In this document: piece by piece, positions 1-64,000 of the stretch
How positions within the stretch are numbered: position 1 is the first letter of the stretch
Layout: each line of letters begins with the position of its first letter
Source of the DNA: Nitrospirota bacterium
Lineage (GTDB): Bacteria > Nitrospirota > Thermodesulfovibrionia > Thermodesulfovibrionales > SM23-35
NCBI GenBank assembly: GCA_040756135.1
Contig: JBFLZS010000007.1
Coordinates: forward strand, 3,072-67,071
Length of the DNA: 64,000 nt
Direction of reading: 5' to 3'
Made by a program: the position numbers and the translations under genes
Notes under the pieces: generated by a model
What the model was told of the DNA's origin: nothing
Seen by the model: only the letters and a program-made list of their open reading frames with translations
The model's database searches: none

Positions 1-56
1 AGGGTTTGAGAAATTCGAATCCGTAGTAGGAATAATAAATATTCAGATATAAATAG

Positions 57-469
57 GGTCTGTCCATAAACTTGCAATTTGTCATTGTCCGGCTTGACCG
101 GACAATCCAGACCCTGTTGAAAAGACTGGATTCCCCGATCAAGTCGGGGAATGACGGATAACTTATTAAGGGTCTCAAAATTGAATTTACATAAATCATA
201 AAATCTCCCCTCACCCCTCTTTGCTAAAGAGGGGTATAAATCCTCCCTTTGGCAAAGGGAGGTTAGGAGGGATTTTATAAATAATGTTGTCATTAGAGCC
301 TGTTGCACAAATGGCAAAATCGGGCATTCTGTCATGCTGAATTTATTTCAGCATCTAATAAAATCAAGGGGTTATGAGACCCTGAAACAAGTTCAGGGTG
401 ACAAATAATGATTTGTGCAACAGACTCATTATTATGAGACCATTAATATTCTTAGTTTATGGACAGAAT
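57..469. mobile_element. Triple nest of MITE-like elements: family A outer element interrupted by a family B element, itself interrupted by a family E element
   Basis: Outer inverted termini ggtctgtccataaac (57-71) and gtttatggacag (455-466). Family A twin hairpins at 81-155, family B core at 200-276. Family E has 15-bp TIRs gcctgttgcacaaat (298-312) and atttgtgcaacagac (411-425). Confidence 0.7.
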
Positions 470-502
470 TAGAGTAGGGAGTAAAGATTTACAGGTGACA
501 GA

Positions 503-772
503 ATGACGGAGAGGCGCAAGAAGGCGGCAGCCTTGAGGTATAGGCATGGAAAGGATTCTGCCCCAAAGGTTGTAGCAAAAGGAAGCGGAATCATAGCAGA
601 AAAGATTTTGAAGATAGCAAGGGAGCACAATATTCCAATAAAGGAAGATTTGCATCTTATAGAAGTCCTTTCAAATCTCGACCTTTATCAGGAAATACCC
701 CCTGAGCTTTACAGGGCGGTTGCAGAAATACTTGTCTTTGTTTATAAAATGACAAAGAAGGTGCAATATTAA
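503..772 (+). CDS. Stand-alone FlhB C-terminal-subdomain paralogue (YlqH / EscU-YscU-HrcU C-terminal family)
   Basis: 89 aa. Aligns by eye with the post-NPTH part of the FlhB in this window: [54 protein letters not shown] versus [54 protein letters not shown]. Confidence 0.85.
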
Positions 773-983
773 GAAGACCCTTTCCCCCCTCTCAAGAGGG
801 ACTGGTGCGTCATCAGTGTTTAATTCTCCGCCTGACTTCGTAAGACTTATATATCTTTATCTGTGGATAATGTTCCTTTATATATACTTCAACCTTTGGA
901 TGGATCATGTAACTTAGAAAAATTGGTAGAATAGGAGCTTTAATTTTATTGTCTGAGAAATTTGCATAACAGAAATAGACGAA

Positions 984-1385
984 CTATCTCAGAAGAATAC
1001 TTATGATTGCTCCAACCACGGAACCAATAAGGGCAGAAAGTGGAAGGATGTATTTGATGAGAAGTCTTCTTAATTCAGAAATCTCATTTCTAATTCCAGA
1101 AATCTCGTTTCTGATTCCAGAAATCTCGTTTCTGATTCCAGAAATCTCGTTTCTAATTCCAGAAATCTCATTTCTGAGATTCGTCTCAACTGTATCTATC
1201 TTTATATCTAATTGCTTAATCTCATTTCTGAGATTCGTCTCTATCTCCCTTGCAATCTCTTGCAGGTCAGCCTTTGTAGCAGCTCCACGCTGGATAGAAT
1301 CCTCGATAAAGGTGATTATGGCAGTTGCTTCTTCATCGCCGAGTTTTGGAGCAATCTTTTTATATACATCTACCGCAGTAAGCAT
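984..1385 (-). CDS. Coiled-coil, C-terminally membrane-anchored protein (DUF1640-like) with a five-fold RNEISGI heptad array
   Basis: 133 aa. Has an ATKADLQEI motif typical of DUF1640-like proteins, five RNEISGI heptads, and a hydrophobic C-terminus ILPLSALIGSVVGAIISILL. Confidence 0.7.
   Translation of the reverse strand: MLTAVDVYKKIAPKLGDEEATAIITFIEDSIQRGAATKADLQEIAREIETNLRNEIKQLDIKIDTVETNLRNEISGIRNEISGIRNEISGIRNEISGIRNEISELRRLLIKYILPLSALIGSVVGAIISILLR
1076..1187. repeat. 21-bp tandem repeat (about 5 units) inside the DUF1640-like gene
   Basis: Unit cagaaatctc[a/g]tttct[a/g]attc repeats head to tail from 1076. Each unit contains the small palindrome gaaatctcatttc. A related copy lies at 1217-1241. 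Confidence 0.9.
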
Positions 1386-1391
1386 GGTTTA

Positions 1392-1420
1392 TTTATATCA
1401 GATTAATTAAACAATGTCAA
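1392..1420 (-). promoter_or_regulatory. Sigma-70-type promoter candidate, TTGACA-17-TATAAA, for the DUF1640-like gene
   Basis: The minus strand reads TTGACA (1420-1415), a 17-nt spacer, then TATAAA (1397-1392). Only 6 nt separate the -10 box from the ATG at 1385, implying a leaderless or near-leaderless mRNA. Confidence 0.4.
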
Positions 1421-1464
1421 ATGTGGTGAAATTCTTTCTCTGTGGTTAATTTAAGTTTTTGTTC

Positions 1465-2517
1465 TTATACGGAGTTTATTATCTCCCCGGCCATTTCTTC
1501 TAACGGCAGGACCTTATCTGCTATCCCAGCTTCAATTACTGCCTTTGGCATTCCATAAATGATACATGTTTCTTCGTTTTGTGCCAATATCCTTCCTCCT
1601 GACTTTTTTAATGTAATTAATCCCTTGAGTCCGTCATTTCCCATACCGGTAAGTATCACTCCAAGCGCCCTTTCAGGGAAATATTCAGCTACAGATGCCA
1701 TGAGGGCATCCACAGACGGGATATAAATAAATTCCTCTTTATTCTCGGAAATCCTTACAATAGTCTCTATTCCCCTTATCCTTAAGGCCCTCATATTCCC
1801 TTTACCAGGCGCTATCAGAGCGACGCCTGGCTTTAAGGGCTCTCCTTCCTCGGCCTCTTTCACAGTAATCTGACTGAGTTGGTCGAGTCTTTCAGCAAAG
1901 GGCTTTGTGAAATTTGGAGGCATATGCTGAGCTATCAGGATAGGGACAGGAAAATCCTTCGGCAATTTGGGTATTATATCCTGAAGGGCCTTTGGCCCAC
2001 CTGTGGAAGTGCCAATTGAAACAACTGCTATCCTACGTTCACCTGTTGCCCTAATGGGCATACCCCTTGGCATTTCAAAGGTCTTATGGTCAGCAACGTT
2101 TCTAAGATGTCTTCTCAGGACGCCCTTTTTTGATATCTGTTTTACTTTATTAATTAATATCTCCTTTATCTTGACTATGTTTATTGAAAGATCAGATAGA
2201 TTTTTTGGTATAAAATCCACAGCTCCAAGATCAAGGGCATCAAGGGTAACCTTTGCGCCCTCTGAAGTCAAGGAACTGACCATTATTACTGGGAGTGGAT
2301 TCTTTTCCATGATCTGCTTTAAAGCAGTCAGGCCATCCATCTTTGGCATCTCAACGTCCATGGTCACAATATCAGGCTTTAGAATTGCAGCCTTCTCTAT
2401 TGCTTCAAGCCCATCCTTTGCAGTACCTACAATTTTGATCTCCGGATCGGATGAAAGCATTTTTGTGAGGGCATTCCTCATGAATGCAGAGTCATCAACA
2501 ATAAGTACCTTTACCAT
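1465..2517 (-). CDS. cheB: Chemotaxis response regulator protein-glutamate methylesterase
   Basis: N-terminal receiver (VLIVDDSAFMR, DVEMPKMDG) plus methylesterase domain with GTSTGGP, AQHMPP and GMGNDG motifs. Confidence 0.95.
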   Translation of the reverse strand: MVKVLIVDDSAFMRNALTKMLSSDPEIKIVGTAKDGLEAIEKAAILKPDIVTMDVEMPKMDGLTALKQIMEKNPLPVIMVSSLTSEGAKVTLDALDLGAVDFIPKNLSDLSINIVKIKEILINKVKQISKKGVLRRHLRNVADHKTFEMPRGMPIRATGERRIAVVSIGTSTGGPKALQDIIPKLPKDFPVPILIAQHMPPNFTKPFAERLDQLSQITVKEAEEGEPLKPGVALIAPGKGNMRALRIRGIETIVRISENKEEFIYIPSVDALMASVAEYFPERALGVILTGMGNDGLKGLITLKKSGGRILAQNEETCIIYGMPKAVIEAGIADKVLPLEEMAGEIINSV

Positions 2518-2518
2518 G

Positions 2519-3769
2519 TTAAAATCCGAAATCCTTCAAAAGGTCATCAACGTCAGCCTGCGATACTTTCTCGTGAATTAATACCTCCGTCTTGCCATGT
2601 TCAATCTTGACGCCGAAGGTTGTTACCAATCTCACGAGCTCTTCTTCTATATCTCCCACAAGTTTGATGACCCGTTTTATGGTCTGCCCTGTAATGTCCT
2701 GAAAGGATTGAGTCGTGAGTATTTCCGTCAGATCATCCTCGAGTGAATTCTTAAAATTTTTAAGATAATTTACTGAATCTGCCGGCTCTTTTATATTTCT
2801 TATATGTGAGGAAATTTCATCCATACTCAGTATATATTTTTCGACTATCCCTAACGTCTTGTTTGCGGCCTCTTCTGTCTGATCCATGACAAACTGGAGC
2901 CTGTCAATAGCGTTGGGCATTTCCATCATTGCCATATTTTTGAGTTTAGGGTCAATGGCCTCCTTAAAACTTTTAATGGAGTCGTGAAGCTTTCTTGTAA
3001 TCTTACCCACCTCCTTAAAGAGGTCGCCCTGTCCTTTTTTGATGATATGCTGAATGGCATCGTCCGCTTTTTCATAATCCTGGACTGATAAGGCATCAAT
3101 AAAGTTGACGATGTCGTCAAATATTAGGTATCTGGGGTCGTTAGAGTCTATTCCCCTTTGTTCAAAAAAAGTCTTCGTATCGTATAGCTCCGTTACCTTC
3201 ATTTCTCCAGCCATTGTCTGAACTGTCTTTTCCACTTCAACCTTATCACCCCTTTCCTGAATATCAACAACAAAATCCTCAAAAAGACTCATATCATCGA
3301 GGGGGAGGAGTTTTTTTGTATCAAGAAGGACAACAAGTCTGTCAGGGAGTTTAGCAACCCCCTTGACCTGCTCCACATGGCCGTTTAAGAAACTTTCAGG
3401 AGGTTCTATGGATGATTCTTCTATGTTGATGACGCCGGTGATTCCGTCAACAAAAATGCCGAAGGTTATTTTTCCTGCGGCAATGACGATCACTTTATTA
3501 CTTTCAAATCCCCCCTCGCTCCCCTTTGACCCCTCTTTGTCCCTCTTTAGTAAGGGGGGAATTAAAGGGGGGTTGGGAGGATTATTTAAATTTACGAGCT
3601 TCTTTAGATTGACTATAGGGATGATGTTTCCTCTGATGTTTGTGATTCCCTCTATATATGGTGGAGATTGGGGCATTCTGGTTATGGAAGGTAAATTAAT
3701 TATTTCACGAACCTTCAGTATAGGGATCGTGTATTCATTACTATTAAGATTAAATCCAATATATTGCAT
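2519..3769 (-). CDS. CheW-CheZ fusion protein (coupling domain plus CheY-P phosphatase domain)
   Basis: N-terminus is CheW-like (YIGFNLNSNEYTIPILKVREI..IEGITNIRGNIIPIVNL..VVLLDTKKLL). C-terminus is CheZ-like (SFQDITGQTIKRVI and terminal SQADVDDLLKDFGF). Start placed at the ATG at 3769, preceded by GGAGGA; the ORF track offers 3784. Confidence 0.85.
   Translation of the reverse strand: MQYIGFNLNSNEYTIPILKVREIINLPSITRMPQSPPYIEGITNIRGNIIPIVNLKKLVNLNNPPNPPLIPPLLKRDKEGSKGSEGGFESNKVIVIAAGKITFGIFVDGITGVINIEESSIEPPESFLNGHVEQVKGVAKLPDRLVVLLDTKKLLPLDDMSLFEDFVVDIQERGDKVEVEKTVQTMAGEMKVTELYDTKTFFEQRGIDSNDPRYLIFDDIVNFIDALSVQDYEKADDAIQHIIKKGQGDLFKEVGKITRKLHDSIKSFKEAIDPKLKNMAMMEMPNAIDRLQFVMDQTEEAANKTLGIVEKYILSMDEISSHIRNIKEPADSVNYLKNFKNSLEDDLTEILTTQSFQDITGQTIKRVIKLVGDIEEELVRLVTTFGVKIEHGKTEVLIHEKVSQADVDDLLKDFGF
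3506..3583. repeat. Family B-prime palindromic element inserted in frame in the CheW domain
   Basis: aaatcccccctcgctcccctttgacccctctttgtccctctttagtaaggggggaattaaaggggggttgggaggatt, translated as NNPPNPPLIPPLLKRDKEGSKGSEGGFES. Confidence 0.8.
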
Positions 3770-3784
3770 ATATCCTCCTTTCAA

Positions 3785-3940
3785 AATAGTGTCTGTCCAT
3801 AAACTAATGTGTACATTCCGTCAGTCTCCCTGCTTACAACCTGCAGGGACAGGCTTAAGCCGGAATCCAGTGTTTTCAACAGGTTCTGGATTCCTGCCTA
3901 CGCAGGAATGACAAAAAACCTGACTTTATGGACAGACTCT
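3785..3940. mobile_element. Family A MITE-like element, full length
   Basis: Outer termini aatagtgtctgtccataaac and ctttatggacagactct flank two hairpin modules ending in ggaatccag and ctggattcc..ggaatgac. Confidence 0.75.
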
Positions 3941-4047
3941 AAATAGTGTCTGTGCATAAACTCGATTAATTACCGTTTTCTGTCATTCCGCTTGTCCGGA
4001 ATCTTTCTTTAAGAAGGATTCCCGACGCGCTTCGCTTGCGGGAATGA
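3941..4047. repeat. Family A element, partial copy abutting the previous one
   Basis: Starts with aaatagtgtctgtgcataaac and contains gtcattccgcttgtccggaatc and gcgggaatgac hairpin modules. No right outer terminus. Confidence 0.6.
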
Positions 4048-4060
4048 CAAAAATGATCAA

Positions 4061-4162
4061 ATAATAACCAATAACCAATTTCCAATAACCAAACTTTTTT
4101 GGAATTTGGTGTTTGGTTATTGAGATTTATTTGGATTTTGGAATTTGGTCATTGGTTATTTT
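4061..4162. repeat. Short-period (about 7 nt) hairpin repeat, family D
   Basis: aataaccaataaccaatttccaataaccaaac, then a T run, then ggaatttggtgtttggttattgag, followed by further ttggattttggaatttggtcattggttatt. Confidence 0.7.
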
Positions 4163-4173
4163 GTTATTTCTAT

Positions 4174-5844
4174 TCATTTCCTTACTCCGAGCACATTCCT
4201 CGATACCCCTGCAAGGTCGAGTATAAGAACAACCTTCCCATCACCCGTGATGGTGGCGCCAAGCACACAGGATGAATCTGTATCTATTCCCTCTACGGCC
4301 TTTATAACAATTTCCTCCTGACCCAAAAGCTCATCCACTGCAACGCAAAACTTTTTTCCCCCGATAGAGATGACAACGACGTATCTGTGCTGATAATCAG
4401 TCAGTCTGCCATTTCCAAGAATATCGGATAGCTCAAATATTGGGAGGACATTCCCCCTGATGACCAGAACCTTCTGGCCTACCACATCAGTAATATCTTT
4501 TTTTGAGACTTTAAGTGTTTCTACAACTGATGTAAGTGGTATAGCATAATGAGAGCTACCTGCACGCACCATAAGGGCCTGAATTATTGCCAGGGTAAGG
4601 GGTATGCTTATCCTGAATGTGGTTCCAATATCTTTTTTGGTTGTTATCTCGGCATAACCGTTGAGTTTTGATATATTTGTTTTCACAACATCCATCCCAA
4701 CCCCGCGGCCACTAAGTTCGGTAGCCACCTCAGCAGTGGAAAATCCCGGTAAGAATATGAGATTTGTTGCCGCCTCATCCGTCATGTTCATGGCTTCATC
4801 TTCTGTTATCAATCCCTTTTCACTGGCCTTTCTTTTAACCCGTTCCACATCTATTCCCCTGCCGTCGTCAGATACCTCAATTACAATCTGATTGCCTTTC
4901 TGGTAAGCGCTTATAGAAATGATGCCCTTTTCAGGTTTTCCTTTTGAACGCCTCTCTTGCATTGGCTCGATAGCATGATCAACGGCATTTCTTATAATGT
5001 GCACAAGGGGGTCTCCTATATGTTCAATCACGGACTTATCAACTTCTGTATCTTCACCGGATATCCTGAGGTCCACATCCTTCCCCAGGTTGCCGGATAT
5101 ATCTCTTACGAGGCGGGGAAACTTGCTGAAGACCTTCTGTATGGGCTGCATACGTATCCTCATAACAGCAAGCTGCATATCAGAGGTAACGAGGTCGAGG
5201 AAAGAAACAGTTTCAAAGAGGCTTTCGATGTAATGGTCTCCGGAATATTTCATTTCGAGATAATTCATGATATTTAGAAGTCTGTTTCTTATTAAAACAA
5301 CTTCACCTGTCAGGTCCATAACCTTATCAATTCTGTTTATGTCAACCCTGAGGGTTTGACCTGGTGACGAGTGACGAGTGACGAGTGAGGAGTCTTTTTC
5401 ACTTCTATCTTCTGATTCTTTTTTGACTTCTGGTTCCTGGTTCCTGACTTCTGACTCCTGAGATTTGAGTGCTATATCAAGTTCTTTCAAAAGAGGCGAA
5501 ATGTCTTCTTCTTTTCCATCCTTTAGTTTTATATGCTGAAGTAAGAGCCGGAGCAAATCTACGCTCTTTAGAATTACATCCATCAATTTCTTTGTGACTG
5601 AAATTTTGCCGTCTCTAAGTTTCTTCAGAATATTCTCTGCGCCATGCGCAACATCAACTATGGACTGGAAACCGAGGAAACCTGCAGCCCCCTTAACGGT
5701 ATGCATACTTCTGAATATCTCGTTTAAAATATCCTTATCATGACCCTTTGACTCGATCTCAATAAAAAGAGGATCTATCTTATCCAGAGACTCTTCCGCG
5801 TCTGTGATAAATTCTGATATTATCTCTTCCATCTCGTCAGGCAT
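4174..5844 (-). CDS. cheA: Chemotaxis histidine kinase CheA (P1, linker, P3-P4-P5; no obvious P2)
   Basis: Hpt motif SMHTVKGAAGFLGF; HATPase motifs HIIRNAVDHAIE, DDGRGID, GRGVGMDVV; C-terminal CheW-like domain. Confidence 0.95.
   Translation of the reverse strand: MPDEMEEIISEFITDAEESLDKIDPLFIEIESKGHDKDILNEIFRSMHTVKGAAGFLGFQSIVDVAHGAENILKKLRDGKISVTKKLMDVILKSVDLLRLLLQHIKLKDGKEEDISPLLKELDIALKSQESEVRNQEPEVKKESEDRSEKDSSLVTRHSSPGQTLRVDINRIDKVMDLTGEVVLIRNRLLNIMNYLEMKYSGDHYIESLFETVSFLDLVTSDMQLAVMRIRMQPIQKVFSKFPRLVRDISGNLGKDVDLRISGEDTEVDKSVIEHIGDPLVHIIRNAVDHAIEPMQERRSKGKPEKGIISISAYQKGNQIVIEVSDDGRGIDVERVKRKASEKGLITEDEAMNMTDEAATNLIFLPGFSTAEVATELSGRGVGMDVVKTNISKLNGYAEITTKKDIGTTFRISIPLTLAIIQALMVRAGSSHYAIPLTSVVETLKVSKKDITDVVGQKVLVIRGNVLPIFELSDILGNGRLTDYQHRYVVVISIGGKKFCVAVDELLGQEEIVIKAVEGIDTDSSCVLGATITGDGKVVLILDLAGVSRNVLGVRK
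5363..5462. repeat. Heptamer-type repeat DNA forming the CheA P1-P3 linker
   Basis: gtgacgagtgacgagtgacgagtgagg ... ttctggttcctggttcctgacttctgactcctga, translated as SQESEVRNQEPEVKKESEDRSEKDSSLVTRHSS. Confidence 0.65.
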
Positions 5845-5860
5845 ATCTCACTCCTTTATA

Positions 5861-5923
5861 GGGTCAAGGGTCATGGGGCAAGGGTCAAGTCAAAGACTTG
5901 ATAAGCCCTTGCCCCTTGACCCT
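5861..5923. repeat. Family D heptamer hairpin between cheA and cheY
   Basis: gggtcaagggtcatggggcaagggtcaag tcaaaga cttgataagcccttgccccttgaccct; the arms are largely complementary. Confidence 0.7.
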
Positions 5924-6314
5924 ATTTGTTCAGTTTCTCGAATATCTTATCCATCTTTTCCTTTAAAACCTCTGCTGTAAAGGGCTTCACGACATAATTA
6001 CTGACCCCTGCCTTTATAGCCACAATGACCTTTTCCTTCTCTGCCTCGGCTGTAACCATAAGGAATGGCATATCCTTTAATTCAGGGTCGCTTCGAACTT
6101 TTTTCAGTAGCTCAAGGCCGTCCATGTTCGGCATATTCCAATCAGCTACAACAAACCCAACACCCCCATTTTTTAATTTTGTATATGCCTGAGCGCCATC
6201 CTCTGCTTCTTCGAAGTTTTCATATCCCAGTTGTTTGTATATATTTCTTATAATCCTTCTCATTGTTGGAAAATCATCAACAATGAGGATCTTCATTTTG
6301 TAGTCAGGCATCAT
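5922..6314 (-). CDS. cheY: Chemotaxis response regulator CheY
   Basis: Single receiver domain with [22 protein letters not shown] and VVKPF. The start may be the second ATG (6311), given GGAGG spacing. Confidence 0.9.
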
Positions 6315-6693
6315 GGCCTCCTTTTGTGTATATATCCTTCAAGAGGTTTCTTATTTTTTCTATAACCACATCGGCAGTTACCGGTTTCACAACATAGCCA
6401 TTGGCTCCAGCCTTAAATGCCCTTTCTTTCTCCTCAGGGTCTGCTTCTGTTGAGACCATAAGGACAGGAATATGAACCCAGTTAGGATCGGACCTGATGG
6501 TCTTTACGAACTCAATGCCATCCATGTAAGGCATGTTAATGTCTGACAGAATCAGATTGATGTCCTCTGTTGCAAGCTTTTCTATTGCATCAAGGCCGTT
6601 TTCAGCAAATATAATATCAAAGCCTTTTGTCTTCAAATAGAGGCCGAGAAGTTTTCTCGTTGTCTGGCAATCATCAACTATCATAATCTTCAT
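6304..6693 (-). CDS. Second CheY-like single-domain response regulator
   Basis: [27 protein letters not shown]. Overlaps the cheY start. Confidence 0.85.
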
Positions 6694-6710
6694 GGCATCT
6701 CCTTACTAAA

Positions 6711-6790
6711 GAAAGGGGCAAGGGCAGGTAGCAAAGGGGCAAGTTTTTTGACCCATGACCCCTGACCCATGACCCATGACTCTTGACCCT
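6711..6790. repeat. Family D heptamer repeat between cheR and the second cheY
   Basis: gaaaggggcaagggcaggtagcaaaggggcaag, then ttttt, then six tandem heptamers: tgaccca tgacccc tgaccca tgaccca tgactct tgaccct. Confidence 0.8.
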
Positions 6791-6791
6791 T

Positions 6792-7610
6792 TCATACTTT
6801 TTGGTATACCACTACCCTGTTAAAAATGACAGGCCTGAATGCCCTTGTTATATTATGAAGGCTTTCAGACGTGCCTATAAATAAAAATCCCCTGGTTTTC
6901 AGACTGCCGTATAAAAAAGATACAACCTTCTGTTTGGCCCTGTCATCGAAATAAATGAGGACATTGCGGCAAAATATAACATCAACATCACGCATAAACC
7001 TCATCTTTTTTTCATCAACAAGATTTATATTCATGAATTTGACAGAATTCTTTATAGAGTGTTCAAGCTCATAGGCGTGCCCGTTTACTCTAAAATATTT
7101 TTTGAGAAAGGGTTCTGGCACATTTCTTACGGAGTATGAGCTGTAAACAGCATTCACTGCAGATTTTAAAACTCCGGCACTTATATCTGATGCAAATACA
7201 TCCATACGGACAGTAGACATCCTTTCTTTATGCATCATCACAATGGTGTATGGTTCCTCTCCTGTGGAGCAGGCAGCAGACCATATCTTCAAATTATCAG
7301 TACCTCTGGTCTTAGTAACCTCCGGGATAATAAAATTAAAAAATACATCCAATTGCTGTTGTTCCCTGAAAAAGAAGGTTTCATTCGTTGTTACAGCATC
7401 GAAAAGCTTTGCAAGCTCATCTCCATTTGCGCTATACTTTAAAAGATATAGATAATCCTCAAAGCTGTTAATATTTTTCTCCTGAAGCCTTTTAATAAGT
7501 CTATTTTCAAGAAAATACTTTTTTATGTCGGGTATAAAGATACCGCTTGTTTCGTATATAAAATCCCTCAATTGTTTGAAAGTCGAATCTTGAAGTGGAA
7601 TATTCAGCAT
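6792..7610 (-). CDS. cheR: Chemotaxis protein methyltransferase
   Basis: TNETFFFRE, IWSAACSTGEEPYT and IFCRNVLIYFD motifs. Confidence 0.93.
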   Translation of the reverse strand: MLNIPLQDSTFKQLRDFIYETSGIFIPDIKKYFLENRLIKRLQEKNINSFEDYLYLLKYSANGDELAKLFDAVTTNETFFFREQQQLDVFFNFIIPEVTKTRGTDNLKIWSAACSTGEEPYTIVMMHKERMSTVRMDVFASDISAGVLKSAVNAVYSSYSVRNVPEPFLKKYFRVNGHAYELEHSIKNSVKFMNINLVDEKKMRFMRDVDVIFCRNVLIYFDDRAKQKVVSFLYGSLKTRGFLFIGTSESLHNITRAFRPVIFNRVVVYQKV

Positions 7611-7668
7611 TTTCTATCCCATTACAACTATTGACTCCTGTAATAAAGGTCCTATGCTCGTTTTGTCT

Positions 7669-7765
7669 GTCATTCCGCACTTGATGCGGAATCCAGTCTT
7701 TATGCCTCTCTCTGGATTGCCCGATCAAGCCTGCCCTCGACTGCGATCGGGGGTCGGGCAATGAC
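7669..7765. repeat. Family A element (inner twin-hairpin part)
   Basis: gtcattccgcacttgatgcggaatccag ... ctggattgcccgatcaag ... gggcaatgac. Confidence 0.7.
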
Positions 7766-7780
7766 GAAATAGGACATTAC

Positions 7781-9685
7781 TTATGTCTCTTTCAATAATT
7801 TTTCTGTTCCCACTTCGGCATTTTCAGAATGCCGGATGTTGTCAATTACCTGATGAACCATTTCCCTTATTCTACTGTCACTATGATTAAGCAAGGGGTT
7901 CAGTATACTAAGTGCCTTCTTGCCGCCGAGTCTGGCTACTGCATCGATAGTGGAAAGGACAACAGGGACCTCTTTGTCATAAAGCATAGGTTTAAGGGCA
8001 TTAATCATATCCTGCCTCAATGAATTTCCTAATGCCTTAACAGCGGAGAGCCTGACCCACATATCTTTATCATTAAGTATCGATTTGATCTCGTCGTGGC
8101 AGCAATTTAATTCACCCATTGCCTTCACAGCAGCCCTTCTTACTTCAGGCTCATCGTCATGCATGGCTTTAGCAAGCCTTTTATATGCCCTCTCATCATG
8201 TATTTTCCCGAGCCCTGCTATTGCAGATACCTTAATCTTAAGATCTTTATCTTCCGAGAAGGTAAGGAGTATATTGATGTCCTTTGCATATTTCCCGATG
8301 ACCTCTTTCACATAGCCACTAAGTTCATCGAGGTGTAAAAATAAGGCCGCAGGATCAATATTGAGAAGTGCATTAACAGCTTCCTCTATAACATCCCGGT
8401 ATCTCTCTATATAAAGAAGTTTCAGGAGGGACTGAACAGATGCCTTATCACCTATCTTTCCCAGAGCAGAGACAGTCGCCTTCCTTACATGTCCATCGTA
8501 ATCATAAATGGCATCTAAAAGCGTCTGCGTTGTATCCTCGTCGTTTATTTCACCGATGGCATTTATGGCTGCCCTTCTAACATCCCTGAATTTACTATCA
8601 AGTAGTCTTATAAGGTTTGGAACGGCTTTCTTACACCTTAAGTCCCCAAGCAGCTCGATAGCTATCTGCTTTCCCCTGTACTTAATGGTGGTATTATTCA
8701 GGATATCAATCAGTGAATTGCTGCATCCGAAGTTCTTTAGTGCATCTTTGATGATCTGAAGCTTCTCCTCGGCATCTGGTTCAGATGGATCAAGAGAACC
8801 AGCAATGTCAATTATGGTATAAATTGCCTTTTCTTCCCTTAAACCGACAATGCCTTTAAGTATCATAAGCCTCTCATACCAGTCACCATTTCGAAACATA
8901 TCTATGAGTACATCAGAGATCTCGGGCATTGCCGGAGTAATACCAATCTGGACAAGACTCTTTATGGTTGCTGTTTTTTCAAAACCTTCTGATTTTTGCA
9001 GATGCCTGAAGAGGGCATTACTTGAATGTAGCGAAGCTATCCTTCCAAGTGTATCTATGGCTGCATATCTAATAATATCGTATGGGCTATTGAGAAGGGA
9101 TACTATAGGTTCTATAGAGGACTCGTCCTTTAATAGTGCAAGGGATTCGAGGGCTGAGAAACAGACCCATTCCTCGTCTCTTAAGGCACCTATCAACTGG
9201 GGCAATGCATCTTTATAACGGAGAATGCCAATTGCCTTTGCAGCAGATGCCCTCACATTCGGATTGGGGTCACTCACAAGAATTCGAGCTATTTCCTCGG
9301 GGTAATTACACTCTTTAATTTCGCAGATAAGGTCAATGGCAAATTTGCGTATATCCTCATCTTTATCTTTTAAAAGGAAATAGAGTAGAGGAATTGAAGC
9401 TGACCCTATTTCTTTCAATATGATCATTGCTGTATTCCTGAGAAGAGGCTCATCCCTGAGAAGAGGTATAGCCATGTAAGCAGTGACCTCACCACCTATG
9501 GAGATTAAAGAACGCATTGCTGCATCCTGGACACCCGGGTTGTCATCCTTTAATGCCTTAATCAGGGGATATATAGCCCTTTCGTCACCGGAGGATAAAT
9601 CCTCAGCGGAGGAACGCCTTTTTGATGAATCGTTATGGGCGAGCCCCTTTAACAGCTTTGATAGTTTTTTAGTTCCTATGGTCAT
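7781..9685 (-). CDS. HEAT-repeat (PBS-lyase-type) protein, first gene of the chemotaxis operon
   Basis: 634 aa. Many recurring units of the form D.d..VR..A..ALG.ig, for example DDNPGVQDAAMRSL, DPNPNVRASAAKAIG, DDEPEVRRAAVKAMG. Confidence 0.8.
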   Translation of the reverse strand: MTIGTKKLSKLLKGLAHNDSSKRRSSAEDLSSGDERAIYPLIKALKDDNPGVQDAAMRSLISIGGEVTAYMAIPLLRDEPLLRNTAMIILKEIGSASIPLLYFLLKDKDEDIRKFAIDLICEIKECNYPEEIARILVSDPNPNVRASAAKAIGILRYKDALPQLIGALRDEEWVCFSALESLALLKDESSIEPIVSLLNSPYDIIRYAAIDTLGRIASLHSSNALFRHLQKSEGFEKTATIKSLVQIGITPAMPEISDVLIDMFRNGDWYERLMILKGIVGLREEKAIYTIIDIAGSLDPSEPDAEEKLQIIKDALKNFGCSNSLIDILNNTTIKYRGKQIAIELLGDLRCKKAVPNLIRLLDSKFRDVRRAAINAIGEINDEDTTQTLLDAIYDYDGHVRKATVSALGKIGDKASVQSLLKLLYIERYRDVIEEAVNALLNIDPAALFLHLDELSGYVKEVIGKYAKDINILLTFSEDKDLKIKVSAIAGLGKIHDERAYKRLAKAMHDDEPEVRRAAVKAMGELNCCHDEIKSILNDKDMWVRLSAVKALGNSLRQDMINALKPMLYDKEVPVVLSTIDAVARLGGKKALSILNPLLNHSDSRIREMVHQVIDNIRHSENAEVGTEKLLKET

Positions 9686-9701
9686 ACCGATCCTTTTTTT
9701 C

Positions 9702-9728
9702 TTATCGGAATTTCAGGGAAATTCTTTA
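9702..9728 (-). promoter_or_regulatory. Sigma-28 (FliA) promoter match upstream of the chemotaxis operon
   Basis: The minus strand reads TAAA gaatttccctgaaat TCCGATAA. This is the consensus TAAA-N15-GCCGATAA with one mismatch, ending 16 nt upstream of the ATG at 9685. Confidence 0.55.
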
Positions 9729-9789
9729 ACTATACCTAAACGTTGCATAAAATTATTAAGAGTTTCATAATTGAATAGACATTATTTAG

Positions 9790-9866
9790 AAAATCTCCCC
9801 TCGCCCCTCTTTGCCAAAGAGGGGTATGATTCCTCCCTTTGGCAAAGGGAGGTTAGGAGGGATTTT
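9790..9866. repeat. Family B double-hairpin element (core)
   Basis: aaaatctcccctcgcccctctttgccaaagaggggtatgattcctccctttggcaaagggaggttaggagggatttt. Flanked by imperfect outer inverted repeats (cataattgaatagacatt ... atgtgcatactataatgag). Confidence 0.85.
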
Positions 9867-9913
9867 ATGATTATTATGTGCATACTATAATGAGACGATT
9901 AATATCTAAAATC

Positions 9914-9982
9914 GTCATTGCCCGACTTGATCGGGCAATCCAGAGAAAGGTTCTGGATTATCCGGTCAAGCCGGATAATGAC
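9914..9982. repeat. Family A element (inner twin hairpins only)
   Basis: gtcattgcccgacttgatcgggcaatccag agaaaggtt ctggattatccggtcaagccggataatgac. Confidence 0.75.
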
Positions 9983-10000
9983 AAAAAAGAGTTCAATAAT

Positions 10001-10738
10001 TCACGTCAGAGAGGGAGCATGATTCAGCTTTGCCTTGAGCCTGATAAGGGCCTGGCTATGAAGCTGACATACTCTTCCCTCTGTAAGTTTTAGCGCCTTT
10101 GCTATCTCCTTCATCGTCATTTCATCCCAATAGTAGAGTGATAGAATGAGTTTTTCCTTTTCTGGAAGCTCATTGATAAGAACTGCAAGCACCTCCCTTT
10201 TATTGTTGTCTTCGAATACCTCAAGAGGACTTTTGGCATTAGGGTCTGGTATACATTCTGTAACGTCCAGACCGCTCTCTTCATACTTTTCGTTGAAATC
10301 CTCGAATCTCAATGTCACCCGGGAGTTTGCAATCTGTAATATCCTGTAATACTCATCAAGTAATATTCCGAGAGACCTTGCAACCTCTTCGTCTTCTGGT
10401 AATCGGCCAAGCTCTTTTTCAAGTTTAAGATGTGCTTTTTTGATAGAGTCAATCTTCTTCTTCATGGACCTGGGTATCCAGTTGTGTGCCCTCAGTTCAT
10501 CAAGCATTGCACCCTTTATCCTGAACTGGACAAACGTATTAAGCTTTACCCTTCCTTTGTTGTATCTCTGAAGGGCATCTAAGAGGCCTATTATTCCGAC
10601 ACTGGTGAGGTCGTCAACGGTTAGCTGCGGAGGTAATCTCCACGCTAATCTGTAGGCTGTATATTTTATGAACGGCAGAAATTCCTTGATGATCTGTTCC
10701 TTTCCTTCTTCGCTTATTTCTGTTTTATAGGTAATCAT
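10001..10738 (-). CDS. fliA: Flagellar RNA polymerase sigma factor (sigma-28)
   Basis: Region 2 (DDLTSVGIIGLLDALQRY), region 3, and region 4 HTH (MTMKEIAKALKLTEGRVCQLHSQAL). Positioned after flhF-flhG. Confidence 0.9.
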   Translation of the reverse strand: MITYKTEISEEGKEQIIKEFLPFIKYTAYRLAWRLPPQLTVDDLTSVGIIGLLDALQRYNKGRVKLNTFVQFRIKGAMLDELRAHNWIPRSMKKKIDSIKKAHLKLEKELGRLPEDEEVARSLGILLDEYYRILQIANSRVTLRFEDFNEKYEESGLDVTECIPDPNAKSPLEVFEDNNKREVLAVLINELPEKEKLILSLYYWDEMTMKEIAKALKLTEGRVCQLHSQALIRLKAKLNHAPSLT

Positions 10739-10764
10739 CTCATAATTGAATAGACATTAATCAA

Positions 10765-10841
10765 AAAATCTCCCCTCACCCCTCTTTGCCAAAGAGGGGT
10801 ATGATTCCTCCCTTTGGCAAAGGGAGGTTAGGAGGGATTTT
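10765..10841. repeat. Family B double-hairpin element (core)
   Basis: Near-identical to 9790-9866 by eye. Occupies the flhG-fliA spacer. Confidence 0.85.
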
Positions 10842-10895
10842 CTGATAATTATGTGCATACTATTTCGAGACTGCTAATAGATTGAGCTCCTCCGA

Positions 10896-11744
10896 TTATG
10901 CCTGTTTCATTTTCTGTAACGAACTGGCAGATAAGAGATTGCCTAAGAAAAACTGCAAGGTCCCTTTCACTTTGCTGTTTGAGTCAGAGAACTTTGATGC
11001 GATCTCAGTAAACTTCTGAGACGCGATACTGTTAGGATAGATCTCAACAATGGCCCTCTGCTCCTTTACTGCCCTCTGTATAGAACTGTCGAAGGGGATA
11101 CATCCTATGTAATCAAGAGATATGTTTAAAAATTTCTCGGCAACTATTGAGAGTCTTCTGAAAACCTCAAATCCTTCCTCTGAACTCTTGACAAAATTCA
11201 CGAGGACACGGAATTCCTTTTCCTGATATCTGGTAAAAAGAACCTTGATCAGGGCATAAGCATCTGTGATTGCTGTGGGTTCAGGAGATGTTACTACCAC
11301 TATCTCCTGCGCAGCGATACAGAAAAAAGCTACATTCTCAGATATGCCTGCAGCGGTGTCTATGATAAGAAAATCGATGTCGTCATCATATAAATCAAAG
11401 CCCTCCAGCAATCTCAGCCTCTGAAACTCATCGAGAGATGTTAATTCCTGAACGCCTGAACTGGCTGGCAGTATCTTTATCCCGCGTGGACCTTCAATAA
11501 CAATATCCTTTAATGTCATCTTTCCGTCTAACACATGCTTGATGTTGTAACGCGGTGTTAATTGAAATAAAATATCTATATTGCTTAATCCAAGGTCAGC
11601 GTCTAAAATCATTACATTCTTGCCGCTCTTTCTTATTTCCAGGGCAATGTTTGCTGCGATGTTGGTCTTTCCTACACCACCCTTTCCACTTGTAATAGCT
11701 ATCGTCCTTACGCACTTTGTCTTCTGCCGGTTCTCGATCAACAT
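10896..11744 (-). CDS. flhG: MinD/ParA-type ATPase FlhG (YlxH)
   Basis: Deviant Walker A IAITSGKGGVGKT. Positioned directly after flhF, with a 7-nt overlap. Confidence 0.88.
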   Translation of the reverse strand: MLIENRQKTKCVRTIAITSGKGGVGKTNIAANIALEIRKSGKNVMILDADLGLSNIDILFQLTPRYNIKHVLDGKMTLKDIVIEGPRGIKILPASSGVQELTSLDEFQRLRLLEGFDLYDDDIDFLIIDTAAGISENVAFFCIAAQEIVVVTSPEPTAITDAYALIKVLFTRYQEKEFRVLVNFVKSSEEGFEVFRRLSIVAEKFLNISLDYIGCIPFDSSIQRAVKEQRAIVEIYPNSIASQKFTEIASKFSDSNSKVKGTLQFFLGNLLSASSLQKMKQA

Positions 11745-12868
11745 GTATAGCTCCTTTTTCTTAAAATGAGACTGGTGAGTTTATCCGGTGTAATAAATTC
11801 AATGTCACCGGGAACCTTCTGGCCGGTTGTTACAAATGCAACCGGTTTCTGATATATGAGGAGCAGGTTATAAAGAGTTCCATACCGTACAGCTTCATCA
11901 ACTTTTGTAAAGGCAATATAGTCAACAGGCAACATTCTATAAAACCTGTATGCATCTATCATGAATTCATCATCAGAACTCGCACTCATGAGGAGATGAA
12001 GCTCTACGGGAACCTTTATCTGACATGCCGACAGTATCTCATTAATATATGACTCATCTCGCGGGTTTCTTCCGGTGGTATCAATAAAAATAATATCCCT
12101 GCTTTCCGAGTATCGTATGAGACACTCTTCAAGTTCTTTTCCTTGAGAAACGATCGAAAGCGGTATGCCCATAATCCTCGAATAGATCCGCACCTGTTCA
12201 ACAGCTCCTATCCTGTAAGTGTCAAGGTTGACCATCGCTGCTTTTTTGCCCTCTTGAATTGCAAGGGCAGAGAGTTTCGCAATGGTCGTTGTTTTGCCCA
12301 CGCCTGTTGGACCGATGAGCATAACAGCCTTCTTGTTAGTATTTATTGGCTTCACCTTTATATCATTCGATAGTAATGAAGGAATCTGGCTCAGATCTTT
12401 AGCTTTTTCACACAGACGGAGGGCGAATTCTTCACGTATCGATCTTTTTATGAGAAAATGCAGTATCATTCTTTTTTCAGGAGGTAATGAGAGGTTATAG
12501 CCGGTATTCTTCATGTTTTCTATAATCCCCTTAAGGCTGCCAATCTCATTTTTAATATCATCAACCAGTGTAGAAGAAAGCAGTTTAGAGCTCGAAGTTC
12601 GGAATTCGGAGTTTGCAATCCCCCCTTGCCCTCCTTTTTCAAATCCCCCCTTACCCCCCTTTTCCAAATCCCCCCTTACCCCCCTTTTTAAAGGGGGGAT
12701 GGGGGGATTATATCCTGAGTCATAATCAACCGCTGCAGTGACCTCAACAAAAGGTCTGATACCTCTTTTTTCTTCCGATGATAGTATTATTGCATCCTCA
12801 CTGAGTTCTTTTTTGATTAGGTCAAGGGCATCAGCAAAATTCCTTGCTTTGAATTTCTTAATCTTCAT
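11738..12868 (-). CDS. flhF: SRP-type GTPase FlhF
   Basis: NG-domain motifs LIGPTGVGKTTTIAKL, DTTGRN and FTKVDE. The N-terminal B domain carries a repeat insertion. Confidence 0.9.
   Translation of the reverse strand: MKIKKFKARNFADALDLIKKELSEDAIILSSEEKRGIRPFVEVTAAVDYDSGYNPPIPPLKRGVRGDLEKGGKGGFEKGGQGGIANSEFRTSSSKLLSSTLVDDIKNEIGSLKGIIENMKNTGYNLSLPPEKRMILHFLIKRSIREEFALRLCEKAKDLSQIPSLLSNDIKVKPINTNKKAVMLIGPTGVGKTTTIAKLSALAIQEGKKAAMVNLDTYRIGAVEQVRIYSRIMGIPLSIVSQGKELEECLIRYSESRDIIFIDTTGRNPRDESYINEILSACQIKVPVELHLLMSASSDDEFMIDAYRFYRMLPVDYIAFTKVDEAVRYGTLYNLLLIYQKPVAFVTTGQKVPGDIEFITPDKLTSLILRKRSYTC
12617..12709. repeat. Family B-prime palindromic element (left arm triplicated) in frame in the FlhF B domain
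   Basis: Three copies of aatcccccctt[g/a]cccc..tttt.c, then aaaggggggatggggggatt. Translated as NPPIPPLKRGVRGDLEKGGKGGFEKGGQGGIA. Confidence 0.85.
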
Positions 12869-14891
12869 ATTTCAAAACCCCTGTTGTATAAAGTTTTACA
12901 GATGGAGATATTTCGGCATTTGAGAGAATGACAACTGATGGGAGGAATCTCTCTGTAATCTTCCTGAGCAATCTTCGAGCATTTACTGAGCAAAGGATAA
13001 TTGGCTGAACCCCCTTAAACCTGTTTTCCTTCAGAGCGGTTTCGATTGCCCGTGTCATCTTGTTGACGATCTCGGGATTTATTGCGCCTCCAGCCTCAAG
13101 AGAATGTGAAAGCTCTTTTTCAAATTGTGGATCAAAAATCATCACATAGATGCTTCCGTCAGGCGTCATGTATTGTTTGGTTATATATCGTGAAAGTGCT
13201 TGTCTCACAAACTCTGTGAGTGTTTCGACATCTTTCACTGACGGGGCGTAATCGAGTAGAGTCTCAAGGATGGTAATCAGGTCATTGATCGGTACCCTCT
13301 CTTTCAAAAGATTCTGGAGCACTCTCTGAACACTGCCTAATGTAAGATGAGAAGGGATAAGCTCATCTATAATCTTCGGATAGTTCTTTGAAACATTATC
13401 CAGCAGGCTCTGGACTTCAGTCCTTGTAAGGAGCTCCGCAGCGTGTGCCTTTATTAGTTCTGTGAGGTGTGTGGCTATTACTGTTGCAGGGTCAACTACC
13501 ATGTAACCACTTGTTTGAGCCTTTTCTATGTCCCTCTCGCTGATCCAGAAGGCCGGGAGTCCGAATGCTGGCTCCTTTGTAGGTATCCCCTCTAATTTTT
13601 CTGCTTCAACTGAGGAGACAGCGAGGTAGTAACCCATCATAACCTCACCCTTTGCAACCTCAATGCCCCTTATAAGAAGGCTGTATTCGTGAGGCCTGAG
13701 CTGGAGGTTGTCCTTTATATGTATTGAAGGCACAACAAAGCCAAGTTCTGAAGCAAGTTGTTTCCTCATGGCCTTTATCTTATTAAGGAGATTTGACTTT
13801 TCTCCTTCTACAAGAGGAATCAGACCATATCCGATTTCGAGCGTGAGTGGTTCGATCTCCATGAATGTTTCGATGGCAGGTTCCCGCATTACTTGTTCGA
13901 CTTTTTCTTCTTTTTCTTCTATACCCTTGGCTGTGGAAATGATATACGCTAAAGCGCCTGAAGCAGCAGAAAGGAGCAAGAATGGAATATGAGGAAGTCC
14001 TGGTACAACTCCAAGAACAACCATAATACCTGAGGCAGTGCCAAGGGTCTTCGGATTTAATAATAACTGTTGAGTTATGTCTTTACTGAGATCTCTCTCA
14101 GTTCCGGCACGGCTTACAACTATGCCCGCTGCGGTGGATATAAGCAAAGCCGGGATCTGTGAAACTAAACCATCACCTATGGTAAGTATTGTATATGTTT
14201 TCGCTGCGTCTTCAATGGACATGCCTTTCTGTATTAAACCTATGATCAAACCACCTATGATGTTTATGCCGGTTATGATTAATCCTGCAATAGCGTCACC
14301 TCTCACAAATTTACTGGCACCGTCCATAGCGCCATAGAAATCAGCCTCTTGGGCAATGAGGGCTCTCCTTCTCCTTGCCTCTGATTCATCGATGAGCCCT
14401 GAATTAAGGTCCGCATCTATAGCCATCTGTTTGCCAGGCATACCATCGAGTGTAAAACGTGCAGCCACCTCTGCTATCCTTCCAGACCCTTTTGTGATGA
14501 CGACAAAATTGACGACTACCAATATCAGAAAGACAATGAAACCAACAGCATAGTTGCCACCAACAACAAAGCTTCCAAACGATTTTATCACCTGTCCAGC
14601 TGCTTCTATCCCTTCACTGCCCCTCAGTAAAATCAACCTTGTAGCTGCAATATTCAAAGCAAGCCTGTAGAGTGTTGTGAGGAGAAGGATGGAAGGGAAT
14701 ACAGAAAAATCTAATGGTTTCTTAATATAAATGCCAGTTATGATTATAACTATTGAAATCGATATTGAAAAGGAGAGGAGGATATCCAGTATGAATGGTG
14801 GAACAGGGAGGATCATAACACCTAAAATGGCCACAACACTTATTGCGATGGTAAAATCCTGCCTCTGTTGAATCAGGTTGAGGAATCTCAT
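12858..14891 (-). CDS. flhA: Flagellar export apparatus protein FlhA
   Basis: FHIPEP-family motifs (RFTLDGMPGKQMAIDADL), eight-TM-type N-terminus, large cytoplasmic C-domain. Confidence 0.97.
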   Translation of the reverse strand: MRFLNLIQQRQDFTIAISVVAILGVMILPVPPFILDILLSFSISISIVIIITGIYIKKPLDFSVFPSILLLTTLYRLALNIAATRLILLRGSEGIEAAGQVIKSFGSFVVGGNYAVGFIVFLILVVVNFVVITKGSGRIAEVAARFTLDGMPGKQMAIDADLNSGLIDESEARRRRALIAQEADFYGAMDGASKFVRGDAIAGLIITGINIIGGLIIGLIQKGMSIEDAAKTYTILTIGDGLVSQIPALLISTAAGIVVSRAGTERDLSKDITQQLLLNPKTLGTASGIMVVLGVVPGLPHIPFLLLSAASGALAYIISTAKGIEEKEEKVEQVMREPAIETFMEIEPLTLEIGYGLIPLVEGEKSNLLNKIKAMRKQLASELGFVVPSIHIKDNLQLRPHEYSLLIRGIEVAKGEVMMGYYLAVSSVEAEKLEGIPTKEPAFGLPAFWISERDIEKAQTSGYMVVDPATVIATHLTELIKAHAAELLTRTEVQSLLDNVSKNYPKIIDELIPSHLTLGSVQRVLQNLLKERVPINDLITILETLLDYAPSVKDVETLTEFVRQALSRYITKQYMTPDGSIYVMIFDPQFEKELSHSLEAGGAINPEIVNKMTRAIETALKENRFKGVQPIILCSVNARRLLRKITERFLPSVVILSNAEISPSVKLYTTGVLKYED

Positions 14892-15922
14892 GCTACTCCC
14901 CTTACGTTATAAATGTATGCCAATATCTTTGCTACTGCTCTGTAGAGATCTACTGGTATAAATGAATCTAAATTAAGCTTATAAAGCGCCCTGGCCAATG
15001 GTTTGTCTTCCACAATAGGGATGTGATTTTTGCGGGCTATCTCTTTAATCTTCTCAGCGACGAATCCCGCGCCCTTTGCGATGACCATCGGAGCCGACAT
15101 CTCTTCTTTTTTATATTTGAGGGCGACAGCGATATGGGTTGGGTTTGTTATGACTACCGTCGCCTTCGGAACCTCCTGCATCATACGTCTCCGTGCCAGC
15201 TCCCTCTGAATACTCTTGACCCTTGACTTTACTAATGGGTCACCCTCTGTTTCTTTGTATTCCTCTTTTACTTCATGTTTCGTCATTTTAAGAGAGCGTT
15301 CGAACCTCCATCTTTCATAGAGATAATCCATGACAGCGAAAATAAAAAACGTCATGAAAATTATGATGACAGCCTTAAATAGGAGTCTGCCGGATACCCG
15401 CATGATCTCCCTGATATCCATAGCCTGTGTAAAGGGAAGTATTGCAATAAGACTTTTTATAATTAGATAAAATATGAACCCCCCCACAGCAAACTTTAAA
15501 AGACTCTTGAGAAACTCTACGATGCCATATCTCGAAAATAATCTCTTGAATCCATTGATAGGATTGAGCCTTTCTGTTTCAAGACTCAGGGGCTTCAGAA
15601 TGAAGCCGCCCTGCAATACCCCTGTCAACACAGCGAAAGCGAATGCAATCCCGAGGAAGGGAAATAATATCCAGAACATTTCAGATGCTGCAAATCTCAT
15701 GGCAAAGGCAGGATTGCTCCCATATTGCAGATTGAGAAGTTTTCTCATCAACTCTGACATGTTGACTATGAAAGAACTTCCTGAAAAATAGAACATGAGT
15801 ATTATTCCACCGGTAGCAGACATTGATATAAGTTCTCTGCTCCTCGCAACCTGTCCTTTCTCCTTTGCCTTCTGTTGCCTTCTCGGCGTTGCCTGTTCAG
15901 TTCTTTCTTCGAATCCAGCCAT
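14888..15922 (-). CDS. flhB: Flagellar export switch protein FlhB
   Basis: N-terminal EERTEQATPRR, four-TM region, NPTH autocleavage site (VVITNPTHIAVAL). Confidence 0.95.
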   Translation of the reverse strand: MAGFEERTEQATPRRQQKAKEKGQVARSRELISMSATGGIILMFYFSGSSFIVNMSELMRKLLNLQYGSNPAFAMRFAASEMFWILFPFLGIAFAFAVLTGVLQGGFILKPLSLETERLNPINGFKRLFSRYGIVEFLKSLLKFAVGGFIFYLIIKSLIAILPFTQAMDIREIMRVSGRLLFKAVIIIFMTFFIFAVMDYLYERWRFERSLKMTKHEVKEEYKETEGDPLVKSRVKSIQRELARRRMMQEVPKATVVITNPTHIAVALKYKKEEMSAPMVIAKGAGFVAEKIKEIARKNHIPIVEDKPLARALYKLNLDSFIPVDLYRAVAKILAYIYNVRGVA

Positions 15923-15924
15923 CT

Positions 15925-16677
15925 TTATCCTCTTGCCAGGGCAATAACCTTTGTCATCTCATCTTTTATGGTGTTGAGATAACCTCCCATAACATTCACG
16001 AAAACAGGTATACCGATAAGCATGACAAAAAGTCCGACAAAGATATAAATTGGATATGCGACAAAAAAGATGTTTATCTGCGGAGCCGCTTTATAAATGA
16101 ACCCGAGTAGAATATGCGAGATAAGCATGATAATAATAACAGGCGCGCTTATTTTCAAGGCTATGATAAACATCGTACTGCCGAGTGAAATAACTGCCGG
16201 AACGATTTTGATTATTGTTATTTCTCCAGCAGGGAGCCATTCATAGCTTTTCACGAAGATGTATATGAGGTCGTGATGTGCATCCATGGCAAGGAAGATG
16301 AGCATCCCGATAAACATAAAGAACTGTGATAATTCTGTGGACTGGCCGATTTCCGGATTAAAAACATGAGCTATGGTCAGCCCCATAGAATTGCTGATCA
16401 CCTGCCCTGCAATTTCGACTGCAAAAAAAACAAGCCTTGCAACATATCCGAAGGCAATGCCCAGGATAATTTCATTGAAAACTAAGAGTGGGATACTCTT
16501 TTCCGTGATGTGTAATTCAACGATAGGGGTCAGGATGAATGCAATTGCAGCGGCAATGCCTATCTTCATCTGGGCCGGGAAATTCCTGCTGCCAAAAAAA
16601 GGAAGCAGACTTACAAATATCCCTGCCCTCAAAAGGATGAGTAAAAAGTTCGGGACATATTTTGCAAAGATATCCAT
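15925..16677 (-). CDS. fliR: Flagellar export apparatus protein FliR
   Basis: 250-aa polytopic membrane protein positioned between fliQ and flhB. N-terminus is FliR-like (FLLILLRAGIFVSLLPFFG). Confidence 0.9.
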   Translation of the reverse strand: MDIFAKYVPNFLLILLRAGIFVSLLPFFGSRNFPAQMKIGIAAAIAFILTPIVELHITEKSIPLLVFNEIILGIAFGYVARLVFFAVEIAGQVISNSMGLTIAHVFNPEIGQSTELSQFFMFIGMLIFLAMDAHHDLIYIFVKSYEWLPAGEITIIKIVPAVISLGSTMFIIALKISAPVIIIMLISHILLGFIYKAAPQINIFFVAYPIYIFVGLFVMLIGIPVFVNVMGGYLNTIKDEMTKVIALARG

Positions 16678-16698
16678 AATCTAACTAAATAAATTCCA

Positions 16699-16838
16699 CC
16701 TAAATTGAGCGATTTATTATCTCAATAATGCCACTGAGACAGGCGAGACGCCTGTCCTACGGGTTTGAGGTTTCACCTTTCAAGTAGGACAGCCGTCTCG
16801 GCTGTCCTTGATTTGTCAAAAGAATCGCTCAATTTAGG
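16699..16838. mobile_element. Family F MITE-like element in the fliQ-fliR spacer
   Basis: Perfect 16-bp TIRs cctaaattgagcgatt (16699-16714) and aatcgctcaatttagg (16823-16838). Internal hairpins gacaggcg-aga-cgcctgtc and ggacagccg-tct-cggctgtcc. Confidence 0.85.
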
Positions 16839-16876
16839 TTCCAATAATCAAGCACCAATGATCAAATAACAGTTCA

Positions 16877-17146
16877 TCATTTTATATACAGCGGCATCTT
16901 TTCTATGAGTACAGTTGTGAAAGAAATGAGAATCTTCGATATCCATGGGAAGAATATGAACAGGCATATAAATACTGCGATTATCTTAGGTACAAATGTC
17001 AGGGTAAACTCCTGGATTTGTGTTACTGCCTGGAAAAGACTCACAATAAGCCCTACAAAGAGGCTCACCAGCAGCGGAGGACCAGATACGAGGAGTATCG
17101 TCTTAAACACCTCACCTGAAAGCTCTTTTACCATGTCTGCGGTCAT
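16877..17146 (-). CDS. fliQ: Flagellar export apparatus protein FliQ
   Basis: 89 aa counted from the internal ATG at 17146, which overlaps the fliP stop as ATGA. Sequence [29 protein letters not shown] is typical of FliQ. Confidence 0.9.
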
Positions 17147-17775
17147 ATGAAACTCCTCATGATTGAACCAACGACAAGATTCCATCCATCAACAAGAACA
17201 AACAGCAAAAGCTTGAATGGCAATGATATCAGTATAGGGGGCAACATCATCATACCCATAGAAAGCAGTATACTGGATATAACCATATCAATGATGAGGA
17301 ATGGCAGAAATATGAGGACCCCCATTTCAAATGCCGTTTTTAACTCACTTATTGCAAATGCTGGCACAACAACTTTTAGAGGAAGATCCTTCGGATTTTG
17401 CGGCAATCTCTCTTTTGACATACTTAAAAAAAGAGCGATGTCTTTTTGTCTCGTCTGCTTCAACATGAAACTTTTGATAGGTGGCTCTGCCCTTTGAAAA
17501 GCCTCCTTCATCGTTATCTGTTTCCCGATATATGGATTTATTGAATCTCTCGCAATGACATCAATCGTTGGAGACATGATAAAAAAGGTTAAGAACAACG
17601 AAAGACCGATTATGACAGGATTCGGAGGCATCTGCTGTCCGCCGAGTGCCTGTCGCAACAATGAGAGTACAACAACAATCCTTGTGAACGACGTGAACAT
17701 GATCAGTATCGCTGGCAGAAGGGATAAGAAACTTATTAAGAGAAAGACCTCTACAACAGGATCATTTATGTTCAT
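17143..17775 (-). CDS. fliP: Flagellar export apparatus protein FliP
   Basis: [16 protein letters not shown] and [18 protein letters not shown] motifs. Confidence 0.93.
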
Positions 17776-18082
17776 CGAAACGTTCCTTTATGTCTCTCAA
17801 CATCCTGAGTTTACTGTTTATTTCTGATGACGTGTGTTCATCAAATTCATTTTCCTTGAATGTCTTGAGCAGCCTGATATCCGTTGAAGTGATCCCTATC
17901 AGGAGTACTTCTCTTCCCATCTTCAGTGCTGCTATGCCCTTTCTTGGGCCAAAAGATTGGTAGGCAAGGATATTGATCACCCCGCTCTTACCTTGCCTCT
18001 TTTTCAGAAAAAGACTCATGAGAAAGATTATTCCAATTACTGCAGCGAGGGCAAGAATCATCTGTATATATGTTCCTGTCAT
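17762..18082 (-). CDS. fliO: FliO/FliZ-like small membrane protein
   Basis: Positioned between fliN and fliP. Single N-terminal TM ([18 protein letters not shown]) followed by KKRQGK. Confidence 0.7.
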
Positions 18083-18417
18083 CGGAGCTGATTGATCCTT
18101 TCTGCGGGACTGAGAATATCAGTCAGCCTGACGCCAAATTTTTCATTCACTACTACAACCTCTCCCCTTGCAACAAGCTTATTATTAACGAGTATCTCCA
18201 TAGGTTCACCGGCAAGCTTCTCAAGTTCAACAACAGAGCCCTGGCCGAGTTGTAAAAGGTCCTTGATAAGCATATTTGTGCTGCCCAGTACAACTGTGAT
18301 CTCAAGTGGTATGTCAAGGAGGAAATCTATATCCCTCTTAGTCGCTGGTTCCTTCTTTTCAACCTTTAACTCTTCGAAGTTTGCATCCTCAGCATCCTGA
18401 TCGGCCTTCTGTTTCAT
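18079..18417 (-). CDS. fliN: Flagellar motor switch protein FliN
   Basis: SpoA domain LLDIPLEITVVLGSTNMLIKDLLQLGQGSVVELEKLAGEPMEILVNNKLVARGEVVVVNEKFGVRLTDI. Confidence 0.9.
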   Translation of the reverse strand: MKQKADQDAEDANFEELKVEKKEPATKRDIDFLLDIPLEITVVLGSTNMLIKDLLQLGQGSVVELEKLAGEPMEILVNNKLVARGEVVVVNEKFGVRLTDILSPAERINQLR

Positions 18418-19397
18418 TACAATCTCCTTTCTAATACATCTGTTATTTTCAGTGCCTGGTTGCCCCTGCTGTATCCCGGCATCCCGATGAATTTAGGCAA
18501 ACCTTCTATCCTGACGAGGAGACCGTCAGATACCGGCTTGCCGAGACTGATCACGTTGCCGACTTCAAGGTTCATAAGTTCCTCAAATGTGAGTTCCACC
18601 TTTCCGATCTCTGCCACAATCTCAACATATGAATACATGAGCATCTCTTTCAAACTGGTAACCCATCGGTGATCGGTTTCAAATTTCTCGGTCTGGACTC
18701 CGGAATACAGTTTTTCCTTGACAGACTCTATCATGGAGTAGGGAATACAGAAGAAAAACTTCCCGGCAAAATCCTCCACCTCTATATGTATTTCGATTTT
18801 TATTACTATTTCACTCGGGGTAACAATGGTCACGAATTGAGGACTCATCTCAGAGCCAACGTGTTCCGGCTGTACAGGTGCAATGCCACTCCATGCATTT
18901 GCCACATCATTCAGCGCCATTGTTACCACCTTCTTGATAACCCTCTGTTCTATGGACGTGAAGGACCTGCCTTCAGATTTGACATGCTTTGCACTGGTGC
19001 TCCCAAAAAAGAATTCCACAAAGGCAAAAACGAGAGGGGCCTCAATTACTAAGAGTGAATAACCCTTGAGGGGTTCCATCTTGAATATATTAATGCTGGA
19101 TGGAAAGGGAATGGTCTTCATGAACTCCCCGAATTTTACAATCTCCACGTTGTGAATGCTTATGTCTACAAATTTCATAATAAGAGTTGAGACTGAGTTC
19201 CTGAAAAACCTTGCAAACCTTTCGTTGGCTATTTCAAGTCCGGGCATCCTGCCACGGACTATGCGTTCCTGACTGGTAAAGTCATAGGGCCTGATTCCAG
19301 AAAGTATCTTATCCCTTGCAGTTTCTGTGTCTATCTCTCCTGCCTGCACCCCCTTAAGGAGCGCATCCACTTCATCCTGTGATAGTATGTCACTCAT
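18417..19397 (-). CDS. fliM: Flagellar motor switch protein FliM
   Basis: N-terminal CheY-P binding peptide LSQDEVDALL, FliM middle domain, C-terminal SpoA-like domain. Confidence 0.93.
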   Translation of the reverse strand: MSDILSQDEVDALLKGVQAGEIDTETARDKILSGIRPYDFTSQERIVRGRMPGLEIANERFARFFRNSVSTLIMKFVDISIHNVEIVKFGEFMKTIPFPSSINIFKMEPLKGYSLLVIEAPLVFAFVEFFFGSTSAKHVKSEGRSFTSIEQRVIKKVVTMALNDVANAWSGIAPVQPEHVGSEMSPQFVTIVTPSEIVIKIEIHIEVEDFAGKFFFCIPYSMIESVKEKLYSGVQTEKFETDHRWVTSLKEMLMYSYVEIVAEIGKVELTFEELMNLEVGNVISLGKPVSDGLLVRIEGLPKFIGMPGYSRGNQALKITDVLERRL

Positions 19398-19897
19398 TGC
19401 ATTACAAACTCCGTAAAGTAAAGATTTTTAAAGACATCCTTCCCTATTGTCTGATTGGCCCTGAGAAGGAGTTCGTCCTTTAACTGAAATTTCCCTTCAG
19501 GGCTCGATATAGACTCGAAGGTTTTGCTGCTTACGAGAATGATGATTGCATCTCTCAAATTAGGAATCTTATCAGCAACTATTTGATGATATGATTTGTC
19601 CGAAATTTCTAACTGTATAGATACCTTTAAGAATCTTCCGTGGTCTGCGAGGTTCATAACGAAGGGATCAAGGGCAAAGAGCTCTGTTTTTGCTGATTCC
19701 TTTTCTTTCTCATGGACTGTCTCACCTGACTTCAGTTTTTTCCCGATGACCATCGTGTAGGCAAAGTAACCGCTTACAAGGGAAATTAACATTGCACCTG
19801 CTATGATTATTATCAGTTTCTTCTTTCCCTTACGGGTTGTTTCTTTCTGGGGCTCACTCGACTCTTGAGATTCTTTTTCAAGCTCTTCATCTGCCAT
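19394..19897 (-). CDS. fliL: Flagellar basal-body-associated protein FliL
   Basis: Start placed at MADEELEKE (ATG at 19897) with GGAGGA upstream. Single TM (LIIIIAGAMLISLV), then a FliL domain. The longer ORF to 20026 runs into a family C repeat. Confidence 0.8.
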   Translation of the reverse strand: MADEELEKESQESSEPQKETTRKGKKKLIIIIAGAMLISLVSGYFAYTMVIGKKLKSGETVHEKEKESAKTELFALDPFVMNLADHGRFLKVSIQLEISDKSYHQIVADKIPNLRDAIIILVSSKTFESISSPEGKFQLKDELLLRANQTIGKDVFKNLYFTEFVMQ

Positions 19898-19974
19898 ATA
19901 GCTTCCTCCTGCTGCTGTATTTATGTAACCCTTCAGTAAAGCGTGGTGGTTTACAAAAGCGGCATACCCTTCGA

Positions 19975-20112
19975 CATCCTTCGACAAGCTCAGGATGACA
20001 TTGTCATGGTGAGCCTGTCGAACCATCAGGGTGACACTACTCGATACATTGTGGATTTGTCATGGTGAGCGTTCGACTGAGCTCACGCCGAAGGCTTGTC
20101 GAATCCATGACA
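19975..20112. repeat. Family C repeat (gtcatcctgagc / ggtgagc..gtcgaacc modules)
   Basis: catccttcgacaagctcaggatgacattgtcatggtgagcctgtcgaacc ... ttgtcatggtgagcgttcgactgagctcacgccgaaggcttgtcgaatccatgac. Confidence 0.7.
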
Positions 20113-20159
20113 TCCAAGCTCCTCCCTTCACTGAATGATTGCGTATTTATTCATCTGTT

Positions 20160-20175
20160 TACAAAGAGCGTGCCA
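20160..20175 (-). promoter_or_regulatory. Sigma-54 promoter candidate for the fliL-to-fliA operon
   Basis: The minus strand reads TGGCAC gctct TTGTA: correct GG-to-G spacing, -24 box perfect, -12 box TTGT instead of TTGC. Lies about 260 nt upstream of the fliL ATG and downstream of the flgE terminator. Confidence 0.5.
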
Positions 20176-20252
20176 GCTTATAACTTATTGAAAATAAATA
20201 TATTTTTATGAAGGTGATTAAGATCAGCAGATATATGTCAAATAAATGACTT

Positions 20253-20408
20253 AATAGTGTCTGTGTATAAACTGCTGTTCGGATAATCCGTCATTCCCCG
20301 ACTTGATCCCCCGATCAAGTCGGAGGACGGAATCCAGTGTTTTCAATATGTTCTGGATTGTCCGGTCAAGCCGGACAATGACAAAATACGACTTTATACA
20401 CAGATTCT
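20253..20408. mobile_element. Family A MITE-like element, full length
   Basis: aatagtgtctgtgtataaac ... twin hairpins ... actttatacacagattct. Confidence 0.8.
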
Positions 20409-20429
20409 GTTTAATGCGTTTGTATTAAT

Positions 20430-20463
20430 AAAAAAAGGAGGGCAGGTAAATTACCTGTCCTCC
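20430..20463 (-). terminator. Rho-independent terminator after flgE
   Basis: The minus strand has a 12-bp stem (ggaggacaggta / tacctgccctcc, one mismatch), a 3-nt loop, and a run of seven T. It starts 23 nt after the flgE stop. Confidence 0.75.
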
Positions 20464-20485
20464 TTTGCCATGTGCGGGGTAAATA

Positions 20486-21772
20486 TTATCTCTTCAGATT
20501 CACAAGCTCCTGCAGCATCTCATCAGTTGTCGTTATTATCCTTGAATTTGCCTGAAATCCCCTCTGTGCAGAGATCATCCTGACAAACTCCTCTGCCAGG
20601 TCAACATTACTGAGTTCCAGCGTATTTGAGAGGACTCTTCCCAAACCAGAGGTGTTTGCTGTGCCAACAATGGGCTCTCCTGAATCAAAGGATTCTGCAT
20701 AAAGGTTTCTTCCAAGCTTTGTAAGGCCCGTAGGTGCGATGAATTTTGCCAGCGCAACCTGTCCAATCGCCCTTGTCTGACCATTTGTGAAGACTCCTGT
20801 AATGATACCATCCTCCGAAATTGTCAGATTTTTTAAAGACCCTGCGGCATAGCCGTCCTGACTCAAGTTAATAACAGCAAAATCCGATGCAAACTGTGTT
20901 GTTCCATCAAGTCCATTGCCAGCAGGGGTCTCCCCCGTGCCAGTTCCATAGTTAAATGTGACATCCTGTGGTGTTGTTACAGTTGCCCCAAAATCAAAGC
21001 TTATTGCTGTGCCGCTGCCATCATCAACGAGGGCACCATTTTCATCGAATGTAAGCGATTGAGTTCCTGCATCGACAAGTAATGCAGGATCTGTTGGATC
21101 CTCATGAACATAGTGGACTTCCCAGGCATTGTCGCCAGTCTTTACAAAATAGAGCGTTACCTGATGGTCTCCTCCCTGAGAGTCGTATATAGTAATAGTC
21201 GTGGAGAAATTATAATTAGCAGGATCATCTGAGGTCCCATCTCCGTTTCCATCAAGAGTAAAGGGATCTGCGAGAATCTCTGCCGCTGCGTCTAAATTTA
21301 CTGCCATCTCTACATTAGATGTTGCATTAGGTGGGCTCTGAGATGTAGCTACAGTCAAATTTCCAACTTCGCCAGTAATATTTCCTGCTGCATCAGCACT
21401 GTAACCCTGTAATATGAGACCATCAGGGTTGACAATATTGCCATCTTTGTCAAGGTCAAACTGACCCGCTCTGGTATAATATCTTGCACTGCCTTCGTTC
21501 ACAATGAAGAATCCATCCCCATCAATGGCAATGTCAAGGGCACTCGCTGTAGTTTCGAATGAACCTTGAGTAAACAGCGGTGATACACTGCTTATGAGCA
21601 CTCCACGACCTATCTGTGATGAACCGGCTACACCTGCCAGCACATCAGCAAATGACACCCTGCTTCCTTTAAATCCTACGGTGTTCATGTTTGCAATGTT
21701 ATCCCCGATCACAGAAAGGGATGTCCCGTTTACATTTAAACCACTTATTGCTGTGTAAAGTGATGTTAACAT
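20486..21772 (-). CDS. flgE: Flagellar hook protein FlgE
   Basis: N-terminal SLYTAISGLNVNG..IANMNTVGFK and C-terminal FQANSRIITTTDEMLQELVNLKR. Confidence 0.92.
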   Translation of the reverse strand: MLTSLYTAISGLNVNGTSLSVIGDNIANMNTVGFKGSRVSFADVLAGVAGSSQIGRGVLISSVSPLFTQGSFETTASALDIAIDGDGFFIVNEGSARYYTRAGQFDLDKDGNIVNPDGLILQGYSADAAGNITGEVGNLTVATSQSPPNATSNVEMAVNLDAAAEILADPFTLDGNGDGTSDDPANYNFSTTITIYDSQGGDHQVTLYFVKTGDNAWEVHYVHEDPTDPALLVDAGTQSLTFDENGALVDDGSGTAISFDFGATVTTPQDVTFNYGTGTGETPAGNGLDGTTQFASDFAVINLSQDGYAAGSLKNLTISEDGIITGVFTNGQTRAIGQVALAKFIAPTGLTKLGRNLYAESFDSGEPIVGTANTSGLGRVLSNTLELSNVDLAEEFVRMISAQRGFQANSRIITTTDEMLQELVNLKR

Positions 21773-21918
21773 TATTAATCACCTCCTTTCATTATTTTTA
21801 TCTCCACCCATCAGTTGCATAATTTTTAATGTAGAACGTCTCTAAATGATCTGCTAGCGTGCATTTGAAGTCTAATATCATATCGCCGTTAAAGTTCACT
21901 TAAAGTTAACTCCTTGTT

Positions 21919-21987
21919 GTCATTCTCCGGCTTGACCGGAGAATCCAGTTTTTTTCTCTGGATTGCCCGATCAAGTCGGGCAATGAC
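21919..21987. repeat. Family A element (inner twin hairpins)
   Basis: gtcattctccggcttgaccggagaatccag ttttttt ctctggattgcccgatcaagtcgggcaatgac. Confidence 0.75.
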
Positions 21988-22047
21988 GATCGTTGGATAA
22001 TTTATGCAACATTTGGGTCCACATGTTGTATTTTTACCGTTGTCATC

Positions 22048-22656
22048 TTAACTTATCTCCTTTATGTCACTTAATTGGATTTTCGTCATTCCATCAATTA
22101 TAAGGTACGTAATGTTATCTTCGAATGTGACCCCTGTTACCGTTCCCCATATACTGGTAGTTGCTTCAACAGGATTGCCATCGGCATCGTAGGCCTCTAC
22201 CTTGATAGTATATTTCCCCTCTGGAAGTGTTGCACCATTAGAATCTTTTCCATCCCACACGTAATTCTTATTTCCTGCTGTCTGTGTTCCAAGATTAACT
22301 TCTCGAACAATATTCCCGCTGGAATCAGATATTGAGATTTTAACCTCCGAGGCATCCTCCGAGAGTGTGTAATTTATCTCGGCATTATCCTTGAGATATA
22401 TCTCTTCTCCGTCAAATTTTACCTTCCTCCCTATAAGGCTTGTTGTAAGTGTATTCTGAAGGGAGTTCTGAAAGAGCATTAAGTTGTCCATCTGTTCATT
22501 GATATTAGTTAACTGTTCGAGAGAGCTAAACTGAGCAAGCTGCGAGGTAAACTCTGTGCTATCCAGGGGATCTAAAGGGTCTTGATAACGCAGCTGCGTA
22601 ATAAAAAGCGTCAGGAAATCGTCTTTACCTAAAGTCTGTCCTGTTGAAATATCCAT
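22048..22656 (-). CDS. flgD: Flagellar hook capping/assembly protein FlgD
   Basis: LGKDDFLTLFITQLRYQDPLDP motif plus a C-terminal FlgD Ig-like region. Confidence 0.9.
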   Translation of the reverse strand: MDISTGQTLGKDDFLTLFITQLRYQDPLDPLDSTEFTSQLAQFSSLEQLTNINEQMDNLMLFQNSLQNTLTTSLIGRKVKFDGEEIYLKDNAEINYTLSEDASEVKISISDSSGNIVREVNLGTQTAGNKNYVWDGKDSNGATLPEGKYTIKVEAYDADGNPVEATTSIWGTVTGVTFEDNITYLIIDGMTKIQLSDIKEIS

Positions 22657-22671
22657 GATATAACCTCCGTT

Positions 22672-24594
22672 TCACACAAAAATGCTAACTATACGATTGT
22701 TCATAGAATTGATAGGTAAATGTTTGTTTTCATCTGTTACACAAAAAACTTTCATATTTTTTTCCTCATCTTTAAATTCCTTTCTTCTGTCTTTCAGATG
22801 AACAGAAAAGCTACCGATGTTTATCCCCTCATTATGAAGGGCGTTGACGATACTATGTATGTTCCTTTCGATAAGTTCTTTGCCGACAGTTTCCGACACG
22901 CCTATTTTTGCATTTACCAAACCTCTGTCCAGACTCAGGTGGATGTCAAGCTTTCCAATCCCATCAGGCTCAAGAGAAACCTCTATGGCAGTGCCGTCTC
23001 GCCTGGTTATTATGAATGTATTTCGAAATAAGCGATTAGTCTCAGGTGTCTCTGTTGCATGATGAACAATCTTCGCACTGTCCTGATTGGTAACGTTCTC
23101 AGGAGAAGACAATGCACCTGCATGGCTGTCTATGATTTCAAGTGTTTTACCATATTGGTCATATTTCATATTTTTACTCTGTCTACCTTGTGCAGATGTC
23201 TCGCTGAGAAAAGCCATTTCGTTCCGGGTTGATTTTATGGAAGACTCAGATAACAGAGATTTGACATCGCAATCTGAAGTCGACTTTGGAATTTGCTCCG
23301 AAAATAGGGCAGGCATCTTGCCTGACAAACGAGGCAGGATGCCCCGGCTATTTTCATATTCCTTTGTGCCGACTCGTCGGCATGAGGGTTTAGGTTGCAT
23401 TACAAACAGATTGCTTTTTGCATCAGCAGGAGTTGATTCATTGCCATCTCCTGTTGCCTGGGTGTGATGAAATACTGATGCATCAGGCTCTTTTGTAAGA
23501 GAGAACGTTTGAATAAAATCCGCTTTGCCCCCCACCACAGAAAGCCACGCCCCGCACCAAAAACTTTTGGTGTCGGGGCACGGGTGTAAAGCCGTGATGC
23601 GGGGTTCATTTTGAAAGACCATATCTGACTGCATTTGAGAACTTATGGAAGATATCTGGACAAATAGGCTCTTTAATAATGATTCTTCTGTTTCACTATC
23701 AACACCCTCTGCTGACAAACCGGCAAATAGCTTGCCTATGTCAAAATGAATAGCAGGAGGTTCCTCCGTAAGAGCGGCACCTGCGTCTTTCTTGATATTT
23801 AGAAGGTCAGGTTGAACTTGCTGCTCATCCTGGGGTATCAGGTATTGTTCCCCATATCCTTTCAATCCTGAGAGTATCTGATCCGCTGACAAACCGGCAA
23901 ATAGCTTGCCTATGTCAAAATGAATAACGGGGGTTTTCTCCGTAAGATCAGCATTTGCATCCTTCTTGATATTACTACAGCGAATCTTTTCGTCATGCCC
24001 GAAGTCCTTAATCGGCCATCCACCCTTCGGCAGGCCTGTCCTGAGCAATGTGTCATCCTTCGACAAGCTCAGGATGACACAAGCCGAAGGGCTCAGGGTG
24101 ACAATTGTCATGGTGAGCTTGTCGAACCATGGATTCCGGGTCAAGCCCGAAATGACAGATGAAGGAGATGATTTCAGGTATTTTATTGAAAAGTTCGCTG
24201 TAGTGTTATTTAGAAAATCAGATTGAATTTGCTGCTCATCCTGGGGTATCAGGTATTGTTCCCTATATCCTTTCAATCCTGAGAGTATCTGATCCGCTGA
24301 TAAACCGGCAAGTAGCTTGCATATGTCAAAATGAACAACAGTAGGTTTCTCCGCAAGATCAGCACGAGAAAAAAGATTACTGAGCAGAGGTGATTGGATC
24401 TTTGTACTATCTTCAGTGGCTTGCTGGTTTTTCTGAACAGGTATAGATTGATGGTCCGGGAACATGTTCAATATGCTGCCCATGAGATCATAAAAAAAAT
24501 TATCTTCGGATTGAGCCTTTTCTGATGCGGAGGGTTTTAAGAGTTGAGAAATCACATTGGAGGTATCCAGACCATTTGTTGTTACTTCATTCAT
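22672..24594 (-). CDS. fliK: Flagellar hook-length control protein FliK, unusually long
   Basis: C-terminal Flg_hook-type domain (EVSLEPDGIGKLDIHLSLDRGLVNAKIGVSETVGKELIERNIHSIVNAL). Positioned between the ylxF-like gene and flgD. Start placed at MNEVTT (24594); the ORF track offers 24645. Confidence 0.8.
   Translation of the reverse strand: MNEVTTNGLDTSNVISQLLKPSASEKAQSEDNFFYDLMGSILNMFPDHQSIPVQKNQQATEDSTKIQSPLLSNLFSRADLAEKPTVVHFDICKLLAGLSADQILSGLKGYREQYLIPQDEQQIQSDFLNNTTANFSIKYLKSSPSSVISGLTRNPWFDKLTMTIVTLSPSACVILSLSKDDTLLRTGLPKGGWPIKDFGHDEKIRCSNIKKDANADLTEKTPVIHFDIGKLFAGLSADQILSGLKGYGEQYLIPQDEQQVQPDLLNIKKDAGAALTEEPPAIHFDIGKLFAGLSAEGVDSETEESLLKSLFVQISSISSQMQSDMVFQNEPRITALHPCPDTKSFWCGAWLSVVGGKADFIQTFSLTKEPDASVFHHTQATGDGNESTPADAKSNLFVMQPKPSCRRVGTKEYENSRGILPRLSGKMPALFSEQIPKSTSDCDVKSLLSESSIKSTRNEMAFLSETSAQGRQSKNMKYDQYGKTLEIIDSHAGALSSPENVTNQDSAKIVHHATETPETNRLFRNTFIITRRDGTAIEVSLEPDGIGKLDIHLSLDRGLVNAKIGVSETVGKELIERNIHSIVNALHNEGINIGSFSVHLKDRRKEFKDEEKNMKVFCVTDENKHLPINSMNNRIVSIFV
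23709..24365. repeat. About 165-bp coding repeat present in 2.5 copies inside fliK
   Basis: Copies at 23709-23798 (partial), 23812-23972 and 24228-24365. Each encodes (V/I)HFDIGKLFAGLSADQILSGLKGY.EQYLIPQDEQQ. Confidence 0.85.
23973..24225. repeat. Composite family A/C repeat DNA inserted in frame between fliK repeat copies
   Basis: Contains gtcatccttcgacaagctcaggatgac, ttgtcatggtgagcttgtcgaacc and ggattccgggtcaagcccgaaatgac modules. Translated as ..SPSACVILSLSKDDTLLRTGLPKGGWPIKDFGHDEK.. Confidence 0.75.
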
Positions 24595-24657
24595 GACATT
24601 CGCATAACAATAAATATGCCAGGAGTGAAATTGTAGGAATATCAAGGCTGAATGGTA

Positions 24658-24813
24658 TAAATAGTGTCTCCATAAAGTCGTATTTTGTCATTGTCCGGCT
24701 TGACCGGACAATCCAGAACCTATTGAAAACACTGGATTCCGTCCTCCGACTTGATCGGGGGATCAAGTCGGGGAATGACGGATAACTTAATTCTTAGTTT
24801 ATGGATAGATTCT
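24658..24813. mobile_element. Family A MITE-like element, full length
   Basis: aaatagtgtctccataaag ... gtcattgtccggcttgaccggacaatccag ... ggggaatgac ... agtttatggatagattct. Confidence 0.8.
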
Positions 24814-24852
24814 AAATAGAGGGGATTGGCCTGATCTACAGGTGAAAAAATT

Positions 24853-25401
24853 TCATTCGGTAGGAAATTTTTTCTCGATCCTTGTGAGGCCCTCGGTAAT
24901 AGATGCAACTTTCTTTGCATCCATATACGCCAGTACCGCTCCTGCTTTTTTGCTCTTCATTCCACTAATGATCTCTATTGCTGTACGTTCATCAAGGGCG
25001 GCGAGTTTCGAAGCTGCTTCTTCAGGCGGCATGCCTTCATAAATCTTGACAACATATTCAAGTCTCTCAGCCTTGATCTTCTCGATCTGTTTCAGTTTTA
25101 TATCAAGTTCGCTTAAAAGCTTTGTATATTTCTCTATCTTCTCTTCGATGTCTTTTTTAAGGGCATTCAGCTTCTTGTCTTCTTTCTCGAGCTGCTCCTC
25201 CTTGATTTTTAATTCCTTCTGTTTTTTCTCAATCAACGAAACAACATCATCCTGGGCTGATGTAGAAACAGAAAACAGGGCACAGAGAAAAGAACACAGA
25301 ACACAGCCAATAAAAAATACATTTATTGAGGCTCTTGCAAAAGTCATGAAAGCCGCTGTTTTTGTCATTTCGAGTGAAACGAGAAATCTTTTAATCAACA
25401 T
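24853..25401 (-). CDS. YlxF/MotE-like flagellar protein (N-terminal anchor, coiled coil, MgtE-N-like domain)
   Basis: Positioned between fliJ and fliK as in B. subtilis ylxF. K/E-rich coiled coil, then YEGMPPEEAASKLAALDERTAIEIISGMKSKKAGAVLAYMD. The start is uncertain (25401, 25368 or 25347). Confidence 0.65.
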   Translation of the reverse strand: MLIKRFLVSLEMTKTAAFMTFARASINVFFIGCVLCSFLCALFSVSTSAQDDVVSLIEKKQKELKIKEEQLEKEDKKLNALKKDIEEKIEKYTKLLSELDIKLKQIEKIKAERLEYVVKIYEGMPPEEAASKLAALDERTAIEIISGMKSKKAGAVLAYMDAKKVASITEGLTRIEKKFPTE

Positions 25402-25459
25402 GTTTCAAGATTCCTCACATTCGTTCGGAATGACGATTTGTAACTTTTGCAAGAGCCTC
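25328..25459. mobile_element. Family G MITE-like element overlapping the 5' end of the ylxF-like gene
   Basis: Perfect 17-bp TIRs gaggctcttgcaaaagt (25328-25344) and acttttgcaagagcctc (25443-25459). Internal hairpin modules gtcatttcgagtgaaacgagaaatc and gattcctcacattcgttcggaatgac. Flanked by cacagaacacag-type family D arms (25266-25308, 25465-25490). Confidence 0.8.
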
Positions 25460-25489
25460 TATTAGTTCTGTTTTCTGTCTTCTGTGTTT

Positions 25490-25936
25490 TCATTTCCTTG
25501 ATTTCTTAGATAAAAAGTTAAAGTCAGCTTCCTTCTGTTCGAGGAGAAACATCTTTTTATTTTCTTCATGAAGGATTTTATCTTTGAGTTTTTCAAAGAT
25601 ACGTTTCTCTTTGTATGCCTCCAACATTTCCCTTTTTTTCATTTCAAGCTCTTTGGCAAGTAGAAAGACTACATTTCTTTGTTTCTCTATCTGTTTTCCG
25701 AGATGTGAAAGATAATCGTATAAAAGCCCCATTTCATGGATATTTATATTTAATAATCCTTTGTTTTGCTTACAGTTAAACGCTGCGACTGTATTTTTCA
25801 AGGTCTCTTCGAGATGGTTTAGACTTGCCTTTTCAGCATTGAATTTATCATTGACTTTCCTGACCTCTGCCTCGATCTGTTCTTGTGAAAATTCCTTCAG
25901 TTCCAGTACCTTTGCAATAGTTCTTTTTCGTGTCAT
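25490..25936 (-). CDS. fliJ: Flagellar export chaperone-like protein FliJ
   Basis: 148-aa all-helical K/E-rich protein, overlapping the fliI stop. Position is typical of fliJ. Confidence 0.75.
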   Translation of the reverse strand: MTRKRTIAKVLELKEFSQEQIEAEVRKVNDKFNAEKASLNHLEETLKNTVAAFNCKQNKGLLNINIHEMGLLYDYLSHLGKQIEKQRNVVFLLAKELEMKKREMLEAYKEKRIFEKLKDKILHEENKKMFLLEQKEADFNFLSKKSRK

Positions 25937-27258
25937 TTCTTCGTACCAGCCTCATCAAATAAAAGATAAAGCCCCTGTAGGGCATCACCGATATCGCGTC
26001 TCTCATTCATCCCCTGTTTCAGATATGTCTTCAATCTATCAACCATCCTTATTGCATAATCGACCTTTGGATTTGATCCTTCCTTGTAAGCGCCTAAATT
26101 GATCATGTCTTCAAATCTTCTGTATGTTGCCAATATCTCGATAAACTTAGATGCATATTCCTGGTGTTTAGTATCTGTTATGTCCGGCATTAACCTGCTT
26201 ATACTCCGAAGTATGTCTATCGAGGGATAATGATTTTCCATAGCAAGCTCCCTCGACAAAACAATATGTCCATCAAGCACAGCTTTTGCAGAATCTGCCA
26301 CAGGATCGGATAAATCATCTCCCTCTACCAGTACTGTATAAATGCCAGTAATGCTCCCCTCACCCTCAGATGTTCCGACCCTCTCGAGCAATTTGGGCAA
26401 GAGCGCAAAAACCGAAGGAGTGTACCCCTTAGATGTAGGAGGCTCTCCGATAGCCAGACCTATTTCACGTTGAGCCTGAGCAACACGGGTAAGCGAGTCC
26501 ATAAGGAGAAGAACATTCTCTCCCCTGTCTCTGAAATATTCTGCTATTGCTGTTGCGGCTAAGGCAGCCCTTACCTTTGCAAGCGGTGGCTGTTCTGATG
26601 TCGAAACAACAACCACCGATTTCTCTATCCCTTCTTTACCAAGATCCTTCTCAATGAATTCTCTGACCTCTCTTCCTCTTTCACCTATGAGAGCGATGAT
26701 ATTGATCGATGCCTCTGTATACTTTGCTATCATGCCTAAGAGAACACTCTTCCCCACTCCTGCAGCAGACATGATGCCTATTCTCTGACCTTTTCCACAT
26801 GTGAGGAGACCGTTTATTGCCCGAATCCCGAGATCTAAAGGTTCTGTAATCCTCCTTCTTTTCAGAGGATGTGGTGTTTGCGAAGCAAGGGGATAATCGC
26901 CTCCTCCAATAGTGCCTTTTCCATCCAGCGGTTCGCCACTGCCATTTATTACCCTGCCTTTAAGATGTGGCGAAACCCGTATTGAGACCTTCTTGCCGAT
27001 AGGTAAAACCCTGCTCCCGAGCCTGATCCCTACAAGGTCTCCAACAGCCATAAGCATAACCTTTCCATCCCTGAAACCTACAATATCTGCGTCCATTGAT
27101 AAATCATTTTCCGAGAAGATCCTGCATGACTCACCTATTGCTGCCTTAATCCCGGTTGCTTTTATTATGATTCCTGTGATCTCTGCAACCCTCCCGTAAA
27201 TCTTCATAGGATCTATACCAGAGACTGTGTTTATATAGGGTGATAAATCAATCTCCAC
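25933..27258 (-). CDS. fliI: Flagellum-specific ATPase FliI
   Basis: Walker A SAAGVGKSVLLGM and Walker B VLLLMDSLTR. F1-beta-like throughout. Confidence 0.96.
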   Translation of the reverse strand: MEIDLSPYINTVSGIDPMKIYGRVAEITGIIIKATGIKAAIGESCRIFSENDLSMDADIVGFRDGKVMLMAVGDLVGIRLGSRVLPIGKKVSIRVSPHLKGRVINGSGEPLDGKGTIGGGDYPLASQTPHPLKRRRITEPLDLGIRAINGLLTCGKGQRIGIMSAAGVGKSVLLGMIAKYTEASINIIALIGERGREVREFIEKDLGKEGIEKSVVVVSTSEQPPLAKVRAALAATAIAEYFRDRGENVLLLMDSLTRVAQAQREIGLAIGEPPTSKGYTPSVFALLPKLLERVGTSEGEGSITGIYTVLVEGDDLSDPVADSAKAVLDGHIVLSRELAMENHYPSIDILRSISRLMPDITDTKHQEYASKFIEILATYRRFEDMINLGAYKEGSNPKVDYAIRMVDRLKTYLKQGMNERRDIGDALQGLYLLFDEAGTKK

Positions 27259-27859
27259 TCAGTCTCTCTCCCATCTCTTTTATGAGATTTTTCAATTGGA
27301 CATCTACGTCTGTCACTATATCTTCCGAAGGGCTCATAACAACGGTTCCATGAAGCGGAACAGATGGGTCAACATCAAAGACTATATCATGATGAATGCT
27401 CAGGATTTCCGGTTTATGTTTCATAAAAAGGTCATAGAGTGAAGAATTTATCTTTATACAGATCTGGCCTGTCCTCTCAAGCTTCATTAAGGCTTCTTTT
27501 GTTATCTCAACAATCTCATCAGGGTTTATTGTTAACTCCCGCAGGATAATCTTTCTGGCAACACTGACAGCAAGCTCAATAAATTGTGGTTCGATCTCTG
27601 TTATTAATTTTCTTCTGAGGGTCGTCAGTTCTTTGATGAGGCTTTCAATCTTATCTATCAGAACCATTGCCTTCTGTTCGCCCATACTAAAGCCTGCTTT
27701 TTCACCTGCCTCAAACCCCTTTTCATAGGCTTCCCTTTCAATACTCTCAATATTCTGAGTCCCTGATAAAGTATCGGGAGAACCCACACGCATTTTTAAT
27801 GTAGGCATATCAAAAGGCGTAACACCCTTATTCTGTATGATCCGATGCTTAGACAACAA
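27248..27859 (-). CDS. fliH: Flagellar assembly protein FliH
   Basis: Positioned between fliG and fliI, overlapping both. The segment EAYEKGFEAGEKAGFSMGEQK is typical of FliH/YscL. Confidence 0.8.
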   Translation of the reverse strand: MLSKHRIIQNKGVTPFDMPTLKMRVGSPDTLSGTQNIESIEREAYEKGFEAGEKAGFSMGEQKAMVLIDKIESLIKELTTLRRKLITEIEPQFIELAVSVARKIILRELTINPDEIVEITKEALMKLERTGQICIKINSSLYDLFMKHKPEILSIHHDIVFDVDPSVPLHGTVVMSPSEDIVTDVDVQLKNLIKEMGERLSGD

Positions 27860-28832
27860 TTTCTTCTCCGCCCCTGCTCCCTATGACGATCTTTCCCTCT
27901 GCTTCTAATCTCCGTGCAATCTTAACGATATTCTGCTGAGACTTCTCCACATCTGATAACCTCACAGGCCCTTTTGCCTGCATTTCTTCCTTGAGTATCT
28001 GAGCCGCCCTCTGGGACATATTCTTAAATATCTTTTCCTTCAAAGCCTCAGAGGCTGTCTTTAGCGCAAGGGTAAGTTCTTCTGTACTAATTTCTTTCAA
28101 TATCATCTGTATGCCCCTATCATCCACCTTTACGAGATCATCGAATACAAACATAAGCTTTCTGATAGAATCAGCGATCTCGGCTTTTTGCTCCTCGATT
28201 TTTTCAAGGACCATCTGTTCTGTAGACCTATCGCAGTGGTTCAATATTTCAGCAATCGTTCTTGTACCGCCGAGCTTTTTCCCCTTTCCCATACTGAGAT
28301 CAATCTGTCCTTTGAGAACATCCTTGAGTTCTTCGATTGCGCTTTCAGGTATCATCTCGGTTGATGCTATCCTCATTGCGACATCAGTCTTTAAATCACC
28401 CGGCAACAAAGACATGACTTCTGCAGCCTGCACAGGTTCAAGCAAAGAAATAATCAGTGCTGCTGTCTGTGGGTGTTCTGCCAGTAGAAAATTGGAAAGG
28501 GTCTTGGGATCAACCCATTTGAGTGAATCAAGAGGGCCTTCCTTCGAAGCAATTTCCATGATTTTTGATGCACCTTCTTCTCCAAGTCCTTTTGAAAGAA
28601 CCTTCTTTACAAATTCTTCACCGCCTAAATACATATTTCCTGTTGTTACTATTTCAGATGCTTCTTTCAGGACTTCGTCAACTGTTGCCCGATGAACGCT
28701 CTTTAGCCTTGTCATATGCATAGTAAGCGTTCCTACATCACGAACGTTGAGATTCCTGATAATCTCAGATGCACCTTCTTCTCCTAAGGAAATCAAGAAT
28801 ATAGCTGCCTTCTCGTATCCACTCAGGGCCAT
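27849..28832 (-). CDS. fliG: Flagellar motor switch protein FliG
   Basis: GYEKAAIFLISLGEE at the N-terminus, MFVFDDL motif, C-terminal torque-helix region. Confidence 0.95.
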   Translation of the reverse strand: MALSGYEKAAIFLISLGEEGASEIIRNLNVRDVGTLTMHMTRLKSVHRATVDEVLKEASEIVTTGNMYLGGEEFVKKVLSKGLGEEGASKIMEIASKEGPLDSLKWVDPKTLSNFLLAEHPQTAALIISLLEPVQAAEVMSLLPGDLKTDVAMRIASTEMIPESAIEELKDVLKGQIDLSMGKGKKLGGTRTIAEILNHCDRSTEQMVLEKIEEQKAEIADSIRKLMFVFDDLVKVDDRGIQMILKEISTEELTLALKTASEALKEKIFKNMSQRAAQILKEEMQAKGPVRLSDVEKSQQNIVKIARRLEAEGKIVIGSRGGEEIVV

Positions 28833-30365
28833 TTACTTCTCCTCAATCCAGTTTTTAATAAGATTAGACGCATCTTTTGGATTTTTCCGTGCCCAATCGA
28901 TAACATTTCTACCCATTGGTTGTCCGGTCTCTAAAGTCTTCTCTATTTCTGCTACTGTCTGAGGCAATTGCAAAGGAGTTCGCTGAGCACCTGATCCAGC
29001 GCTCAATGACCTTATCATTGGTTTGATTACAAAGATAAACAAAAGAAGCACTGCTATGAGCGGAACGATGTATTTAGCGGCTGTAAGGATAATTGGCATA
29101 ATCTCTTTTTTAGGCCCGGGTAACTCCTCTTGAGATGTTGCTTCAAATGGCATATTTACAACCTTCACCTCGTCACCCCTGTCAGCGGTAAATCCTATAG
29201 CCTTTTTCACCATATCCTCGAACTGTTTGAGATCCTCCTCAGCACGAGGGGTATATTGCTTTTCCTTTGAACCCTGCTGAGCAGTATAAGTACCATCGAC
29301 CAGAACTGCTGCTGATATCCTCTTCAGCTCCCCCGGTGTGTTGATGATGTGACTTGTTATCCTGCTTATCTCATAGTTAATGACCTCGTTTTTCTTTTCT
29401 GACTGTCCCTGATTTGAAGCTACCTGAGTTCCTGTCTTGCCAGGAAGGTTTGAAGATACACCGGGAGCTCCGCCAGTTGTTCCGGTAAGTGACTTCTCCA
29501 TATTTTTCTGTTCACTTCTAACAACCTGGCTGTCAGGATCAAACCTCTCTTCTGTCTTTTCTATTCTTGTGAAATCCAGAGCAGCAGTAACCCTGGACCT
29601 TACCTTGCCTTTTCCAGCAACAGGCTCAAGGATCCCGATTATCCTGTTTTCCATTTCTTTTTCGAAATTTCGTTGATATTCTAACTGGTCCCTGGACATT
29701 CCGATTGTGTCGTCACCAGCCTCTTTTGTAAGCATCTCACCCCGCTGATCAACGACCGAAACATCTTTTGGGTTCAGTCCTTCTACACTACTTGAAACGA
29801 GATGCACTATCCCCTGAATCTGGCCCTGGGATAAACTCCTTCCCTGTTTCAACCTCACAAGAACAGATGCCTTTGGCCTCTCATCCTCTTTTGCAAACAA
29901 CGACTTTTCAGGCACTGCAAGGTGTACTCTGCACTGCTCCACCTCAGAGAGAGATCTTATTGTACGTGCAAGTTCTCCTTGTAATGCCCTCCTGTAATTT
30001 AATTTCTGGACAAAATCAGTCATTGTAAAATTGGCCCTGTCAAAAAGTTCGAATCCAACACTTCCACCTTGGGGAAGTCCCTGACTTGCCATCTGGAGCC
30101 TGAGTTCATACACTTTATCAGAGGGGACCGATATCCCTCCTGTAGATGTTTTATAGGGGATTTTTTGTCCTTTTAGTTTCTCAATAATCAACCCCGCATC
30201 TTCATCGCTCAGGTTTGAATAGAGGATTTGATAATCAGCTTTTTGTAACCATGAAAACAAGAGGATAAGAGAAGTTATTATAAGTATAAGAACACAAAGA
30301 AGCATCATCTTATTTTTTGCAGGCATTGCCATTATATTTTCAGTTATGGTAGCAATGCTGGCCAT
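28833..30365 (-). CDS. fliF: Flagellar MS-ring protein FliF
   Basis: N-terminal TM, YscJ/FliF domain (LYSNLSDEDAGLIIEKLKGQKIPY), second TM near the C-terminus. Confidence 0.95.
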   Translation of the reverse strand: MASIATITENIMAMPAKNKMMLLCVLILIITSLILLFSWLQKADYQILYSNLSDEDAGLIIEKLKGQKIPYKTSTGGISVPSDKVYELRLQMASQGLPQGGSVGFELFDRANFTMTDFVQKLNYRRALQGELARTIRSLSEVEQCRVHLAVPEKSLFAKEDERPKASVLVRLKQGRSLSQGQIQGIVHLVSSSVEGLNPKDVSVVDQRGEMLTKEAGDDTIGMSRDQLEYQRNFEKEMENRIIGILEPVAGKGKVRSRVTAALDFTRIEKTEERFDPDSQVVRSEQKNMEKSLTGTTGGAPGVSSNLPGKTGTQVASNQGQSEKKNEVINYEISRITSHIINTPGELKRISAAVLVDGTYTAQQGSKEKQYTPRAEEDLKQFEDMVKKAIGFTADRGDEVKVVNMPFEATSQEELPGPKKEIMPIILTAAKYIVPLIAVLLLFIFVIKPMIRSLSAGSGAQRTPLQLPQTVAEIEKTLETGQPMGRNVIDWARKNPKDASNLIKNWIEEK

Positions 30366-30677
30366 TTATACCTGCATCCTCATGATCTCTTCATAGGCGC
30401 TCAACAGCTTATTCCTCACCTCAACCATCAAATTAAAAGACATGTCTGCTTTCTCCATAGCTATAATCGCCTGGGTTATATCACCGCCTGACGCCAATTC
30501 TTTGACAGCTTTTTCAGCATCGTTCTGCACCAGATAAATCTTACCAACGGCCTCATGCAATATATCGTCAAATCCCTGAGCTGAAGCCTTGCTGTCAGCC
30601 TTAACCTGTAATCCCCCCTCGCCCCCCTTTAGTAAAGGGGGGGTGGTGGGATTATTCGCAATCCTCATATCAGACAT
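30366..30677 (-). CDS. fliE: Flagellar hook-basal body protein FliE
   Basis: C-terminal AIIAMEKADMSFNLMVEVRNKLLSAYEEIMRMQV. Positioned upstream of fliF. Confidence 0.85.
   Translation of the reverse strand: MSDMRIANNPTTPPLLKGGEGGLQVKADSKASAQGFDDILHEAVGKIYLVQNDAEKAVKELASGGDITQAIIAMEKADMSFNLMVEVRNKLLSAYEEIMRMQV
30610..30653. repeat. Family B-prime 44-bp palindrome in frame near the FliE N-terminus
   Basis: aatcccccctcgcccccctttagtaaagggggggtggtgggatt, translated as NNPTTPPLLKGGEGGLQ. Confidence 0.85.
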
Positions 30678-30769
30678 TATTGTCCCTCCAATTTAAGAGT
30701 CTTTATTTAGATTTTTAAAATATTTTTATGTCTTTCTTTGTGCCCTCTGTGTTCTCTAGTGGTTAATTA

Positions 30770-30903
30770 CTGTCTGTGTATAAACTAATAATTAAGTTAT
30801 CCGTCATTCCCCGACTTGATCGGGGAATCCAGTGTTTTCAAAGACCTATGGATTGTCCGGTCAAGCCGGACAATGACAAACCCCGACTTTATACACAGAC
30901 TCT
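30770..30903. mobile_element. Family A MITE-like element, full length (good reference copy)
   Basis: ctgtctgtgtataaac ... gtcattccccgacttgatcggggaatccag ... ggattgtccggtcaagccggacaatgac ... actttatacacagactct. Confidence 0.85.
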
Positions 30904-30929
30904 AATTAAGTTTTTGTTCTTACCGGGCA

Positions 30930-31343
30930 TTACTGCCTCCCTATTTCGAGGGTTTTCATAAACATCGCCTTGGATATATTGAAGGCTGAAACAGATGCCT
31001 CGTATGTTCTTAAGGCCATCATCATATTTACCATCTCCTCAATAATATTGACATTCGGCATAGCAACATATCCGTCTTTATCAGCATCGGGATGGTCGGG
31101 GTCGTATACCATCTTAAAGGGGGTATTATCTTTTGCGATATCAACAACCTGCACACCCTCGAGTTTAACCGGATTTAGCTCCAATGTCAGTGTTGAGAAG
31201 ACTACGTCTTTTCTCTTATAGGGACCTCCCTCTTCTGTTCTTGTGGAATGTACATTTGCCATGTTGGATGCAATGACATTCATTCTCTGCCGTTGGGCCT
31301 CAAGGGCTGAAGCACTCACTCTAAAAACAATGAACGTATTCAT
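30930..31343 (-). CDS. flgC: Flagellar basal-body rod protein FlgC
   Basis: SASALEAQRQRMNVIASNMANV and a C-terminal VNIIEEMVNMMMALRTYEA. Confidence 0.93.
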   Translation of the reverse strand: MNTFIVFRVSASALEAQRQRMNVIASNMANVHSTRTEEGGPYKRKDVVFSTLTLELNPVKLEGVQVVDIAKDNTPFKMVYDPDHPDADKDGYVAMPNVNIIEEMVNMMMALRTYEASVSAFNISKAMFMKTLEIGRQ

Positions 31344-31344
31344 T

Positions 31345-31704
31345 CTACCTCCTCAAAGCGTTCTTAAACATCCGTATCTTTGTTGTGAACATTGAAATCC
31401 CTGCCTGAAAAAGCATAGCGTTCTCTGTCATCTTTGCAACTTCCATATCAAGCTCTACATTGTTTCCATCTGCCCACGTATTTGATGTTTCGATCTTTAT
31501 TTCATCTGACATACTATTGTCTGTAGTTTTTATATGCTTAGGATCTGTTGTCCTGAGTTCCATTTCAGCATCGAGGGCCTGCTTAAATTTCATGTCCTTT
31601 GTCTTGTAATTCGGGGTATCAGCGTTTGCAATATTAGAGGTAAGGACTCCATGTCTCATATTGGTAAAATGTATGAGTTGTTTTAAGATATCAAAACCGT
31701 CCAT
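31345..31704 (-). CDS. flgB: Flagellar basal-body rod protein FlgB
   Basis: LTSNIANADTPNYK motif and a C-terminal MLFQAGISMFTTKIRMFKNAL. Confidence 0.9.
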   Translation of the reverse strand: MDGFDILKQLIHFTNMRHGVLTSNIANADTPNYKTKDMKFKQALDAEMELRTTDPKHIKTTDNSMSDEIKIETSNTWADGNNVELDMEVAKMTENAMLFQAGISMFTTKIRMFKNALRR

Positions 31705-31715
31705 TCACATTCTCC

Positions 31716-32993
31716 TTATAGTGCTTTGTAAGCCTTCAATTTATTCCTTATAGTCCTTACACTTACACCTAATATCTTTGCTGCCTTCGTCTTATTCCCG
31801 TTAACATCATTCAATGTCTGCATGATAAGATCCTTCTCCATGTCCTTAATCTTTCCGCCAGGGCATGCCTTTGACATCTCATCTTCCAGCATAAGGTCTT
31901 CGATATCAATAGTCTCATCTTTGCAGAGGAATACAGCTCTCTGGATGGTATTCTCCAGTTCTCTGATATTCCCGTACCATGGCCTATTCTTAATAAGGTC
32001 CATCCCTTCTACCGAAAACCCTTGAATTTTTTTGCCTGCAAGGTTTGAGAATTTCTCAAGAAAATATGATGCAAGAATCGTTATATCATCTGACCTTTCC
32101 CTGAGAGGGGGGACTTTCAAAGGAAATACATTGAGTCTGTAATACAGGTCTTCTTTAAAACGCCCCTCAATGCATTCCTTTTTCAGATCTCTGTTGGTTG
32201 TGGCTATTACCCTGACATCCACCTGTACGGGTTCTTTCCCGCCAACCCTGTCTATCTCTCTTTCCTGCAAGACCCTGAGGAGTTTTGCCTGAAGTGCCAT
32301 TGACATTTCTCCAATCTCGTCAAGGAGGATAGTTCCACCATTTGCAAACTCGAATTTCCCTTTTTTCTTTTCTATTGCGCCTGTAAACGCCCCTTTTTCG
32401 TGACCGAACAGTTCGGATTCAAGAAGGTTATCTGGTATGGCAGCACAATTGACAGCAACAAATGGTTTATCTGCCCTTTTACTGAGTCTGTGTATGTATC
32501 GTGCAAGAAGTTCTTTCCCGGTTCCGCTTTCGCCATAGATCAACACAGTGATGTCACTCGCTGCAAGGTTTCCCGCAATATCTATAATCTTCTTCATCTC
32601 AGGATCAGCAGTCAGGATGTCTTTCTCGTTCTTAGTCCTTAACATGATGGACTCGACCATCTCCTTGAGGGTATCGAAAGAAAAAGGCTTTAAGAGATAA
32701 TCTGCCGCGCCCTCTTTCATTGTCTTTACTGCGTTCTCAATCGTTCCGAAGCCTGTAATAACAAGGACAGGAAGATTCCCAACCCTGCATCGAATCTCCT
32801 TGAGCAGTTCAAGCCCGTTCATCCTTGGCATCTTCATATCCGTCACGACTAATGCATAATCCGATTGGTTCAGTTTTTCGATCGCACTCCTTCCACTGTC
32901 ACACAGAACCGTATTATAACCAAGCCTCTGTATTGCCTCATTAAGTGCTAATCTCATCTGAAGGTCGTCATCTACGATTAACACAGGTTTCAT
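31716..32993 (-). CDS. Sigma-54-dependent two-component response regulator (FlgR/FlrC-like)
   Basis: Receiver ([17 protein letters not shown]), AAA+ domain ([14 protein letters not shown]), Fis-type HTH. Lies immediately upstream of flgB. Confidence 0.9.
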
Positions 32994-33121
32994 TCATCCT
33001 CCTTTTGAGGGAAAAGGTATTGTCAAAAGTTTTTAAGTAAACTCTTAAAATACTTTTTATTTTCAATAGGTTGTTTCAAAATAACCTACCTCCCCCCCTA
33101 TAACATGGTATTTTTAAACAA

Positions 33122-33172
33122 CCGCTGGCTTGTAAAACCTCATCTACTTGAGACGCAATCTAAAGCCAGCGG
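33122..33172. other. 9-bp perfect inverted repeat with 33-nt spacer in the kinase-regulator gap
   Basis: ccgctggct (33122-33130) and agccagcgg (33164-33172). Confidence 0.5.
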
Positions 33173-33261
33173 AACTGTAACCCCTTGTCTTTCCAGATTC
33201 TTTTTAGTACCGATAAACCTTTTTAATTGGTAAAGACGTACAGGTTTAGCATTAAATGTTT

Positions 33262-34437
33262 TTATAAATTACTCCCTTTTTTCATATAGGTTTTGACATT
33301 ATCAGGGAAAAACAGGCTGAATGTACTCCCTTTTCCCACTTCACTCTTTACTTTTATATATCCACCATGGCCCTGCATTATCATTGCTGCAATGGCAAGG
33401 CCAAGACCAGTGCCTGTATCTTTTGTGCTGAAAAAAGGATTGAATATCTTCTCAATATACTCTTGCTTTATACCATCACCGGTGTCTCTCAGGTCAACGA
33501 TAATACCTTTTTCGTCCTTTCTCATTGTTATATCTATTCTTCCTGCTTCATGCATGGACTGAATTGCATTGATGATAATATTGATAAAAACCTGCTTTAA
33601 GAGTTCTGCATCACCCAGGATTTCATAATCGAAAATCGTTTGTTTCAACTGTATCTTTCTCGACTCCATCAGCAGTTTGAACATCAGGGTGGAATCTTCT
33701 ATCACTCCTAATAGATTGATCCTCTTCATAAGAGGCTCATGTGGTCTTGCAAAAAAGAGCATATTTTTAAGGATGTTATTGAGATTGCTGATGCCTGTTG
33801 AGATACCTCTGGCAAGCTCCTTATGAGCCGGATCAACGATATCCTTTTCAAGCATGCTGGCGAATAATTCTATGCTGCACAAGGGATTTCGTATCTCATG
33901 TACTATCTTTGCCGACATCTCACCCATTGCAATCAATCTCTGATTTCTTTCCTGCTGGACCTCCAACTCCTTTAGCCTCGTGATGTCCTTTATGAGTACC
34001 ACGCTTCCCTTCAGATAACCATCAGTATGAATCACCTGAGATTTAGAGAGGATGATATTGTATTCCTTTCCGTTTACATGCAAAAAAGTTTCCGAACCAT
34101 TTTCCGTTACAGAGAACGGGAGGCGCCTGAATTTCCTGCCAATAGCGTCAACAGGATTCAGGTCAAGAAGCTTTTCTGCTGACCTGTTAATCATGGTCAC
34201 CGTATCTTCTGGATCAGTAACGATGATTGCCTCCTCAAGATTGTAAAGGATTGCTTTCAGGTACTCCCTGTTTTTTTCTGCATCGGCAAGGGCATCATTC
34301 AGCTGTTTATTCTTTATCTCAAGTTCTGTTGTAAGATATTGGACCCTTTCCCGGAGCAGATCATAAGACGTCTCGAGGCTTTTTGAGGCTATCGTGAAAT
34401 TCTGAAATGCCTTATTGAGACACTCTACATCCATCAA
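33262..34437 (-). CDS. Cytoplasmic PAS-domain sensor histidine kinase (FlgS/FlrB-like)
   Basis: Coiled coil plus PAS (LEEAIIVTDPEDTVTMINRSAEKLL), H box AKIVHEIRNPL, N box NIIINAIQS, G boxes DTGDGI and GTGLGLAI. No TM segment seen. Confidence 0.88.
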   Translation of the reverse strand: MMDVECLNKAFQNFTIASKSLETSYDLLRERVQYLTTELEIKNKQLNDALADAEKNREYLKAILYNLEEAIIVTDPEDTVTMINRSAEKLLDLNPVDAIGRKFRRLPFSVTENGSETFLHVNGKEYNIILSKSQVIHTDGYLKGSVVLIKDITRLKELEVQQERNQRLIAMGEMSAKIVHEIRNPLCSIELFASMLEKDIVDPAHKELARGISTGISNLNNILKNMLFFARPHEPLMKRINLLGVIEDSTLMFKLLMESRKIQLKQTIFDYEILGDAELLKQVFINIIINAIQSMHEAGRIDITMRKDEKGIIVDLRDTGDGIKQEYIEKIFNPFFSTKDTGTGLGLAIAAMIMQGHGGYIKVKSEVGKGSTFSLFFPDNVKTYMKKGSNL

Positions 34438-36239
34438 AAAACCCTTTTCATCCTCTCTAAAATATCCGATTCCTTTACTGCTGTTTCAGCAGATCTGCTG
34501 AATAAATTGTTTCCTGTCTGAATACCTGACGGCAATGAAGCAGAATTTTTCCCGTGGGAAAGCTTTGATACCATATAGTAGGTCCATCCAGTATCATTTT
34601 GTGTCAGATCTTTTCTATTCTCAGGTTTCAAGGAGGCTACAATACTGTAAAACTTAAGTGCGTCTGATTCTCTTCCCATCCCATATAAGGTATCTGCTAA
34701 CTTGATGTAAACCTTCAATGGCGCCCCAACCTGAATCAAGGATTTCTCACAGAATGCAACCGCCTTATCTTTATCTTTTGCATGTTCCAGAAGATCAGAA
34801 AAAAAGACAATATCATCCGGTCTTAACTCCTTAAGGGAGAGGATCTCCTGGATAGCCTTCTGATCTTCTTTTTTCTCTTTATATATCTTGGCTCTGATGC
34901 GCAAGATGTCATCAGTATTTCCCTTTATCCCCTGTATGTATGTTGATGCCATTGCTGTATCTCCTATATTTACATAAAAATTTGCAAGTGACAGGGAGCA
35001 CTCAGCCTTTGCATCATTTGGCCCATTCTTTAATAGCCATTTACAGAGATCGATGAACGGCCTTCCTGACGACCTCAACCCCTTTGAGATTTCTACAAGA
35101 GCTTGCGCCCTCGATGGGTCCATGAGAAAGTGTTTAAAAAAATCCCAGAGTTTTAGCAATTCATCACTGTTTTTATTTTTTGCCTCAAGGATAAGCGTTT
35201 CGAATTCATCAATAGCATCTTTACCCGGATCGCGCCTGGATGCCAGTTCCTTCAGTAATAAAACAGATTCCTTGATCTTCCCTTCATCCCTGTAAAGACG
35301 TGACAGCATCAATAGTGCGGTATCGTATTCCTTACCATATGGATACTTATTTCTAATCTCTATAAGAAGGGGGCGTGCGTCTTCTTTCTTCCCTTTTTTT
35401 AAATATGCATCCGCAAGAAGTAAGAGTGCCTCACGCTTAAGTTGCCTGTGTGATATATCTAATGCAGAATGAAGGTACTTGAAAGCAGCATCATAGTTTT
35501 CTTCTTCCATGGCGACGAGACCCAGACCGATGTTTGCCTTCTTTTTAAAGAATGGGTCTTCTATGGAATTGTAATAAATTTTTGCATCATTGGATTTCCC
35601 CATGAGCCTGAGGTTTTCGGCAATGTTATAGAGGGTTTCTTGTGAGGACTTAAGAAATTCTCTGTCTTGTTCAATCGTTGACGTGTATAAGGTATATGCG
35701 TTTTTTATTTGCCCCATAGATTGATAGGCGTTCGCTTTTCCGAAAAGTGCATGTGATGAATTGCCTGACTTTTCATAATGAAGCACAGCTTCAGTGAACA
35801 TCCCCTGGTGATAGAGGGAATCTGCAAGTCCCAAATGGACTCTTTCAAAATATTGGGAATCGGGATGCTGTTTCAGGAATAACCTGAAACAGATGGTCGC
35901 TTCAGGGTAAAACCCTATCATAAGATAAGCTTCTGCCCTTTCGAGCAAAGTGAGTTCTTTCATTTCACCATCAGGAGCATAAACATAGGCTAATCTGTAA
36001 TGTGATAGGGACTCTTGTTGTTTCCCTGAAATTTCATTTGCCTTTGCATAAGCATAGTGGTAGAGAGAAAGCTCTTCTGCAGAAGGGCGATAGGTCGAGA
36101 GTATTTGGAGTGCTTCTACAATTTTTTTTGCCTTTACAAGCTCTGTCACCTTTTTGAGAGTCGGTGATTCAGGAATGCTGTTATATGCATTTGCCTGTAT
36201 GGGAAAAAGCAGGAATAGTATAATTATGAATATCCTCAT
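34434..36239 (-). CDS. Secreted TPR-repeat protein
   Basis: Signal peptide MRIFIIILFLLFPIQANA and multiple TPR-like A..Y....A motifs. Overlaps the kinase start by 4 nt. Confidence 0.8.
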   Translation of the reverse strand: MRIFIIILFLLFPIQANAYNSIPESPTLKKVTELVKAKKIVEALQILSTYRPSAEELSLYHYAYAKANEISGKQQESLSHYRLAYVYAPDGEMKELTLLERAEAYLMIGFYPEATICFRLFLKQHPDSQYFERVHLGLADSLYHQGMFTEAVLHYEKSGNSSHALFGKANAYQSMGQIKNAYTLYTSTIEQDREFLKSSQETLYNIAENLRLMGKSNDAKIYYNSIEDPFFKKKANIGLGLVAMEEENYDAAFKYLHSALDISHRQLKREALLLLADAYLKKGKKEDARPLLIEIRNKYPYGKEYDTALLMLSRLYRDEGKIKESVLLLKELASRRDPGKDAIDEFETLILEAKNKNSDELLKLWDFFKHFLMDPSRAQALVEISKGLRSSGRPFIDLCKWLLKNGPNDAKAECSLSLANFYVNIGDTAMASTYIQGIKGNTDDILRIRAKIYKEKKEDQKAIQEILSLKELRPDDIVFFSDLLEHAKDKDKAVAFCEKSLIQVGAPLKVYIKLADTLYGMGRESDALKFYSIVASLKPENRKDLTQNDTGWTYYMVSKLSHGKNSASLPSGIQTGNNLFSRSAETAVKESDILERMKRVF

Positions 36240-36251
36240 GACTTATTTTTC

Positions 36252-36267
36252 TGCAATAATTATGCCT
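36252..36267 (-). promoter_or_regulatory. Weak sigma-54 promoter-like match directly upstream of the TPR gene
   Basis: The minus strand reads AGGCAT aatta TTGCA with correct spacing. The -12 box ends only 12 nt before the ATG, so it would imply a leaderless transcript. Confidence 0.3.
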
Positions 36268-36379
36268 GAGGATAACATCTGGAATTTAAAGTAAATTTTC
36301 TTTTCCTGTCAAAATAATGACTTCCGGGAAGGGCCTATGAAGTTAATAACAGACTCATAATTGAATGTACATTTATTAT

Positions 36380-36486
36380 AAAATCTCCCCTCCCCCCTCT
36401 TTGCCAAAGAGGGGTATTACACACCCCTACACCCCTCAAGAGGGGATTATTCCTCCCTTTGGCAAAGGGAGGTTAGGAGGGATTTT
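36380..36486. repeat. Family B element with an extra internal hairpin
   Basis: As in the other copies, plus an inserted acacacccctacacccctcaagaggggatta. Confidence 0.8.
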
Positions 36487-36493
36487 ATAAATA

Positions 36494-37909
36494 TTATCTG
36501 TGAAACTCTATATTTTTTTTCTTGAGTTTTTCTATGAGGGTTGTCCTGTTTAGCCCTAAAAGTTCTGCGGCCTTGTTTTTTATGCCGCCTGTTTTCTCAA
36601 GTGCACTCTGAATCAACTTCCTCTCCATATTCTCTAACACTGAATTGAGGTTGATCCCGGCATCAGGCAAAACAAATTCTTTGAAGGTGTGATCAGGCGC
36701 CTTTACAAAGTAAGATTCTTTAACCATTTCAATTCCTGTTTCTTCATGAAACTTCTCGGGAAGATCTGAAACCTTCACCACATTACCACTTACAAGAATT
36801 GTAAGTCTCTCTATAAGATTTTCCAGCTCCCTGACATTACCTGGCCACCGGTATTTGAGAAGGCAGTCCAATGCCTCGGAAGAAAACTTAAGTGGTTCCC
36901 TTTTTCTCCGCTTAGAAAATTTGTTAATGAAATGATCTATTAAGAGCGGAATGTCTTCAACCCTTTTTTTCAGTGATGGTATGTGAATTGGTATGACATT
37001 CAGCCTGTAAAATAAATCCTCTCTGAATTTTCCTTCTTTCGTTGCCTTTTCGAGGTCCTTATTCGTTGCCGCAATGATCCTTACGTCTACCTTTATTGTC
37101 TTTACTCCCCCTACACGTTCAAATTCCATCTCCTGTAATACCCTTAATAACTTTGCCTGTAAAGATGGGTCCAATTCGCCTATTTCATCAAGGAAAAGCG
37201 TCCCTTCATGAGCAAGTTCAAAACGACCAGCCCGTGTAGCAATAGCACCGGTAAACGCACCCTTTTCATGGCCAAAGAGTTCAGACTCCAGAAGATCTCT
37301 CGGAATCGCAGCACAATTAAGCGGCACAAAGGGTTTCTGGGAGCGGGAGCTATTATAATGGATAGTCTTTGCAATAAGCTCCTTTCCTGTACCGCTTTTT
37401 CCGGTAATAAAGATTGTACTGTCAGTATCAGCCACCTTTTCTATCATTTCAAACACCTGCTGCATCCGGGGCGAATCACCAATCAATCCTTCGAAGTCAT
37501 ATTTTCTTTTTAGTTGCTTCTTCAGCATGAGATTCTCTCTCTGCAATCTCGATACATTTATAGCCCTGTTTATGATGATCATTAATTCATCAAGCACAAA
37601 AGGCTTTGTGACATAGTCAAAGGCTCCTAATTTCATGGCATCAACTGCAGTCTGGACACTCGCATAAGCAGTAACGACAATGCCCGGCGTGTTTATATTG
37701 AAGGCGCTCAATTCCTTTATGACATCCAATCCACCCATCCCCGGCATGATAAGGTCTATTAAAAAAACATCGAACTTTTCTTTTTTAAGTAAATCTATGC
37801 CGGCTTGACCACCTGAGGCAGTAGTTACTTTATAACCCTTTTCTTCTAAAAAAACCTTTAATGAATCCCTAACCGATTCGTCATCATCAATAATCAGGAT
37901 ATGATTCAT
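36494..37909 (-). CDS. Sigma-54-dependent response regulator (NtrC family)
   Basis: Receiver (ILIIDDDESVRD, IDLIMPGMGG), AAA+ domain (GKSGTGKE, GAFTGA), C-terminal HTH (NKAAELLGLNRTTL). Confidence 0.92.
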   Translation of the reverse strand: MNHILIIDDDESVRDSLKVFLEEKGYKVTTASGGQAGIDLLKKEKFDVFLIDLIMPGMGGLDVIKELSAFNINTPGIVVTAYASVQTAVDAMKLGAFDYVTKPFVLDELMIIINRAINVSRLQRENLMLKKQLKRKYDFEGLIGDSPRMQQVFEMIEKVADTDSTIFITGKSGTGKELIAKTIHYNSSRSQKPFVPLNCAAIPRDLLESELFGHEKGAFTGAIATRAGRFELAHEGTLFLDEIGELDPSLQAKLLRVLQEMEFERVGGVKTIKVDVRIIAATNKDLEKATKEGKFREDLFYRLNVIPIHIPSLKKRVEDIPLLIDHFINKFSKRRKREPLKFSSEALDCLLKYRWPGNVRELENLIERLTILVSGNVVKVSDLPEKFHEETGIEMVKESYFVKAPDHTFKEFVLPDAGINLNSVLENMERKLIQSALEKTGGIKNKAAELLGLNRTTLIEKLKKKNIEFHR

Positions 37910-37963
37910 AAGAACACTATAGAATAATTTGGTCTAACTGTCAATACTTTGACTCTTTTTGAT

Positions 37964-38093
37964 GTCTGTCCATAAATTATGACTTATACAATTAGTCATT
38001 CCCCGACCTGATCGGGGAATCCAGAGTTTTTAATAGGCCATGGATTGTCCGGTCAAGCCGGACAATGACAGAATATGAGTTTATGGACAGACA
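37964..38093. mobile_element. Family A MITE-like element, full length
   Basis: tgtctgtccataaat ... twin hairpins ... gtttatggacagacat. Confidence 0.85.
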
Positions 38094-38146
38094 TTATTTT
38101 ATGCATGAGACATTAATGCTTTCATAATTGAATAGACATTTACCGG

Positions 38147-38287
38147 AAAATCTCCCCTTGCCCCTCTTTACCAAAGAGGGGTATGGTTCGGCAAGCTCAC
38201 CATGACATTTGTCATCCTGAGCCTGTCGAAGGATGGCAAAGGGAGGCTTCTGCGTGAACTCGGCCGAACGCTCAGGAGAAATTTTCC
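38147..38287. repeat. Family B element interrupted by a family C module
   Basis: aaaatctccccttgcccctctttaccaaagaggggtatggt, then tcggcaagctcaccatgacatttgtcatcctgagcctgtcgaaggatg, then gcaaagggagg... Confidence 0.7.
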
Positions 38288-38387
38288 TATGTGGAAATTT
38301 TTTCCTCATATCTTTGAACATTGCTGTTTGACTCTTAACGAGATATTTCAATATTAACAGACTCATAATTGAATGTACATTTATTAT

Positions 38388-38464
38388 AAAATCTCCCCTG
38401 CCCCCTCTTTGCCAAAGAGGGGCTTTATTCCTCCCTTTGGCAAAGGGAGGTTAGGAGGGATTTT
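38388..38464. repeat. Family B double-hairpin element (core)
   Basis: aaaatctcccctgccccctctttgccaaagaggggctttattcctccctttggcaaagggaggttaggagggatttt. Confidence 0.85.
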
Positions 38465-38547
38465 GTAAAACTAATGTAGTTATTATTATGAGAACATTAA
38501 TAAGTTCCATTTTTTACGAACGTATCTATTATGTATCTTTTTCAGAT

Positions 38548-38563
38548 TGGCATATCGATTGCA
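38548..38563 (+). promoter_or_regulatory. Sigma-54 promoter upstream of motAB
   Basis: TGGCAT atcga TTGCA: consensus spacing, with GG and GC both present. Lies 195 nt upstream of the motA ATG. Confidence 0.65.
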
Positions 38564-38648
38564 AAAGAGCAGGCATTCCACACAAAATAATGTCAAAAGT
38601 TTTATGGAAAAAGAGAGGAAATATGAAACCACAGAAAAAGAATTTCAC

Positions 38649-38716
38649 CACAGAGCACACAGAGAAAAAGATTTTTAAGTTTTTAAAAACCTCTGTGAAC
38701 TCTGTGTTCTCTGTGG
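38649..38716. repeat. Family D hairpin (cacagag type) in the motA leader
   Basis: cacagagcacacagagaaaaagatttttaagtttttaaaaacctctgtgaactctgtgttctctgtgg. Confidence 0.7.
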
Positions 38717-38757
38717 TTAGTTTTGACAATACGGCTTATTAAAAACGGAGGATTATC

Positions 38758-39561
38758 ATGAATATTATTTTAGGCGCCATCTTTTCAATAGGGACACTTT
38801 TTCTCCTCATGTCAATCTTTAAAGGTGTCGGACTGGATATGCTTTTGAATACGAATGCCCTTTTAATAATCTTTGGGGGTATAACCGTAGCATTGTTTGT
38901 CGGGTTTCCGTCCCAAAGGATACTCAATGCCGCATACGATATCATCGCTGCATTTAAGGACAGAAGGGACAGGGAGGTTCTTATAAAAGATATCCTTGAT
39001 ATAGCGAGAATATATAGAAAGGCGGATATCCGAAATTTAGAGAGCAGAATCCCAAGGATTGATGACGATTTCTTGCGTCTTGGCGTCAATCTCCTCATAA
39101 ACCATAATAGTAACGATGACATTAGAAGCATTATGGAAAGAGAGATGATGATCAGACTGGTCAATTATAATCTCAGTCAGAACATTCTCAAAACTGTCGC
39201 ACGGCTTGCTCCATCATTAGGGCTTGCAGGCACCATTATAAGTCTTATCAGCATGTTTAAGAATTTCCAGTCTGTTGATACAATCGCTCCTTTAATGTCC
39301 ATTGCCCTCATGTCCACATTTTACGGTGTGATCATCTCAAACCTTTTCGCATTACCTCTGTGCGCTAAATTGAAAGAGAAGGCTATTATTTCTGAAACGC
39401 TGATGAACTTAACGATAGAAGGTATTCTTGCTGTTAATACTATGGAACACCCTTTAAAAATTAAAGATCGGCTTAGCGGGCGTAATGACTTCCTTGAAAT
39501 AGGCTTGCAGAGAGTAAAAGATAAACTGCCTTTGGCCGATGCCAGCAGTATATCACAATGA
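38758..39561 (+). CDS. motA: Flagellar stator protein MotA (MotA/TolQ/ExbB channel family)
   Basis: Four-TM layout, C-terminal LAPSLGLAGTIISLI..ALMSTFYGVIISNLFALPL. Followed by motB. Confidence 0.9.
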   Translation: MNIILGAIFSIGTLFLLMSIFKGVGLDMLLNTNALLIIFGGITVALFVGFPSQRILNAAYDIIAAFKDRRDREVLIKDILDIARIYRKADIRNLESRIPRIDDDFLRLGVNLLINHNSNDDIRSIMEREMMIRLVNYNLSQNILKTVARLAPSLGLAGTIISLISMFKNFQSVDTIAPLMSIALMSTFYGVIISNLFALPLCAKLKEKAIISETLMNLTIEGILAVNTMEHPLKIKDRLSGRNDFLEIGLQRVKDKLPLADASSISQ

Positions 39562-39605
39562 AACATTCATGTCTCAAAGAGACTCAAATGATGATAAAAA
39601 TTTGT

Positions 39606-39650
39606 AATCCCCCACTCCCCCCCTTTAGAAAAGGGGGGGAGTGGGGGATT
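39606..39650. repeat. Family B-prime 45-bp palindrome, non-coding copy in the motA-motB spacer
   Basis: aatcccccactcccccctttagaaaagggggggagtgggggatt. Confidence 0.85.
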
Positions 39651-39701
39651 TGAGGTATTTTCAGGTGAAATTTTCGGACTGAATGTTGAGAGGTATGCAT
39701 A

Positions 39702-40418
39702 ATGAAAACGTCACATGATAATTCCAGAATACGTTCACATATCTCCCCGTATAAAAGACTCATAAAGGATTCACTCATACATACCGATAATGACAGTAAT
39801 TGGCTTATCACTTTAAGCGATGTCATGTCCCTCCTGCTTGTATTTTTTATTATGTTCCATTTTATGAGTAAAGGCTTTGTCAAAGAAAATCAATCTCAGA
39901 AAAAGAATGGCACAAATGTGGTTTTGAACAATACCATGCCACAGCATGTTCCTGCAGATACAATTGAAAAGATTAAAAATGAAATGGACTCCGCAATAAA
40001 AGACCTTAATCTAAGAGAAGATGTATATATTCAAACAGTCAATAAAGAGATAATTATTACGATGAAAGAGAAGGTTACTTTCAGTCCGGCTGAGGCTGAA
40101 ATACTCAAGGATTTAGAGCCGATGCTCGATAAAATTGCAATGACCATAAAAAGGTATCCTTCCTTTGTTGTCGAAATTGATGGTCATACTGACAATGTTC
40201 CTATTAACACACCACGTTATCCGTCCAACTGGGAACTTTCTGTGGCTCGTGCTGCAAGTGTGTTAAAATACTTCATCCATCAACACGACATTGAATCTTC
40301 ACGATTGTACATTAGAGGCAATGCCGATCAGAGACCACTGACAACGAATGATTCACCTGAACAAAGGGCACAGAACAGAAGGGTCGAAATCAGACTCAAG
40401 GAATCCGAATCTTTCTGA
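39702..40418 (+). CDS. motB: Flagellar stator protein MotB (OmpA-like C-domain)
   Basis: NWLITLSDVMSLLLVFFIM with the conserved Asp. C-terminal OmpA-like GHTDNVPI..NWELSVARAASV..NRRVEI. Confidence 0.9.
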   Translation: MKTSHDNSRIRSHISPYKRLIKDSLIHTDNDSNWLITLSDVMSLLLVFFIMFHFMSKGFVKENQSQKKNGTNVVLNNTMPQHVPADTIEKIKNEMDSAIKDLNLREDVYIQTVNKEIIITMKEKVTFSPAEAEILKDLEPMLDKIAMTIKRYPSFVVEIDGHTDNVPINTPRYPSNWELSVARAASVLKYFIHQHDIESSRLYIRGNADQRPLTTNDSPEQRAQNRRVEIRLKESESF

Positions 40419-40527
40419 AAGAATGAAAGCAATTCGAAATTATAGACAAATCTGAAAAATTCCGATATACTGTACTAAATTAAGACCAAAAGGAAAAATA
40501 AAAGATCAGGGGAAAGGAGTTAGAAAA

Positions 40528-41256
40528 ATGATTAAAAAAAATTGTTTTATTTCTGCAATTCTTTTATTCTCTTTTATCTTCACGAATTTTATCCCTACAA
40601 CACAGGTCTTAGCTTATGAACCTCTGGCATTTGGAGAGATTAAGGTTTCAGGAGAAGTTATGATTGAATCCTCAACCGGTAGTTGGATGAGACTTCAGGA
40701 CGTTTACCCGCTTCTTAAGAACACAAAACTAAAGACAGGAGATGGGGTTGCTATTATTAATACGAAGAATGGATCAATTATTAACCTTTCAAAAAATACA
40801 GAGGCTACTATTGAACCACTAAATGAAGGCTATACTTCCAATCTTGAAAAAGGAACCCTGTCTTTTAATATTAATATTACTTCCAATACATCACTTACTA
40901 TTATTACACCTCATGCGACTGTTTCAGCGGTCCCGAATCCCTCAAGTATTAAGGGGATAGTCTTATGCAGTAACAAAGGGACCGAAGTCAGGAGTATCTC
41001 TGGAAAAATAAATGTGAGCTTTCACGGCTTACCACCGAAAGCTCTGAATACAGGCGAACACCTGTTTGTCTCCTCTGAGACATCATGGGAGACGGCAACA
41101 GCAGCAACTGTACCAGCAACAGGCACGGAAGCGGGCATGGGAATCCACACCATAATCGCAACCGGATTAGTAGTCTCAGGCGGTCTCTTTATTGCTGTGG
41201 AGATGTTTCGTGAAGAAGACGTCGCAAGCCCATCTTCACCATCATTTCGATTTTAA
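40528..41256 (+). CDS. Secreted FecR-like-domain protein with C-terminal TM segment
   Basis: Signal peptide, a FecR-like stretch (KLKTGDGVAIINTKNGSIINLSKNTEATI), and a hydrophobic IIATGLVVSGGLFIAV near the C-terminus. Confidence 0.55.
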   Translation: MIKKNCFISAILLFSFIFTNFIPTTQVLAYEPLAFGEIKVSGEVMIESSTGSWMRLQDVYPLLKNTKLKTGDGVAIINTKNGSIINLSKNTEATIEPLNEGYTSNLEKGTLSFNINITSNTSLTIITPHATVSAVPNPSSIKGIVLCSNKGTEVRSISGKINVSFHGLPPKALNTGEHLFVSSETSWETATAATVPATGTEAGMGIHTIIATGLVVSGGLFIAVEMFREEDVASPSSPSFRF

Positions 41257-41293
41257 GATTATATTTGAGCCTGTTGCACAAATATAATGAGTA

Positions 41294-42298
41294 ATGGATA
41301 AGAGGCATTTTATTATATCTCTTGCCCTTTCTTTAATTCTTTTCATATACGGCTGTGCCACTAATTATGCCGCGAATACGCCGTTTATTGTTGATCCTGC
41401 CATAAAAAACAAGACATATAAATTAAATGAGGCAATAATGCTCAGTGCCTCACCAAAGACTGCCCTTATGGAGGATTATCAAATCGGGCCCGAGGATGTC
41501 ATCGAGATAGAGGCATATAATGTTGAAGAGCTTAAAAAGACTGTTAGGGTTAACTCTAACGGGGAGATCGCTCTCCCCCTCGTTGGCATTATCAAGGCGG
41601 AAGGCATGACGACCCCTGAACTTGAGAAGGTAATCACTGAAAGACTCGAAAGGTATGTTGAAGAGACTGTTGTTACCGTTTTTGTAAAAGAGTATAGGAG
41701 TCATAGGATATCCGTTTTAGGGGCAGTAAAAAATCCTCAACTATATGCTGTAACCGGCCAGAGACACCTTATAGATATGCTAATGATGGCAGGAGGTCTC
41801 AATGAAGAAGCCGGGAATAAATGTTATGTTATCCGGCCAGCGATGCAAAATTCACCCGAAAGCCGGGCAGGGACGATCGTGATCGATCTCAATGAACTCC
41901 TGATTAACGGCAATTTCGCTCTGAATATTCCTGTCTTTGCCGGGGATGTAATCAATGTGCCGAGAGGAGGGACTGTCTTTGTTGAAGGGGCCGTAAAAAA
42001 ACCAGGTGTATTCAATATGCATGGCAAGACAACCCTCGTCCAGGCAATTGCCATGGCCCAGGGATTGGACTCAGGCGCCCAACTTAACGATATCAGGATA
42101 TTCAGGGATAATGATAAAGGAGAAAGGGATGTCATTGCTGCAGACTACGAGGCAATTATGAGAGGAGAAAATCCAGATATTCTCATTGTAGAGAATGACA
42201 TTATAGTCGTGCCAAAAGGCGGTGTTAAAAACTTTTTTAGCGGCTTTATTAGCGCTATTAAAGGGTTAATATACTTCACACCAATACCTTTGTTTTAA
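41294..42298 (+). CDS. wza: Polysaccharide export outer-membrane lipoprotein (Wza family)
   Basis: Lipobox LFIYGC. Poly_export motif (YQIGPEDVIEIE..NSNGEIALPLVGIIKAEGMT..ELE) and SLBB-like repeats. Confidence 0.88.
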   Translation: MDKRHFIISLALSLILFIYGCATNYAANTPFIVDPAIKNKTYKLNEAIMLSASPKTALMEDYQIGPEDVIEIEAYNVEELKKTVRVNSNGEIALPLVGIIKAEGMTTPELEKVITERLERYVEETVVTVFVKEYRSHRISVLGAVKNPQLYAVTGQRHLIDMLMMAGGLNEEAGNKCYVIRPAMQNSPESRAGTIVIDLNELLINGNFALNIPVFAGDVINVPRGGTVFVEGAVKKPGVFNMHGKTTLVQAIAMAQGLDSGAQLNDIRIFRDNDKGERDVIAADYEAIMRGENPDILIVENDIIVVPKGGVKNFFSGFISAIKGLIYFTPIPLF

Positions 42299-42307
42299 AG
42301 AGTTAAA

Positions 42308-44536
42308 ATGGAAGAAAATAACAACATAGACAAAACAAGGGCTCTCGATAAACCCCGCCAGCATCCTTTAACGTCGCCCCAACCCTTATATTATCCGCCT
42401 GATCCAGAAGAAGAAGTACATCTCAGGGATTATCTTTATGTCCTGTTAAGGCGGAAGTGGATTATAATCACATTCCTATTAGTCATAGTTACAACTGTAA
42501 CAATCGGCACATTCTTAAAGAAACCTACATACAAGTCCATGATAACGATGAAGATCGAAAGAGAAAAACCTAATTTTGTTGTCTCTGAGGGCGTTGTAGG
42601 GGTTGATATGAGTGAAGAAAACTATTTCCAGACACAGTGTAAAGTGCTTAAGTCCAGAAACCTCGCAAAACGTGTTATCCGCTCGCTGGGGCTCAATACT
42701 AACCCTGAATTTGCCCGGGATCCGAAAAATAAAAAAACTGAATCTGATAATAGCAATTTTTTAGACGATAACACGCTATCAGAAGAAGAGATTGACCAGT
42801 CACTAATTAATACATTTATTGACAGGGTTGATGTTAATCCCGTCCAGAGATCAAGCCTTGTTAATGTTAGCTTTATATCATATAGTCCGGAACTTGCGGC
42901 AAAGGTTGCAAACTCAATTGGTGAGTCCTTTATCGACCTGAATATAGAATCGAGGTTCGAGGCAACCCACAAGGCCAGAGAGTGGCTTCAGGGGCAGATA
43001 GATGTCATGAAGGCAAAGCTTGAGCAGGCAGAAGAAAAGCTCAATGAATATGCCTCAAAACACGGTATTATCTTCCTTGAAGAAAATGAAAAAGGTGTTG
43101 AAGGTGAAAACATAATTACAAAAAGGCTCTCTGAGCTTTCAACCAGCCTTACGAGTGCAACAGCAGAGAGAATGAACAGGGAGGCCATCTACAATACAGT
43201 TCGCTCTGGAGACCATGAATCAAGCACTGTTGTGATGAGCGACCCACTGATTGTGGAGCTTAAAAAGACACTGGCAACACTCGAATCTGAATATAACCAG
43301 AATTTAAAGACATATAAGCCTGAATATCCCAAGATGGTAAGACTCAATAAACAGATTAACCATATAAAAAAGAAAATGGATTCCGAGACCAAAAAGATTG
43401 TTACGAGTGTAAAAAAAGATTATGAGACTGCTTTAAAGAGAGAAAAATATTTAAGATCTGAACTCGAGGCTCAAAAGAAAGAGGCGCTTAACCTGAAAGA
43501 TCTCTCCGTCCAGTATCAAATACTCAAAAGAGAGGTTGACACAAACAGGGAGCTTTACAATGGACTTCTCCAGAGGCTTAAAGAGACAGGTGTCTCTGAA
43601 ACCCTGAGGGAAAGTAACGTACAGGTGATCGACAGGGCGGAGGTTCCAAAATCACCGTACAAGCCAAATAAACGCCTGAACATCCTTCTATCAATAATAG
43701 TTGGCCTTTTTGGGGGTATCGGGCTGGCTTTTTTTGTTGAGTATCTTGATAATACAATCAAGACGCCTGAGGATGTGGAAAAAAGGGCATTCCTTCCATC
43801 ACTCGGTTTTATTCCCTCCTACACAGCTAAGGAAGAAAATCTCCCTGTAGAGTATATTACCCATACAGATAGCAAAAGCCCCATTTCAGAAGCCTACCGC
43901 ACGCTAAGGACATTAATACTTCTCTCAACAGGTGGCAGGCCACCAAGGGTTATAGCGATAACAAGTCCGGAAAGTGAAGAAGGTAAGACCACAACAGCAA
44001 TAAACACAGCCATCAGTCTTGCAAAATCAAATACAAAGGTAATAATCATAGATGCAGATATGCGAAAGCCGAGGCTTCACAAAATCTTCGACATCGAAAA
44101 TACCACAGGCATTTCAACTTACCTTTCAGGCATTGAGGAGTTTAGAGAAGATTCGATAAAAGAAACGGATATACAAAACTTGCATATCATTACATCAGGC
44201 CCTACACCGCCGAATCCTGCAGAGCTTTTAAGCTCGCACAGATTAAGGGAGCTCATAAATAGCCTTTATCTTTATAACTTTATCATCTTTGATACCTCTC
44301 CTGTAATCGGTCTCCCTGATACCCTTATTCTCAGCTCCCAGACAGATGGGGTCATCTTAGTTGCTAAATCCGGGAAGACAACAAAAGAGGCTACCCTCGA
44401 GGCAAGGAAAATGCTTGAGGCTGTTAATGTAAAAATACTGGGGGTTGTGCTCAACTCAGTAGACCAGTCAATCGTGAGATACAAGCACTACTACAACTAC
44501 TACAGACACTACTATGGTGGTGAAGAGAATAAATAA
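42308..44536 (+). CDS. wzc: Polysaccharide co-polymerase / tyrosine autokinase (Wzc family)
   Basis: Wzz-like N-domain with two TMs and a long coiled coil. Walker A SPESEEGKTTTAIN. C-terminal Tyr cluster YKHYYNYYRHYYGG. Confidence 0.9.
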   Translation: MEENNNIDKTRALDKPRQHPLTSPQPLYYPPDPEEEVHLRDYLYVLLRRKWIIITFLLVIVTTVTIGTFLKKPTYKSMITMKIEREKPNFVVSEGVVGVDMSEENYFQTQCKVLKSRNLAKRVIRSLGLNTNPEFARDPKNKKTESDNSNFLDDNTLSEEEIDQSLINTFIDRVDVNPVQRSSLVNVSFISYSPELAAKVANSIGESFIDLNIESRFEATHKAREWLQGQIDVMKAKLEQAEEKLNEYASKHGIIFLEENEKGVEGENIITKRLSELSTSLTSATAERMNREAIYNTVRSGDHESSTVVMSDPLIVELKKTLATLESEYNQNLKTYKPEYPKMVRLNKQINHIKKKMDSETKKIVTSVKKDYETALKREKYLRSELEAQKKEALNLKDLSVQYQILKREVDTNRELYNGLLQRLKETGVSETLRESNVQVIDRAEVPKSPYKPNKRLNILLSIIVGLFGGIGLAFFVEYLDNTIKTPEDVEKRAFLPSLGFIPSYTAKEENLPVEYITHTDSKSPISEAYRTLRTLILLSTGGRPPRVIAITSPESEEGKTTTAINTAISLAKSNTKVIIIDADMRKPRLHKIFDIENTTGISTYLSGIEEFREDSIKETDIQNLHIITSGPTPPNPAELLSSHRLRELINSLYLYNFIIFDTSPVIGLPDTLILSSQTDGVILVAKSGKTTKEATLEARKMLEAVNVKILGVVLNSVDQSIVRYKHYYNYYRHYYGGEENK

Positions 44537-45773
44537 TCGCTTAAATCTCTTAATAACCTTAATCGCATTCTTTCTTTGCCCTCTACTACTCTATTTTGCT
44601 TTTAAACCCCTGTTAGGTGAGATATCGTTCAGAAAAATGAACGAAAAAGGACTGCTTTCAGCAGCCTCCTTTGATAGCAGGAATGCAACTTATCAGTATA
44701 TACTCGGCAGGTTCTACCATTATAGCAGCGAGAACTCCGACCTTAATAAGGCAATCGGTTATTACATAAATTCTATACGGCTGAGTCCACTTCAGGCAGG
44801 ATGCTGGCTTGACCTCTCCAAGGCATACCTGGCTACAGGGCTAACAAATGATGCAGAGGATGCTTTAGAAAGGGCCATAAGTCTCACTCCAAAAAACCCT
44901 GATGTAATGTGGGAGGCTGGGATTTTTTATTTGTTAACCGGCAGTCCAGACATGGCAGTAAAGGCACTAAAAAGATTTATCCTTCTTAAACCTGAAAGGC
45001 AGGAGATTGTTTATGATATGTTCTGGAAGCTTCGGCTTGAACCTCACTATATTCTCACAAATCTTATACCTAATTCATATCCTTATTACAAGGGATACCT
45101 CATTTACCTTATCTCTACAGAGAGAATCATGGAGTCAAAAGAGCTCTGGAAAAGAATGGAGATATTACCGAAGGAGGATGAATTATTTTTACGGTATACA
45201 GACTTCCTTATCTCTAAACATCTCTACGACAAGGCGGAGAAGATCTGGAAGGATTTTACAGATAAAAGATTTACAAAAGGTGAAGAGGACAGTCCTTCTT
45301 TTATATGGAACGGCAGCTTTGAGCTGGATGTACAGAACAGCGGCTTTGACTGGAAGGTTGGCAAGGCAAAGGGCGTCAAAGTGTTTTTAGACAGAGATAT
45401 TCATCTATCCGGAGAACGTTCATTTGGGGTAATATTTGATGGAACCGAGAATCCAGATATAACGATTGCGTCACAGGTTGTCAGGGTCATTCCCGGAACT
45501 ACATATTTACTTACCGGATACATCAAGACCGATTCTATCACAACTACTAATGGTCTGTTTCTCTCGGCTACAGGTCATGATTGTAAGAGTTTATATAAAA
45601 AATCCGATGTGGTAACAGGCACAAACCTCTGGAGGGAGCTTAGCATCGAGGTTGAAACCCCTCCTGATTGTAGCGCAATATCTGTAAATATAAGAAGAGA
45701 AAAGTCTTACAAGCTCGACAACAAAATAAGTGGAATTGCATGGATAGACAAAATAAACCTGATTCAAAGATAG
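44514..45773 (+). CDS. Membrane-anchored TPR protein with C-terminal carbohydrate-binding-like beta domain
   Basis: N-terminal TM and TPR motifs. The C-terminal IWNGSFE..GFDW..G.....L.GYIKT pattern resembles CBM4/9-type jelly rolls. Confidence 0.65.
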   Translation: MVVKRINNRLNLLITLIAFFLCPLLLYFAFKPLLGEISFRKMNEKGLLSAASFDSRNATYQYILGRFYHYSSENSDLNKAIGYYINSIRLSPLQAGCWLDLSKAYLATGLTNDAEDALERAISLTPKNPDVMWEAGIFYLLTGSPDMAVKALKRFILLKPERQEIVYDMFWKLRLEPHYILTNLIPNSYPYYKGYLIYLISTERIMESKELWKRMEILPKEDELFLRYTDFLISKHLYDKAEKIWKDFTDKRFTKGEEDSPSFIWNGSFELDVQNSGFDWKVGKAKGVKVFLDRDIHLSGERSFGVIFDGTENPDITIASQVVRVIPGTTYLLTGYIKTDSITTTNGLFLSATGHDCKSLYKKSDVVTGTNLWRELSIEVETPPDCSAISVNIRREKSYKLDNKISGIAWIDKINLIQR

Positions 45774-47074
45774 TTATCATTGCAATAACCATTTTAATAT
45801 TTTCCATACTATGCTTTGGAGCCGTTGAGGTCTGGTCCTCGGTACTCCTTGAGGCATCCGTCTTTATACTTGCATTATTATGGCTCATAAGCAGAAGAAA
45901 AGAGCACTTTCTTACCCCAAGTAAAGAAGAAAAATATATGCTTGCCATTCTCCTTGGCTTTCTCGCTTATACATTTATCCAGATGCTTCCTCATTCTCCT
46001 GCGATTCTGAAATATTTATCACCTGAATCCTTCAAGCTTTATTCCTTCTATGCCGTTGATAAAGAACCCCACATGTCTGTAAGCCTTCATCCCTCTAAAA
46101 CGCACGTCGAGTTTCTGAGGATGCTGACCTATTCTCTTTTCTTCTTTCTCCTTTCATTCAGTATAAAGGATATGGCTACAATCCAGAGGATGCTTAAGAT
46201 ATTAAGCTATTTTGGTTTTGGACTTGCCGTCTTTGCCATAATCCAGAAGGCAACATGGAGTGGGAAGATATACTGGTTCAGAGAAATATCTGCTGGTAGT
46301 CCTTTCGGGCCATTTGTTAATAGAAATCACTATGCTGGATTGATCGGAATGCTTATACCTCTTGGACTTGGCGTTGTATTTACAAGAAGGAGCAGGGAAA
46401 GGAAGATCTTTTTTGGATTCCTAAGCCTCATCATGGTCGTCTCTTTGTTTCTTTCCCTTTCGAGGGGTGGCATAATCAGCTTTTTTACTGGCATCGCTGT
46501 TTTTGCACTCCTTGTCTCAAAGGATAAATTCAGGGCAAAAAAGATATGGGCACTGGGGGCCTTTATATTTGTACTTTTCCTATACCTGCTTTATCTTGGT
46601 ATAGACCCCATTATAGACAGGTTTTATAAAACTGATATAACAACTGAAGAGAGACTCGTTGTCTGGTCAGCGACATTAAAGGCATTTAAGGATTTCTATC
46701 TTACAGGAAGCGGACTTGGTACGTTTATAAACATCTTTCCACTTTATTCACCCGAAGGTATTCTTGCCTTATATGACCATGCACATAATGATTACCTTGA
46801 ATTTATACTCGAGGCAGGCATAATCGGGACAGCCTTTCTCCTGCTCTTTTTAGTTTTCTTTATTAGATATATGAACAAAGTCAGATGGGAGGGACACAGG
46901 GGTATTATCAAAATATCCCTGATTTCTTCAATAACCACGATGGCTGTACACAGCATATTCGATTTCAATCTTCATATTCCATCAAACGCACTCATGCTTT
47001 CAGCCGTTTTTGCAATGGCAGTGGCATGCTCAAGGATAGATAACAAGCAACAAGCAATAACAAGCAATGAGTGA
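45740..47074 (+). CDS. O-antigen ligase/polymerase family membrane protein (Wzy_C)
   Basis: Polytopic. SLSRGGIISF and HAHNDYLEFILEAGIIG motifs are typical of the O-antigen ligase family. Confidence 0.85.
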   Translation: MDRQNKPDSKIVIIAITILIFSILCFGAVEVWSSVLLEASVFILALLWLISRRKEHFLTPSKEEKYMLAILLGFLAYTFIQMLPHSPAILKYLSPESFKLYSFYAVDKEPHMSVSLHPSKTHVEFLRMLTYSLFFFLLSFSIKDMATIQRMLKILSYFGFGLAVFAIIQKATWSGKIYWFREISAGSPFGPFVNRNHYAGLIGMLIPLGLGVVFTRRSRERKIFFGFLSLIMVVSLFLSLSRGGIISFFTGIAVFALLVSKDKFRAKKIWALGAFIFVLFLYLLYLGIDPIIDRFYKTDITTEERLVVWSATLKAFKDFYLTGSGLGTFINIFPLYSPEGILALYDHAHNDYLEFILEAGIIGTAFLLLFLVFFIRYMNKVRWEGHRGIIKISLISSITTMAVHSIFDFNLHIPSNALMLSAVFAMAVACSRIDNKQQAITSNE

Positions 47075-47132
47075 TGAGCAACGGGGCAAATAATTTTTAA
47101 TCATTGCTTAGTCCCCGATCCTCATTGCTAAG
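47041..47132. repeat. Family D short-period hairpin overlapping the ligase gene 3' end
   Basis: aacaagcaacaagcaataacaagcaatgagtgatgagcaacgggg ... tcattgcttagtccccgatcctcattgc. Confidence 0.6.
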
Positions 47133-47174
47133 CTAAGTACTTAGATTTGGCACCCGGTCCACGATAATGGGAAA

Positions 47175-47612
47175 ATGGACATGCCCGGATCGGACATGAA
47201 TCCCGTTAGATGTTTACTATCTAACAGGATGAATGGCGGTAGCCTGTTTACACTCATAATCTGGCTGATTGTCTTGCTCATCCTTTCTGTGGTGCATATG
47301 CCATCCATTAAAATTGGACTGGGAATGTTTGATAAGATTACCCATTTTATCCTTTACGGTATAACCGCCATATTGTTTTTAAGTGTCTTAAGACGGAGAT
47401 TAAAAACAAAACTGATTGGCATCTTTTTTGCAATATTACTTTCATCCCTCTATGGGCTTATGATCGAGATCGTTCAATCATTTACATCGTATCGAAACTT
47501 TGAATTTTCTGACATTCTGGCAAACACCATTGGTGCAACAGCCTTTGTAATGATAAATTATCTAAGGCAATGTTTAACCCCAAACGAGACCCACTTGCTC
47601 CTTGTACCGTGA
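47175..47612 (+). CDS. VanZ-like membrane protein
   Basis: DKITHFILYGITAILF and SDILANTIGA motifs. The start may be a downstream ATG. Confidence 0.75.
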   Translation: MDMPGSDMNPVRCLLSNRMNGGSLFTLIIWLIVLLILSVVHMPSIKIGLGMFDKITHFILYGITAILFLSVLRRRLKTKLIGIFFAILLSSLYGLMIEIVQSFTSYRNFEFSDILANTIGATAFVMINYLRQCLTPNETHLLLVP

Positions 47613-47635
47613 TGCTAATTTCAGAAATTGACTAA

Positions 47636-47664
47636 TTGACAAAATGACATCCTTTGCATATAAT
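47636..47664 (+). promoter_or_regulatory. Consensus sigma-70 promoter for the first TA cassette
   Basis: TTGACA (47636-47641), a 17-nt spacer, TATAAT (47659-47664). Lies 27 nt upstream of the ATG at 47691. Confidence 0.7.
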
Positions 47665-47690
47665 AAACAAAAAATACAATAAAAGACAGT

Positions 47691-47954
47691 ATGCTTATAA
47701 CCGTAGACAAGAGGGGAAGTATCAATATACCGAAAGCGCTTCGGAAGGAACTTGGAATTGAAAGCGGCTCCTATTTGAACTTGGAAGTTGAGGAAGGAGG
47801 AGCCATTGTGCTCCAGCCGGTATCTGTTTATCCATCAATCAGGCTAAGCAAAAAAGGACTTTCCAAACTTGTGGAGGCGCGGAAGAGTGGTAAGGGGACA
47901 TTGCCGGAATGGATGGTCAGGGAAATAGAAAATGCCGAAACTCATCCCGAGTAG
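47691..47954 (+). CDS. AbrB/MazE/SpoVT-family antitoxin
   Basis: ITVDKRGSINIPKALRKELGIESGSYLNLEVEEGGAIVLQP swapped-hairpin motif. Overlaps the next ORF. Confidence 0.8.
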   Translation: MLITVDKRGSINIPKALRKELGIESGSYLNLEVEEGGAIVLQPVSVYPSIRLSKKGLSKLVEARKSGKGTLPEWMVREIENAETHPE

Positions 47955-48234
47955 GAAGTTTCTCGATGACGTTGAAGCGTTCCGTTCCAATGCAATAGTA
48001 AGAAAGAAAATAGCTAAAGCATTAGGCCTGCTTGAAACAAATCCTTTCCGTCCCGGACTGAACCTTGAACGAATTGTCAATGATCCGACAGCATGGTCAA
48101 TAAGAGTTGATAGAAGATACAGGATATCATTTGATCCTGCAAGATTATTGCCTTCGGGAAGTCCTGATTGGTCAGCTGATATTTTTTTACTCCGTATTCT
48201 TGATCATGACGATTTATACAAACATCCACGGTAA
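47932..48234 (+). CDS. RelE/ParE-superfamily toxin
   Basis: 100 aa with the pattern NPFRPGLNLERI..WSIRVDRRYRISF..LLRILDHDDLY. Overlaps the antitoxin gene by 23 nt. Confidence 0.65.
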   Translation: MPKLIPSRKFLDDVEAFRSNAIVRKKIAKALGLLETNPFRPGLNLERIVNDPTAWSIRVDRRYRISFDPARLLPSGSPDWSADIFLLRILDHDDLYKHPR

Positions 48235-48301
48235 TGAACCCCCATTTGAAGAAGGACTGAGGAAGACGATAGAATGGGATAAAAGCACTGGGAAAAGGTA
48301 A
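48231..48301 (+). pseudogene. 3'-terminal remnant of an NAD-dependent sugar epimerase/dehydratase gene
   Basis: Translates to GNEPPFEEGLRKTIEWDKSTGKR. Compare the C-terminus of the UXS-like gene at 51629 ([15 protein letters not shown]). No upstream gene body is present. Confidence 0.55.
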
Positions 48302-48325
48302 AAGTAGAGAAAAAGAGGGTTAAAT

Positions 48326-48847
48326 ATGGAAGATAAGGCCGTAGAAAGGGTATTCAAGGCAATAAACAAAATGTATCAAGACGGCACACTTAAAGATTAT
48401 GCCGTTGGCGGGGCAGTAGCCACCATTTATTATACGGAGCCTTTTGCCACTAAAGACATAGATATATTTTTTATTCCCATAGAAAAAGATAAGATAATCC
48501 TCTTGACTCCGTTCTATGATTTTTTATTAAAAAAAGGATACAAGACATACAAAGAATACATTATGATAGGGGAGATACCAGTTCAATTTATTCCGGCGGC
48601 GAGTGAATTAGAAAGGGAAGCGGTTGAAAAGGCGATTTCCGTAAAGTATAAAAATCTATCGGTTAAAATTTTAAGACCTGAGTATTTGGTCGCCATATTT
48701 TTGAAGGTTTACCGGCCCAAAGATAGAGATAAATTGATAAAGCTTTTAGACCAGGCAAAAATAGACAAAACTCTCTTAGGGAATATTTTAGCCAGGCATA
48801 ATTTAGATAAAAAGTTTGATGATTTTATAGAGAAATATTATGGATAA
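48326..48847 (+). CDS. Minimal nucleotidyltransferase-fold protein (pol-beta superfamily-like)
   Basis: AVGGAVATIYYTEPFATKDIDIFF fits the GG-x(n)-DxD NTase signature. Confidence 0.5.
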   Translation: MEDKAVERVFKAINKMYQDGTLKDYAVGGAVATIYYTEPFATKDIDIFFIPIEKDKIILLTPFYDFLLKKGYKTYKEYIMIGEIPVQFIPAASELEREAVEKAISVKYKNLSVKILRPEYLVAIFLKVYRPKDRDKLIKLLDQAKIDKTLLGNILARHNLDKKFDDFIEKYYG

Positions 48848-49070
48848 TCAGGTTTCCCGAAATCAAAAAGAAGTTAAAAAATACCGAACGAAAATATTTA
48901 AATCAAAGGAAGAATGTCGCCGGATATTTGCCAAAGAGCCATTTGAAAAAAAGATAAAAACGGCCTTTGAGTTATATCGGCGAGCCAAATATTTGAAAAA
49001 ATTTAAACCCCTTATACTACGCTCTAACGCTATGCGCTCTACGCAATGCGATTTGAATTGTCAACAATGA
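48840..49070 (+). CDS. Small basic protein overlapping the NTase gene
   Basis: 76 aa, K/R-rich, with an 8-nt overlap with the upstream gene. No motif recognised. Confidence 0.4.
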   Translation: MDNQVSRNQKEVKKYRTKIFKSKEECRRIFAKEPFEKKIKTAFELYRRAKYLKKFKPLILRSNAMRSTQCDLNCQQ

Positions 49071-49183
49071 AGATTTGACCTCCATGACATTCCCCACTCT
49101 GCGAGTAGCATCCAGCATAGAATTTATAATTATATAATTATGATACAATGAGAGTATAACGATTCTATAACTGTGGAGGATCT

Positions 49184-49429
49184 ATGGGCTTAGCCGTCGA
49201 CTATAAGAAAGAGATAATCAATATCAGCAGAGACTTGCCGAACGATAAGTTAAAGGTATTGATCAATTTTGCGCAGTTTCTTAAAGAAAAAGAAGAAGAG
49301 TTCTCATACACGGATATCTTAGACAGTGCTGAATATGTGAAAGCATTAAGAAAGAAACAGGCAAAAAAAGTGAAGACCGGAAAAAGATTTATCGCAGAAC
49401 TTATTGAATGGCAAAAATCAAACTCCTGA
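49184..49429 (+). CDS. VapB-type antitoxin (DUF2281-like)
   Basis: LPNDKLKVLINFAQFLKEKEE motif. Overlaps the PIN gene start. Confidence 0.6.
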   Translation: MGLAVDYKKEIINISRDLPNDKLKVLINFAQFLKEKEEEFSYTDILDSAEYVKALRKKQAKKVKTGKRFIAELIEWQKSNS

Positions 49430-49802
49430 TAGACACCGACATATTCATTGATGCACTGAAGGAAGTAAGACCCGCTATGGAATTATTCAGATCAAAAGAG
49501 ATTTTGTTATACTGTTCAATCCTAACTAAAAAAGAACTCCTGTCAAAGCGGGGACTGAAAGATTCTGAAAGATGGAAAATAATGGATTTGCTCTTAAAAA
49601 CCAGAGTGCTCAGAATAGATGACCATATCAGCCGGAAATATTTTACCTGATGAAAAAGTATGGTGAAAAACAGGATATGCTTATCGATTATCTTATAGCA
49701 GCTACAGCATGGGCAAAAAATCTGCCGCTTCTTACAAGGAACAGGAAACATTTTGAGCATATTGAAGAAATAAAACTTGTCCCTGCATATGATGCCGACT
49801 AA
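49408..49802 (+). pseudogene. vapC: PIN-domain toxin VapC, disrupted by a frameshift
   Basis: The N-terminal part (LLIDTDIFIDAL) stops at the TGA at 49648-49650. The C-terminal part (LIDYLIAATAWAKNLPLLTRNRKHFEHI) continues in another frame from 49650 to 49802. Confidence 0.75.
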
Positions 49803-49858
49803 AAATTGCACATGAGAGTTATGCAATGTTAGAAACAACGTCCCCAAAAGTCATCCCT

Positions 49859-50010
49859 AGAAAAACCAGATAAATTCCATTGCGAAGCAATGACTTCCAG
49901 TTCAGAATGAACTCAATTCCAGAGCGTAGCTCTACCTTCCATTCCAAAGGAATAACTTGATAAACCAGATAAACGAAAATGTCTCATGTCAAGGTGCGAC
50001 CCTATAAGGC
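49859..50010. repeat. About 150-bp repeat block, copy 1
   Basis: agaaaaaccagataaattccattgcgaagcaatgacttcc...ttgataaaccagataaacgaaaatgtctcatgtcaaggtgcgaccc. Almost identical by eye to 52308-52463. Preceded by the 30-mer caatgttagaaacaacgtccccaaaagtca (49824-49853). Confidence 0.9.
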
Positions 50011-50182
50011 GCATCATATTTTGAAAGGCTGATTAGCGCTTGTAAGCTTGGTGGAAAGGATGGGAAAAAGTAGCCTGTCCCCTTTTCCTGCCCTGTTGGT
50101 GATGGATTTCGGATATGAGTATTGTATAATAGGTGAAGTGTCAATGATATTTTAAATCTGGGGAGTAAGGAGGGGTTGGCGT

Positions 50183-50389
50183 ATGATATTAATCAAATTC
50201 AATCCAGAGGACGATGCAAAGGGGGCTTTTCTTCTTAGTAGGACAGGATCGATTCTATGTTTACCTGAAGATACCTATCTTTGCGAGGAAGATCAACTTA
50301 AGATTTTTAACAAAAATAACATTCCTTACCGCATTGTCTCAATCGTAGGTTCTAAACCGGCCTATTCCGAGAAAGTAGCTACACTGTGA
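50183..50389 (+). CDS. Hypothetical small protein, first gene of a two-gene cassette
   Basis: 68 aa, with GGAGG 8 nt upstream. Its stop overlaps the next start. No motif recognised. Confidence 0.45.
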   Translation: MILIKFNPEDDAKGAFLLSRTGSILCLPEDTYLCEEDQLKIFNKNNIPYRIVSIVGSKPAYSEKVATL

Positions 50390-50715
50390 AATTTGCCTAT
50401 CGCTTCGATCTCTATCTTCCTTTGAAATATAATGATGGAAGAGATATCGAACCAGAGAAATTTCAGATTACACGCCGGGAACTCGTTTCCAGGTTTGGTG
50501 GTTTAACCTGGATTGCCAATGTAGGAAGTCCCAGTATCTTTGGTTTTTGGAAAGGCAGACATCGAGAGTACCAAGAAAATAATGACCTCTTCATCGTATA
50601 TACCGACCGCCTGGAAGAGCATAAGCGATTTTTTAAACAATATAAGGAAGTTCTGAAAAAACGATTCGAACAAGAAGAGATTTTTATAGCTGTAGAAGAA
50701 ACTGAGATTATTTGA
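50386..50715 (+). CDS. Hypothetical protein, second gene of the cassette
   Basis: 109 aa, translationally coupled to the upstream ORF. No motif recognised. Confidence 0.5.
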   Translation: MKFAYRFDLYLPLKYNDGRDIEPEKFQITRRELVSRFGGLTWIANVGSPSIFGFWKGRHREYQENNDLFIVYTDRLEEHKRFFKQYKEVLKKRFEQEEIFIAVEETEII

Positions 50716-50810
50716 GCTATCTTTCAATGACTCAACGACTTTCTGTTCGACGCTAAGACATGTTTCATGACGCTACGACGCTAAGACCCTATGACTGTTC
50801 GTTTGCCTCT

Positions 50811-50854
50811 TGACAAAGGGCCTTTTAATGGGTGACAAAGGGCCTTTTAATGGG
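50811..50854. repeat. Perfect 22-bp tandem duplication at the truncation point of the UXS-like gene
   Basis: tgacaaagggccttttaatggg appears twice (50811-50832, 50833-50854), followed by tgacattac. Confidence 0.9.
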
Positions 50855-51629
50855 TGACATTACTTTTCCTTTGTATGTTGAAGTTGATGAGATTTATAAC
50901 CTTGCCTGTCCTGCCTCACCTATTCATTATCAATTTGATCCAGTACAGACAACAAAAACGTCAGTTCATGGGAGTATTAATATGCTCGGTCTTGCAAAAC
51001 GTGTAAAGGCAAAGATTTTTCAGGCATCTACAAGTGAAGTATATGGAGATCCAACAGTTCACCCTCAACCCGAGACTTATTGGGGAAATGTAAATCCCAT
51101 CGGGTTAAGATCATGTTATGATGAGGGGAAAAGATGTGCAGAGACCCTCTTTTTTGATTATCATCGACAACATAAATTAAAAATAAAAGTAGCACGGATT
51201 TTTAATACTTATGGTCCAAGGATGTATCCAAATGATGGAAGAGTTGTAAGTAATTTTATAATGCAGGCATTACGAGGAGAGGATTTAACAGTGTTTGGTG
51301 ATGGAAAACAGACGAGGAGTTTTTGTTATGTGAATGATATGATTGATGGATTAGTTAAACTTATGGATAGTCCGGATGATTTTATAGGTCCGGTGAATTT
51401 AGGAAATCCTAAGGAGTTTTCTATTTTGGAACTTGCAAAGATGGTGATTAAGTTAACAGGTTCAAAATCAAAAATTGTTTTCAAACCTTTACCTCCAGAC
51501 GATCCAATTCAGCGAAAACCAGATATATCTCTTGCAAGAGAAAAACTGGGCTGGGAGCCGGAGATTCCTTTTGAGGAAGGACTTAAGAATACCATAGAAT
51601 ACTTTAAAACTCGCTATTTTTCTTTCTAA
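50832..51629 (+). pseudogene. UDP-glucuronate decarboxylase (UXS)-like SDR lacking its N-terminal Rossmann segment
   Basis: Homology begins at [22 protein letters not shown] and continues through [16 protein letters not shown] and RIFNTYGP. The usual roughly 60 N-terminal residues carrying the GxxGxxG motif are absent. Confidence 0.75.
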
Positions 51630-51634
51630 TTTTT

Positions 51635-51934
51635 ATGCCAAAAATAGTTGACTTTGTAGTAGTTTTTGATGATGGTGTAAGGAAGCGCCATTACCATGAA
51701 ACTGAGAAGGGTAAGGTTACATATTTCGCTGTTCAATTAGAAATAGAAGTTAAAGGTGAATGGAAGGTTGTGGTAAGATATGGTTGTTCTCATGGTTTTT
51801 CACACATTGATAAATATGATATTAGAGGAAATAAAACAAAAGAAATATTAAATCTGAGTTTTGAAAGTGCGTTGACTTATGGGGATTGGGATATTAACAA
51901 GAATTGGTTAAAATTTCTGAAAGGAGCGAGATAA
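51635..51934 (+). CDS. Hypothetical protein, first gene of a two-gene cassette
   Basis: 99 aa. Its stop overlaps the next start (TAATG). No confident family assignment. Confidence 0.5.
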   Translation: MPKIVDFVVVFDDGVRKRHYHETEKGKVTYFAVQLEIEVKGEWKVVVRYGCSHGFSHIDKYDIRGNKTKEILNLSFESALTYGDWDINKNWLKFLKGAR

Positions 51935-52197
51935 TGAGTAATTATACTGAATTTTTAGGAATGGTCTCAAGTGAATTTCATAGATATTTAATGGAAAACG
52001 AGGATTTTGCAGATAAAATACCCTCTAATGCTTTGATCATATTTCAAATTGAAGGTGAGGACGAGTTTAATAGATGGCATAAAGAAATATCTTTAAAAAA
52101 CAGAGAGAAAGATCAGCCTATAATATATATTTCTGTTAAAAAATGGAGAAAGCATTCTGCTATTGAAGAAATAGGACTGGCAGAGGTTGCAGCTTAA
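51934..52197 (+). CDS. Hypothetical protein, second gene of the cassette
   Basis: Start placed at MSNYTEF (ATG at 51934), with AAGGAG 7 nt upstream. No motif recognised. Confidence 0.5.
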   Translation: MSNYTEFLGMVSSEFHRYLMENEDFADKIPSNALIIFQIEGEDEFNRWHKEISLKNREKDQPIIYISVKKWRKHSAIEEIGLAEVAA

Positions 52198-52307
52198 TAA
52201 GATTGTTGTAACGATTCAATGACCCAAGACGTAACTGCTAAATGAAATGAGCCACGTGACTGTTAGACGATGACGCTATGACCCTGCGAGTTTCCCCTAA
52301 ATTAACC

Positions 52308-52463
52308 AGAAAAACCAGATAAATTCCATTGCGAAGCAATAACTTCCAGTTCAGAATGAACTCAATTCCAGAGCGTAGCTCTACCTTCCATTCCAAAGGA
52401 ATAACTTGATAAACCAGATAAACGAAAATGTCTCATGTCAAGGTGCGACCCCATAATAAGGCA
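52308..52463. repeat. About 150-bp repeat block, copy 2
   Basis: Same sequence as 49859-50010, with a few substitutions (for example gcaataacttcc versus gcaatgacttcc) and a small indel at the 3' edge. Confidence 0.9.
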
Positions 52464-52617
52464 TAAGGCACGACATCTCGAAAAGGGCCTGAAAAAGACC
52501 ATTAAATATTTTAAGAGTATAGTAAAATAAACACACATGTATGGGATAGCAGACATAATGGACTGAAAATATTGTATGTTTACCTAATTTTGTCTTTAAT
52601 AGGAGAAGGGAGGTAAG

Positions 52618-52869
52618 ATGGCAAGCGTTAGTGAGCTCCAGAGGCGGGCTGAAGCCGACGACCGCCTCTATGAGAGATATGCCAAATCGCTTGAAGATAA
52701 GCACAAAGGGGAATTTGTGGCTATCTCCAGAGATGGTCAAGTGATATGGGGCAAAGATGATGTGGCTGTCCTCAGGGAGGCGATAAAAAATTTTGGCTCT
52801 GGAAACTTTGCGTTGAGGCGGGTTGGCTCCAGGGCAATAGGTAAGTGGAGGAGAGTCGGTGATCAGTAG
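52618..52869 (+). CDS. Small protein paired with the aspartic protease
   Basis: 83 aa, with GGGAGG upstream. Overlaps the next gene by 11 nt. Confidence 0.5.
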   Translation: MASVSELQRRAEADDRLYERYAKSLEDKHKGEFVAISRDGQVIWGKDDVAVLREAIKNFGSGNFALRRVGSRAIGKWRRVGDQ

Positions 52870-53206
52870 TGCGGACTACCCTTATCTTAGGATTCGATTC
52901 CAAGTGAGATCACATACGGATACAGTATCGGCCTATATCGATACAGGCTTTGATGGTTATCTGGCCGTTCCTGCCGAACATAGTAAGAAGCTTGGGCCTG
53001 GGGATTACGTATCCCGATGGGAAATGGCTGACAACTCTTTTGCTCTATCGGAGGAATATCTGGGAATGGTCTGGATCGATGGAATTCAGAAGGAGATCTT
53101 TGCAAGGATAACCTGCTTAGGAGATGAGTTTCTCTTGGGTAGAGGCATCATCGATCAATTTCGAGTTGTCTTCGATCATGGGAATCATATCCAAGTATCT
53201 CTTTGA
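52859..53206 (+). CDS. Retropepsin-like clan AA aspartic protease (DTGF type)
   Basis: Contains AYIDTGFDGYLAVP and a C-terminal LLGRGIIDQF. About 115 aa, a typical single-lobe size. Confidence 0.65.
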   Translation: MISSADYPYLRIRFQVRSHTDTVSAYIDTGFDGYLAVPAEHSKKLGPGDYVSRWEMADNSFALSEEYLGMVWIDGIQKEIFARITCLGDEFLLGRGIIDQFRVVFDHGNHIQVSL

Positions 53207-53239
53207 GGAGCAGAGGGGAATGTTATTCTGAGATCAAAG

Positions 53240-53371
53240 GTGAGACTAAGAAAATCGTTCTGGCCTATGCTGGATACTTCAAGGGCTGAAAGGGAATTTG
53301 GATTTAAAGCAAAGACAAATTTTGAGGAAGGACTGAAAAAAACCATAAATTGGTATTTATCTAAAAGATAA
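53240..53371 (+). pseudogene. 3'-terminal remnant of a second NAD-dependent epimerase/dehydratase gene
   Basis: Translates to ..[33 protein letters not shown]. No gene body is present. It lies in the same frame, directly after the protease stop. Confidence 0.55.
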
Positions 53372-53579
53372 ACCCTTTGTTGCATAAATTGTTATAACCG
53401 AATAGGCTAAATCTATTGATACCAAGCATCTATGTCATTTTTGAAAGTTATCACAGGATTTCACTTTTAGTGAGCTTTATGAATAAAGCCTAATTTGCTA
53501 CAAACATAGAATTATCATCATTTTATGAGTTTTGTGTGCATGTATTATTGCAACAACAGGGTTCAGTTATAACAAGAAA

Positions 53580-53735
53580 AACTTGATTAACTAAATAAAC
53601 CAGAATGACTAATTGTCCTATGTCAAGGTGCGACCCATTGAAAGTTCCCGAAACCAAATAAACTTGATAAACCAGAGAAACTAAATAAACCAAATAAACT
53701 AAAATGTCAATAGTCAAGCCTGACCCCGAATAGGT
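53580..53735. repeat. Two degenerate copies of the 3' module of the 150-bp block, with 9-bp periodic ATAAAC motifs
   Basis: acttgattaactaaataaaccagaatgac..tatgtcaaggtgcgaccc and acttgataaaccagagaaactaaataaaccaaataaactaaaatgtcaatagtcaagcctgacccc. Confidence 0.7.
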
Positions 53736-53766
53736 GCGCACAAAAGTCAACAATGTTAGAAACAAC

Positions 53767-53829
53767 GTCCCCAAAAGTCAGTCCCCAAAAGTCACAACGC
53801 GTCCCCAAAAGTCACAACGTCCCCAAAAG
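53767..53829. repeat. Four copies of gtccccaaaag(tca) immediately upstream of the methyltransferase start
   Basis: gtccccaaaagtca gtccccaaaagtca caacgc gtccccaaaagtca caac gtccccaaaag. The first copy belongs to the 30-mer also present at 49824-49853. Confidence 0.85.
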
Positions 53830-53835
53830 ATCCCC

Positions 53836-54642
53836 ATGAAATACTTTGACCCAATAAAGCAACAATTGATTTATATCAAAAATAAAGCAGACTCAGATTA
53901 TTGGGATGCACATTGGGATTTAGATGAAAATATCAGAATGAAAATTCTGGGCACTAAGAATACGTTTGTTTCACGGATAACAAAGAAATATTTAAAACCC
54001 TCAGATGGATACATTCTTGAAGGGGGATGTGGAAACGGTGTTAATGTCGCTTCATTGTACAGTAATGGATATAAGGTGATAGGCATCGATTATGCAGAAA
54101 ATACTGTAAAAACACTCAATAAATATATCCCTGAATTAGATATCAGACTCGGAGATGTCAGAAATCTGCCATTCGAAGATGATTATTTCATTGGATATTG
54201 GTCTTTGGGAGTCATTGAACATTTTTGTGAGGGCTATGGTTCAATTGCACTAGAGATGTTTCGGGTTCTCAAGGATAGCGGGTATCTTTTTTTGGCATTT
54301 CCTTATATGTCGCCATTGAGGTGCTTTAAGGGAAGATTTGGTAAGTATGAATTATGGAAAAAAGAAATGAAATATGATTCATTTTATCAATTTGCCCTCA
54401 ATTCAGAGACAGTCATTCAGCATTTTAGAGATATTGGGTTTAAGCTAATAAGAGGTCTACCTTTCGATGGAATCAAAGGAACAAAAGATGAAGTAGCAAT
54501 TTTAAAACCAGTATTACAAAAATTATACGATTATAATAGCAGTATGTTGGCATTTAAAGGATTTAGAAAAGCTATTTCAATAATAATGTCTACTGTTGCA
54601 GGACATTGCATGCTATTAATTTTTAAAAAATCTTCCGTTTAA
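53836..54642 (+). CDS. Class I SAM-dependent methyltransferase
   Basis: Motif I ILEGGCGNGVN and motif LPFEDDYFIGYWSLGVIEHF. Start placed at MKYFDP (53836); the upstream part of the ORF is repeat DNA. Confidence 0.85.
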   Translation: MKYFDPIKQQLIYIKNKADSDYWDAHWDLDENIRMKILGTKNTFVSRITKKYLKPSDGYILEGGCGNGVNVASLYSNGYKVIGIDYAENTVKTLNKYIPELDIRLGDVRNLPFEDDYFIGYWSLGVIEHFCEGYGSIALEMFRVLKDSGYLFLAFPYMSPLRCFKGRFGKYELWKKEMKYDSFYQFALNSETVIQHFRDIGFKLIRGLPFDGIKGTKDEVAILKPVLQKLYDYNSSMLAFKGFRKAISIIMSTVAGHCMLLIFKKSSV

Positions 54643-54775
54643 TTATTCTAACATTGTTTTTCTTCTCTATCAGTTTTATGAAAAGAGTGACCATGAAGAA
54701 ATATCCTTCTTTGTTACAAATGAGGAAAGGGACAAGAAATAGTTCACCGTTCTCCGATAAAGTAATTCAAAGCTT

Positions 54776-56050
54776 TTGAAAACAACCTTAGAAATCATAG
54801 GCAAAAAAATCTTTGGTATTACCATAAATGTTACCGATACTTTCTGGATAACACTTAATATAGCAGTCAAGCTCATTTTAAGTATAATTGGAAGCATTTT
54901 ATTTGCAAGACTGGCAGGCGTTGAATATTTTGGAAAGTACCAATATATCTTTTCATTAAATAGTGTAGCAGCTTTATTAGTTTTGCCAGGTATTGAGAAT
55001 GCACTTATAAATTCTTCGGCAAAAAAGACTGAAGGTGACTTCATACTGGCGTTTAAAAAAAAGCTCAGCCTGTTACCTTTTTATATCCTTTTCTTTTTAG
55101 TTCTTAATTTTGCTATTTTTATTAATACAAAAAGCTTTGAATTGTTATTATCATTTTTTATTATATCTATACTCAGTGGTTATATTACAATCTTTGACTA
55201 TCATCTATCGTATTTTATTGGTAAGAGAGAATATAAGAAGTTATTCGTTTGTACGTTAATGACCTCGTTTTCATCAATCACTGTGGTGCTTTCTTATTTT
55301 TATTTCTCAAAATTTATATTCCACACTCATGTGCCAATATATGCTCTCATTGCTGTTCCGCTATTGTGGAATGCTTGCATTTATACTTACATATTCATTT
55401 ATATTAGGAAACGATTGATATATAGATCAACTTTTAGTGATGACTTCCTGCCATATGCTAAAAATCTTTCATATATATCAATTGTTAAAAATATTCAAAC
55501 AAATATTGATGAATTTTTAGTAGGAACATTTTTCAAATATGAATCTTTAACATTCTACAGTATAGGGAAAAAAATATTTATGAATTCCCTATATATATGG
55601 AGCATAGCTTTAAATTATTTGCAACCACGATTAGTTGGAAAGAGCATACAGGAAGCATATGGATATTTTAAAAAATATCTTAAGGTATATTGGTTAATAA
55701 TACCAGGCATTATTGTATTCTGTCTTTTATTGCCATCGATAATAAAGATTCTGTATGGGAAAGAATTTTTGGGGGCTTCAAACTATGCTCAATTATTTAT
55801 GGTTATTATTGTAATTTCTATCCCGGCGTTTTATTTAGAAGTGTACTACAAAGCCAATCAGCTCTATAGGATTCTCTATATCGGAAGAATGGTTGATACC
55901 CTCTCTCTAATTTCATTTGTCATATTTGTCTATCTATTTCATGCATATGGGATTATCCTTAATAGGATAATAGCCACGTTCATTCTCAGCTTGATATTAA
56001 TATTAATATTTTTAAGAAAAATGAAACAACAATCAACTCAAAAAATTTAA
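54776..56050 (+). CDS. wzx: Oligosaccharide flippase (Wzx / polysaccharide biosynthesis protein family)
   Basis: 424-aa polytopic protein. The N-terminal ILSIIGSILFARLAGVEYFGKYQYIFS is typical of Wzx-type flippases. Confidence 0.8.
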   Translation: MKTTLEIIGKKIFGITINVTDTFWITLNIAVKLILSIIGSILFARLAGVEYFGKYQYIFSLNSVAALLVLPGIENALINSSAKKTEGDFILAFKKKLSLLPFYILFFLVLNFAIFINTKSFELLLSFFIISILSGYITIFDYHLSYFIGKREYKKLFVCTLMTSFSSITVVLSYFYFSKFIFHTHVPIYALIAVPLLWNACIYTYIFIYIRKRLIYRSTFSDDFLPYAKNLSYISIVKNIQTNIDEFLVGTFFKYESLTFYSIGKKIFMNSLYIWSIALNYLQPRLVGKSIQEAYGYFKKYLKVYWLIIPGIIVFCLLLPSIIKILYGKEFLGASNYAQLFMVIIVISIPAFYLEVYYKANQLYRILYIGRMVDTLSLISFVIFVYLFHAYGIILNRIIATFILSLILILIFLRKMKQQSTQKI

Positions 56051-56053
56051 TCT

Positions 56054-57184
56054 ATGAATTTAATATTATTTTTTACGTATGGCGTATCACTGAGGACGTG
56101 GGATGAGACGGGGCTGATAGACAGAGAAATACTCATTTATAAAAAACTGCTTGAGAAAGGGATTAAAGTCTCGTTCATTACCTATGATGACGAATCTGAT
56201 TATCAATACCAGGATAAACTTGGCGATATTGAAATTATCCCTTTCTATGCTTTTGTAAAAAAGCCATCAAACAAAGTAATAAAGTTTCTTCAATCTTTTT
56301 TTTTACCATTTATATTGAAAAAACAATTGCAGAAAGCAGATATTTTCAAAACAAATCAGATGTCAATGACATGGGCGCCTTTATTGGCAAAATTAATATT
56401 TAAAAAAAAACTTATTATTAGATGTGGATTTGAGTGGTATCGGTTTCTTGTTAAAAAAAGTCAGTCGATATTTCTTAAATTGTTTGTATATATTACAGAA
56501 TTGTTTTCATATTATATTGCGGATGGAATTATATTAACATCGGAAAATGACAGACAGTATATAATTAAAAAATTTTACATCAAAAATTGGGAGAAAATAA
56601 AAGTTATCTCTAATTTTATAGATACAGATACATTTAAACCATTAGACTCCTTTCGAAAAAAGAACAATCATTTAATATTTATTGGACGGCTGACCGAACA
56701 GAAAAATTTATTGAATCTTTTTGAAGCTTTGAAAGATAGCAAATATTGTCTGGATATAATTGGAGATGGAGAGCTTAAAGAAAAATTGATAAATTATAGC
56801 GTTCAAAATCAAGTCCGGATAAATTTCTTGAGTAAGATCCCAAATAGTGAGATGCCCCATATACTAAATCAATATCATACTTTTATTTTTCCTTCGTATT
56901 ATGAAGGAAATCCTAAGGCATTACTTGAGGCAATGAGCTGTAGATTGGCTGTTATAGGAACAAATGTTGAAGGAATAAATAATGTAATAAAGCATAAAGA
57001 AAATGGTTATCTTTGCAAGACAGACAGCCAATCAATCAGAGACGCAATAGATGTTGTGATGGAGGATGAACTTTTGAGAAAACGCATGGGAGTTCAAGCA
57101 AGGAAATTTGTTATTAATCATTGCAGTATCAATGAGATAGTAAAAAAAGAAATCGATTTTTATACTACTGTCTTAAAGTGCTAA
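56054..57184 (+). CDS. Glycosyltransferase family 4 (GT-B)
   Basis: IFIGRLTEQKN and FPSYYEGNPKALLEAMSCRLAVIGT (E-x7-E region). Confidence 0.85.
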   Translation: MNLILFFTYGVSLRTWDETGLIDREILIYKKLLEKGIKVSFITYDDESDYQYQDKLGDIEIIPFYAFVKKPSNKVIKFLQSFFLPFILKKQLQKADIFKTNQMSMTWAPLLAKLIFKKKLIIRCGFEWYRFLVKKSQSIFLKLFVYITELFSYYIADGIILTSENDRQYIIKKFYIKNWEKIKVISNFIDTDTFKPLDSFRKKNNHLIFIGRLTEQKNLLNLFEALKDSKYCLDIIGDGELKEKLINYSVQNQVRINFLSKIPNSEMPHILNQYHTFIFPSYYEGNPKALLEAMSCRLAVIGTNVEGINNVIKHKENGYLCKTDSQSIRDAIDVVMEDELLRKRMGVQARKFVINHCSINEIVKKEIDFYTTVLKC

Positions 57185-57194
57185 GACAGACAAG

Positions 57195-57857
57195 ATGAAA
57201 TCTTTAATTAAAAGATTGCTCTTTACCCCCAAAATTGCAAAAAAAATTGTTAAACAGTTATTAAAAATTCATACCTTAAGCTACAATTATATTGGCACTT
57301 TTTCTATAGCAGCAGAAAATGGTCTTCATCCAAAACATAGACTCATGAACTATCATAAATTCTTTGTTGACAATGTTTCTGCGAACGACATGGTTTTAGA
57401 TATAGGTTGTGGCAATGGTGCCTTGACCTATGACCTTGCAAAAAAAACAAAGTATGTTTATGGGATTGATATTAATGCAAAAAATATAGAATATGCCAGG
57501 AAAAAATATAACACAAATAATATTACATATATAGTCGGAGATGCCACAGAATATGAATTTAATGATAAGTTTGATGTAATAGTTTTATCTAATGTATTGG
57601 AACATATTGAAAATAGAATTGATTTTTTATTGGAAATAGCCGATTTATCAAATATATTTCTGATTAGAGTGCCTATGATAAACAGAGACTGGGTAGTTTT
57701 ATACAAAAAAGAAATAGGGTTGCCATTTATGAGTGACCCCACTCATTACACAGAATACACTCTCGAATCATTTTTTGACGAGATGCATCAGGCAGGTTTG
57801 AAAGTAAATAATTATAGTATTCAATTTGGAGAAATATGGGCAAAGGTTTCAAAATAG
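57195..57857 (+). CDS. Class I SAM-dependent methyltransferase
   Basis: VLDIGCGNGALT and FDVIVLSNVLEHIENR. Confidence 0.85.
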   Translation: MKSLIKRLLFTPKIAKKIVKQLLKIHTLSYNYIGTFSIAAENGLHPKHRLMNYHKFFVDNVSANDMVLDIGCGNGALTYDLAKKTKYVYGIDINAKNIEYARKKYNTNNITYIVGDATEYEFNDKFDVIVLSNVLEHIENRIDFLLEIADLSNIFLIRVPMINRDWVVLYKKEIGLPFMSDPTHYTEYTLESFFDEMHQAGLKVNNYSIQFGEIWAKVSK

Positions 57858-59259
57858 CAGATTATTCACACAAAAAGATATTATTAGTTCAAACATTAAT
57901 ATGTTATTAAGTCAAAAATATTCTTATGTGATTTTAATATTAGGTGCTCTCATAATTGGTTCTCTTATAGTTGTAAGTTCGAATTTAATAATACTACCAT
58001 TCTTAGCCAGTTTGGTATTACTTTTCATTATAAAACCTCATATAGGTCTTTACACAATATTTCTAACAGATATTTGGTTCAGTTATCATGAAGGTCCGAT
58101 TTCTCGAAGAACAATTATTTTATTTTTTGTTGTATCAATTTATATGATTTATTTCTTTTATAAAAAGAAGTTTAAAATTGATAAAAAAGTAAATTATATA
58201 GTTTATACAATTTTTGTTTTATTGCTATGGGGATTGTTTACAGATTTTCTTATTAATAAAGTGCCCCTTAAAAACTTTTACGCAAGTTTTGCAAGATTGT
58301 GGTTGCCAGTTTTGATTGCACTTCTATTGTATTTTTTTATCGAAAAAGAGAAACATTTAGATAAATTTATTTATATAATTATTTTTGGAGTCTCTATTTC
58401 TGGGTTGATAGGAATTTTACAATTTTTCTGGGGCGGTGTTTTTTATGATATAGTGCCTCGCCCGGAAAATATGAACATAAGTAGCGGAGTTATTTTCGGA
58501 TTATCAGGGATGCCCCATATTTATGCTTCCCAACTCGCAAGTACTATTCCATTGATACTTTCAATTATCCTGTCGCAACATAAATTTAGGAAAATATTAT
58601 TAATTTCGTTTGCTATTTTGACAATTGCGTTGATCCTGACGTTTGTACGTTCCGCAATATATGGGTGTACAATCGGTATCATAACTTTATTCTTATTCAG
58701 ATTGAAAAAGAAAATTGCTATAAAGATCAATATCTTAATTGTTATTCTTCTTTTATTGTTTTCTGTGTTATCGGGAATGACTGAACACGGTAAAAGATTG
58801 TTTCAAGTAGAAGGGTCAGCTTTAGGGCGAATACCACTTGCAATATCTGCTTTTTATATTGCCAAAGACAATCCTTTTGGAGTAGGTAGAGGTAAATATA
58901 CAGAAGAAGTAGAAGAATATTTGTGGCAGTTAAAACGTTTTGAATATTACCACGTTGTTACAGTCACAACTCCACATAATCAATTTCTAAATGTTTTGGT
59001 ATATTGGGGCATTCCCGGATTTTTGTTGTTGCTCTTTTTTTATTATAAAATCCTTAAGCAAGTAAATATTATTAGAAAAACAACAAACAATGAATATCTA
59101 AAGACACTTAGCATTGGATTATTTTGTTCATATATTGCTTACATAATAAACTCCCTGTTTCATAATAATGGAGCTTTTACAGGTGATCCGTTTCATTGGT
59201 ATTTTATTGGATTGACCTTTTGTTTAATTAAATTGACAATTTACAATAAAAGACCTTAA
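57826..59259 (+). CDS. wzy: O-antigen polymerase/ligase-like membrane protein (Wzy type)
   Basis: Polytopic. LTFVRSAIYG and TPHNQFLNVLVYWGIPGF resemble Wzy_C motifs. The start may be the internal MLLSQKY. Confidence 0.75.
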   Translation: MEKYGQRFQNSRLFTQKDIISSNINMLLSQKYSYVILILGALIIGSLIVVSSNLIILPFLASLVLLFIIKPHIGLYTIFLTDIWFSYHEGPISRRTIILFFVVSIYMIYFFYKKKFKIDKKVNYIVYTIFVLLLWGLFTDFLINKVPLKNFYASFARLWLPVLIALLLYFFIEKEKHLDKFIYIIIFGVSISGLIGILQFFWGGVFYDIVPRPENMNISSGVIFGLSGMPHIYASQLASTIPLILSIILSQHKFRKILLISFAILTIALILTFVRSAIYGCTIGIITLFLFRLKKKIAIKINILIVILLLLFSVLSGMTEHGKRLFQVEGSALGRIPLAISAFYIAKDNPFGVGRGKYTEEVEEYLWQLKRFEYYHVVTVTTPHNQFLNVLVYWGIPGFLLLLFFYYKILKQVNIIRKTTNNEYLKTLSIGLFCSYIAYIINSLFHNNGAFTGDPFHWYFIGLTFCLIKLTIYNKRP

Positions 59260-59873
59260 TGGATTGTAAAAAATATCAGCCATCACATATTTATTTGCCA
59301 ATTGGTATCAAAAGATGGCATGCATATTGGACTCAGATAAATTATGTTTATAAAACGAAGGCTAAAAAGATTCTTGAAATAGGTCCGGGGAGAAGAGTGG
59401 TGACAGACTATTTAATAAAAGCTGGATTAGATATATCATCTTGTGACATAGACCCTAAAATAAAAGCTGATTATCATTGTAATTTAGAGGACATTCCTCT
59501 TGAAATGAGTTATGAATTGGTTTTTTGTTGTGAAGTTTTGGAACATATGCCATATGAGAAATTTTATCCGAGCTTAAAAAAAATATATTCTTTAACAACA
59601 AAATATGCATTAATTTCTTTGCCCCAACGCCATCACCTTTTTTATTTTAAAATTATAATTATGAATCGGACGCTATTTGAATTTAAATGGATAAAGCCTA
59701 TATTTAGGAAAAAACATATATGGGATGGTCAACATTATTGGGAAGTAAATGCAAAAGGTTATAGTGAAAATAAAATTAGAGATGATATTGAAAGGGTAGG
59801 ATTTAAGATATTGGAAGAAAAAACACACATTGAAAATCCTTATAACAGATTTTATTTGTTAGAAAAAATTTAA
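59259..59873 (+). CDS. Class I SAM-dependent methyltransferase
   Basis: ILEIGPGRRVVT and YELVFCCEVLEHMPYEKF. Confidence 0.75.
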   Translation: MDCKKYQPSHIYLPIGIKRWHAYWTQINYVYKTKAKKILEIGPGRRVVTDYLIKAGLDISSCDIDPKIKADYHCNLEDIPLEMSYELVFCCEVLEHMPYEKFYPSLKKIYSLTTKYALISLPQRHHLFYFKIIIMNRTLFEFKWIKPIFRKKHIWDGQHYWEVNAKGYSENKIRDDIERVGFKILEEKTHIENPYNRFYLLEKI

Positions 59874-59900
59874 ATCTATTTCCCTCTATTTAAATATATT

Positions 59901-60701
59901 ATGCCCAAAGTAAGTGTAATAATGGCTGTGTATAATGAGGAAAGATATGTTCAAAAGGCCATAGAAAGCATATTAAATCAGTCGTTTAAAGATATCGAAT
60001 TAATAATTGTCAATGATGCATCAACTGATGGCACTGGAGAGATTTTAAATCAATATAATGATGAGAGAATTATTATAATTAATAGCATAGAAAATATTGG
60101 CCGCGCAAAAGCTAGAAATTTGGCAATAAAAGCTTCAAGAGGTAATTACATTGCTATTATGGATGCTGATGATATTTCTATGATGCAAAGAATTCAAAAA
60201 CAGGTTGAATATTTAGAAGAGAATAGAAACGTTGCAATTTTAGGTACTGATTATTTTCCAATCGATAAAACTGGCAAAAGGATTCATGCAAAACTTTTAA
60301 TGCCTATTAACTCAAATGAAATAAAGAAAAGTGTTTTTAAGTTTAATCCATTTATTCATAGTTCTGTAATGATAAGAAGAACAGTCATTGAAGAATTTGG
60401 AGGCTATGACGAGCGCTTTGAACTTGCACATGACTATGAACTTGTTTTGAGGATTCTCAACAAACATGAAGGTTACAATCTGCCCGAAGAACTTGTTGCT
60501 TTTCGTATAGATAAAGAAAGACTTAATATCAAACGGGCACGAAAGCAAATATATTTTGCAATTTTAGCGAGATTAAAAGTTTTAAAAGAAGGTTTATATC
60601 CTTCAAAAAATTATATTTTTATTATAAATGATTTCATAAGATACATTTTCCCCTATTATAGTTTCTACAAGGGAAAATCGAAGATGAATCCTGCCTTTTG
60701 A
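59901..60701 (+). CDS. Glycosyltransferase family 2
   Basis: VSVIMAVYNEERYV, IIVNDASTDGT and IAIMDADDIS (DxD). Confidence 0.9.
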   Translation: MPKVSVIMAVYNEERYVQKAIESILNQSFKDIELIIVNDASTDGTGEILNQYNDERIIIINSIENIGRAKARNLAIKASRGNYIAIMDADDISMMQRIQKQVEYLEENRNVAILGTDYFPIDKTGKRIHAKLLMPINSNEIKKSVFKFNPFIHSSVMIRRTVIEEFGGYDERFELAHDYELVLRILNKHEGYNLPEELVAFRIDKERLNIKRARKQIYFAILARLKVLKEGLYPSKNYIFIINDFIRYIFPYYSFYKGKSKMNPAF

Positions 60702-60717
60702 TAATAGGAATGCAGGA

Positions 60718-61953
60718 ATGAAAGTTCTGATTTCCGCCTATGTATGCAGTCCTGCCTCCAGTTCGGAAGCAGAGGTAGGATGGCAATGGGTTAGCCGACT
60801 AAGTGAATTTCATGAAATTGTGGTTATAACAAAGAAGCCTAATTCATTAGAAAATGTACATAAATTAATTGAAAAAAAGAAAAGTCTACGATTTGAATAT
60901 TATGAGCTCCCAAGGATTTTTAATTTTCTCAGAGAAGGTGACATATGGCATTTCATCTATTATAATTTATGGCAAATAGGAGCTTATTTCCATGCGAGAA
61001 AATTAGTAAAAAAAGAAAACTTCGATTTAGTTCACCATTTAGTTTATGTAAATACTTGGCAACCAACATATATGGCATTTCTTAGAATCCCTTTTATTTA
61101 CGGTCCTTTAGGAGAAAATTCCCGTGTTCCTTACAGAATTGCAAAACATTATGGATGGAAAGTTAATCTCAGAGATACCATTATTAGTTTTGCAAGATAT
61201 ACAGGTAAAAACTTTAGTCCTTTGATGAGAACAGTCTATAAACGTGCATCAAGAATTATTGTTATTAACAGTCTTATTTATTCCAAAATGAGAGGCGCGA
61301 TTAAAAAGAAGACATTTATTCATCCTGCAGTTGGTGTTTCAATATCAAATACTCAGACAGAATATTCGAAGAAAAGAAATGAAAACGAATTCAAGATATT
61401 GTATATCGGAAGATTTGTGTATTTGAAATGTCCAGATCTTGCTTTAGAAGCTTTTCTTAAGTTTGCAGATGGACATGATGATGTTGAATTCACAATGATT
61501 GGTGGTGGCAAGATGCAAAGAGACCTCGAAAAAAATTTAGAAAAGCATAAAAATGCGAAGAAGGTTAAACTCATAGGATGGATAGATAGAAAAGAAGTTA
61601 CGGAATACATGAAAGAGTGTGATATATTTTTCTTCCCTACTTTTGAAGGCGGGGGCATGGTTATCCTTGAAGCCATGTCATATGGGAAGCCAGTAATTTG
61701 TTTGGATTTCGGAGGACCAAAGGACTTTGTAACTGATAAATGCGGGATCAAAGTTCCTGTGTCTAATAGGATACAAATAATAGCTGACCTTGCTGACGCT
61801 ATAGAAAAGCTTTATAATTCAGAGGACTTAAGACAGTCTATGGGAATTGCTGCGAGAATGAGGGTAGAAGAGTATTACACATGGGAGAAAAAAGTTGAGT
61901 GGATGAATAATGTTTATTTCGAGACTGTAGAAGTTATATCAAAACGACCATGA
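60718..61953 (+). CDS. Glycosyltransferase family 4 (GT-B)
   Basis: LYIGRFVYLKCPD and FFFPTFEGGGMVILEAMSYGKPVIC. Confidence 0.85.
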   Translation: MKVLISAYVCSPASSSEAEVGWQWVSRLSEFHEIVVITKKPNSLENVHKLIEKKKSLRFEYYELPRIFNFLREGDIWHFIYYNLWQIGAYFHARKLVKKENFDLVHHLVYVNTWQPTYMAFLRIPFIYGPLGENSRVPYRIAKHYGWKVNLRDTIISFARYTGKNFSPLMRTVYKRASRIIVINSLIYSKMRGAIKKKTFIHPAVGVSISNTQTEYSKKRNENEFKILYIGRFVYLKCPDLALEAFLKFADGHDDVEFTMIGGGKMQRDLEKNLEKHKNAKKVKLIGWIDRKEVTEYMKECDIFFFPTFEGGGMVILEAMSYGKPVICLDFGGPKDFVTDKCGIKVPVSNRIQIIADLADAIEKLYNSEDLRQSMGIAARMRVEEYYTWEKKVEWMNNVYFETVEVISKRP

Positions 61954-62591
61954 ATAGAATATATGCACTATATAAAAACTTTCGGCATCAATATACACTT
62001 TTTTATACTCGCCGCAGGGTAAAAGCAACAAAGCAATTCATAAAAGCACATGTAATGACTGATGGGACTATTTTAGACTGTGGTGCTCGACAAGGCAGTT
62101 TCAATAATGTTTTTAGAGAATTAAAATATGAAAAAATAATTGCTGCAGATCTTGATACCCAAGCTTTGGAAGTGAATACCGCAGATAAAAAGGTTTCACT
62201 TGACTTAGAAGAAAAGTTGCCTTTTCCAGAAGAATTTTGTGATTGTGTTTTTGCCGCTGAAATAATTGAACACTTGGAAAATCGTAGAGAATTTCTGATG
62301 GAATTATTTAGAGTATTAAAACCATCAGGAAATTTACTGCTTACAACTCCAAATAAAAGAAGTCTGATTGCATATTTTGACAGATTAATAGGCCGATTTA
62401 TTGAAAATGGTAAATGGAATGGTCATGATTTTAATCATAGATATGTATATGCGTTTGATGAAATTAGGGATTTATTAAGAAAAGTTGGTTTTAAAATTGT
62501 TGCAAGCGAAAGTTTCTACTTATTCTATGGACTTCCAATTAGAACTAAAACTTCCCTTGGCATGTGTACTTGGATAATGGCAAGGAAATAA
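61950..62591 (+). CDS. Class I SAM-dependent methyltransferase
   Basis: ILDCGARQGSF and CVFAAEIIEHLENRREF. Overlaps the preceding GT by 4 nt. Confidence 0.85.
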   Translation: MNRIYALYKNFRHQYTLFYTRRRVKATKQFIKAHVMTDGTILDCGARQGSFNNVFRELKYEKIIAADLDTQALEVNTADKKVSLDLEEKLPFPEEFCDCVFAAEIIEHLENRREFLMELFRVLKPSGNLLLTTPNKRSLIAYFDRLIGRFIENGKWNGHDFNHRYVYAFDEIRDLLRKVGFKIVASESFYLFYGLPIRTKTSLGMCTWIMARK

Positions 62592-62624
62592 GATTTCTTA
62601 AGTATTTATCATCATCTGAATATC

Positions 62625-63686
62625 ATGAAAAAAGTTTTAATGTTGGTCAATTGGGATGTTCATAAGGAAGATAATCGAAGTTATGTTCACCAATCTCCAA
62701 ATATATTTCCTCCAAATCAACAATACTGGTTCTTCAAACATTGGCCAGAAAAAGATATCGAGGTTGATGTAATCGATTTTTCAAAATTTCCCTTAATTCA
62801 CGCCATTGAAAAGAATATACTTCGATTTTATGTGATTCAAACTTTCAAAGCCTTATTAAAATTAAAGCAATATAATATTATCATTTCCCATGGGGCACAA
62901 AGTGCTATTTTTTCAGCGTTTATACGCTCTATCTTTGGCATCAAAAATCCACCGCATATCATTATAGATGTGGGTTGTCTTAATGGAGGTCGTTCAAGCC
63001 AACCTGAGCTTTCAATATTCCAATTTTCTATGAAGTCGATTTTAGGACTCATTTATCATGTGGGGTCACAGAAAGAACACTATGATAGGTATTTCCCATT
63101 TCTAGCAAAAAAGGCTTTTTTTGTTCCATTCGGAGTTGATACAGAATTCTTTAAACCTTTAAATGTTGAGCAAGAAGATTACATCTTATCAATAGGTTAT
63201 AAATTTCGTGATTGGTTAACATTAATTAATGCTTATTCCCAAATAAACACTAATACTATTTTAAAAATAGTTGGTCCTCGAGAGTTGAATATTGATTTGC
63301 AGGGTAATGTTCTTATTCAGCCTTATGTGCCAATAAATATCCTTAAAGAATTAATCGCCAAAGCAAAATTCATTGTTCTCCCTCTGATTAAGCTGCCTTA
63401 TGCCCATGGGCAAATGACCCTGTTGCAATCGATGGCTATGGGGAAAGCAGTTATTGTTACTAAAGTACCCTCTACAATTGATTATATAAATGATGGGGAG
63501 GATGCACTTTTTGTGAGGCTTAATGACGTTGATGACATGAGAAATAAAATAGAGTTTCTCTTGAATAATCCTGACGAAATATTCAGGCTGGGCGAAAATG
63601 CTAGAAAATCTATGGAAGATAGATTTTCTGAAAAGCACATGGCAGAGGCTATTTATCAAGCCTGTAAAGCCCTTAGCATAATTTAA
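62625..63686 (+). CDS. Glycosyltransferase family 4-like (GT-B)
   Basis: C-terminal LPLIKLPYAHGQMTLLQSMAMGKAVIVT and a typical GT-B length. Confidence 0.8.
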   Translation: MKKVLMLVNWDVHKEDNRSYVHQSPNIFPPNQQYWFFKHWPEKDIEVDVIDFSKFPLIHAIEKNILRFYVIQTFKALLKLKQYNIIISHGAQSAIFSAFIRSIFGIKNPPHIIIDVGCLNGGRSSQPELSIFQFSMKSILGLIYHVGSQKEHYDRYFPFLAKKAFFVPFGVDTEFFKPLNVEQEDYILSIGYKFRDWLTLINAYSQINTNTILKIVGPRELNIDLQGNVLIQPYVPINILKELIAKAKFIVLPLIKLPYAHGQMTLLQSMAMGKAVIVTKVPSTIDYINDGEDALFVRLNDVDDMRNKIEFLLNNPDEIFRLGENARKSMEDRFSEKHMAEAIYQACKALSII

Positions 63687-63688
63687 TC

Positions 63689-63784
63689 ATGAAAATCCTG
63701 ATGGCGCATAACTGGTATTTTGTTGGGAGAGGGGCGGATCGGGTTTTTTTTGAGACGGCTCGACTCCTTGAGGAACATGGGCAT
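63689..63784 (+). pseudogene. 5' fragment of a further GT4-type glycosyltransferase gene
   Basis: MKILMAHNWYFVGRGADRVFFETARLLEEHGH is a typical GT4 N-terminus. After about 63785 no frame continues GT-like and the base composition changes. Confidence 0.5.
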
Positions 63785-64000
63785 GGGTCACCAAAAACTT
63801 ACACATCCGAGGTGTCAGTAAGAGGTCAAAAACGGGGTCCTATTTTGCTTGTTTTTCACTTACGCCATGCAAGTTTTCGTTTTTCAAAGAGATCAGATTG
63901 AAGTAGGTTTATCCGGGCTGCTAAGATATGATAAAATTGTAAAAAATGGTTTATTTTGCTATAAACTTTTTTGCTCAAGCTGGCCATGCAAAAATATTGG

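Follow-up and report, generated by a model that had tools for sequence, protein, structure and literature searches.

A conserved CheW-CheZ fusion protein encoded in the flagellar chemotaxis operon of Nitrospirota

The gene at 2519-3769 on the minus strand of the window, by which is meant the whole 64-kb stretch of Nitrospirota DNA analysed here, is confirmed by sequence analysis to encode a genuine CheW-CheZ fusion that is conserved and retains both its catalytic motif and its CheY-binding tail. What the analysis shows directly is the fused ORF, how far it is conserved, the motifs for catalysis and binding, the residues of the CheW interfaces and the surrounding operon. The fusion is neither a new enzyme nor a new pathway, and proteins of this architecture already stand in public databases, named "protein phosphatase CheZ" (NCBI) or "chemotaxis signal transduction protein/CheZ" (JGI). 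In addition, CheW-CheZ is among the rare CheW architectures of Vass et al., who left it out of their study as a rare architecture with fewer than 40 sequences in RP35. No functional study of a CheW-CheZ fusion was found in the literature, nor any relevant work on CheZ in Thermodesulfovibrio or Nitrospirae. An earlier note on this DNA was right that the protein is uncharacterised, but the architecture is not new. The gene and its parts are as follows.

2519..3769, minus strand: cheW-cheZ fusion gene, 416 aa plus stop
3774..3779, minus strand: ribosome-binding site AGGAGG, 4 nt upstream of the cheWZ ATG, read from the sequence
3305..3769, minus strand: CheW domain, residues 1-155 (Pfam, AF2, Foldseek, interface-residue census)
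3506..3583, minus strand: lineage-specific in-frame insertion (NPPNPPLIPPLLKRDKEGSKGSEGGF) of about 22-26 residues (homologue alignment, AF2)
3158..3304, minus strand: linker, residues 156-204, the CheW C-terminal helix and then a small low-confidence beta-meander (AF2)
2522..3157, minus strand: CheZ module, residues 205-416 (Pfam, 1KMI alignment, AF2)
2666..2710, minus strand: catalytic helix motif QSFQDITGQTIKRVI (aligned to E. coli CheZ, 1KMI)
2522..2563, minus strand: C-terminal CheY-P-binding peptide SQADVDDLLKDFGF, putative by homology (aligned to E. coli CheZ)

The open reading frame begins with the ATG at 3769, the MQYIGF start is common to the window protein and its homologues, and the encoded protein is identical to NCBI MEW6417071.1. 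No stop or frameshift lies between the CheW and CheZ halves in the 2519-3769 ORF, and both Pfam domains score far above their cut-offs, PF01584 (CheW) at residues 2-155 with 110.5 bits against 23.5 (E=6.5e-32) and PF04344 (CheZ) in two stretches from residue 249 with 120.6 bits against 30.7 (E=1.1e-34). Therefore, the fusion in one polypeptide that the earlier note had read from the sequence is borne out by the HMM searches it proposed; it had named the lack of a CheZ match, or a stop or frameshift splitting the ORF, as grounds for giving the fusion up, and the match is significant and the ORF continuous across both halves. Release of a free CheZ from an internal translation start was considered and rejected, since no convincing ribosome-binding site stands in front of the internal Met codons of cheWZ when the sequence is read by eye. 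The beta-meander of the linker carries the motif V.V.K....GGE..V.E, and several distant fusions have low-complexity linkers in place of the 156-204 segment. A third domain at residues 158-250 was also rejected, because this middle segment has no match in Pfam or the PDB; since the beta motif is missing in several distant fusions, the segment is assigned partly to the linker and partly to the N-terminal helices of CheZ.

The N-terminal half has the two-subdomain beta-barrel CheW/P5 fold according to AF2 and Foldseek. AF2 models it with pLDDT 85-93 outside the insertion, and Foldseek matches it to the CheW chains 6S1K_C, 2QDL, 8C5V_E and 2CH4_W with E-values from 9e-13 to 4e-11 and TM (target) of 0.76-0.83. 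Among these, 6S1K_C (E=9e-13, TM 0.79) is the CheW chain of the E. coli core signalling unit. The CheW fold claimed earlier for residues of about 6-190 thus holds as a fold, though its true end is at about 155-163. In E. coli CheW, the receptor contacts are I33, V36, E38, I39, R62, G99, V105, S106, V108 and G133, and the contacts to CheA-P5 are T46, A49, G57, N60, G63 and P67 (PMC13098124). The equivalents of the receptor- and P5-contact residues are 91-100% conserved among 59 fusions. In the window protein the equivalents of I33, V36, E38, I39, R62 (R46 here), G99, V105 and V108, and of the P5 contacts T46, G57, N60, G63 and P67, are all identical or conservative, and the contact residues of the fusions are of the same identity or conservative class as in the lineage's own stand-alone CheWs. 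Moreover, conservation within the fusions is higher in interface columns (0.74) than in non-interface columns (0.63), while the interface-2 and CheW-ring positions E121, A123 and F75 are poorly conserved. Fusions differ systematically from stand-alone CheWs at the interface by D107 to G, Q37 to R and G41 to N, so the partner preference of the fused CheW domain may differ from that of stand-alone CheW. The CheW half remains below the cut-off of the NCBIfam equivalog NF007903 (76.5 bits against 260), and its sequence is that of a CheW-domain protein, not of an orthologue-level equivalent of enterobacterial CheW. It is only 32-41% identical to the stand-alone CheW of the same genome, which excludes its origin by recent duplication of a neighbouring cheW.

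The window protein bears, in addition, an insertion missing from 13 of the 14 aligned homologues and found only in P0002, a protein 79% identical to the window protein and encoded on a 3.8-kb contig. Its source is a C-run/G-run palindromic repeat element, and the same repeat DNA occurs also in flhF and in intergenic DNA. AF2 predicts the insertion as a disordered loop, with pLDDT below 50. It is placed in a CheW loop whose flanking positions correspond to E. coli F75 and N85/T86; these are interface-proximal (PMC13098124), and an insertion here could weaken or alter array docking in this organism.

The C-terminal half is recognised as CheZ mainly by its residues. The motif QSFQDITGQTIKRVI stands opposite QDFQDLTGQVIKRMM of E. 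coli CheZ (PDB 1KMI), D358 and Q362 corresponding in the 1KMI alignment to E. coli D143 and Q147, and both residues are invariant in the 59 fusion homologues, at identities down to 31%, and throughout the three alignments examined. At the C-terminus, SQADVDDLLKDFGF stands opposite SQDQVDDLLDSLGF, residues 200-214 of E. coli CheZ (cheZ of NC_000913); among the 59 fusions Q404 and L411 are invariant and V407, L410, F414, G415 and F416 at least 90% conserved. The catalytic helix with its Gln and the CheY-binding peptide had both been recognised beforehand by comparison with E. coli motifs, and the motifs quoted agree with the real E. coli CheZ. In a phmmer comparison the window protein matches 1KMI_Z with E=2.8e-10, the long gammaproteobacterial CheZ proteins match it from residue ~200-233 onward, and the module starts at about residue 205. 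The NCBIfam CheZ equivalog NF008368 is matched below its cut-off (72.3 bits against 257). AF2 lays the module out as N-terminal helices, a hairpin (274-324 and 330-385), a disordered tether (386-401) and a C-terminal helix (404-413), and the predicted hairpin, tether and C-terminal helix match the CheZ plan. In Foldseek 1KMI_Z is the top match of the isolated 205-416 model, but with E=0.49 and TM 0.3, and 1KMI is at rank 24 for the whole-protein model; long helical hairpins are poorly discriminated by this method, and the CheZ identity therefore rests on the sequence evidence.

The fusion gene stands in a chemotaxis operon, whose other members in the window are the following.

1465..2517, minus strand: cheB, REC plus methylesterase (domain search)
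3785..4173, no strand: cheA-cheWZ gap of about 400 bp, filled by pieces of interspersed repeat
4174..5844, minus strand: cheA with Hpt, dimerisation, HATPase and P5/CheW-like domains (domain search)
5922..6693, minus strand: two single-domain CheY genes, CheY1 at 5922-6314 and CheY2 at 6304-6693
6792..7610, minus strand: cheR, conserved operon member
7781..9685, minus strand: HEAT-repeat protein of 634 aa, conserved operon member

The cheB ATG is only 1 nt past the cheWZ stop, which makes translational coupling of cheWZ and cheB probable. Unlike in the window, where the gap intervenes, cheA and cheWZ abut or overlap in relatives. The domain search gave no match to a P2 or REC domain in the cheA product. 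CheY1 is 60-70% identical to the CheY of gammaproteobacterial loci and of locus L028, which have a stand-alone CheZ. CheC, CheX, CheD and a FliY-type phosphatase are found nowhere in the 64-kb window, in which FliN is a plain 112-aa protein, so that the absence of CheC/CheX/CheD noted before for the operon extends to the entire window. This gene content argues that CheZ is the phosphatase of this flagellar system.

A homologue search gave 1014 matches at E<=1e-5, and the survey of domain co-occurrence suggested in the earlier note found both domains in all of the best 120 of these. At the 50% identity level there are about 17 full-length fusion clusters; of the ten checked with Pfam, eight proved to be fusions and two to be stand-alone CheZ. 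The fusion is present in 23 GTDB species genomes, all of the Nitrospirota/Thermodesulfovibrionales type, in the fixed operon order flhF-flhG-fliA-HEAT-cheR-cheY-cheY-cheA-cheWZ-cheB, and the independent assemblies that show it number in the hundreds (NCBI, JGI, ENA and Logan). Among them is the cultured isolate Dissulfurispira thermophila, whose genome is complete (WP_203471643.1). Consequently, the view of CheZ as a phosphatase of beta- and gammaproteobacteria needs widening: CheZ-type phosphatases also occur outside the Proteobacteria, and the fusion is a phylum-level trait of Nitrospirota. In a neighbour-joining tree of CheZ modules, built on 184 columns and including possibly truncated ORFs such as P0136, which starts inside the linker, fused and stand-alone modules interleave in one clade apart from gammaproteobacterial CheZ; such a tree is compatible both with a single fusion event plus later fissions and with several independent fusions.

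The fusion is probably a CheY-P phosphatase tethered to the array, which would do covalently what the CheA-short route does in E. coli. Covalent tethering is the most economical reading of the sequence because the CheW half keeps the defined receptor- and CheA-P5-contact residues, and to this extent the earlier proposal of a phosphatase hard-wired into the array is upheld. We infer array docking, dimerisation, phosphatase activity and a physiological benefit in the following way. The N-terminal CheW domain would dock in the chemoreceptor-CheA lattice with the contacts of an ordinary CheW, to the tips of receptors and to CheA-P5 or its CheW neighbours in the ring, and the linker of about 50 residues would connect it to the CheZ module. 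As in the homologous E. coli CheZ, this module would dimerise via the long helical hairpin into a four-helix bundle, its tethered C-terminal peptide would capture CheY-P, and Gln362, together with Asp358, would enter the CheY active site and speed dephosphorylation. The CheY-P phosphatase would thus be kept permanently beside the kinase, co-localised without a CheA-short adaptor.

That the single ORF is an artefact or a decaying gene, with a frameshift, mis-assembly or read-through joining separate genes or with the insertion making a pseudogene, is hardly credible and effectively refuted. Locus L019 does have the gene as two overlapping ORFs, but cheA is also split on that contig, which fits sequencing errors, and the hundreds of independent assemblies, including the complete genome of the isolate, have the same single ORF. 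The repeat-element insertion of the window copy is in frame, common to P0002 and situated in a predicted disordered loop, and the catalytic and binding residues are intact. It is unlikely, too, that the CheW domain merely serves as a localisation tag or has been repurposed, binding one partner without entering the lattice or bringing CheZ to a non-array site; CheA-P5 or a particular receptor class are examples of such a partner. Its low identity to the stand-alone CheW of the same genome, which marks it as an old paralogue, the family-specific contact substitutions D107G, Q37R and G41N and the poor conservation of the interface-2 and CheW-ring positions would fit this possibility, but the receptor-contact core and interface-1 residues are kept as in bona fide CheW and the CheW half superposes on array-embedded CheW.

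The array-tethered phosphatase could also be the sole receptor-kinase coupling protein, which would place a built-in phosphatase in every core unit, 1:1 with CheW positions. The CheW HMM matches only the fusion and CheA-P5 in the 64-kb window, to which the cheW inventory extends and whose edge is 2.5 kb from the fusion gene; no separate cheW lies within 10 kb downstream in seven of 23 related fusion loci, and the interface residues required for coupling are retained. Nevertheless, a separate cheW is found within 10 kb of the fusion, in or beside the operon, in 14 of the 23 loci. Furthermore, the complete D. thermophila-type genome, with none in the operon, has a canonical cheW beside an MCP gene 1.28 Mb from the fusion, and the stand-alone CheWs of the lineage are 64-68% identical between the species compared, pointing to strong selection on them. 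Exclusive coupling by the fusion is therefore quite improbable. Taken literally, the earlier note is correct for the window in giving the operon no other stand-alone CheW-domain gene, but the implied role as sole coupler is not supported. Since genomes of this lineage normally have a separate CheW as well, the fusion is most likely an additional array component occupying a share of the CheW positions. Doubtful, yet worth stating, is the idea that a CheZ dimer joins two CheW domains into a bivalent lattice element with bridging and/or receptor-controlled phosphatase function. If true, the dimer could link adjacent CheW positions or core units, thereby altering array connectivity and cooperativity, and receptors could also control the conformation of the phosphatase; the array would then switch kinase and phosphatase reciprocally, in a push-pull manner, a form of signal control not described in any chemotaxis model organism.

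How bacterial chemotaxis systems place the CheY-P phosphatase with respect to the kinase has long been a question of design; among the known solutions are CheA-short (E. coli), ChePep (H. pylori) and, at the motor, FliY (Bacillus). The present lineage is a natural experiment in which CheZ is covalently placed on an array-docking domain and fixed throughout one class of Nitrospirota, with D. thermophila as a cultured representative. The fusion opens to test the benefit of co-localisation, the phosphatase-to-kinase stoichiometry in arrays and a possible structural role of a dimeric CheW-bearing protein.

Modelling studies have argued that kinase-phosphatase co-localisation shapes CheY-P signalling (PMC1447658, PMC2673030), and E. 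coli CheZ is reported to localise to receptor patches via CheA-short (Cantwell et al. 2003). The window protein resembles the E. coli system in the catalytic motif, the C-terminal peptide, the hairpin with flexible tether and the presumed outcome, a phosphatase at the receptor patch. However, the 214-aa CheZ of E. coli stands alone and gains access to the array non-covalently, whereas the window CheZ is covalently attached to CheW; the two are only 32% identical, the window hairpin is about 10 residues shorter per arm, and cheWZ follows cheA while E. coli cheZ follows cheY. A similar gene order is found in Vibrio, Shewanella and related Gammaproteobacteria, whose flagellar che clusters read flhF-flhG-fliA-cheY-cheZ-cheA-cheB...cheW, and in this comparison the flagellar and che gene backbone is common to 45 of 56 loci. 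In two gammaproteobacterial loci, CheY is 60-61%, CheA about 43% and CheB about 40% identical to the window proteins. These clusters, however, have a stand-alone CheZ between cheY and cheA, neither the HEAT-repeat gene nor cheR at that place, and one cheY against two in the window. The Vibrio/Pseudomonas-type flagellar che cluster is one which we take to be class F6 in the scheme of Wuichet and Zhulin; relative to an F6-type neighbourhood, the window shares the backbone, with cheZ relocated and fused and the HEAT-repeat gene, cheR and a second cheY inserted.

In Leptospirae, CheA-CheC/CheX fusions, which are uncharacterised, have been proposed in a preprint of the Zhulin laboratory to hold kinase and phosphatase in one complex (PMC10542144). 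They are alike in having a CheY-P phosphatase covalently on a structural component of the array, but there CheC/CheX is on CheA and here CheZ is on CheW. CheV (CheW-REC) and other CheW fusions share the plan of an N-terminal CheW-like array anchor with a C-terminal signalling module, which is a phospho-acceptor in CheV and a phosphatase in the window fusion. Moreover, CheZ(HP) of H. pylori is placed at the pole by its partner ChePep independently of the array, and B. subtilis FliY has a phosphatase domain fused to a FliN-like structural subunit, at the motor and not at the receptors. Like the fusion, both are lineage-specific ways of fixing a CheY-P phosphatase at a defined cellular site.

The cheWZ gene is one uninterrupted frame.

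2519-3769 (-): cheWZ open reading frame, a single frame of 416 codons

Its ATG at 3769 has AGGAGG 4 nt upstream, the N-terminus MQYIGF is common to homologues, and the cheB ATG lies one base past the stop codon. The protein is identical to NCBI MEW6417071.1, titled "MAG: protein phosphatase CheZ [Nitrospirota bacterium]". The earlier note, which read CheW and CheZ in one polypeptide, is borne out by Pfam: residues 2-155 match CheW (PF01584, E=6.5e-32) and the region from residue 249 matches CheZ (PF04344, E=1.1e-34), both far over the curated cut-offs. The protein scores far under the NCBIfam equivalog cut-offs: it belongs to both Pfam families but is no orthologue-grade counterpart of enterobacterial CheW or CheZ. 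The two proposed halves stand, but the CheW fold, said to reach residue 190, ends near residue 155-163, and the CheZ module starts near residue 205; no family match was found for the linker (156-204), which is variable among distant fusions.

The fusion is genuine. Co-occurrence of the two domains, for which a survey had been suggested, is seen in all of the best 120 of 1014 database homologues (380-416 aa), and an assembly or sequencing artefact is ruled out because both domains occur in homologues from independent NCBI, JGI, ENA and Logan assemblies. In addition, 1.84 billion cluster representatives were searched exhaustively, which gave ~17 clusters of full-length fusions at the 50% identity level, down to ~33% identity; a Pfam check on ten representatives found eight two-domain fusions and two stand-alone CheZ proteins. 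The cultured Dissulfurispira thermophila has an orthologue (WP_203471643.1). Invariant across 59 fusions are R46 of the CheW half, equivalent to E. coli CheW R62, together with D358, Q362, Q404 and L411, the last two being residues of the C-terminal peptide.

Both CheZ motifs given in the earlier note were recovered by alignment. The phmmer alignment to the E. coli CheZ structure 1KMI sets the catalytic helix QSFQDITGQTIKRVI opposite QDFQDLTGQVIKRMM, with D358 and Q362 opposite D143 and Q147, and the C-terminus SQADVDDLLKDFGF lies opposite the CheY-binding motif SQDQVDDLLDSLGF in the NC_000913 CheZ translation. Both the catalytic pair and the binding peptide are intact. The predicted anatomy follows the CheZ plan: a long hairpin formed by 274-324 and 330-385, then a disordered tether at 386-401 and, at 404-413, a C-terminal helix. 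Foldseek with the isolated module ranked 1KMI first at a non-significant E=0.49, so the evidence for the CheZ fold rests on sequence.

The CheW half is modelled with confidence by AF2 (pLDDT 85-93), and the model superposes on several CheW structures, among them CheW of the E. coli core signalling unit (TM ~0.8, best E 9e-13). A 2026 review (PMC13098124; E. coli numbering) tabulates interface residues, and these were checked across the fusions: the receptor-contact core (I33, V36, E38, I39, R62, G99, V105, S106, V108, G133) is 93-100% and CheA-P5 interface 1 (T46, P49, G57, N60, G63, P67) 91-100% conserved, both sets matching the lineage's stand-alone CheWs. Conservation is 0.74 in interface columns versus 0.63 in others; the interface-2 and CheW-ring positions are kept less well.

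The CheW half also carries an in-frame insertion, residues 63-88 (NPPNPPLIPPLLKRDKEGSKGSEGGF; 3506-3583 (-)), predicted disordered, missing in 13 of 14 aligned homologues and otherwise present only in the 79%-identical relative P0002. At the DNA level it is an imperfect C-run/G-run palindrome, about AAAATCCCCCCTnnCCCCCCTTTAnTAAAGGGGGGnnAGGGGGGATTTT, which recurs in frame in flhF (~12600-12710 (-)), giving PPIPPLKRGVRGDLEKGGKGGFEKGGQGG, and between genes at ~215-275 and ~30605-30650; in both motility proteins, CheW-CheZ and FlhF, it adds Pro/Gly/Lys-rich loops. In E. coli numbering the insertion falls between F75 and N85/T86, positions listed near CheW-CheW and receptor contacts (PMC13098124), and it may affect docking in this organism. 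Short interspersed MITE/REP-like repeats of several families (D1-D6, D12, D13) occupy almost all intergenic gaps of the flagellar/che cluster, including the unusual 400 bp that separate cheA from cheWZ, genes which abut in relatives. The repeat search of the window gave:

58-314, 3861-3892, 9754-9992, 10729-10879, 20276-20412: MITE/REP-like repeats
21917-21997, 24664-24789, 30771-30907, 36344-36500, 37963-38502: MITE/REP-like repeats

A scan with one genome for each GTDB species kept 23 loci with the full-length fusion, one of them cut at a contig end, and 57 others. All 23 are from MAGs of Nitrospirota, Thermodesulfovibrionales or Dissulfurispiraceae type, a few labelled with the older "Deltaproteobacteria"; 56 of the 57, mostly Gammaproteobacteria, match residues ~200-416 only, at 30-42% identity. 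The remaining locus (L022, DATIXD010000135.1) is a 4.8-kb contig binned as Methylococcaceae, ordered cheB-cheY-cheZ, whose stand-alone CheZ is 59% identical to fusion residues 185-416 and whose CheY is 65% identical to the window's CheY1; the locus may have arisen by fission, may be a close relative without the fusion, or may have been binned wrongly.

The Nitrospirota loci have the fixed order flhF-flhG-fliA-HEAT-cheR-cheY2-cheY1-cheA-cheWZ-cheB, and 45 of the 56 stand-alone-CheZ loci, almost all gammaproteobacterial, have (flhB)-flhF-flhG-fliA-cheY-cheZ-cheA-cheB-...-cheW. The Nitrospirota system therefore has a backbone in common with the flagellar che cluster of the Vibrio/Shewanella type; the difference lies in cheZ, which has been relocated to a place behind cheA and fused to a cheW domain. 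Besides a complete flagellar cluster, the window contains motAB and a polysaccharide locus; CheC, CheX and CheD, reported missing from the operon, were found nowhere in its 64 kb, nor were FliY or MCP genes.

Several neighbouring genes are also of note. Between fliA and cheR, a 634-aa protein consists entirely of HEAT repeats (7781-9685 (-)), and its gene is kept in the che operon of most Nitrospirota loci with the upstream flank covered. CheA (4174-5844 (-)) has Hpt, dimerisation, HATPase and P5 domains; P2 (CheY-binding) and receiver domains were not detected in it, and a low-complexity linker of ~60 residues takes the place of P2. Downstream of cheB, a 133-aa coiled-coil protein (984-1385 (-)) has a C-terminal hydrophobic segment and five tandem 21-nt units (NEISGIR heptads); in a D. 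thermophila-type genome a 122-aa gene with faint coiled-coil Pfam matches follows cheWZ (locus L085, 11206-11574). A stand-alone 89-aa ORF (503-772 (+)) matches only the C-terminal part of FlhB (Bac_export_2 positions 262-335), separate from the full-length flhB at 14888-15922. GC falls to 29-31% at 54000-60000, versus ~41% elsewhere, just where glycosyltransferase, Wzy-like, flippase and methyltransferase genes cluster; this cluster may be a polysaccharide island gained by horizontal transfer.

That the fusion is the sole CheW gene holds for the window, where the only matches to a family-derived CheW HMM are CheA-P5 and the fusion, whose gene lies 2.5 kb from the window edge; it generally does not hold for the lineage. 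A separate cheW (150-180 aa) lies <10 kb away in 14 of the 23 fusion loci, in five directly after cheWZ. The D. thermophila-type genome lacks cheW in its che operon and has a canonical CheW (P0278), beside a PilJ-HAMP-MCP-CZB receptor, 1.28 Mb from the fusion on the same 2.45-Mb contig; the ordinary cheW in D. thermophila (AP022873.1, BLAB01000001.1; loci L083/L084, 10001-14309) adjoins a PilJ-HAMP-MCP-CZB receptor and a GGDEF protein and is remote from the flagellar che operon. Other stand-alone CheWs are on contigs of 113,282 bp and 151,975 bp, sizes matching fusion-bearing contigs. Identity between the CheW domain of the fusion and the stand-alone CheW in the same genome is 32-41%, versus 64-68% between stand-alone CheWs of different species; consequently the two are old paralogues. 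By analogy, a stand-alone CheW is likely to lie elsewhere in this organism's genome.

The best-supported reading of the fusion is an array-tethered CheY-P phosphatase, in which the CheW domain would dock in the lattice and the CheZ halves would dimerise and dephosphorylate CheY-P beside the kinase producing it. A separate CheW is usually present as well, so the fusion probably occupies only a fraction of CheW positions. No functional study of a CheW-CheZ fusion was found in the literature, as the earlier note supposed, but the architecture is on record, so it is catalogued but uncharacterised, a variant of known parts that is readily testable in a cultured organism. On the reading above it would be a covalent counterpart of the CheA-short route to the array in E. 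coli (Cantwell 2003), and it has an analogue in the CheA-CheC/CheX fusions of Leptospirae (PMC10542144).

Follow-up and report, generated by a model that had tools for sequence, protein, structure and literature searches.

An in-frame palindromic repeat element in a CheW loop of a Nitrospirota bacterium and the dispersed C-run/G-run family to which it belongs

Introduction

Palindromic repeats carried in frame within genes are a classic case of selfish DNA creating new protein segments and, to our knowledge, nearly everything that has been learned about them comes from Rickettsia, whose palindromic elements (RPEs) are A+T-rich. RPE-1 to RPE-10, which have been reported from Rickettsia and measure ~100–150 bp, are dispersed palindromic repeats located both between genes and in frame in unrelated genes, where the encoded peptides are compatible with the fold, several proteins per genome being "decorated" in this manner (PMC10969869). 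REPs are G+C-rich stem-loops of 20–40 nt which occur as singles, inverted dimers and arrays (Di Nocera et al. 2013, PMC3733652). Intragenic REPs encoding 20–30 extra residues are known from Opitutus, Thauera, Xanthomonas and R. conorii, and the GTAG- and CGTC-tagged REPs show no target-site duplication and form tag-defined superfamilies spanning many species (PMC3733652). A further group comprises intragenic MITEs (ERIC/RU, Coxiella QMITE1 and those of Anabaena), which are non-autonomous, bear terminal inverted repeats and occasionally form in-frame fusions with ORFs of the host (see also PMC2759123, PMC5896051).

The present study concerns a palindromic repeat read in frame within the CheW domain of a Nitrospirota metagenome-assembled genome (MAG), together with the family to which this repeat belongs. 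Throughout the text, the window is the whole 64-kb stretch of DNA that was analysed.

Results

The gene that hosts the element is an ORF on the minus strand (2519..3784) matching both Pfam CheW (E 6.8e-32) and CheZ (E 1.1e-34), meaning that the first-pass annotation of this DNA was right about the CheW domain but not in taking the protein for a plain CheW, since Pfam gives a CheW-CheZ fusion. The true start is likely the ATG at 3769, which yields a 416-aa product, and protein P0001, also of 416 aa, is 100% identical to the product read from this ATG. Membership of the domain in PF01584 is indicated by the profile match and by a two-subdomain beta fold (Pfam, Foldseek). The features of the gene and of the element are the following:

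2519..3784, minus strand: CheW-CheZ fusion gene (ORF list; Pfam CheW and CheZ)
3305..3766, minus strand: CheW domain interrupted by the element (Pfam PF01584, residues 7–160 of the 421-aa ORF)
3506..3583, minus strand: in-frame palindromic repeat element, composite and partly decayed (26 codons, NPPNPPLIPPLLKRDKEGSKGSEGGF)
3563..3583, minus strand: terminal arm, 5' in the mRNA sense (AATCCTCCCAACCCCCCTTT, 3 mismatches to the consensus)
3540..3560, no strand: inner imperfect hairpin TCCCTCTTTAGTAAGGGGGGA, an extra half-arm pair within the composite element (direct reading; fold)
3507..3527, plus strand: opposite terminal arm (AATCCCCCCTCGCTCCCCTTT, 1 mismatch to the consensus)

The limits originally proposed for the element proved exact, 3583..3506(-) being 26 whole codons (AAT CCT CCC ... 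GGA TTT). It carries two terminal arms in inverted orientation (arm consensus AATCCCCCCNNNCCCCCCTTT), the left one sharing 95% identity (21 nt) with the copy at 30610 and the right one 91% (22 nt) with that at 12688, and the counterpart of arm 3563–3583(-) in L001, a related locus from an ENA assembly, is the canonical AATCCCCCCAACCCCCCTTT. It had been read as a simple hairpin; the palindromic arms are indeed present, but the 78-nt copy is composite in structure, has decayed and possesses additional half-arms, and repeated AAAG(A)GGG units are found in it. The predicted fold reaches −41.7 kcal/mol on the plus strand (z −3.0 vs shuffles) and −34.6 kcal/mol in the mRNA sense, where stability does not clearly exceed that of shuffles (z −1.75, with 12 of 200 shuffles equally stable), compared with z values of −6.6 (perfect copy) and −5.8 for intact copies of the family, a weakness which fits a decayed copy. 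No promoter-like or terminator-like site was found inside the CheW element.

A fuzzy search with the arm consensus recovered 10 elements of the family in the window, with 23 arm matches, as opposed to none in 20 shuffles. The arms can be written as AATCCCCCC-NNN-CCCCCCTTT plus the inverse complement. Measuring 21 nt, they occur as singles, inverted pairs and arrays, and the family takes a simple form of 45 nt and a double-hairpin form of ~77–106 nt. Besides the CheW element, the window contains the following copies:

12617..12709, minus strand: copy of this family read in frame in the linker of FlhF (one inverted and three tandem arms; peptide NPPIPPLKRGVRGDLEKGGKGGFEKGGQGGI)
30606..30660, minus strand: copy of this family read in frame close to the N-terminus of FliE (peptide NNPTTPPLLKGGEGGLQ)
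39606..39650, no strand: perfect 45-nt non-coding copy in the motA-motB spacer (21+21 nt palindrome)
201..276, no strand: intergenic family B copy, in which the same arms take the double-hairpin form (arm search, repeat comparison)
9791..9866, no strand: family B copy in the spacer that separates fliA from a HEAT-repeat gene (arm search, repeat comparison)
10766..10842, no strand: family B copy in the flhG-fliA spacer (arm search, repeat comparison)
36381..36486, no strand: family B copy that contains an insert of 31 nt and has no counterpart in the orthologous L131 spacer
38148..38270, no strand: family B copy interrupted by a palindrome of a different family (24054-24131 type) nested within it
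38389..38464, no strand: family B copy, intergenic (arm search, repeat comparison)

Both kinships suggested for the CheW element at first sight were borne out: it belongs to the same family as the palindrome at 39606–39650, its arms matching the family consensus and the other copies, and it is related to the family B hairpins, which carry the same arm with 2 mismatches. Family B copies occupy operon spacers that are empty in relatives, and the flhG-fliA spacer measures 157 nt in the window vs 20 nt in the related locus L121. In the syntenic loci of more distant relatives (L121–L129), representing ~110 kb of non-redundant sequence, no arms were found.

CheW is an in-frame case, as annotated, but not the sole one, since the copies at 12617–12709 (FlhF) and 30606–30660 (FliE) are also in frame; the property that marks RPEs, a palindromic repeat lying in frame in ORFs at several loci, is thus displayed by CheW-CheZ, FlhF and FliE. 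Perfect copies of the family are stop-free in four of the six frames. The number of arms in FlhF differs in the 95%-identical P0241, through gain or loss of a 24-nt arm, and P0242, which is 88% identical, does not have the element. The FliE element is common to P0122 and P0123 and absent in most other listed orthologues, a similar segment of P0126 being possibly a decayed copy; compared with L131, the FliE copy shows a 3-nt in-frame indel. In-frame copies in relatives were also seen to vary in arm number or to give way to another palindrome. Separately, FliK in the window carries an in-frame palindrome of another family.

The CheW loop comprises 36 aa in the window protein and in P0002 (79% identical), whereas its length in 118 other orthologues is 12–18 aa, with a mode of 14, and a PPxPP segment occurs in 0/118 of these; the segment is absent in 118 of 120 orthologues, including all those with 63–73% identity. 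The claim of lineage specificity, for which the first-pass annotation had itself named an equivalent segment in unrelated orthologues as the refuting observation, is sustained by this comparison, and the confinement of the 36-aa loop to the window and one 79%-identical relative makes this a single lineage-specific insertion, shared by descent and with its frame kept through divergence. At the same codon, L001 (79% amino-acid identity) has the same composite 78-nt element, differing by seven substitutions with no stops and no frameshifts. The element is also carried by L130, a JGI contig that ends within it, and its junctions are found in three independent assemblies: NCBI MAG, ENA (L001) and JGI (L130).

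With regard to size, an extra loop is present as had been proposed, but not a gain of 26–29 residues: the net gain is 22 residues vs a 26-codon element, from which it follows that part of the original loop has disappeared or been substituted. GSKGS, encoded by the element, is similar to NGSKGS, the native loop of orthologues, so that part of the "insert" may be native, or microhomology may have guided the event. Omega is 0.40 in the insert vs 0.13 in the rest of the CheW domain (small counts), and protein constraint is relaxed in the insert. At the same time dS is 0.18 in the insert vs 0.68 in the flanks, and four-fold sites differ at 1 of 12 positions in the insert vs 39 of 111 elsewhere, a difference which hints at some constraint on the nucleotides but falls short of significance (p = 0.10); low four-fold-site divergence was not reproduced in the FliE copy.

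AlphaFold assigns residues 66–94 a pLDDT below 50 and no secondary structure, with flanking strands at 70–82, and the CheW insert is accordingly predicted to form a disordered loop, with the CheW fold preserved around it. The model agrees with solved CheW structures at TM 0.80–0.83 (Foldseek: 6S1K_C, E 4.9e-12, TM 0.80; 2CH4_Y, TM 0.83), in which 12 residues occupy the loop position. PDB CheW alignments pair query residues 2–56 and 90–155 with residues 18–72 and 85–151 of E. coli CheW, confirming the in-frame read-through between two conserved CheW segments that had been proposed. The inserted loop ends one residue before the equivalents of T86/V87/V88 of E. coli CheW, which are receptor-interface residues (PMC13098124), and this proximity makes neutrality of the insert an assumption.

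Exact matches to the 26-base family pattern were obtained in at least 119 contigs, representing about 13 phyla, and also in 85 viral contigs, phages being among the carriers, and the family is therefore far from private to this genome. Carriers among isolates include Lysobacter sp. Root916, Thiothrix caldifontis and Geomesophilobacter sediminis. In other phyla it lies in frame inside real enzymes, e.g., KdsB, ThrC and Tex. The net gain in length is smaller than the element, being 7 codons for 15 in FliE, 8 for 15 in ThrC and 0 in one KdsB copy, and the in-frame copies look like partial replacements of a native loop rather than clean insertions. Rfam searches of the window and six loci at permissive thresholds returned only chance microRNA-like matches to the hairpins, the encoded peptides matched no family in Pfam or NCBIfam, and a literature search on the DNA motif, the encoded peptides and the peptides of the second palindrome family retrieved no relevant publication. 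A tRNA-derived origin, considered on account of the similarity of AAATCC to a T-loop, was rejected, there being 0 tRNA genes in the window and the hairpin not being tRNA-like.

As far as mobility is concerned, none of the copies read in the window has a target-site duplication; TTATAA, found at some family B copies, is itself palindromic and hence indistinguishable from an extended arm, for which reason no target-site duplication was called there. The 64-kb window contains no transposase, including RAYT or any other Y1/HUH, and no IS was found in it. When the ORFs lying within 2.5 kb of 139 matches (119 loci) were clustered all against all, no recurrent neighbour gene emerged. Empty-site comparison yielded no insertion boundaries at the L131 spacer or the L134 FlhF linker, these being too diverged or occupied by other elements. 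The lack of target-site duplications and of a transposase in 64 kb counts against demonstrated transposition; presence/absence and arm-number differences between close relatives suggest that the family is mobile.

Discussion

The explanation that we favour, with a probability of roughly 0.85, is that a palindromic repeat landed in the CheW loop DNA of a common ancestor, was tolerated, and has since been translated and drifting with its frame kept. A short non-autonomous palindromic repeat would have landed in the DNA for a CheW surface loop in an ancestor common to this Nitrospirota MAG and the closest relative sampled. The copy would have been tolerated because its length is a multiple of three, because its C- and G-runs read Pro-Pro...Gly-Gly in stop-free frames, and because such a peptide makes a flexible, hydrophilic loop. 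Translated since then as part of the CheW-CheZ protein, and presumably near-neutral, the element would have drifted, its palindrome decaying and its amino acids changing faster than those of the flanks, with the frame maintained.

It could be argued that the P/G-rich segment is instead an ancestral flexible linker of the CheW-CheZ family which other lineages have lost, given that loop length varies among orthologues (12–18 aa) and that the native loop is itself Gly/Lys-rich (NGSKGN); this is, however, extremely improbable, as 118 of 120 orthologues are without the segment, including all at 63–73% identity, solved CheW structures have 12 residues here, and the DNA bears both arms of a dispersed repeat family. 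Local low-complexity expansion, in which C/G runs slipped during replication independently of any dispersed element, would agree with the repeated AAAG(A)GGG units of the CheW copy and with the slippage-like steps in which FlhF arm number changes, but is very unlikely to have produced an insert whose ends both correspond to arms of the family, down to the AAT termini and the TTT/AAA flanks of the loop, and are 91–95% identical to other copies, at a site where orthologue DNA has no C-runs to offer as a seed. The probability of an assembly or binning artefact, i.e., a repeat-induced chimera of two CheW halves, is practically negligible: repeats do break assemblies, and L130 ends inside the element, but the two halves constitute one CheW domain in one frame, and the same junctions are present in the NCBI MAG, in L001 (ENA), which reads through, and in the JGI contig.

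Co-option of the insert, which might alter CheW docking to receptors or CheA, act as a tether, or be selected either as protein or as an RNA/DNA hairpin, is unlikely, although several observations are in its favour. The insert has been retained over 21% amino-acid divergence with its frame intact, it is directly N-terminal to the T86/V87/V88 equivalents, it has undergone fewer synonymous changes (dS 0.18 vs 0.68 in the flanks), and the operon of the CheW-CheZ gene is without a stand-alone CheW, whereas L121 has one. Against these stand the higher omega of the insert (0.40 vs 0.13), the decayed palindrome, the non-significance of the four-fold-site difference, the predicted disorder of the loop and the behaviour of sister in-frame copies, in which the number of arms varies freely or a different palindrome has taken their place.

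If the insertion of a palindromic repeat is accepted as the origin of the CheW loop, this loop could tentatively be viewed as one case of a pan-bacterial superfamily of C-run/G-run hairpins that remodels protein surface loops, a broader reading that we regard as possible but doubtful. Its unit would be AAATCCCCCC-YNN-CCCCCCTTT-loop-AAAGGGGGG, moving between replicons and across phyla, perhaps with tailed phages as carriers, without target duplication or a linked transposase, and surface loops would repeatedly have been overwritten with (N/I/S)PPxPP(F/L)xKGGxGG(I/F) peptides. If true, this would constitute a general, sequence-defined route of protein loop remodelling in bacteria and not a Rickettsia oddity.

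The present case extends the phenomenon to free-living Nitrospirota and to core motility and signalling proteins (CheW-CheZ, FlhF and FliE, as well as FliK with the other family), and it offers dated comparisons, consisting of old shared copies on the one hand and recent presence/absence and arm-number variants on the other. Since the sequence family can be searched for with a simple pattern across phyla and phages, a larger data set could address how insertion comes about, at which protein sites it is accepted and whether any of the elements have been co-opted. In terms of annotation, the family explains the common odd Pro/Gly-rich loops of metagenome proteins, as well as spurious small metagenomic ORFs reading ..PPFxKGGxGG...

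In comparison with known systems, the family may by analogy be called Rickettsia-palindromic-element-like or intragenic REP-like. With REPs and REPINs it shares 21-nt arms occurring as singles, inverted pairs and arrays without flanking direct repeats; it differs from REPs in its ends, (A)AATC...GATT(T), with a tag of AAATC plus a C-run tail instead of GTAG/CGTC, in having no RAYT/Y1 transposase gene in the 64-kb window, and in a near-identity across phyla that is atypical of REPs. Terminal inverted repeats are shared with MITEs, but these have a parent IS and/or target-site duplications, neither of which was seen here, and are usually >100 bp. The G-quadruplex heptamer repeats of Xanthomonas and Nostoc (PMC4692102) were set aside as being of another kind, made up of tandem GGGNATC units. 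The same architecture is found in the "Class 4" multicopy sequences of Geobacter metallireducens (Aklujkar et al. 2009, Additional file 15), in which a C-rich tail (CCCTCACC..) precedes a stem-loop whose first side is C-rich and whose second side is G-rich (CCCTCTCCC-nnn-GGGAGAGGG), compared with CCCCTCACCCCTCTTT...AAAGAGGGG for the family B arms; these sequences are not identical, being without the AAAT terminus and the TTT/AAA loop flanks, and have been interpreted as IHF/HU regulator sites and not as mobile or coding elements. As for RPEs, the resemblance pointed out in the first-pass annotation is a fair analogy of behaviour. The descriptions set the two apart, as the present family measures 45–106 nt, has C6/G6 runs and a Nitrospirota host, encodes Pro/Gly-rich peptides and extends over about 13 phyla and phages, and by this analogy it can be regarded as a functional analogue of the RPEs rather than as a member of them.

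Results

Host gene and position of the insert

The insert lies in a gene whose product is 100% identical to NCBI protein P0001, in a window with a G+C content of 39%, and which forms part of a chemotaxis and flagellar gene cluster:

1465-2517: cheB, flanking the CheW-CheZ gene on one side
2519..3784, minus strand: CheW-CheZ fusion gene (N-terminal CheW, Pfam E 6.8e-32; C-terminal CheZ phosphatase domain, E 1.1e-34)
4174-5844: cheA, on the other flank

A CheW-CheZ search gave 1010 proteins at E <= 0.001, with both Pfam domains in all of the best 120 (P0001-P0120); the fusion is a common architecture in Nitrospirota and Thermodesulfovibrionales. In this operon cheB is not followed by a separate cheW gene, which the relative L121 does have there. 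Unrelated inverted repeats of the AATAACCAAT type lie between cheA and the CheW-CheZ gene, and ORF 984-1385 encodes a coiled-coil protein without family assignment.

Aligned with solved CheW structures, the product falls into two segments (residues 2-56 pair with E. coli CheW 18-72, and residues 90-155 with 85-151), in agreement with the first-pass annotation, which had the repeat read through between two conserved CheW segments; the insert therefore sits in the loop formed by residues 73-84 of E. coli CheW. AlphaFold2 modelling with the orthologue alignment gave pLDDT 70-82 for the CheW strands and below 50, without secondary structure, for residues 66-94, the CheW part of the model matching solved CheW (6S1K_C, E 4.9e-12, TM 0.80; 2CH4_Y, TM 0.83). 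Since the insert ends one residue ahead of the equivalents of E. coli T86/V87/V88, which are among the receptor-interface residues (2026 review, PMC13098124), its loop may be near the receptor groove; the loop is assumed to be neutral.

Composition of the element and its family in the window

Positions 3506-3583 are exactly 26 codons of the gene (AAT CCT CCC AAC CCC CCT TTA ATT CCC CCC TTA CTA AAG AGG GAC AAA GAG GGG TCA AAG GGG AGC GAG GGG GGA TTT), giving the peptide NPPNPPLIPPLLKRDKEGSKGSEGGF. When the window was searched with the arm consensus AATCCCCCC-NNN-CCCCCCTTT, three mismatches being allowed, 23 arm matches in 10 elements were found over 64 kb, and none in 20 shuffles. The insert had been assigned to the palindrome family that includes 39606-39650, and indeed both arms are present in inverted orientation: arm 3507-3527 differs from the consensus at one position and matches the arm at 30610 with 95% identity, while arm 3563-3583 has three mismatches and 91% identity to that at 12688. 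The stretch separating them holds further half-arm units together with an inner hairpin (3540-3560). The CheW element is composite and decayed, with a hairpin (z -3.0 on the plus strand and -1.75 in the mRNA sense) weaker than that of intact copies (-6.6 and -5.8), and no promoter-like or terminator-like site was found in 3300-3900. The other copies, and FliK, which carries a palindrome of another family, are as follows:

11738-12868, minus strand: FlhF gene, with family element 12617-12709 translated in frame as NPPIPPLKRGVRGDLEKGGKGGFEKGGQGGI
22672-24645, minus strand: FliK, 657 aa here against 424 aa in the relative L131
30366-30677, minus strand: FliE gene, with family element 30606-30660 near the N-terminus, in frame, read as NNPTTPPLLKGGEGGLQ
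39606-39650: simple 45-nt palindrome, non-coding, between motA and motB, with perfect 21+21 nt arms
201, 9791, 10766, 36381, 38148, 38389: copies of family B, the 77-106-nt double-hairpin form
L135 790-990 and L134 10129-10300: loci of other genomes used in the FlhF linker comparison

Three tandem arms and one inverted arm make up the FlhF element. In a 95% identical FlhF (P0241) the element is shorter by one arm (24 nt, in frame). An 88% identical one (P0242) has no family element, and its linker holds another palindrome, perfect and 34 nt long (CATGGAGGGGCGTATTGCAATACGCCCCTCCATG); the linker is a hotspot of palindrome turnover. Short tandem units CGGAATTCGGAGTTTGC (12590-12616, translated ANSEFRTSS) adjoin the FlhF element, and in several Nitrospirota the element abuts GGAGTT/CGGAAT-type units (also L007 about 2400 and L021 about 2380), which suggests a larger composite repeat.

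The FliE element is common to P0122 and P0123, being expanded in the latter. Most of the other orthologues listed, nearly all of them 96 aa long, are without it; P0126 has a segment that resembles it and is possibly decayed. The FliE genes of the window and of L131 (10001-10309) differ there by a 3-nt in-frame indel. Within FliK, an in-frame palindrome (24054-24131; ..WFDKLTMTIVTLSPSACVILSLSKDD..) is accompanied by three repeats in tandem, each about 45 aa long (PTVVHFDICKLLAGLSADQILSGLKGY...). Several palindrome families are abundant in the genome, with unrelated inverted repeats at 9914-9982 (GTCATTGCCCGACTTGATCGGGCAATCCAGA / TCTGGATTATCCGGTCAAGCCGGATAATGAC, adjoining a family B copy), 16738-16806, 5858-5925, 4058-4133 and 23300-23355.

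Family B had been described as related to the CheW element, and this holds, its arms departing from the consensus at two positions. Four copies (9791-9866, 10766-10842, 36381-36486 and 38389-38464) are 93-99% alike and occupy spacers inside flagellar and regulatory operons, the relatives' spacers being short or different: the flhG-fliA spacer is 157 nt in the window versus 20 nt in L121, and the L131 spacer orthologous to that of the 36381-36486 copy is missing the element. Family B copies also have a conserved extension of ~25 nt on one side (..ATTGAATGTACATTTATTATAA). At 38148-38270 a nested palindrome of the 24054 type (GGTTCGGCAAGCTCACCATGACA...TGTCATCCTGAGCCTGTCGAAGGATG) interrupts the family B element, and a spurious ORF (38094-38366) runs through both.

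In its plus-strand half the window encodes MotA/MotB together with a polysaccharide cluster; its minus-strand half is the syntenic flagellar cluster. The FliE copy is the sole family copy in the syntenic 20 kb of L131, and the more remote relatives L121-L129, covering about 110 kb of non-redundant sequence, contain no family arms; on this evidence the in-frame copies are old and shared. The near-identical family B spacer copies and the perfect motA/motB copy are recent gains of the window lineage.

Distribution across phyla and phages

One genome per GTDB species was scanned with the exact 26-base pattern AATCCCCC-N4-CCCCCCTTT-N1-5-AAAGGGGGG, which occurred in at least 119 contigs against a chance expectation, by our own estimate, of about 0.001 matches. 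The matches listed span about 13 phylum-level groups by record title, some MAG assignments of which may be binning errors, and include Nitrospirota, Nitrospinota, Desulfobacterota, Beta- and Gammaproteobacteria, Methylomirabilota, Binatia, Acidobacteriota, Myxococcota, Deinococcota, Cyanobacteria, Omnitrophota, Bacillota and Poribacteria. Isolates among them are Lysobacter Root916 and Root690, Iodobacter arcticus, Thiothrix caldifontis, Thiorhodococcus mannitoliphagus, Geomesophilobacter sediminis and Ca. Nitrotoga M5. The 'half' form (C-run tail and 9-bp hairpin) accounts for the majority of the matches listed, with full palindromes in 19/139 and a second hairpin within 70 nt after 29/139; no recurrent neighbouring gene family was seen among them.

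Of the 139 matches listed, 49 sit at least 50 codons inside ORFs of at least 150 aa. Pfam and PDB comparison identified real host genes encoding KdsB (two copies), threonine synthase, Tex, two radical-SAM/DUF2344 proteins (different sites), an FGE-sulfatase domain protein, CcmH, a GH3 hydrolase and a DNA methylase. The same pattern is present in 85 IMG/VR stretches. One of them, IMGVR_UViG_3300035670_001258 (23.6 kb; L154 and L214), is a bona fide contig of a tailed phage, encoding terminase, portal, protease and major head proteins, where composite copies occupy most inspected spacers between structural genes as arrays in which left arms are repeated, with a GGCGGCGAAGCCGCC hairpin in the centre and a right arm.

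Discussion

Origin of the CheW insert

The first-pass reading of the CheW insert as an in-frame palindromic repeat is correct overall. Were the segment an ancestral linker, it should recur among orthologues; in the 120 best of the 1010 CheW-CheZ proteins the segment from K56 to V93 has 36 residues only in the window protein and P0002, its closest sampled relative (79% identical), and 12-18 (mode 14) in the other 118, none of which has a PPxPP motif there, so that the claim of lineage specificity is upheld. The contig of P0002 (L001, ENA) has this composite 78-nt element at an identical codon position, with seven base differences, no stop or frameshift, and a canonical mRNA-proximal arm (AATCCCCCCAACCCCCCTTT); the JGI contig L130 has the same junction and stops within the element. 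The insertion was therefore a single ancestral event, present in three independent assemblies, which excludes both an assembly artefact and an ancestral linker.

Comparison of the window with L001 gives omega values of 0.40 for the insert and 0.13 for the remainder of the CheW domain (small counts), which fits relaxed protein-level constraint on the insert. Change at synonymous and four-fold sites was less frequent in the insert (1/12 versus 39/111 elsewhere), a difference that does not reach significance (p = 0.10) and does not recur in the FliE copy.

Coding tolerance and mode of insertion

A perfect copy, 45 nt long, has no stop codon in two of the three frames of either strand, and is read as NPPxPPFxKGGxGG or IPxxPPLxKGGxGG, and peptides from family copies are proline/glycine-rich, hydrophilic and flexible. 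Coding insertions would survive through this length, the mostly open frames and the flexible hydrophilic peptide.

No convincing target-site duplication was found at any copy examined, nor a transposase within the 64-kb window. Net gain is repeatedly less than element length: 22 codons for 26 in CheW, 7 for 15 in FliE, 8 residues from a 15-codon element in ThrC (threonine synthase, L069 6295-7389) and none for 15 codons in a Nitrospinota KdsB (L116 4086-4940), whose element aligns gap-free to 15 native residues of H. influenzae KdsB. In other phyla the element commonly takes the place of native loop residues and does not contribute its whole length as extra sequence, and the native orthologue loop NGSKGS resembles the element-encoded GSKGS. 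We infer loss or replacement of native loop codons: they may have been lost later, or the event itself may replace sequence, e.g., by template switching or microhomology.

Comparison with known repeats

The CheW element is a palindromic repeat decorating proteins in frame, a known phenomenon, to which this case adds several decorated motility and signalling proteins in one genome, datable turnover between relatives, and an easily searchable family that spans phyla and phages. No Rfam family was found for the repeat and no protein family for the encoded peptides, and the motif DNA or peptides were found in no paper. The proposed likeness to Rickettsia palindromic elements is confirmed as regards in-frame behaviour (PMC10969869), although size, composition and host differ and the family is not a member. 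Intragenic REPs of Opitutus, Thauera, Xanthomonas and R. conorii behave in the same way (Di Nocera et al., PMC3733652), but the GTAG/CGTC tag of REPs is missing here and no RAYT gene lies in the 64-kb window, and the family is not a member of this group either. The same architecture, a C-rich tail followed by C-stem, loop and G-stem, is seen in the 20 'class 4' sequences aligned in the G. metallireducens genome paper, where they were likened to multicopy sequences of many genomes and read as regulator sites (PMC2700814).

Follow-up and report, generated by a model that had tools for sequence, protein, structure and literature searches.

How has a dispersed palindromic repeat come to lie in frame inside a conserved flagellar gene, with one of its arms present three times over, and does the peptide that it encodes serve the protein in any way? 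These questions are raised by the flhF gene found in a stretch of 64,000 nucleotides (the window; contig C7, positions 3072-67071) of a Nitrospirota genome that is assembled as 3.51 Mb in 172 contigs, with 40% G+C.

The gene lies in a flagellar cluster of the order flhA-flhF-flhG-fliA, where FlhA is encoded upstream and the MinD-like FlhG, and then FliA, downstream; flhF overlaps the 3' end of flhA (12858..14891) and the start of flhG (10896..11744). Its product scores 192.6 bits against the NCBIfam profile for FlhF (TIGR03499), above the curated cut-off of 174.15. The SRP54 GTPase domain of Pfam extends over residues 180-369, and residues 169-364 match the solved FlhF NG structure 2px0. The score, the SRP-type G domain and the gene context all identify the protein as FlhF, and the G motifs are invariant in the FlhF alignment. 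The relatives of this protein come from metagenome-assembled genomes of Thermodesulfovibrionia/Nitrospirota. The parts of the gene that matter for what follows are:

11738..12868, minus strand: flhF, 376 codons, recognised from the list of open reading frames and from profile and structure matches.
12719..12868, minus strand: N-terminal B-domain module, residues 1-50, strand-helix-strand-strand, conserved and with a predicted fold.
12617..12709, minus strand: G6/C6 palindrome together with its extra arms, spanning residues 54-84 (31 codons, 93 nt).
12690..12709, minus strand: C-arm AATCCCCCCATCCCCCCTTT, encoding NPPIPPL; this is the "right arm" of the original prediction.
12667..12689, minus strand: G-arm U1 AAAAAGGGGGGTAAGGGGGGATT, 23 nt, as its loop lacks one base; the pairing partner of the C-arm.
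12642..12666, minus strand: G-arm U2 TGGAAAAGGGGGGTAAGGGGGGATT, 24/25 identical to U1 at a 25-nt period.
12617..12641, minus strand: G-arm U3 TGAAAAAGGAGGGCAAGGGGGGATT, an older, diverged arm that is common to the relative on contig L029 (DNA alignment).
12578..12616, minus strand: decayed heptanucleotide array, AACTCCG-like, read as ANSEFRTSSSKLL.

On the plus strand, three half-sites stand head-to-tail, AATCCCCCCTTGCCCTCCTTTTTCA (12617-12641), AATCCCCCCTTACCCCCCTTTTCCA (12642-12666) and AATCCCCCCTTACCCCCCTTTTT (12667-12689), and the opposite arm AAAGGGGGGATGGGGGGATT (12690-12709) comes after them. Read on the coding (minus) strand, this is a single C-arm followed by three G-arms (U1, U2 and U3), and the triplicated arm is the G-rich one. 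The open reading frame 11738..12868 (minus) translates the stretch as NPPIPPLKRGVRGDLEKGGKGGFEKGGQGGIA, and the peptide of the element can be divided into NPPIPPL-K-RGVRGDL-E-KGGKGGF-E-KGGQGGI. U1, whose frame is shifted, yields KRGVRGD, as compared with EKGGKGG for U2 and EKGGQGG for U3. A repeat search recovered three direct copies at a spacing of 25 nt, each of which forms a 20-nt inverted repeat with the single right arm at 80-85% complementarity, and TRF reported a period of 25 with 2.9 copies and 91% matches. The half-site pattern was observed 14 times in the window against 0.13 expected, and none of 100 shuffles reached 14. The original prediction had described three half-sites and an opposite arm, belonging to a palindrome family present elsewhere and lying in frame upstream of the NG domain. 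The sequence is exactly so, both repeat programs agree, and the frame is that of the open reading frame on the minus strand, with SRP54 beginning well beyond the element.

The C-arm and U1 can also form a very stable RNA hairpin, with a minimum free energy of -43.6 kcal/mol over a 117-nt stretch. Shuffles of this stretch of G and C runs fold nearly as well (z = -1.7), so that no functional conclusion can be drawn from the hairpin, and an Rfam search of the element stretch returned only sub-threshold chance hairpins, at no more than 22 bits as compared with gathering scores of 71-77.

The family to which the element belongs has the consensus AATCCCCCC-nn(n)-CCCCCCTTT-nnn-AAAGGGGGG-nn(n)-GGGGGGATT and is mostly 44-45 nt long. 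The flhF element carries its hallmarks, namely the termini AATCCCCCC / GGGGGGATT, a pair of C6 (or G6) blocks in each arm and the loop TTT-nnn-AAA; the innermost pair (12667-12709) fits the consensus save for the loop, which is short by one base. Genome-wide there are 467 half-site clusters, 166 being full palindromes, and this bears out the family membership that had been predicted. The exact pattern occurs in 97 copies in this genome and in 1-74 copies in 14 of 40 related genomes, while a control scan with the reversed pattern gave zero matches in this genome and the 40 relatives. Of the 166 full copies, 101 (61%) lie within frames that stay open over 30 codons or more to either side; for random 44-mers the share is 70%. 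The intragenic share is thus close to that of random sequence, and the family is not extragenic. Among 100 copies in open reading frames, 75 are read as NPPxPP(F/L)xKGGxGG(F/L/I), and the flhF element is likewise Pro-rich and then Gly-rich. As a palindrome, the element reads Pro-rich and then Gly-rich in either orientation, and two of its three phases are without a stop codon; it is therefore simply translated. Copies of both 44 nt and 45 nt occur in frame in open reading frames. Copies of 43 or 46 nt account for 5 of the 100 in open reading frames as compared with 16 of 61 copies of 43-46 nt (65 in all) outside them, a depletion that fits with selection on the reading frame.

Extra arms are not confined to flhF. 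There are 23 multi-arm clusters in the genome, one of which (C47:15673) is a perfect in-situ arm duplication, and a form with two G-arms and the same ATT-TGAAA junction as in flhF recurs elsewhere in this genome and in 8 of 41 related genomes. Arm multiplication is therefore recurrent in the family, the flhF copy being the sole three-arm case in this genome. In 96% of copies, A or T stands at both -1 and +1, which could be a 1-nt duplication, and the entire element is one inverted repeat. A comparison with MITEs yielded neither an empty site nor a parent IS with matching ends. At six DUF559 loci (7 matches), half-sites directly flank three under a strict definition, and some of the remaining loci are flanked by related G/C hairpins; DUF559 is a candidate for the activity that moves the family. 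A search of the literature on Nitrospirae retrieved neither the G6/C6 palindrome family nor any link between DUF559 and palindromes. The family is dispersed and presumably mobile.

Two classes of known repeat invite comparison. The RPEs of Ogata et al. (2000), as they are summarised in PMC10969869, are palindromic repeats of about 100-150 bp. Going by that summary (PMC10969869), they share with the G6/C6 family that a dispersed palindromic repeat sits in frame in many unrelated genes, is translated and is tolerated at permissive places; the G6/C6 family likewise shows a conserved peptide in many unrelated open reading frames, with 101 of 166 copies in open frames and 75 of 100 in one phase. 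The two differ in size and host: the G6/C6 element is 44-45 nt long, has G6/C6 blocks and belongs to a free-living Nitrospirota (Thermodesulfovibrionia), whereas RPEs belong to Rickettsia, AT-rich obligate intracellular alphaproteobacteria, and their sequences are presumably unrelated to the G6/C6 element. We know of no report of RPE copies growing by arm duplication.

REP/REPIN sequences (PMC3733652) resemble the family in being short (20-45 nt), hairpin-forming, high in copy number and patchy among related genomes. REPs are extragenic, however, whereas the G6/C6 family is as often in genes as random sequence (61% vs 70%), and REPs bear a GTAG or CGTC end tag (PMC3733652), whereas the ends of the G6/C6 family are AATCCCCCC / GGGGGGATT, with no such tag. 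REPs also cluster with a RAYT gene; a RAYT/Y1 transposase was considered as a partner of the G6/C6 family and rejected, none of the 6 Y1_Tnp (PF01797) genes in the genome lying within 1.5 kb of a half-site.

How the flhF copy came to have three G-arms can be read from its closest relative found, the protein P0001 (368 residues) encoded on contig L029, where flhA again lies upstream. P0001 is 92% identical to the FlhF of the window, and the DNA is 94-95% identical. Where the window element sits, P0001 reads NPPTPPLEKGGKEGFEKGGHGGIA between identical flanks, and the junctions are the same in both, TCAGGATAY/AATCC on one side and GGGATT/GCAAACTCCGAATTCCGAAC on the other (the slash marks the boundary). 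Beyond the element, TRF finds 4.6 copies of AACTCCG in L029 at the place of the decayed array. The L029 element consists of a C-arm and two G-arms, U1' and U2' (44 + 25 = 69 nt, 23 codons), while the window element adds up to 20 + 23 + 25 + 25 = 93 nt, exactly 24 nt more:

12665..12688, minus strand: the 24 nt absent from L029, placed as in the MAFFT alignment.

L029 has one unit where the window has the U1/U2 pair, and this pair is a tandem repeat with a 25-nt period and 1 mismatch. A single-step tandem duplication of 24 nt was rejected, as the best 24-nt period has 6 mismatches against 1 at 25 nt. Since U3 is diverged and common to L029, just one of the two extra arms is recent, and U1 and U2 appear, from their sequences, to be the two copies of that recent duplication. 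The original prediction had proposed that one arm was triplicated by slippage or recombination after insertion, and had suggested that relatives be compared for the copy number of the half-site. The comparison supports this: close relatives do differ at the orthologous site, with two G-arms in L029 and three in the window, and the 24/25 duplication speaks for growth after insertion. It adds the refinement that the recent event contributed one arm and not two.

The difference resembles that seen in coding VNTRs, which vary by slipped-strand mispairing, in that unit number is 2 or 3 in close relatives at an orthologous in-frame site. Unlike coding VNTRs, the repeat here is the arm of a mobile palindrome and not a native protein repeat. 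As the 25-nt unit is not a multiple of 3, every gain or loss of a unit needs a compensating 1-nt change.

Taking these observations together, we consider it likely that the FlhF linker holds a copy of a mobile element that has grown by duplication of a 25-nt arm, with the loss of 1 base, and that is carried as a neutral passenger. A copy of the dispersed 44-45 nt G6/C6 hairpin element would have landed between the folded N-terminal module and the N domain. This insertion would be older than the split of the window genome from L029, by which time it would already have had one extra G-arm (69 nt). In the window lineage, the 25-nt unit made of half a loop and a G-arm, GAAAAGGGGGGTAAGGGGGGATTTG, would then have been duplicated in tandem, the likely cause being, as we infer, unequal recombination or replication slippage involving the two earlier G-arms, and one loop base would have been lost (TTTAGAAAA to TTTAAAAA). 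Changes of +25 and -1 amount to a net +24 nt, which preserves the frame; the arm that lies between them is one phase off and gives RGVRGD instead of KGGKGG. The base may have been lost in the same imprecise event, or later, by way of a transiently frame-shifted flhF. That there was a gain in the window rather than a loss in L029 is suggested by a single feature, the near identity of U1 and U2, which gene conversion between arms could mimic.

The three-arm state of the flhF element is known from one assembly, a metagenome-assembled genome in 172 contigs, and a short tandem repeat could in such a genome gain an arm as an assembly artefact. We find this highly improbable, considering that reads and assembly k-mers are far longer than the 25-nt units, that the product is exactly in frame in a gene otherwise intact and conserved, that an independent contig from another sample shows the multi-arm design at the same site, and that an identical protein is on record from a 78-kb contig. 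Exact-pattern scans of a collection of metagenome contigs, with the junction of flhF and the element and with the conserved flank in flhF, gave no match at all, L029 included, which shows that the collection evidently does not contain these samples. The array might also have been inserted ready-made, the difference between two and three arms then being due to separate insertions or to recombinational replacement; composites of 67 nt and of 100 nt are each present at 5-7 loci, the form with two G-arms is present in 8 genomes, and linker alleles are shuffled among lineages, as described below. However, the window and L029 agree in the two junctions, in the diverged third arm and in the heptamer array that follows, the adjacent U1 and U2, 24/25 identical, bear the signature of a local tandem duplication, and the genome is without any other three-arm copy. 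These points make a ready-made array very unlikely, and growth in place remains our preferred account of the third arm.

The site at which this growth took place is a linker. As in the FlhF proteins of Bacillus and Shewanella (PDB 2px0/2px3, 8r9r; PMC10910532), an SRP-type NG GTPase is preceded here by a B domain. In Bacillus and Shewanella this domain is largely disordered and absent from crystal structures, and it has been called "widely disordered" (PMC10910532); residues 1-50 of the present protein, by contrast, are strongly conserved and have a predicted fold, and the disordered part is made of repeat DNA. In an AlphaFold model built on a 78-sequence alignment (mean pLDDT 83.9), residues 1-50 have a pLDDT of 90-97, residues 57-94 fall below 50 and are without secondary structure, and the N-domain helix is confident from residue 95 on. 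The N-terminal module has many invariant columns in the same alignment. The stretch between the conserved residues Y49 and E108 is unconserved in sequence and measures 58 residues in the window and 33-128, with a median of 56, in the 78 homologues. The expectation that a natively disordered B domain would tolerate the element is thus borne out for the linker, with its low pLDDT and variable length, but does not extend to residues 1-50; according to the model, disorder would be confined to the linker behind a folded 50-residue module.

Codon differences between the window and L029 are distributed accordingly. The N-terminal module has 6 synonymous and 1 non-synonymous, and the remaining gene 27 and 11, which gives 33 and 12 outside the element and the heptamer part, as compared with 2 synonymous and 7 non-synonymous in the element and the heptamer-derived part. 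At the level of sequence, these counts indicate relaxed constraint in the latter.

The Gly/Pro-rich peptide could nevertheless be imagined as a selected part of FlhF, a tuned flexible spacer or a binding motif, with an adaptive number of arms. The linker that includes the element has 58 residues, close to the family median of 56, and the frame was restored after the duplication, which implies a gene under selection to stay intact. Against this, about 100 unrelated open reading frames carry the same peptide, one arm is out of phase (RGVRGD), non-synonymous changes in the segment outnumber synonymous ones by 7 to 2, and strains 99% identical to L029 have a wholly unrelated linker. Moreover, the only carriers among 123 FlhF sequences with an identity of about 52% or more are P0001 and the window protein, the peptide being absent from all 121 other homologues. 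Conservation of the segment in distant orthologues, which the original prediction had named as an observation that would speak against it, is therefore not what is found. We regard a selected peptide as unlikely. The insertion is most likely a neutral passenger, whose peptide would have no function of its own and would be tolerated because only length and frame matter to the linker; that its length lies near the family median could reflect selection on length.

The rest of the linker behaves in a similar manner. When the window was compared with three further contigs, L030, L045 and L046, homology was interrupted over a defined block:

12565..12718, minus strand: block without homology to the linker of L030, L045 and L046 (allele B), delimited by blastn breakpoints, with flanks 94-95% identical.

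L030 (protein P0002) is 99.0-99.5% identical to L029 across about 800 nt on each side, and yet its linker has an unrelated 94 nt in place of 130 nt, consisting of four TCWGCAG heptamers and then a palindrome that is perfect over 34 nt, CATGGAGGGGCGTATTGCAATACGCCCCTCCATG. At other places in the genome of the window, related palindromes start with GTAG and are REP-like, so that it is the allele B palindrome, and not the G6/C6 element, that resembles a GTAG-type REP. An origin of allele B by inversion of allele A was rejected, as the palindromes are of different families and the heptamers mismatch in both orientations. L045 and L046, which are 97% identical to L029 and L030, carry a variant of allele B with one base changed symmetrically on both palindrome arms. 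L044, whose NG domain matches that of L045 at 100% identity, lacks 132 nt in frame; this deletion spans from GCAATA in the N-terminal module to GCAATA at the palindrome centre. The window is 95% identical to each of L029, L030, L044, L045 and L046, and heptamer arrays are present in the linkers of the more distant relatives L005-L007 too.

Linker alleles are thus discordant with similarity in the NG domain, which suggests recombination or a long-lived polymorphism, and the element may have reached one of the two lineages (window or L029) by recombination and not by descent. Between the window and L030, the intergenic spacers of this operon likewise cannot be aligned, while the genes are 93-95% identical. 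The flhF linker evolves like spacer DNA, with the reading frame as its sole constraint, and in this clade it is built almost wholly of repeat DNA and swapped wholesale between near-identical strains.

flhF might also be thought a contingency locus, where slippage in the G6/C6/A5 runs and in the 25-nt units toggles the frame and makes flagellation vary reversibly. The compensating +25 and -1 changes, 24 nt apart, do imply that frame-breaking events happen and get repaired, and the L044 allele shows that an in-frame deletion is present in the population. However, the six alleles recovered are all in frame, with no out-of-frame variant among them, and a run of 5-6 bases is short by the standards of high-rate phase variation; we judge this reading extremely improbable. 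It is also distinctly unlikely that the linker is a maintained hypervariable cassette, in which repeat-built alleles (G6/C6 with two or three arms, heptamers with the other palindrome, and the in-frame deletion) are kept and exchanged and flagellar placement is tuned or switched by reversible variation in length and frame. We retain the account of a neutral passenger in a permissive linker.

The flhF case is not a new kind of system, but an RPE-like intragenic palindrome combined with slippage-type repeat variation. What is new is that the same-site insertion is available in L029 with two G-arms and in the window with three; the two differ by a 25-nt duplication and one lost loop base. That an in-frame palindromic element grew after its insertion into a permissive linker is well supported by this comparison, which offers a before-and-after view, at one dated site, of how such an element changes within a gene: an arm was duplicated, a single-base change restores the frame, and an out-of-phase stretch of protein is left behind with no sign of cost. 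For annotation, it follows that repeat-derived segments of this type should not be mistaken for domains or for frameshift errors. The case is also useful for understanding the origin of disordered linkers and for the study of an undescribed RPE-like family. For the organism, it means that the linker of a conserved flagellar regulator can be almost entirely selfish or slippage-prone repeat DNA, and that such a linker can be exchanged wholesale between strains otherwise 99% identical.

Copies of the dispersed 44-45 nt G6/C6 palindrome, or of a sister family, are also read in frame in other motility genes of the window:

3507-3590, in the minus-strand ORF 2519..3784: G/C element with multiple arms, from this family or a sister one
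30610-30653, in the minus-strand ORF 30366..30677: canonical 44-nt palindrome copy

The first ORF encodes a CheW-CheZ fusion, and the element lies within its CheW domain, where residues 65-93 are its translation (peptide NNPPNPPLIPPLLKRDKEGSKGSEGGF); the Pfam CheW match takes up 154 residues for 134 profile positions. In FliE, the product of the second ORF, residues 9-23 are translated from the palindrome copy (peptide NNPTTPPLLKGGEGGL), which precedes the Pfam FliE match (residues 25-103), and both the start codon and a good GGAGGG ribosome-binding site are located upstream of the copy.

In relatives, an alternative allele of the flhF linker, the disordered stretch behind the conserved N-terminal module (residues 1-50), was observed:

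L030:6151-6244: alternative linker
L045 and L046, gene 1501-2571: alternative linker
L044, gene 1501-2439: alternative linker with a deletion

This allele contains a perfect 34-nt palindrome, which varies between strains by a change mirrored in its two arms (GGAGGGG/CCCCTCC in one form, GCAGGGG/CCCCTGC in the other). In L044, flhF carries a 132-nt in-frame deletion with an endpoint at the palindrome centre and GCAATA microhomology; residues 26-69 are lost, half of the conserved N-terminal module included.

Genome-wide, the most frequent tandem-repeat period is the heptanucleotide, with 430 arrays (TRF score of at least 30), and the following window regions were noted for such arrays:

4063-6789: includes the intragenic array 5364-5461, in ORF 4174..5844
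25266-25306: intragenic array, in ORF 24853..25401
12578-12616: flhF linker

The FlhF linker is partly a heptanucleotide array in several lineages (loci L005-L007, L029, L030 and L045).

At L030:8886-8918, in the relative that is 94% identical at the DNA level, 32 nt separate fliA from the small FlhB-C-like gene downstream of it, whose counterpart in the window sits at 485-771. The window therefore has approximately 9.2 kb of extra DNA here (772-9993), in which cheW-cheZ lies along with several further ORFs. The intergenic spacers of the flagellar operon cannot be aligned at all between the window and L030, while the genes there are 93-95% identical:

Window 10742-10896 and 16697-16870: unalignable spacers
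L030:7913-8139 and L030:2065-2173: unalignable spacers in the relative

Each of these is filled by different repeats, such as two GGACAG...CTGTCC hairpins at approximately 16750-16810 of the window.

A second, larger composite hairpin element is also present:

Window 202, 9792, 10767, 36382, 38149 and 38390: composite hairpin, approximately 110 nt each

It consists of AATCTCCCCTCACCCCTCTTTGCCAAAGAGGGG...CCTCCCTTTGGCAAAGGGAGGTTAGGAGGGATTTT joined to a conserved leader (minus strand, AATGTCTATTCAATTATGAG) that recurs on the other copies, and the copy at 10767 immediately adjoins the fliA start codon (10738).

Elsewhere in the same genome, hairpin half-sites bracket small genes for DUF559 (Vsr-like) nucleases:

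C75:2869-3288, C29:4-313 and C98:9448-9682: DUF559 genes, loci L031, L034 and L036

These genes are directly flanked on both sides by G/C half-sites of the 44-45 nt G6/C6 family and sister families; the DUF559 copies on contigs C26, C30 and C52 have different G/C hairpins as brackets.

The palindrome is also embedded in a longer repeat:

Window 39581-39670: longer repeat around the 45-nt copy at 39606-39650

Its layout, GACTCAAAGGATGATGAAAATTTGT-[palindrome]-TGAGGTATTTTCAGGTGAAA, is present at no fewer than 10 loci of the genome. After many other copies of the 44-45 nt palindrome stands TTCAGGTGA, which looks like a ribosome-binding site.
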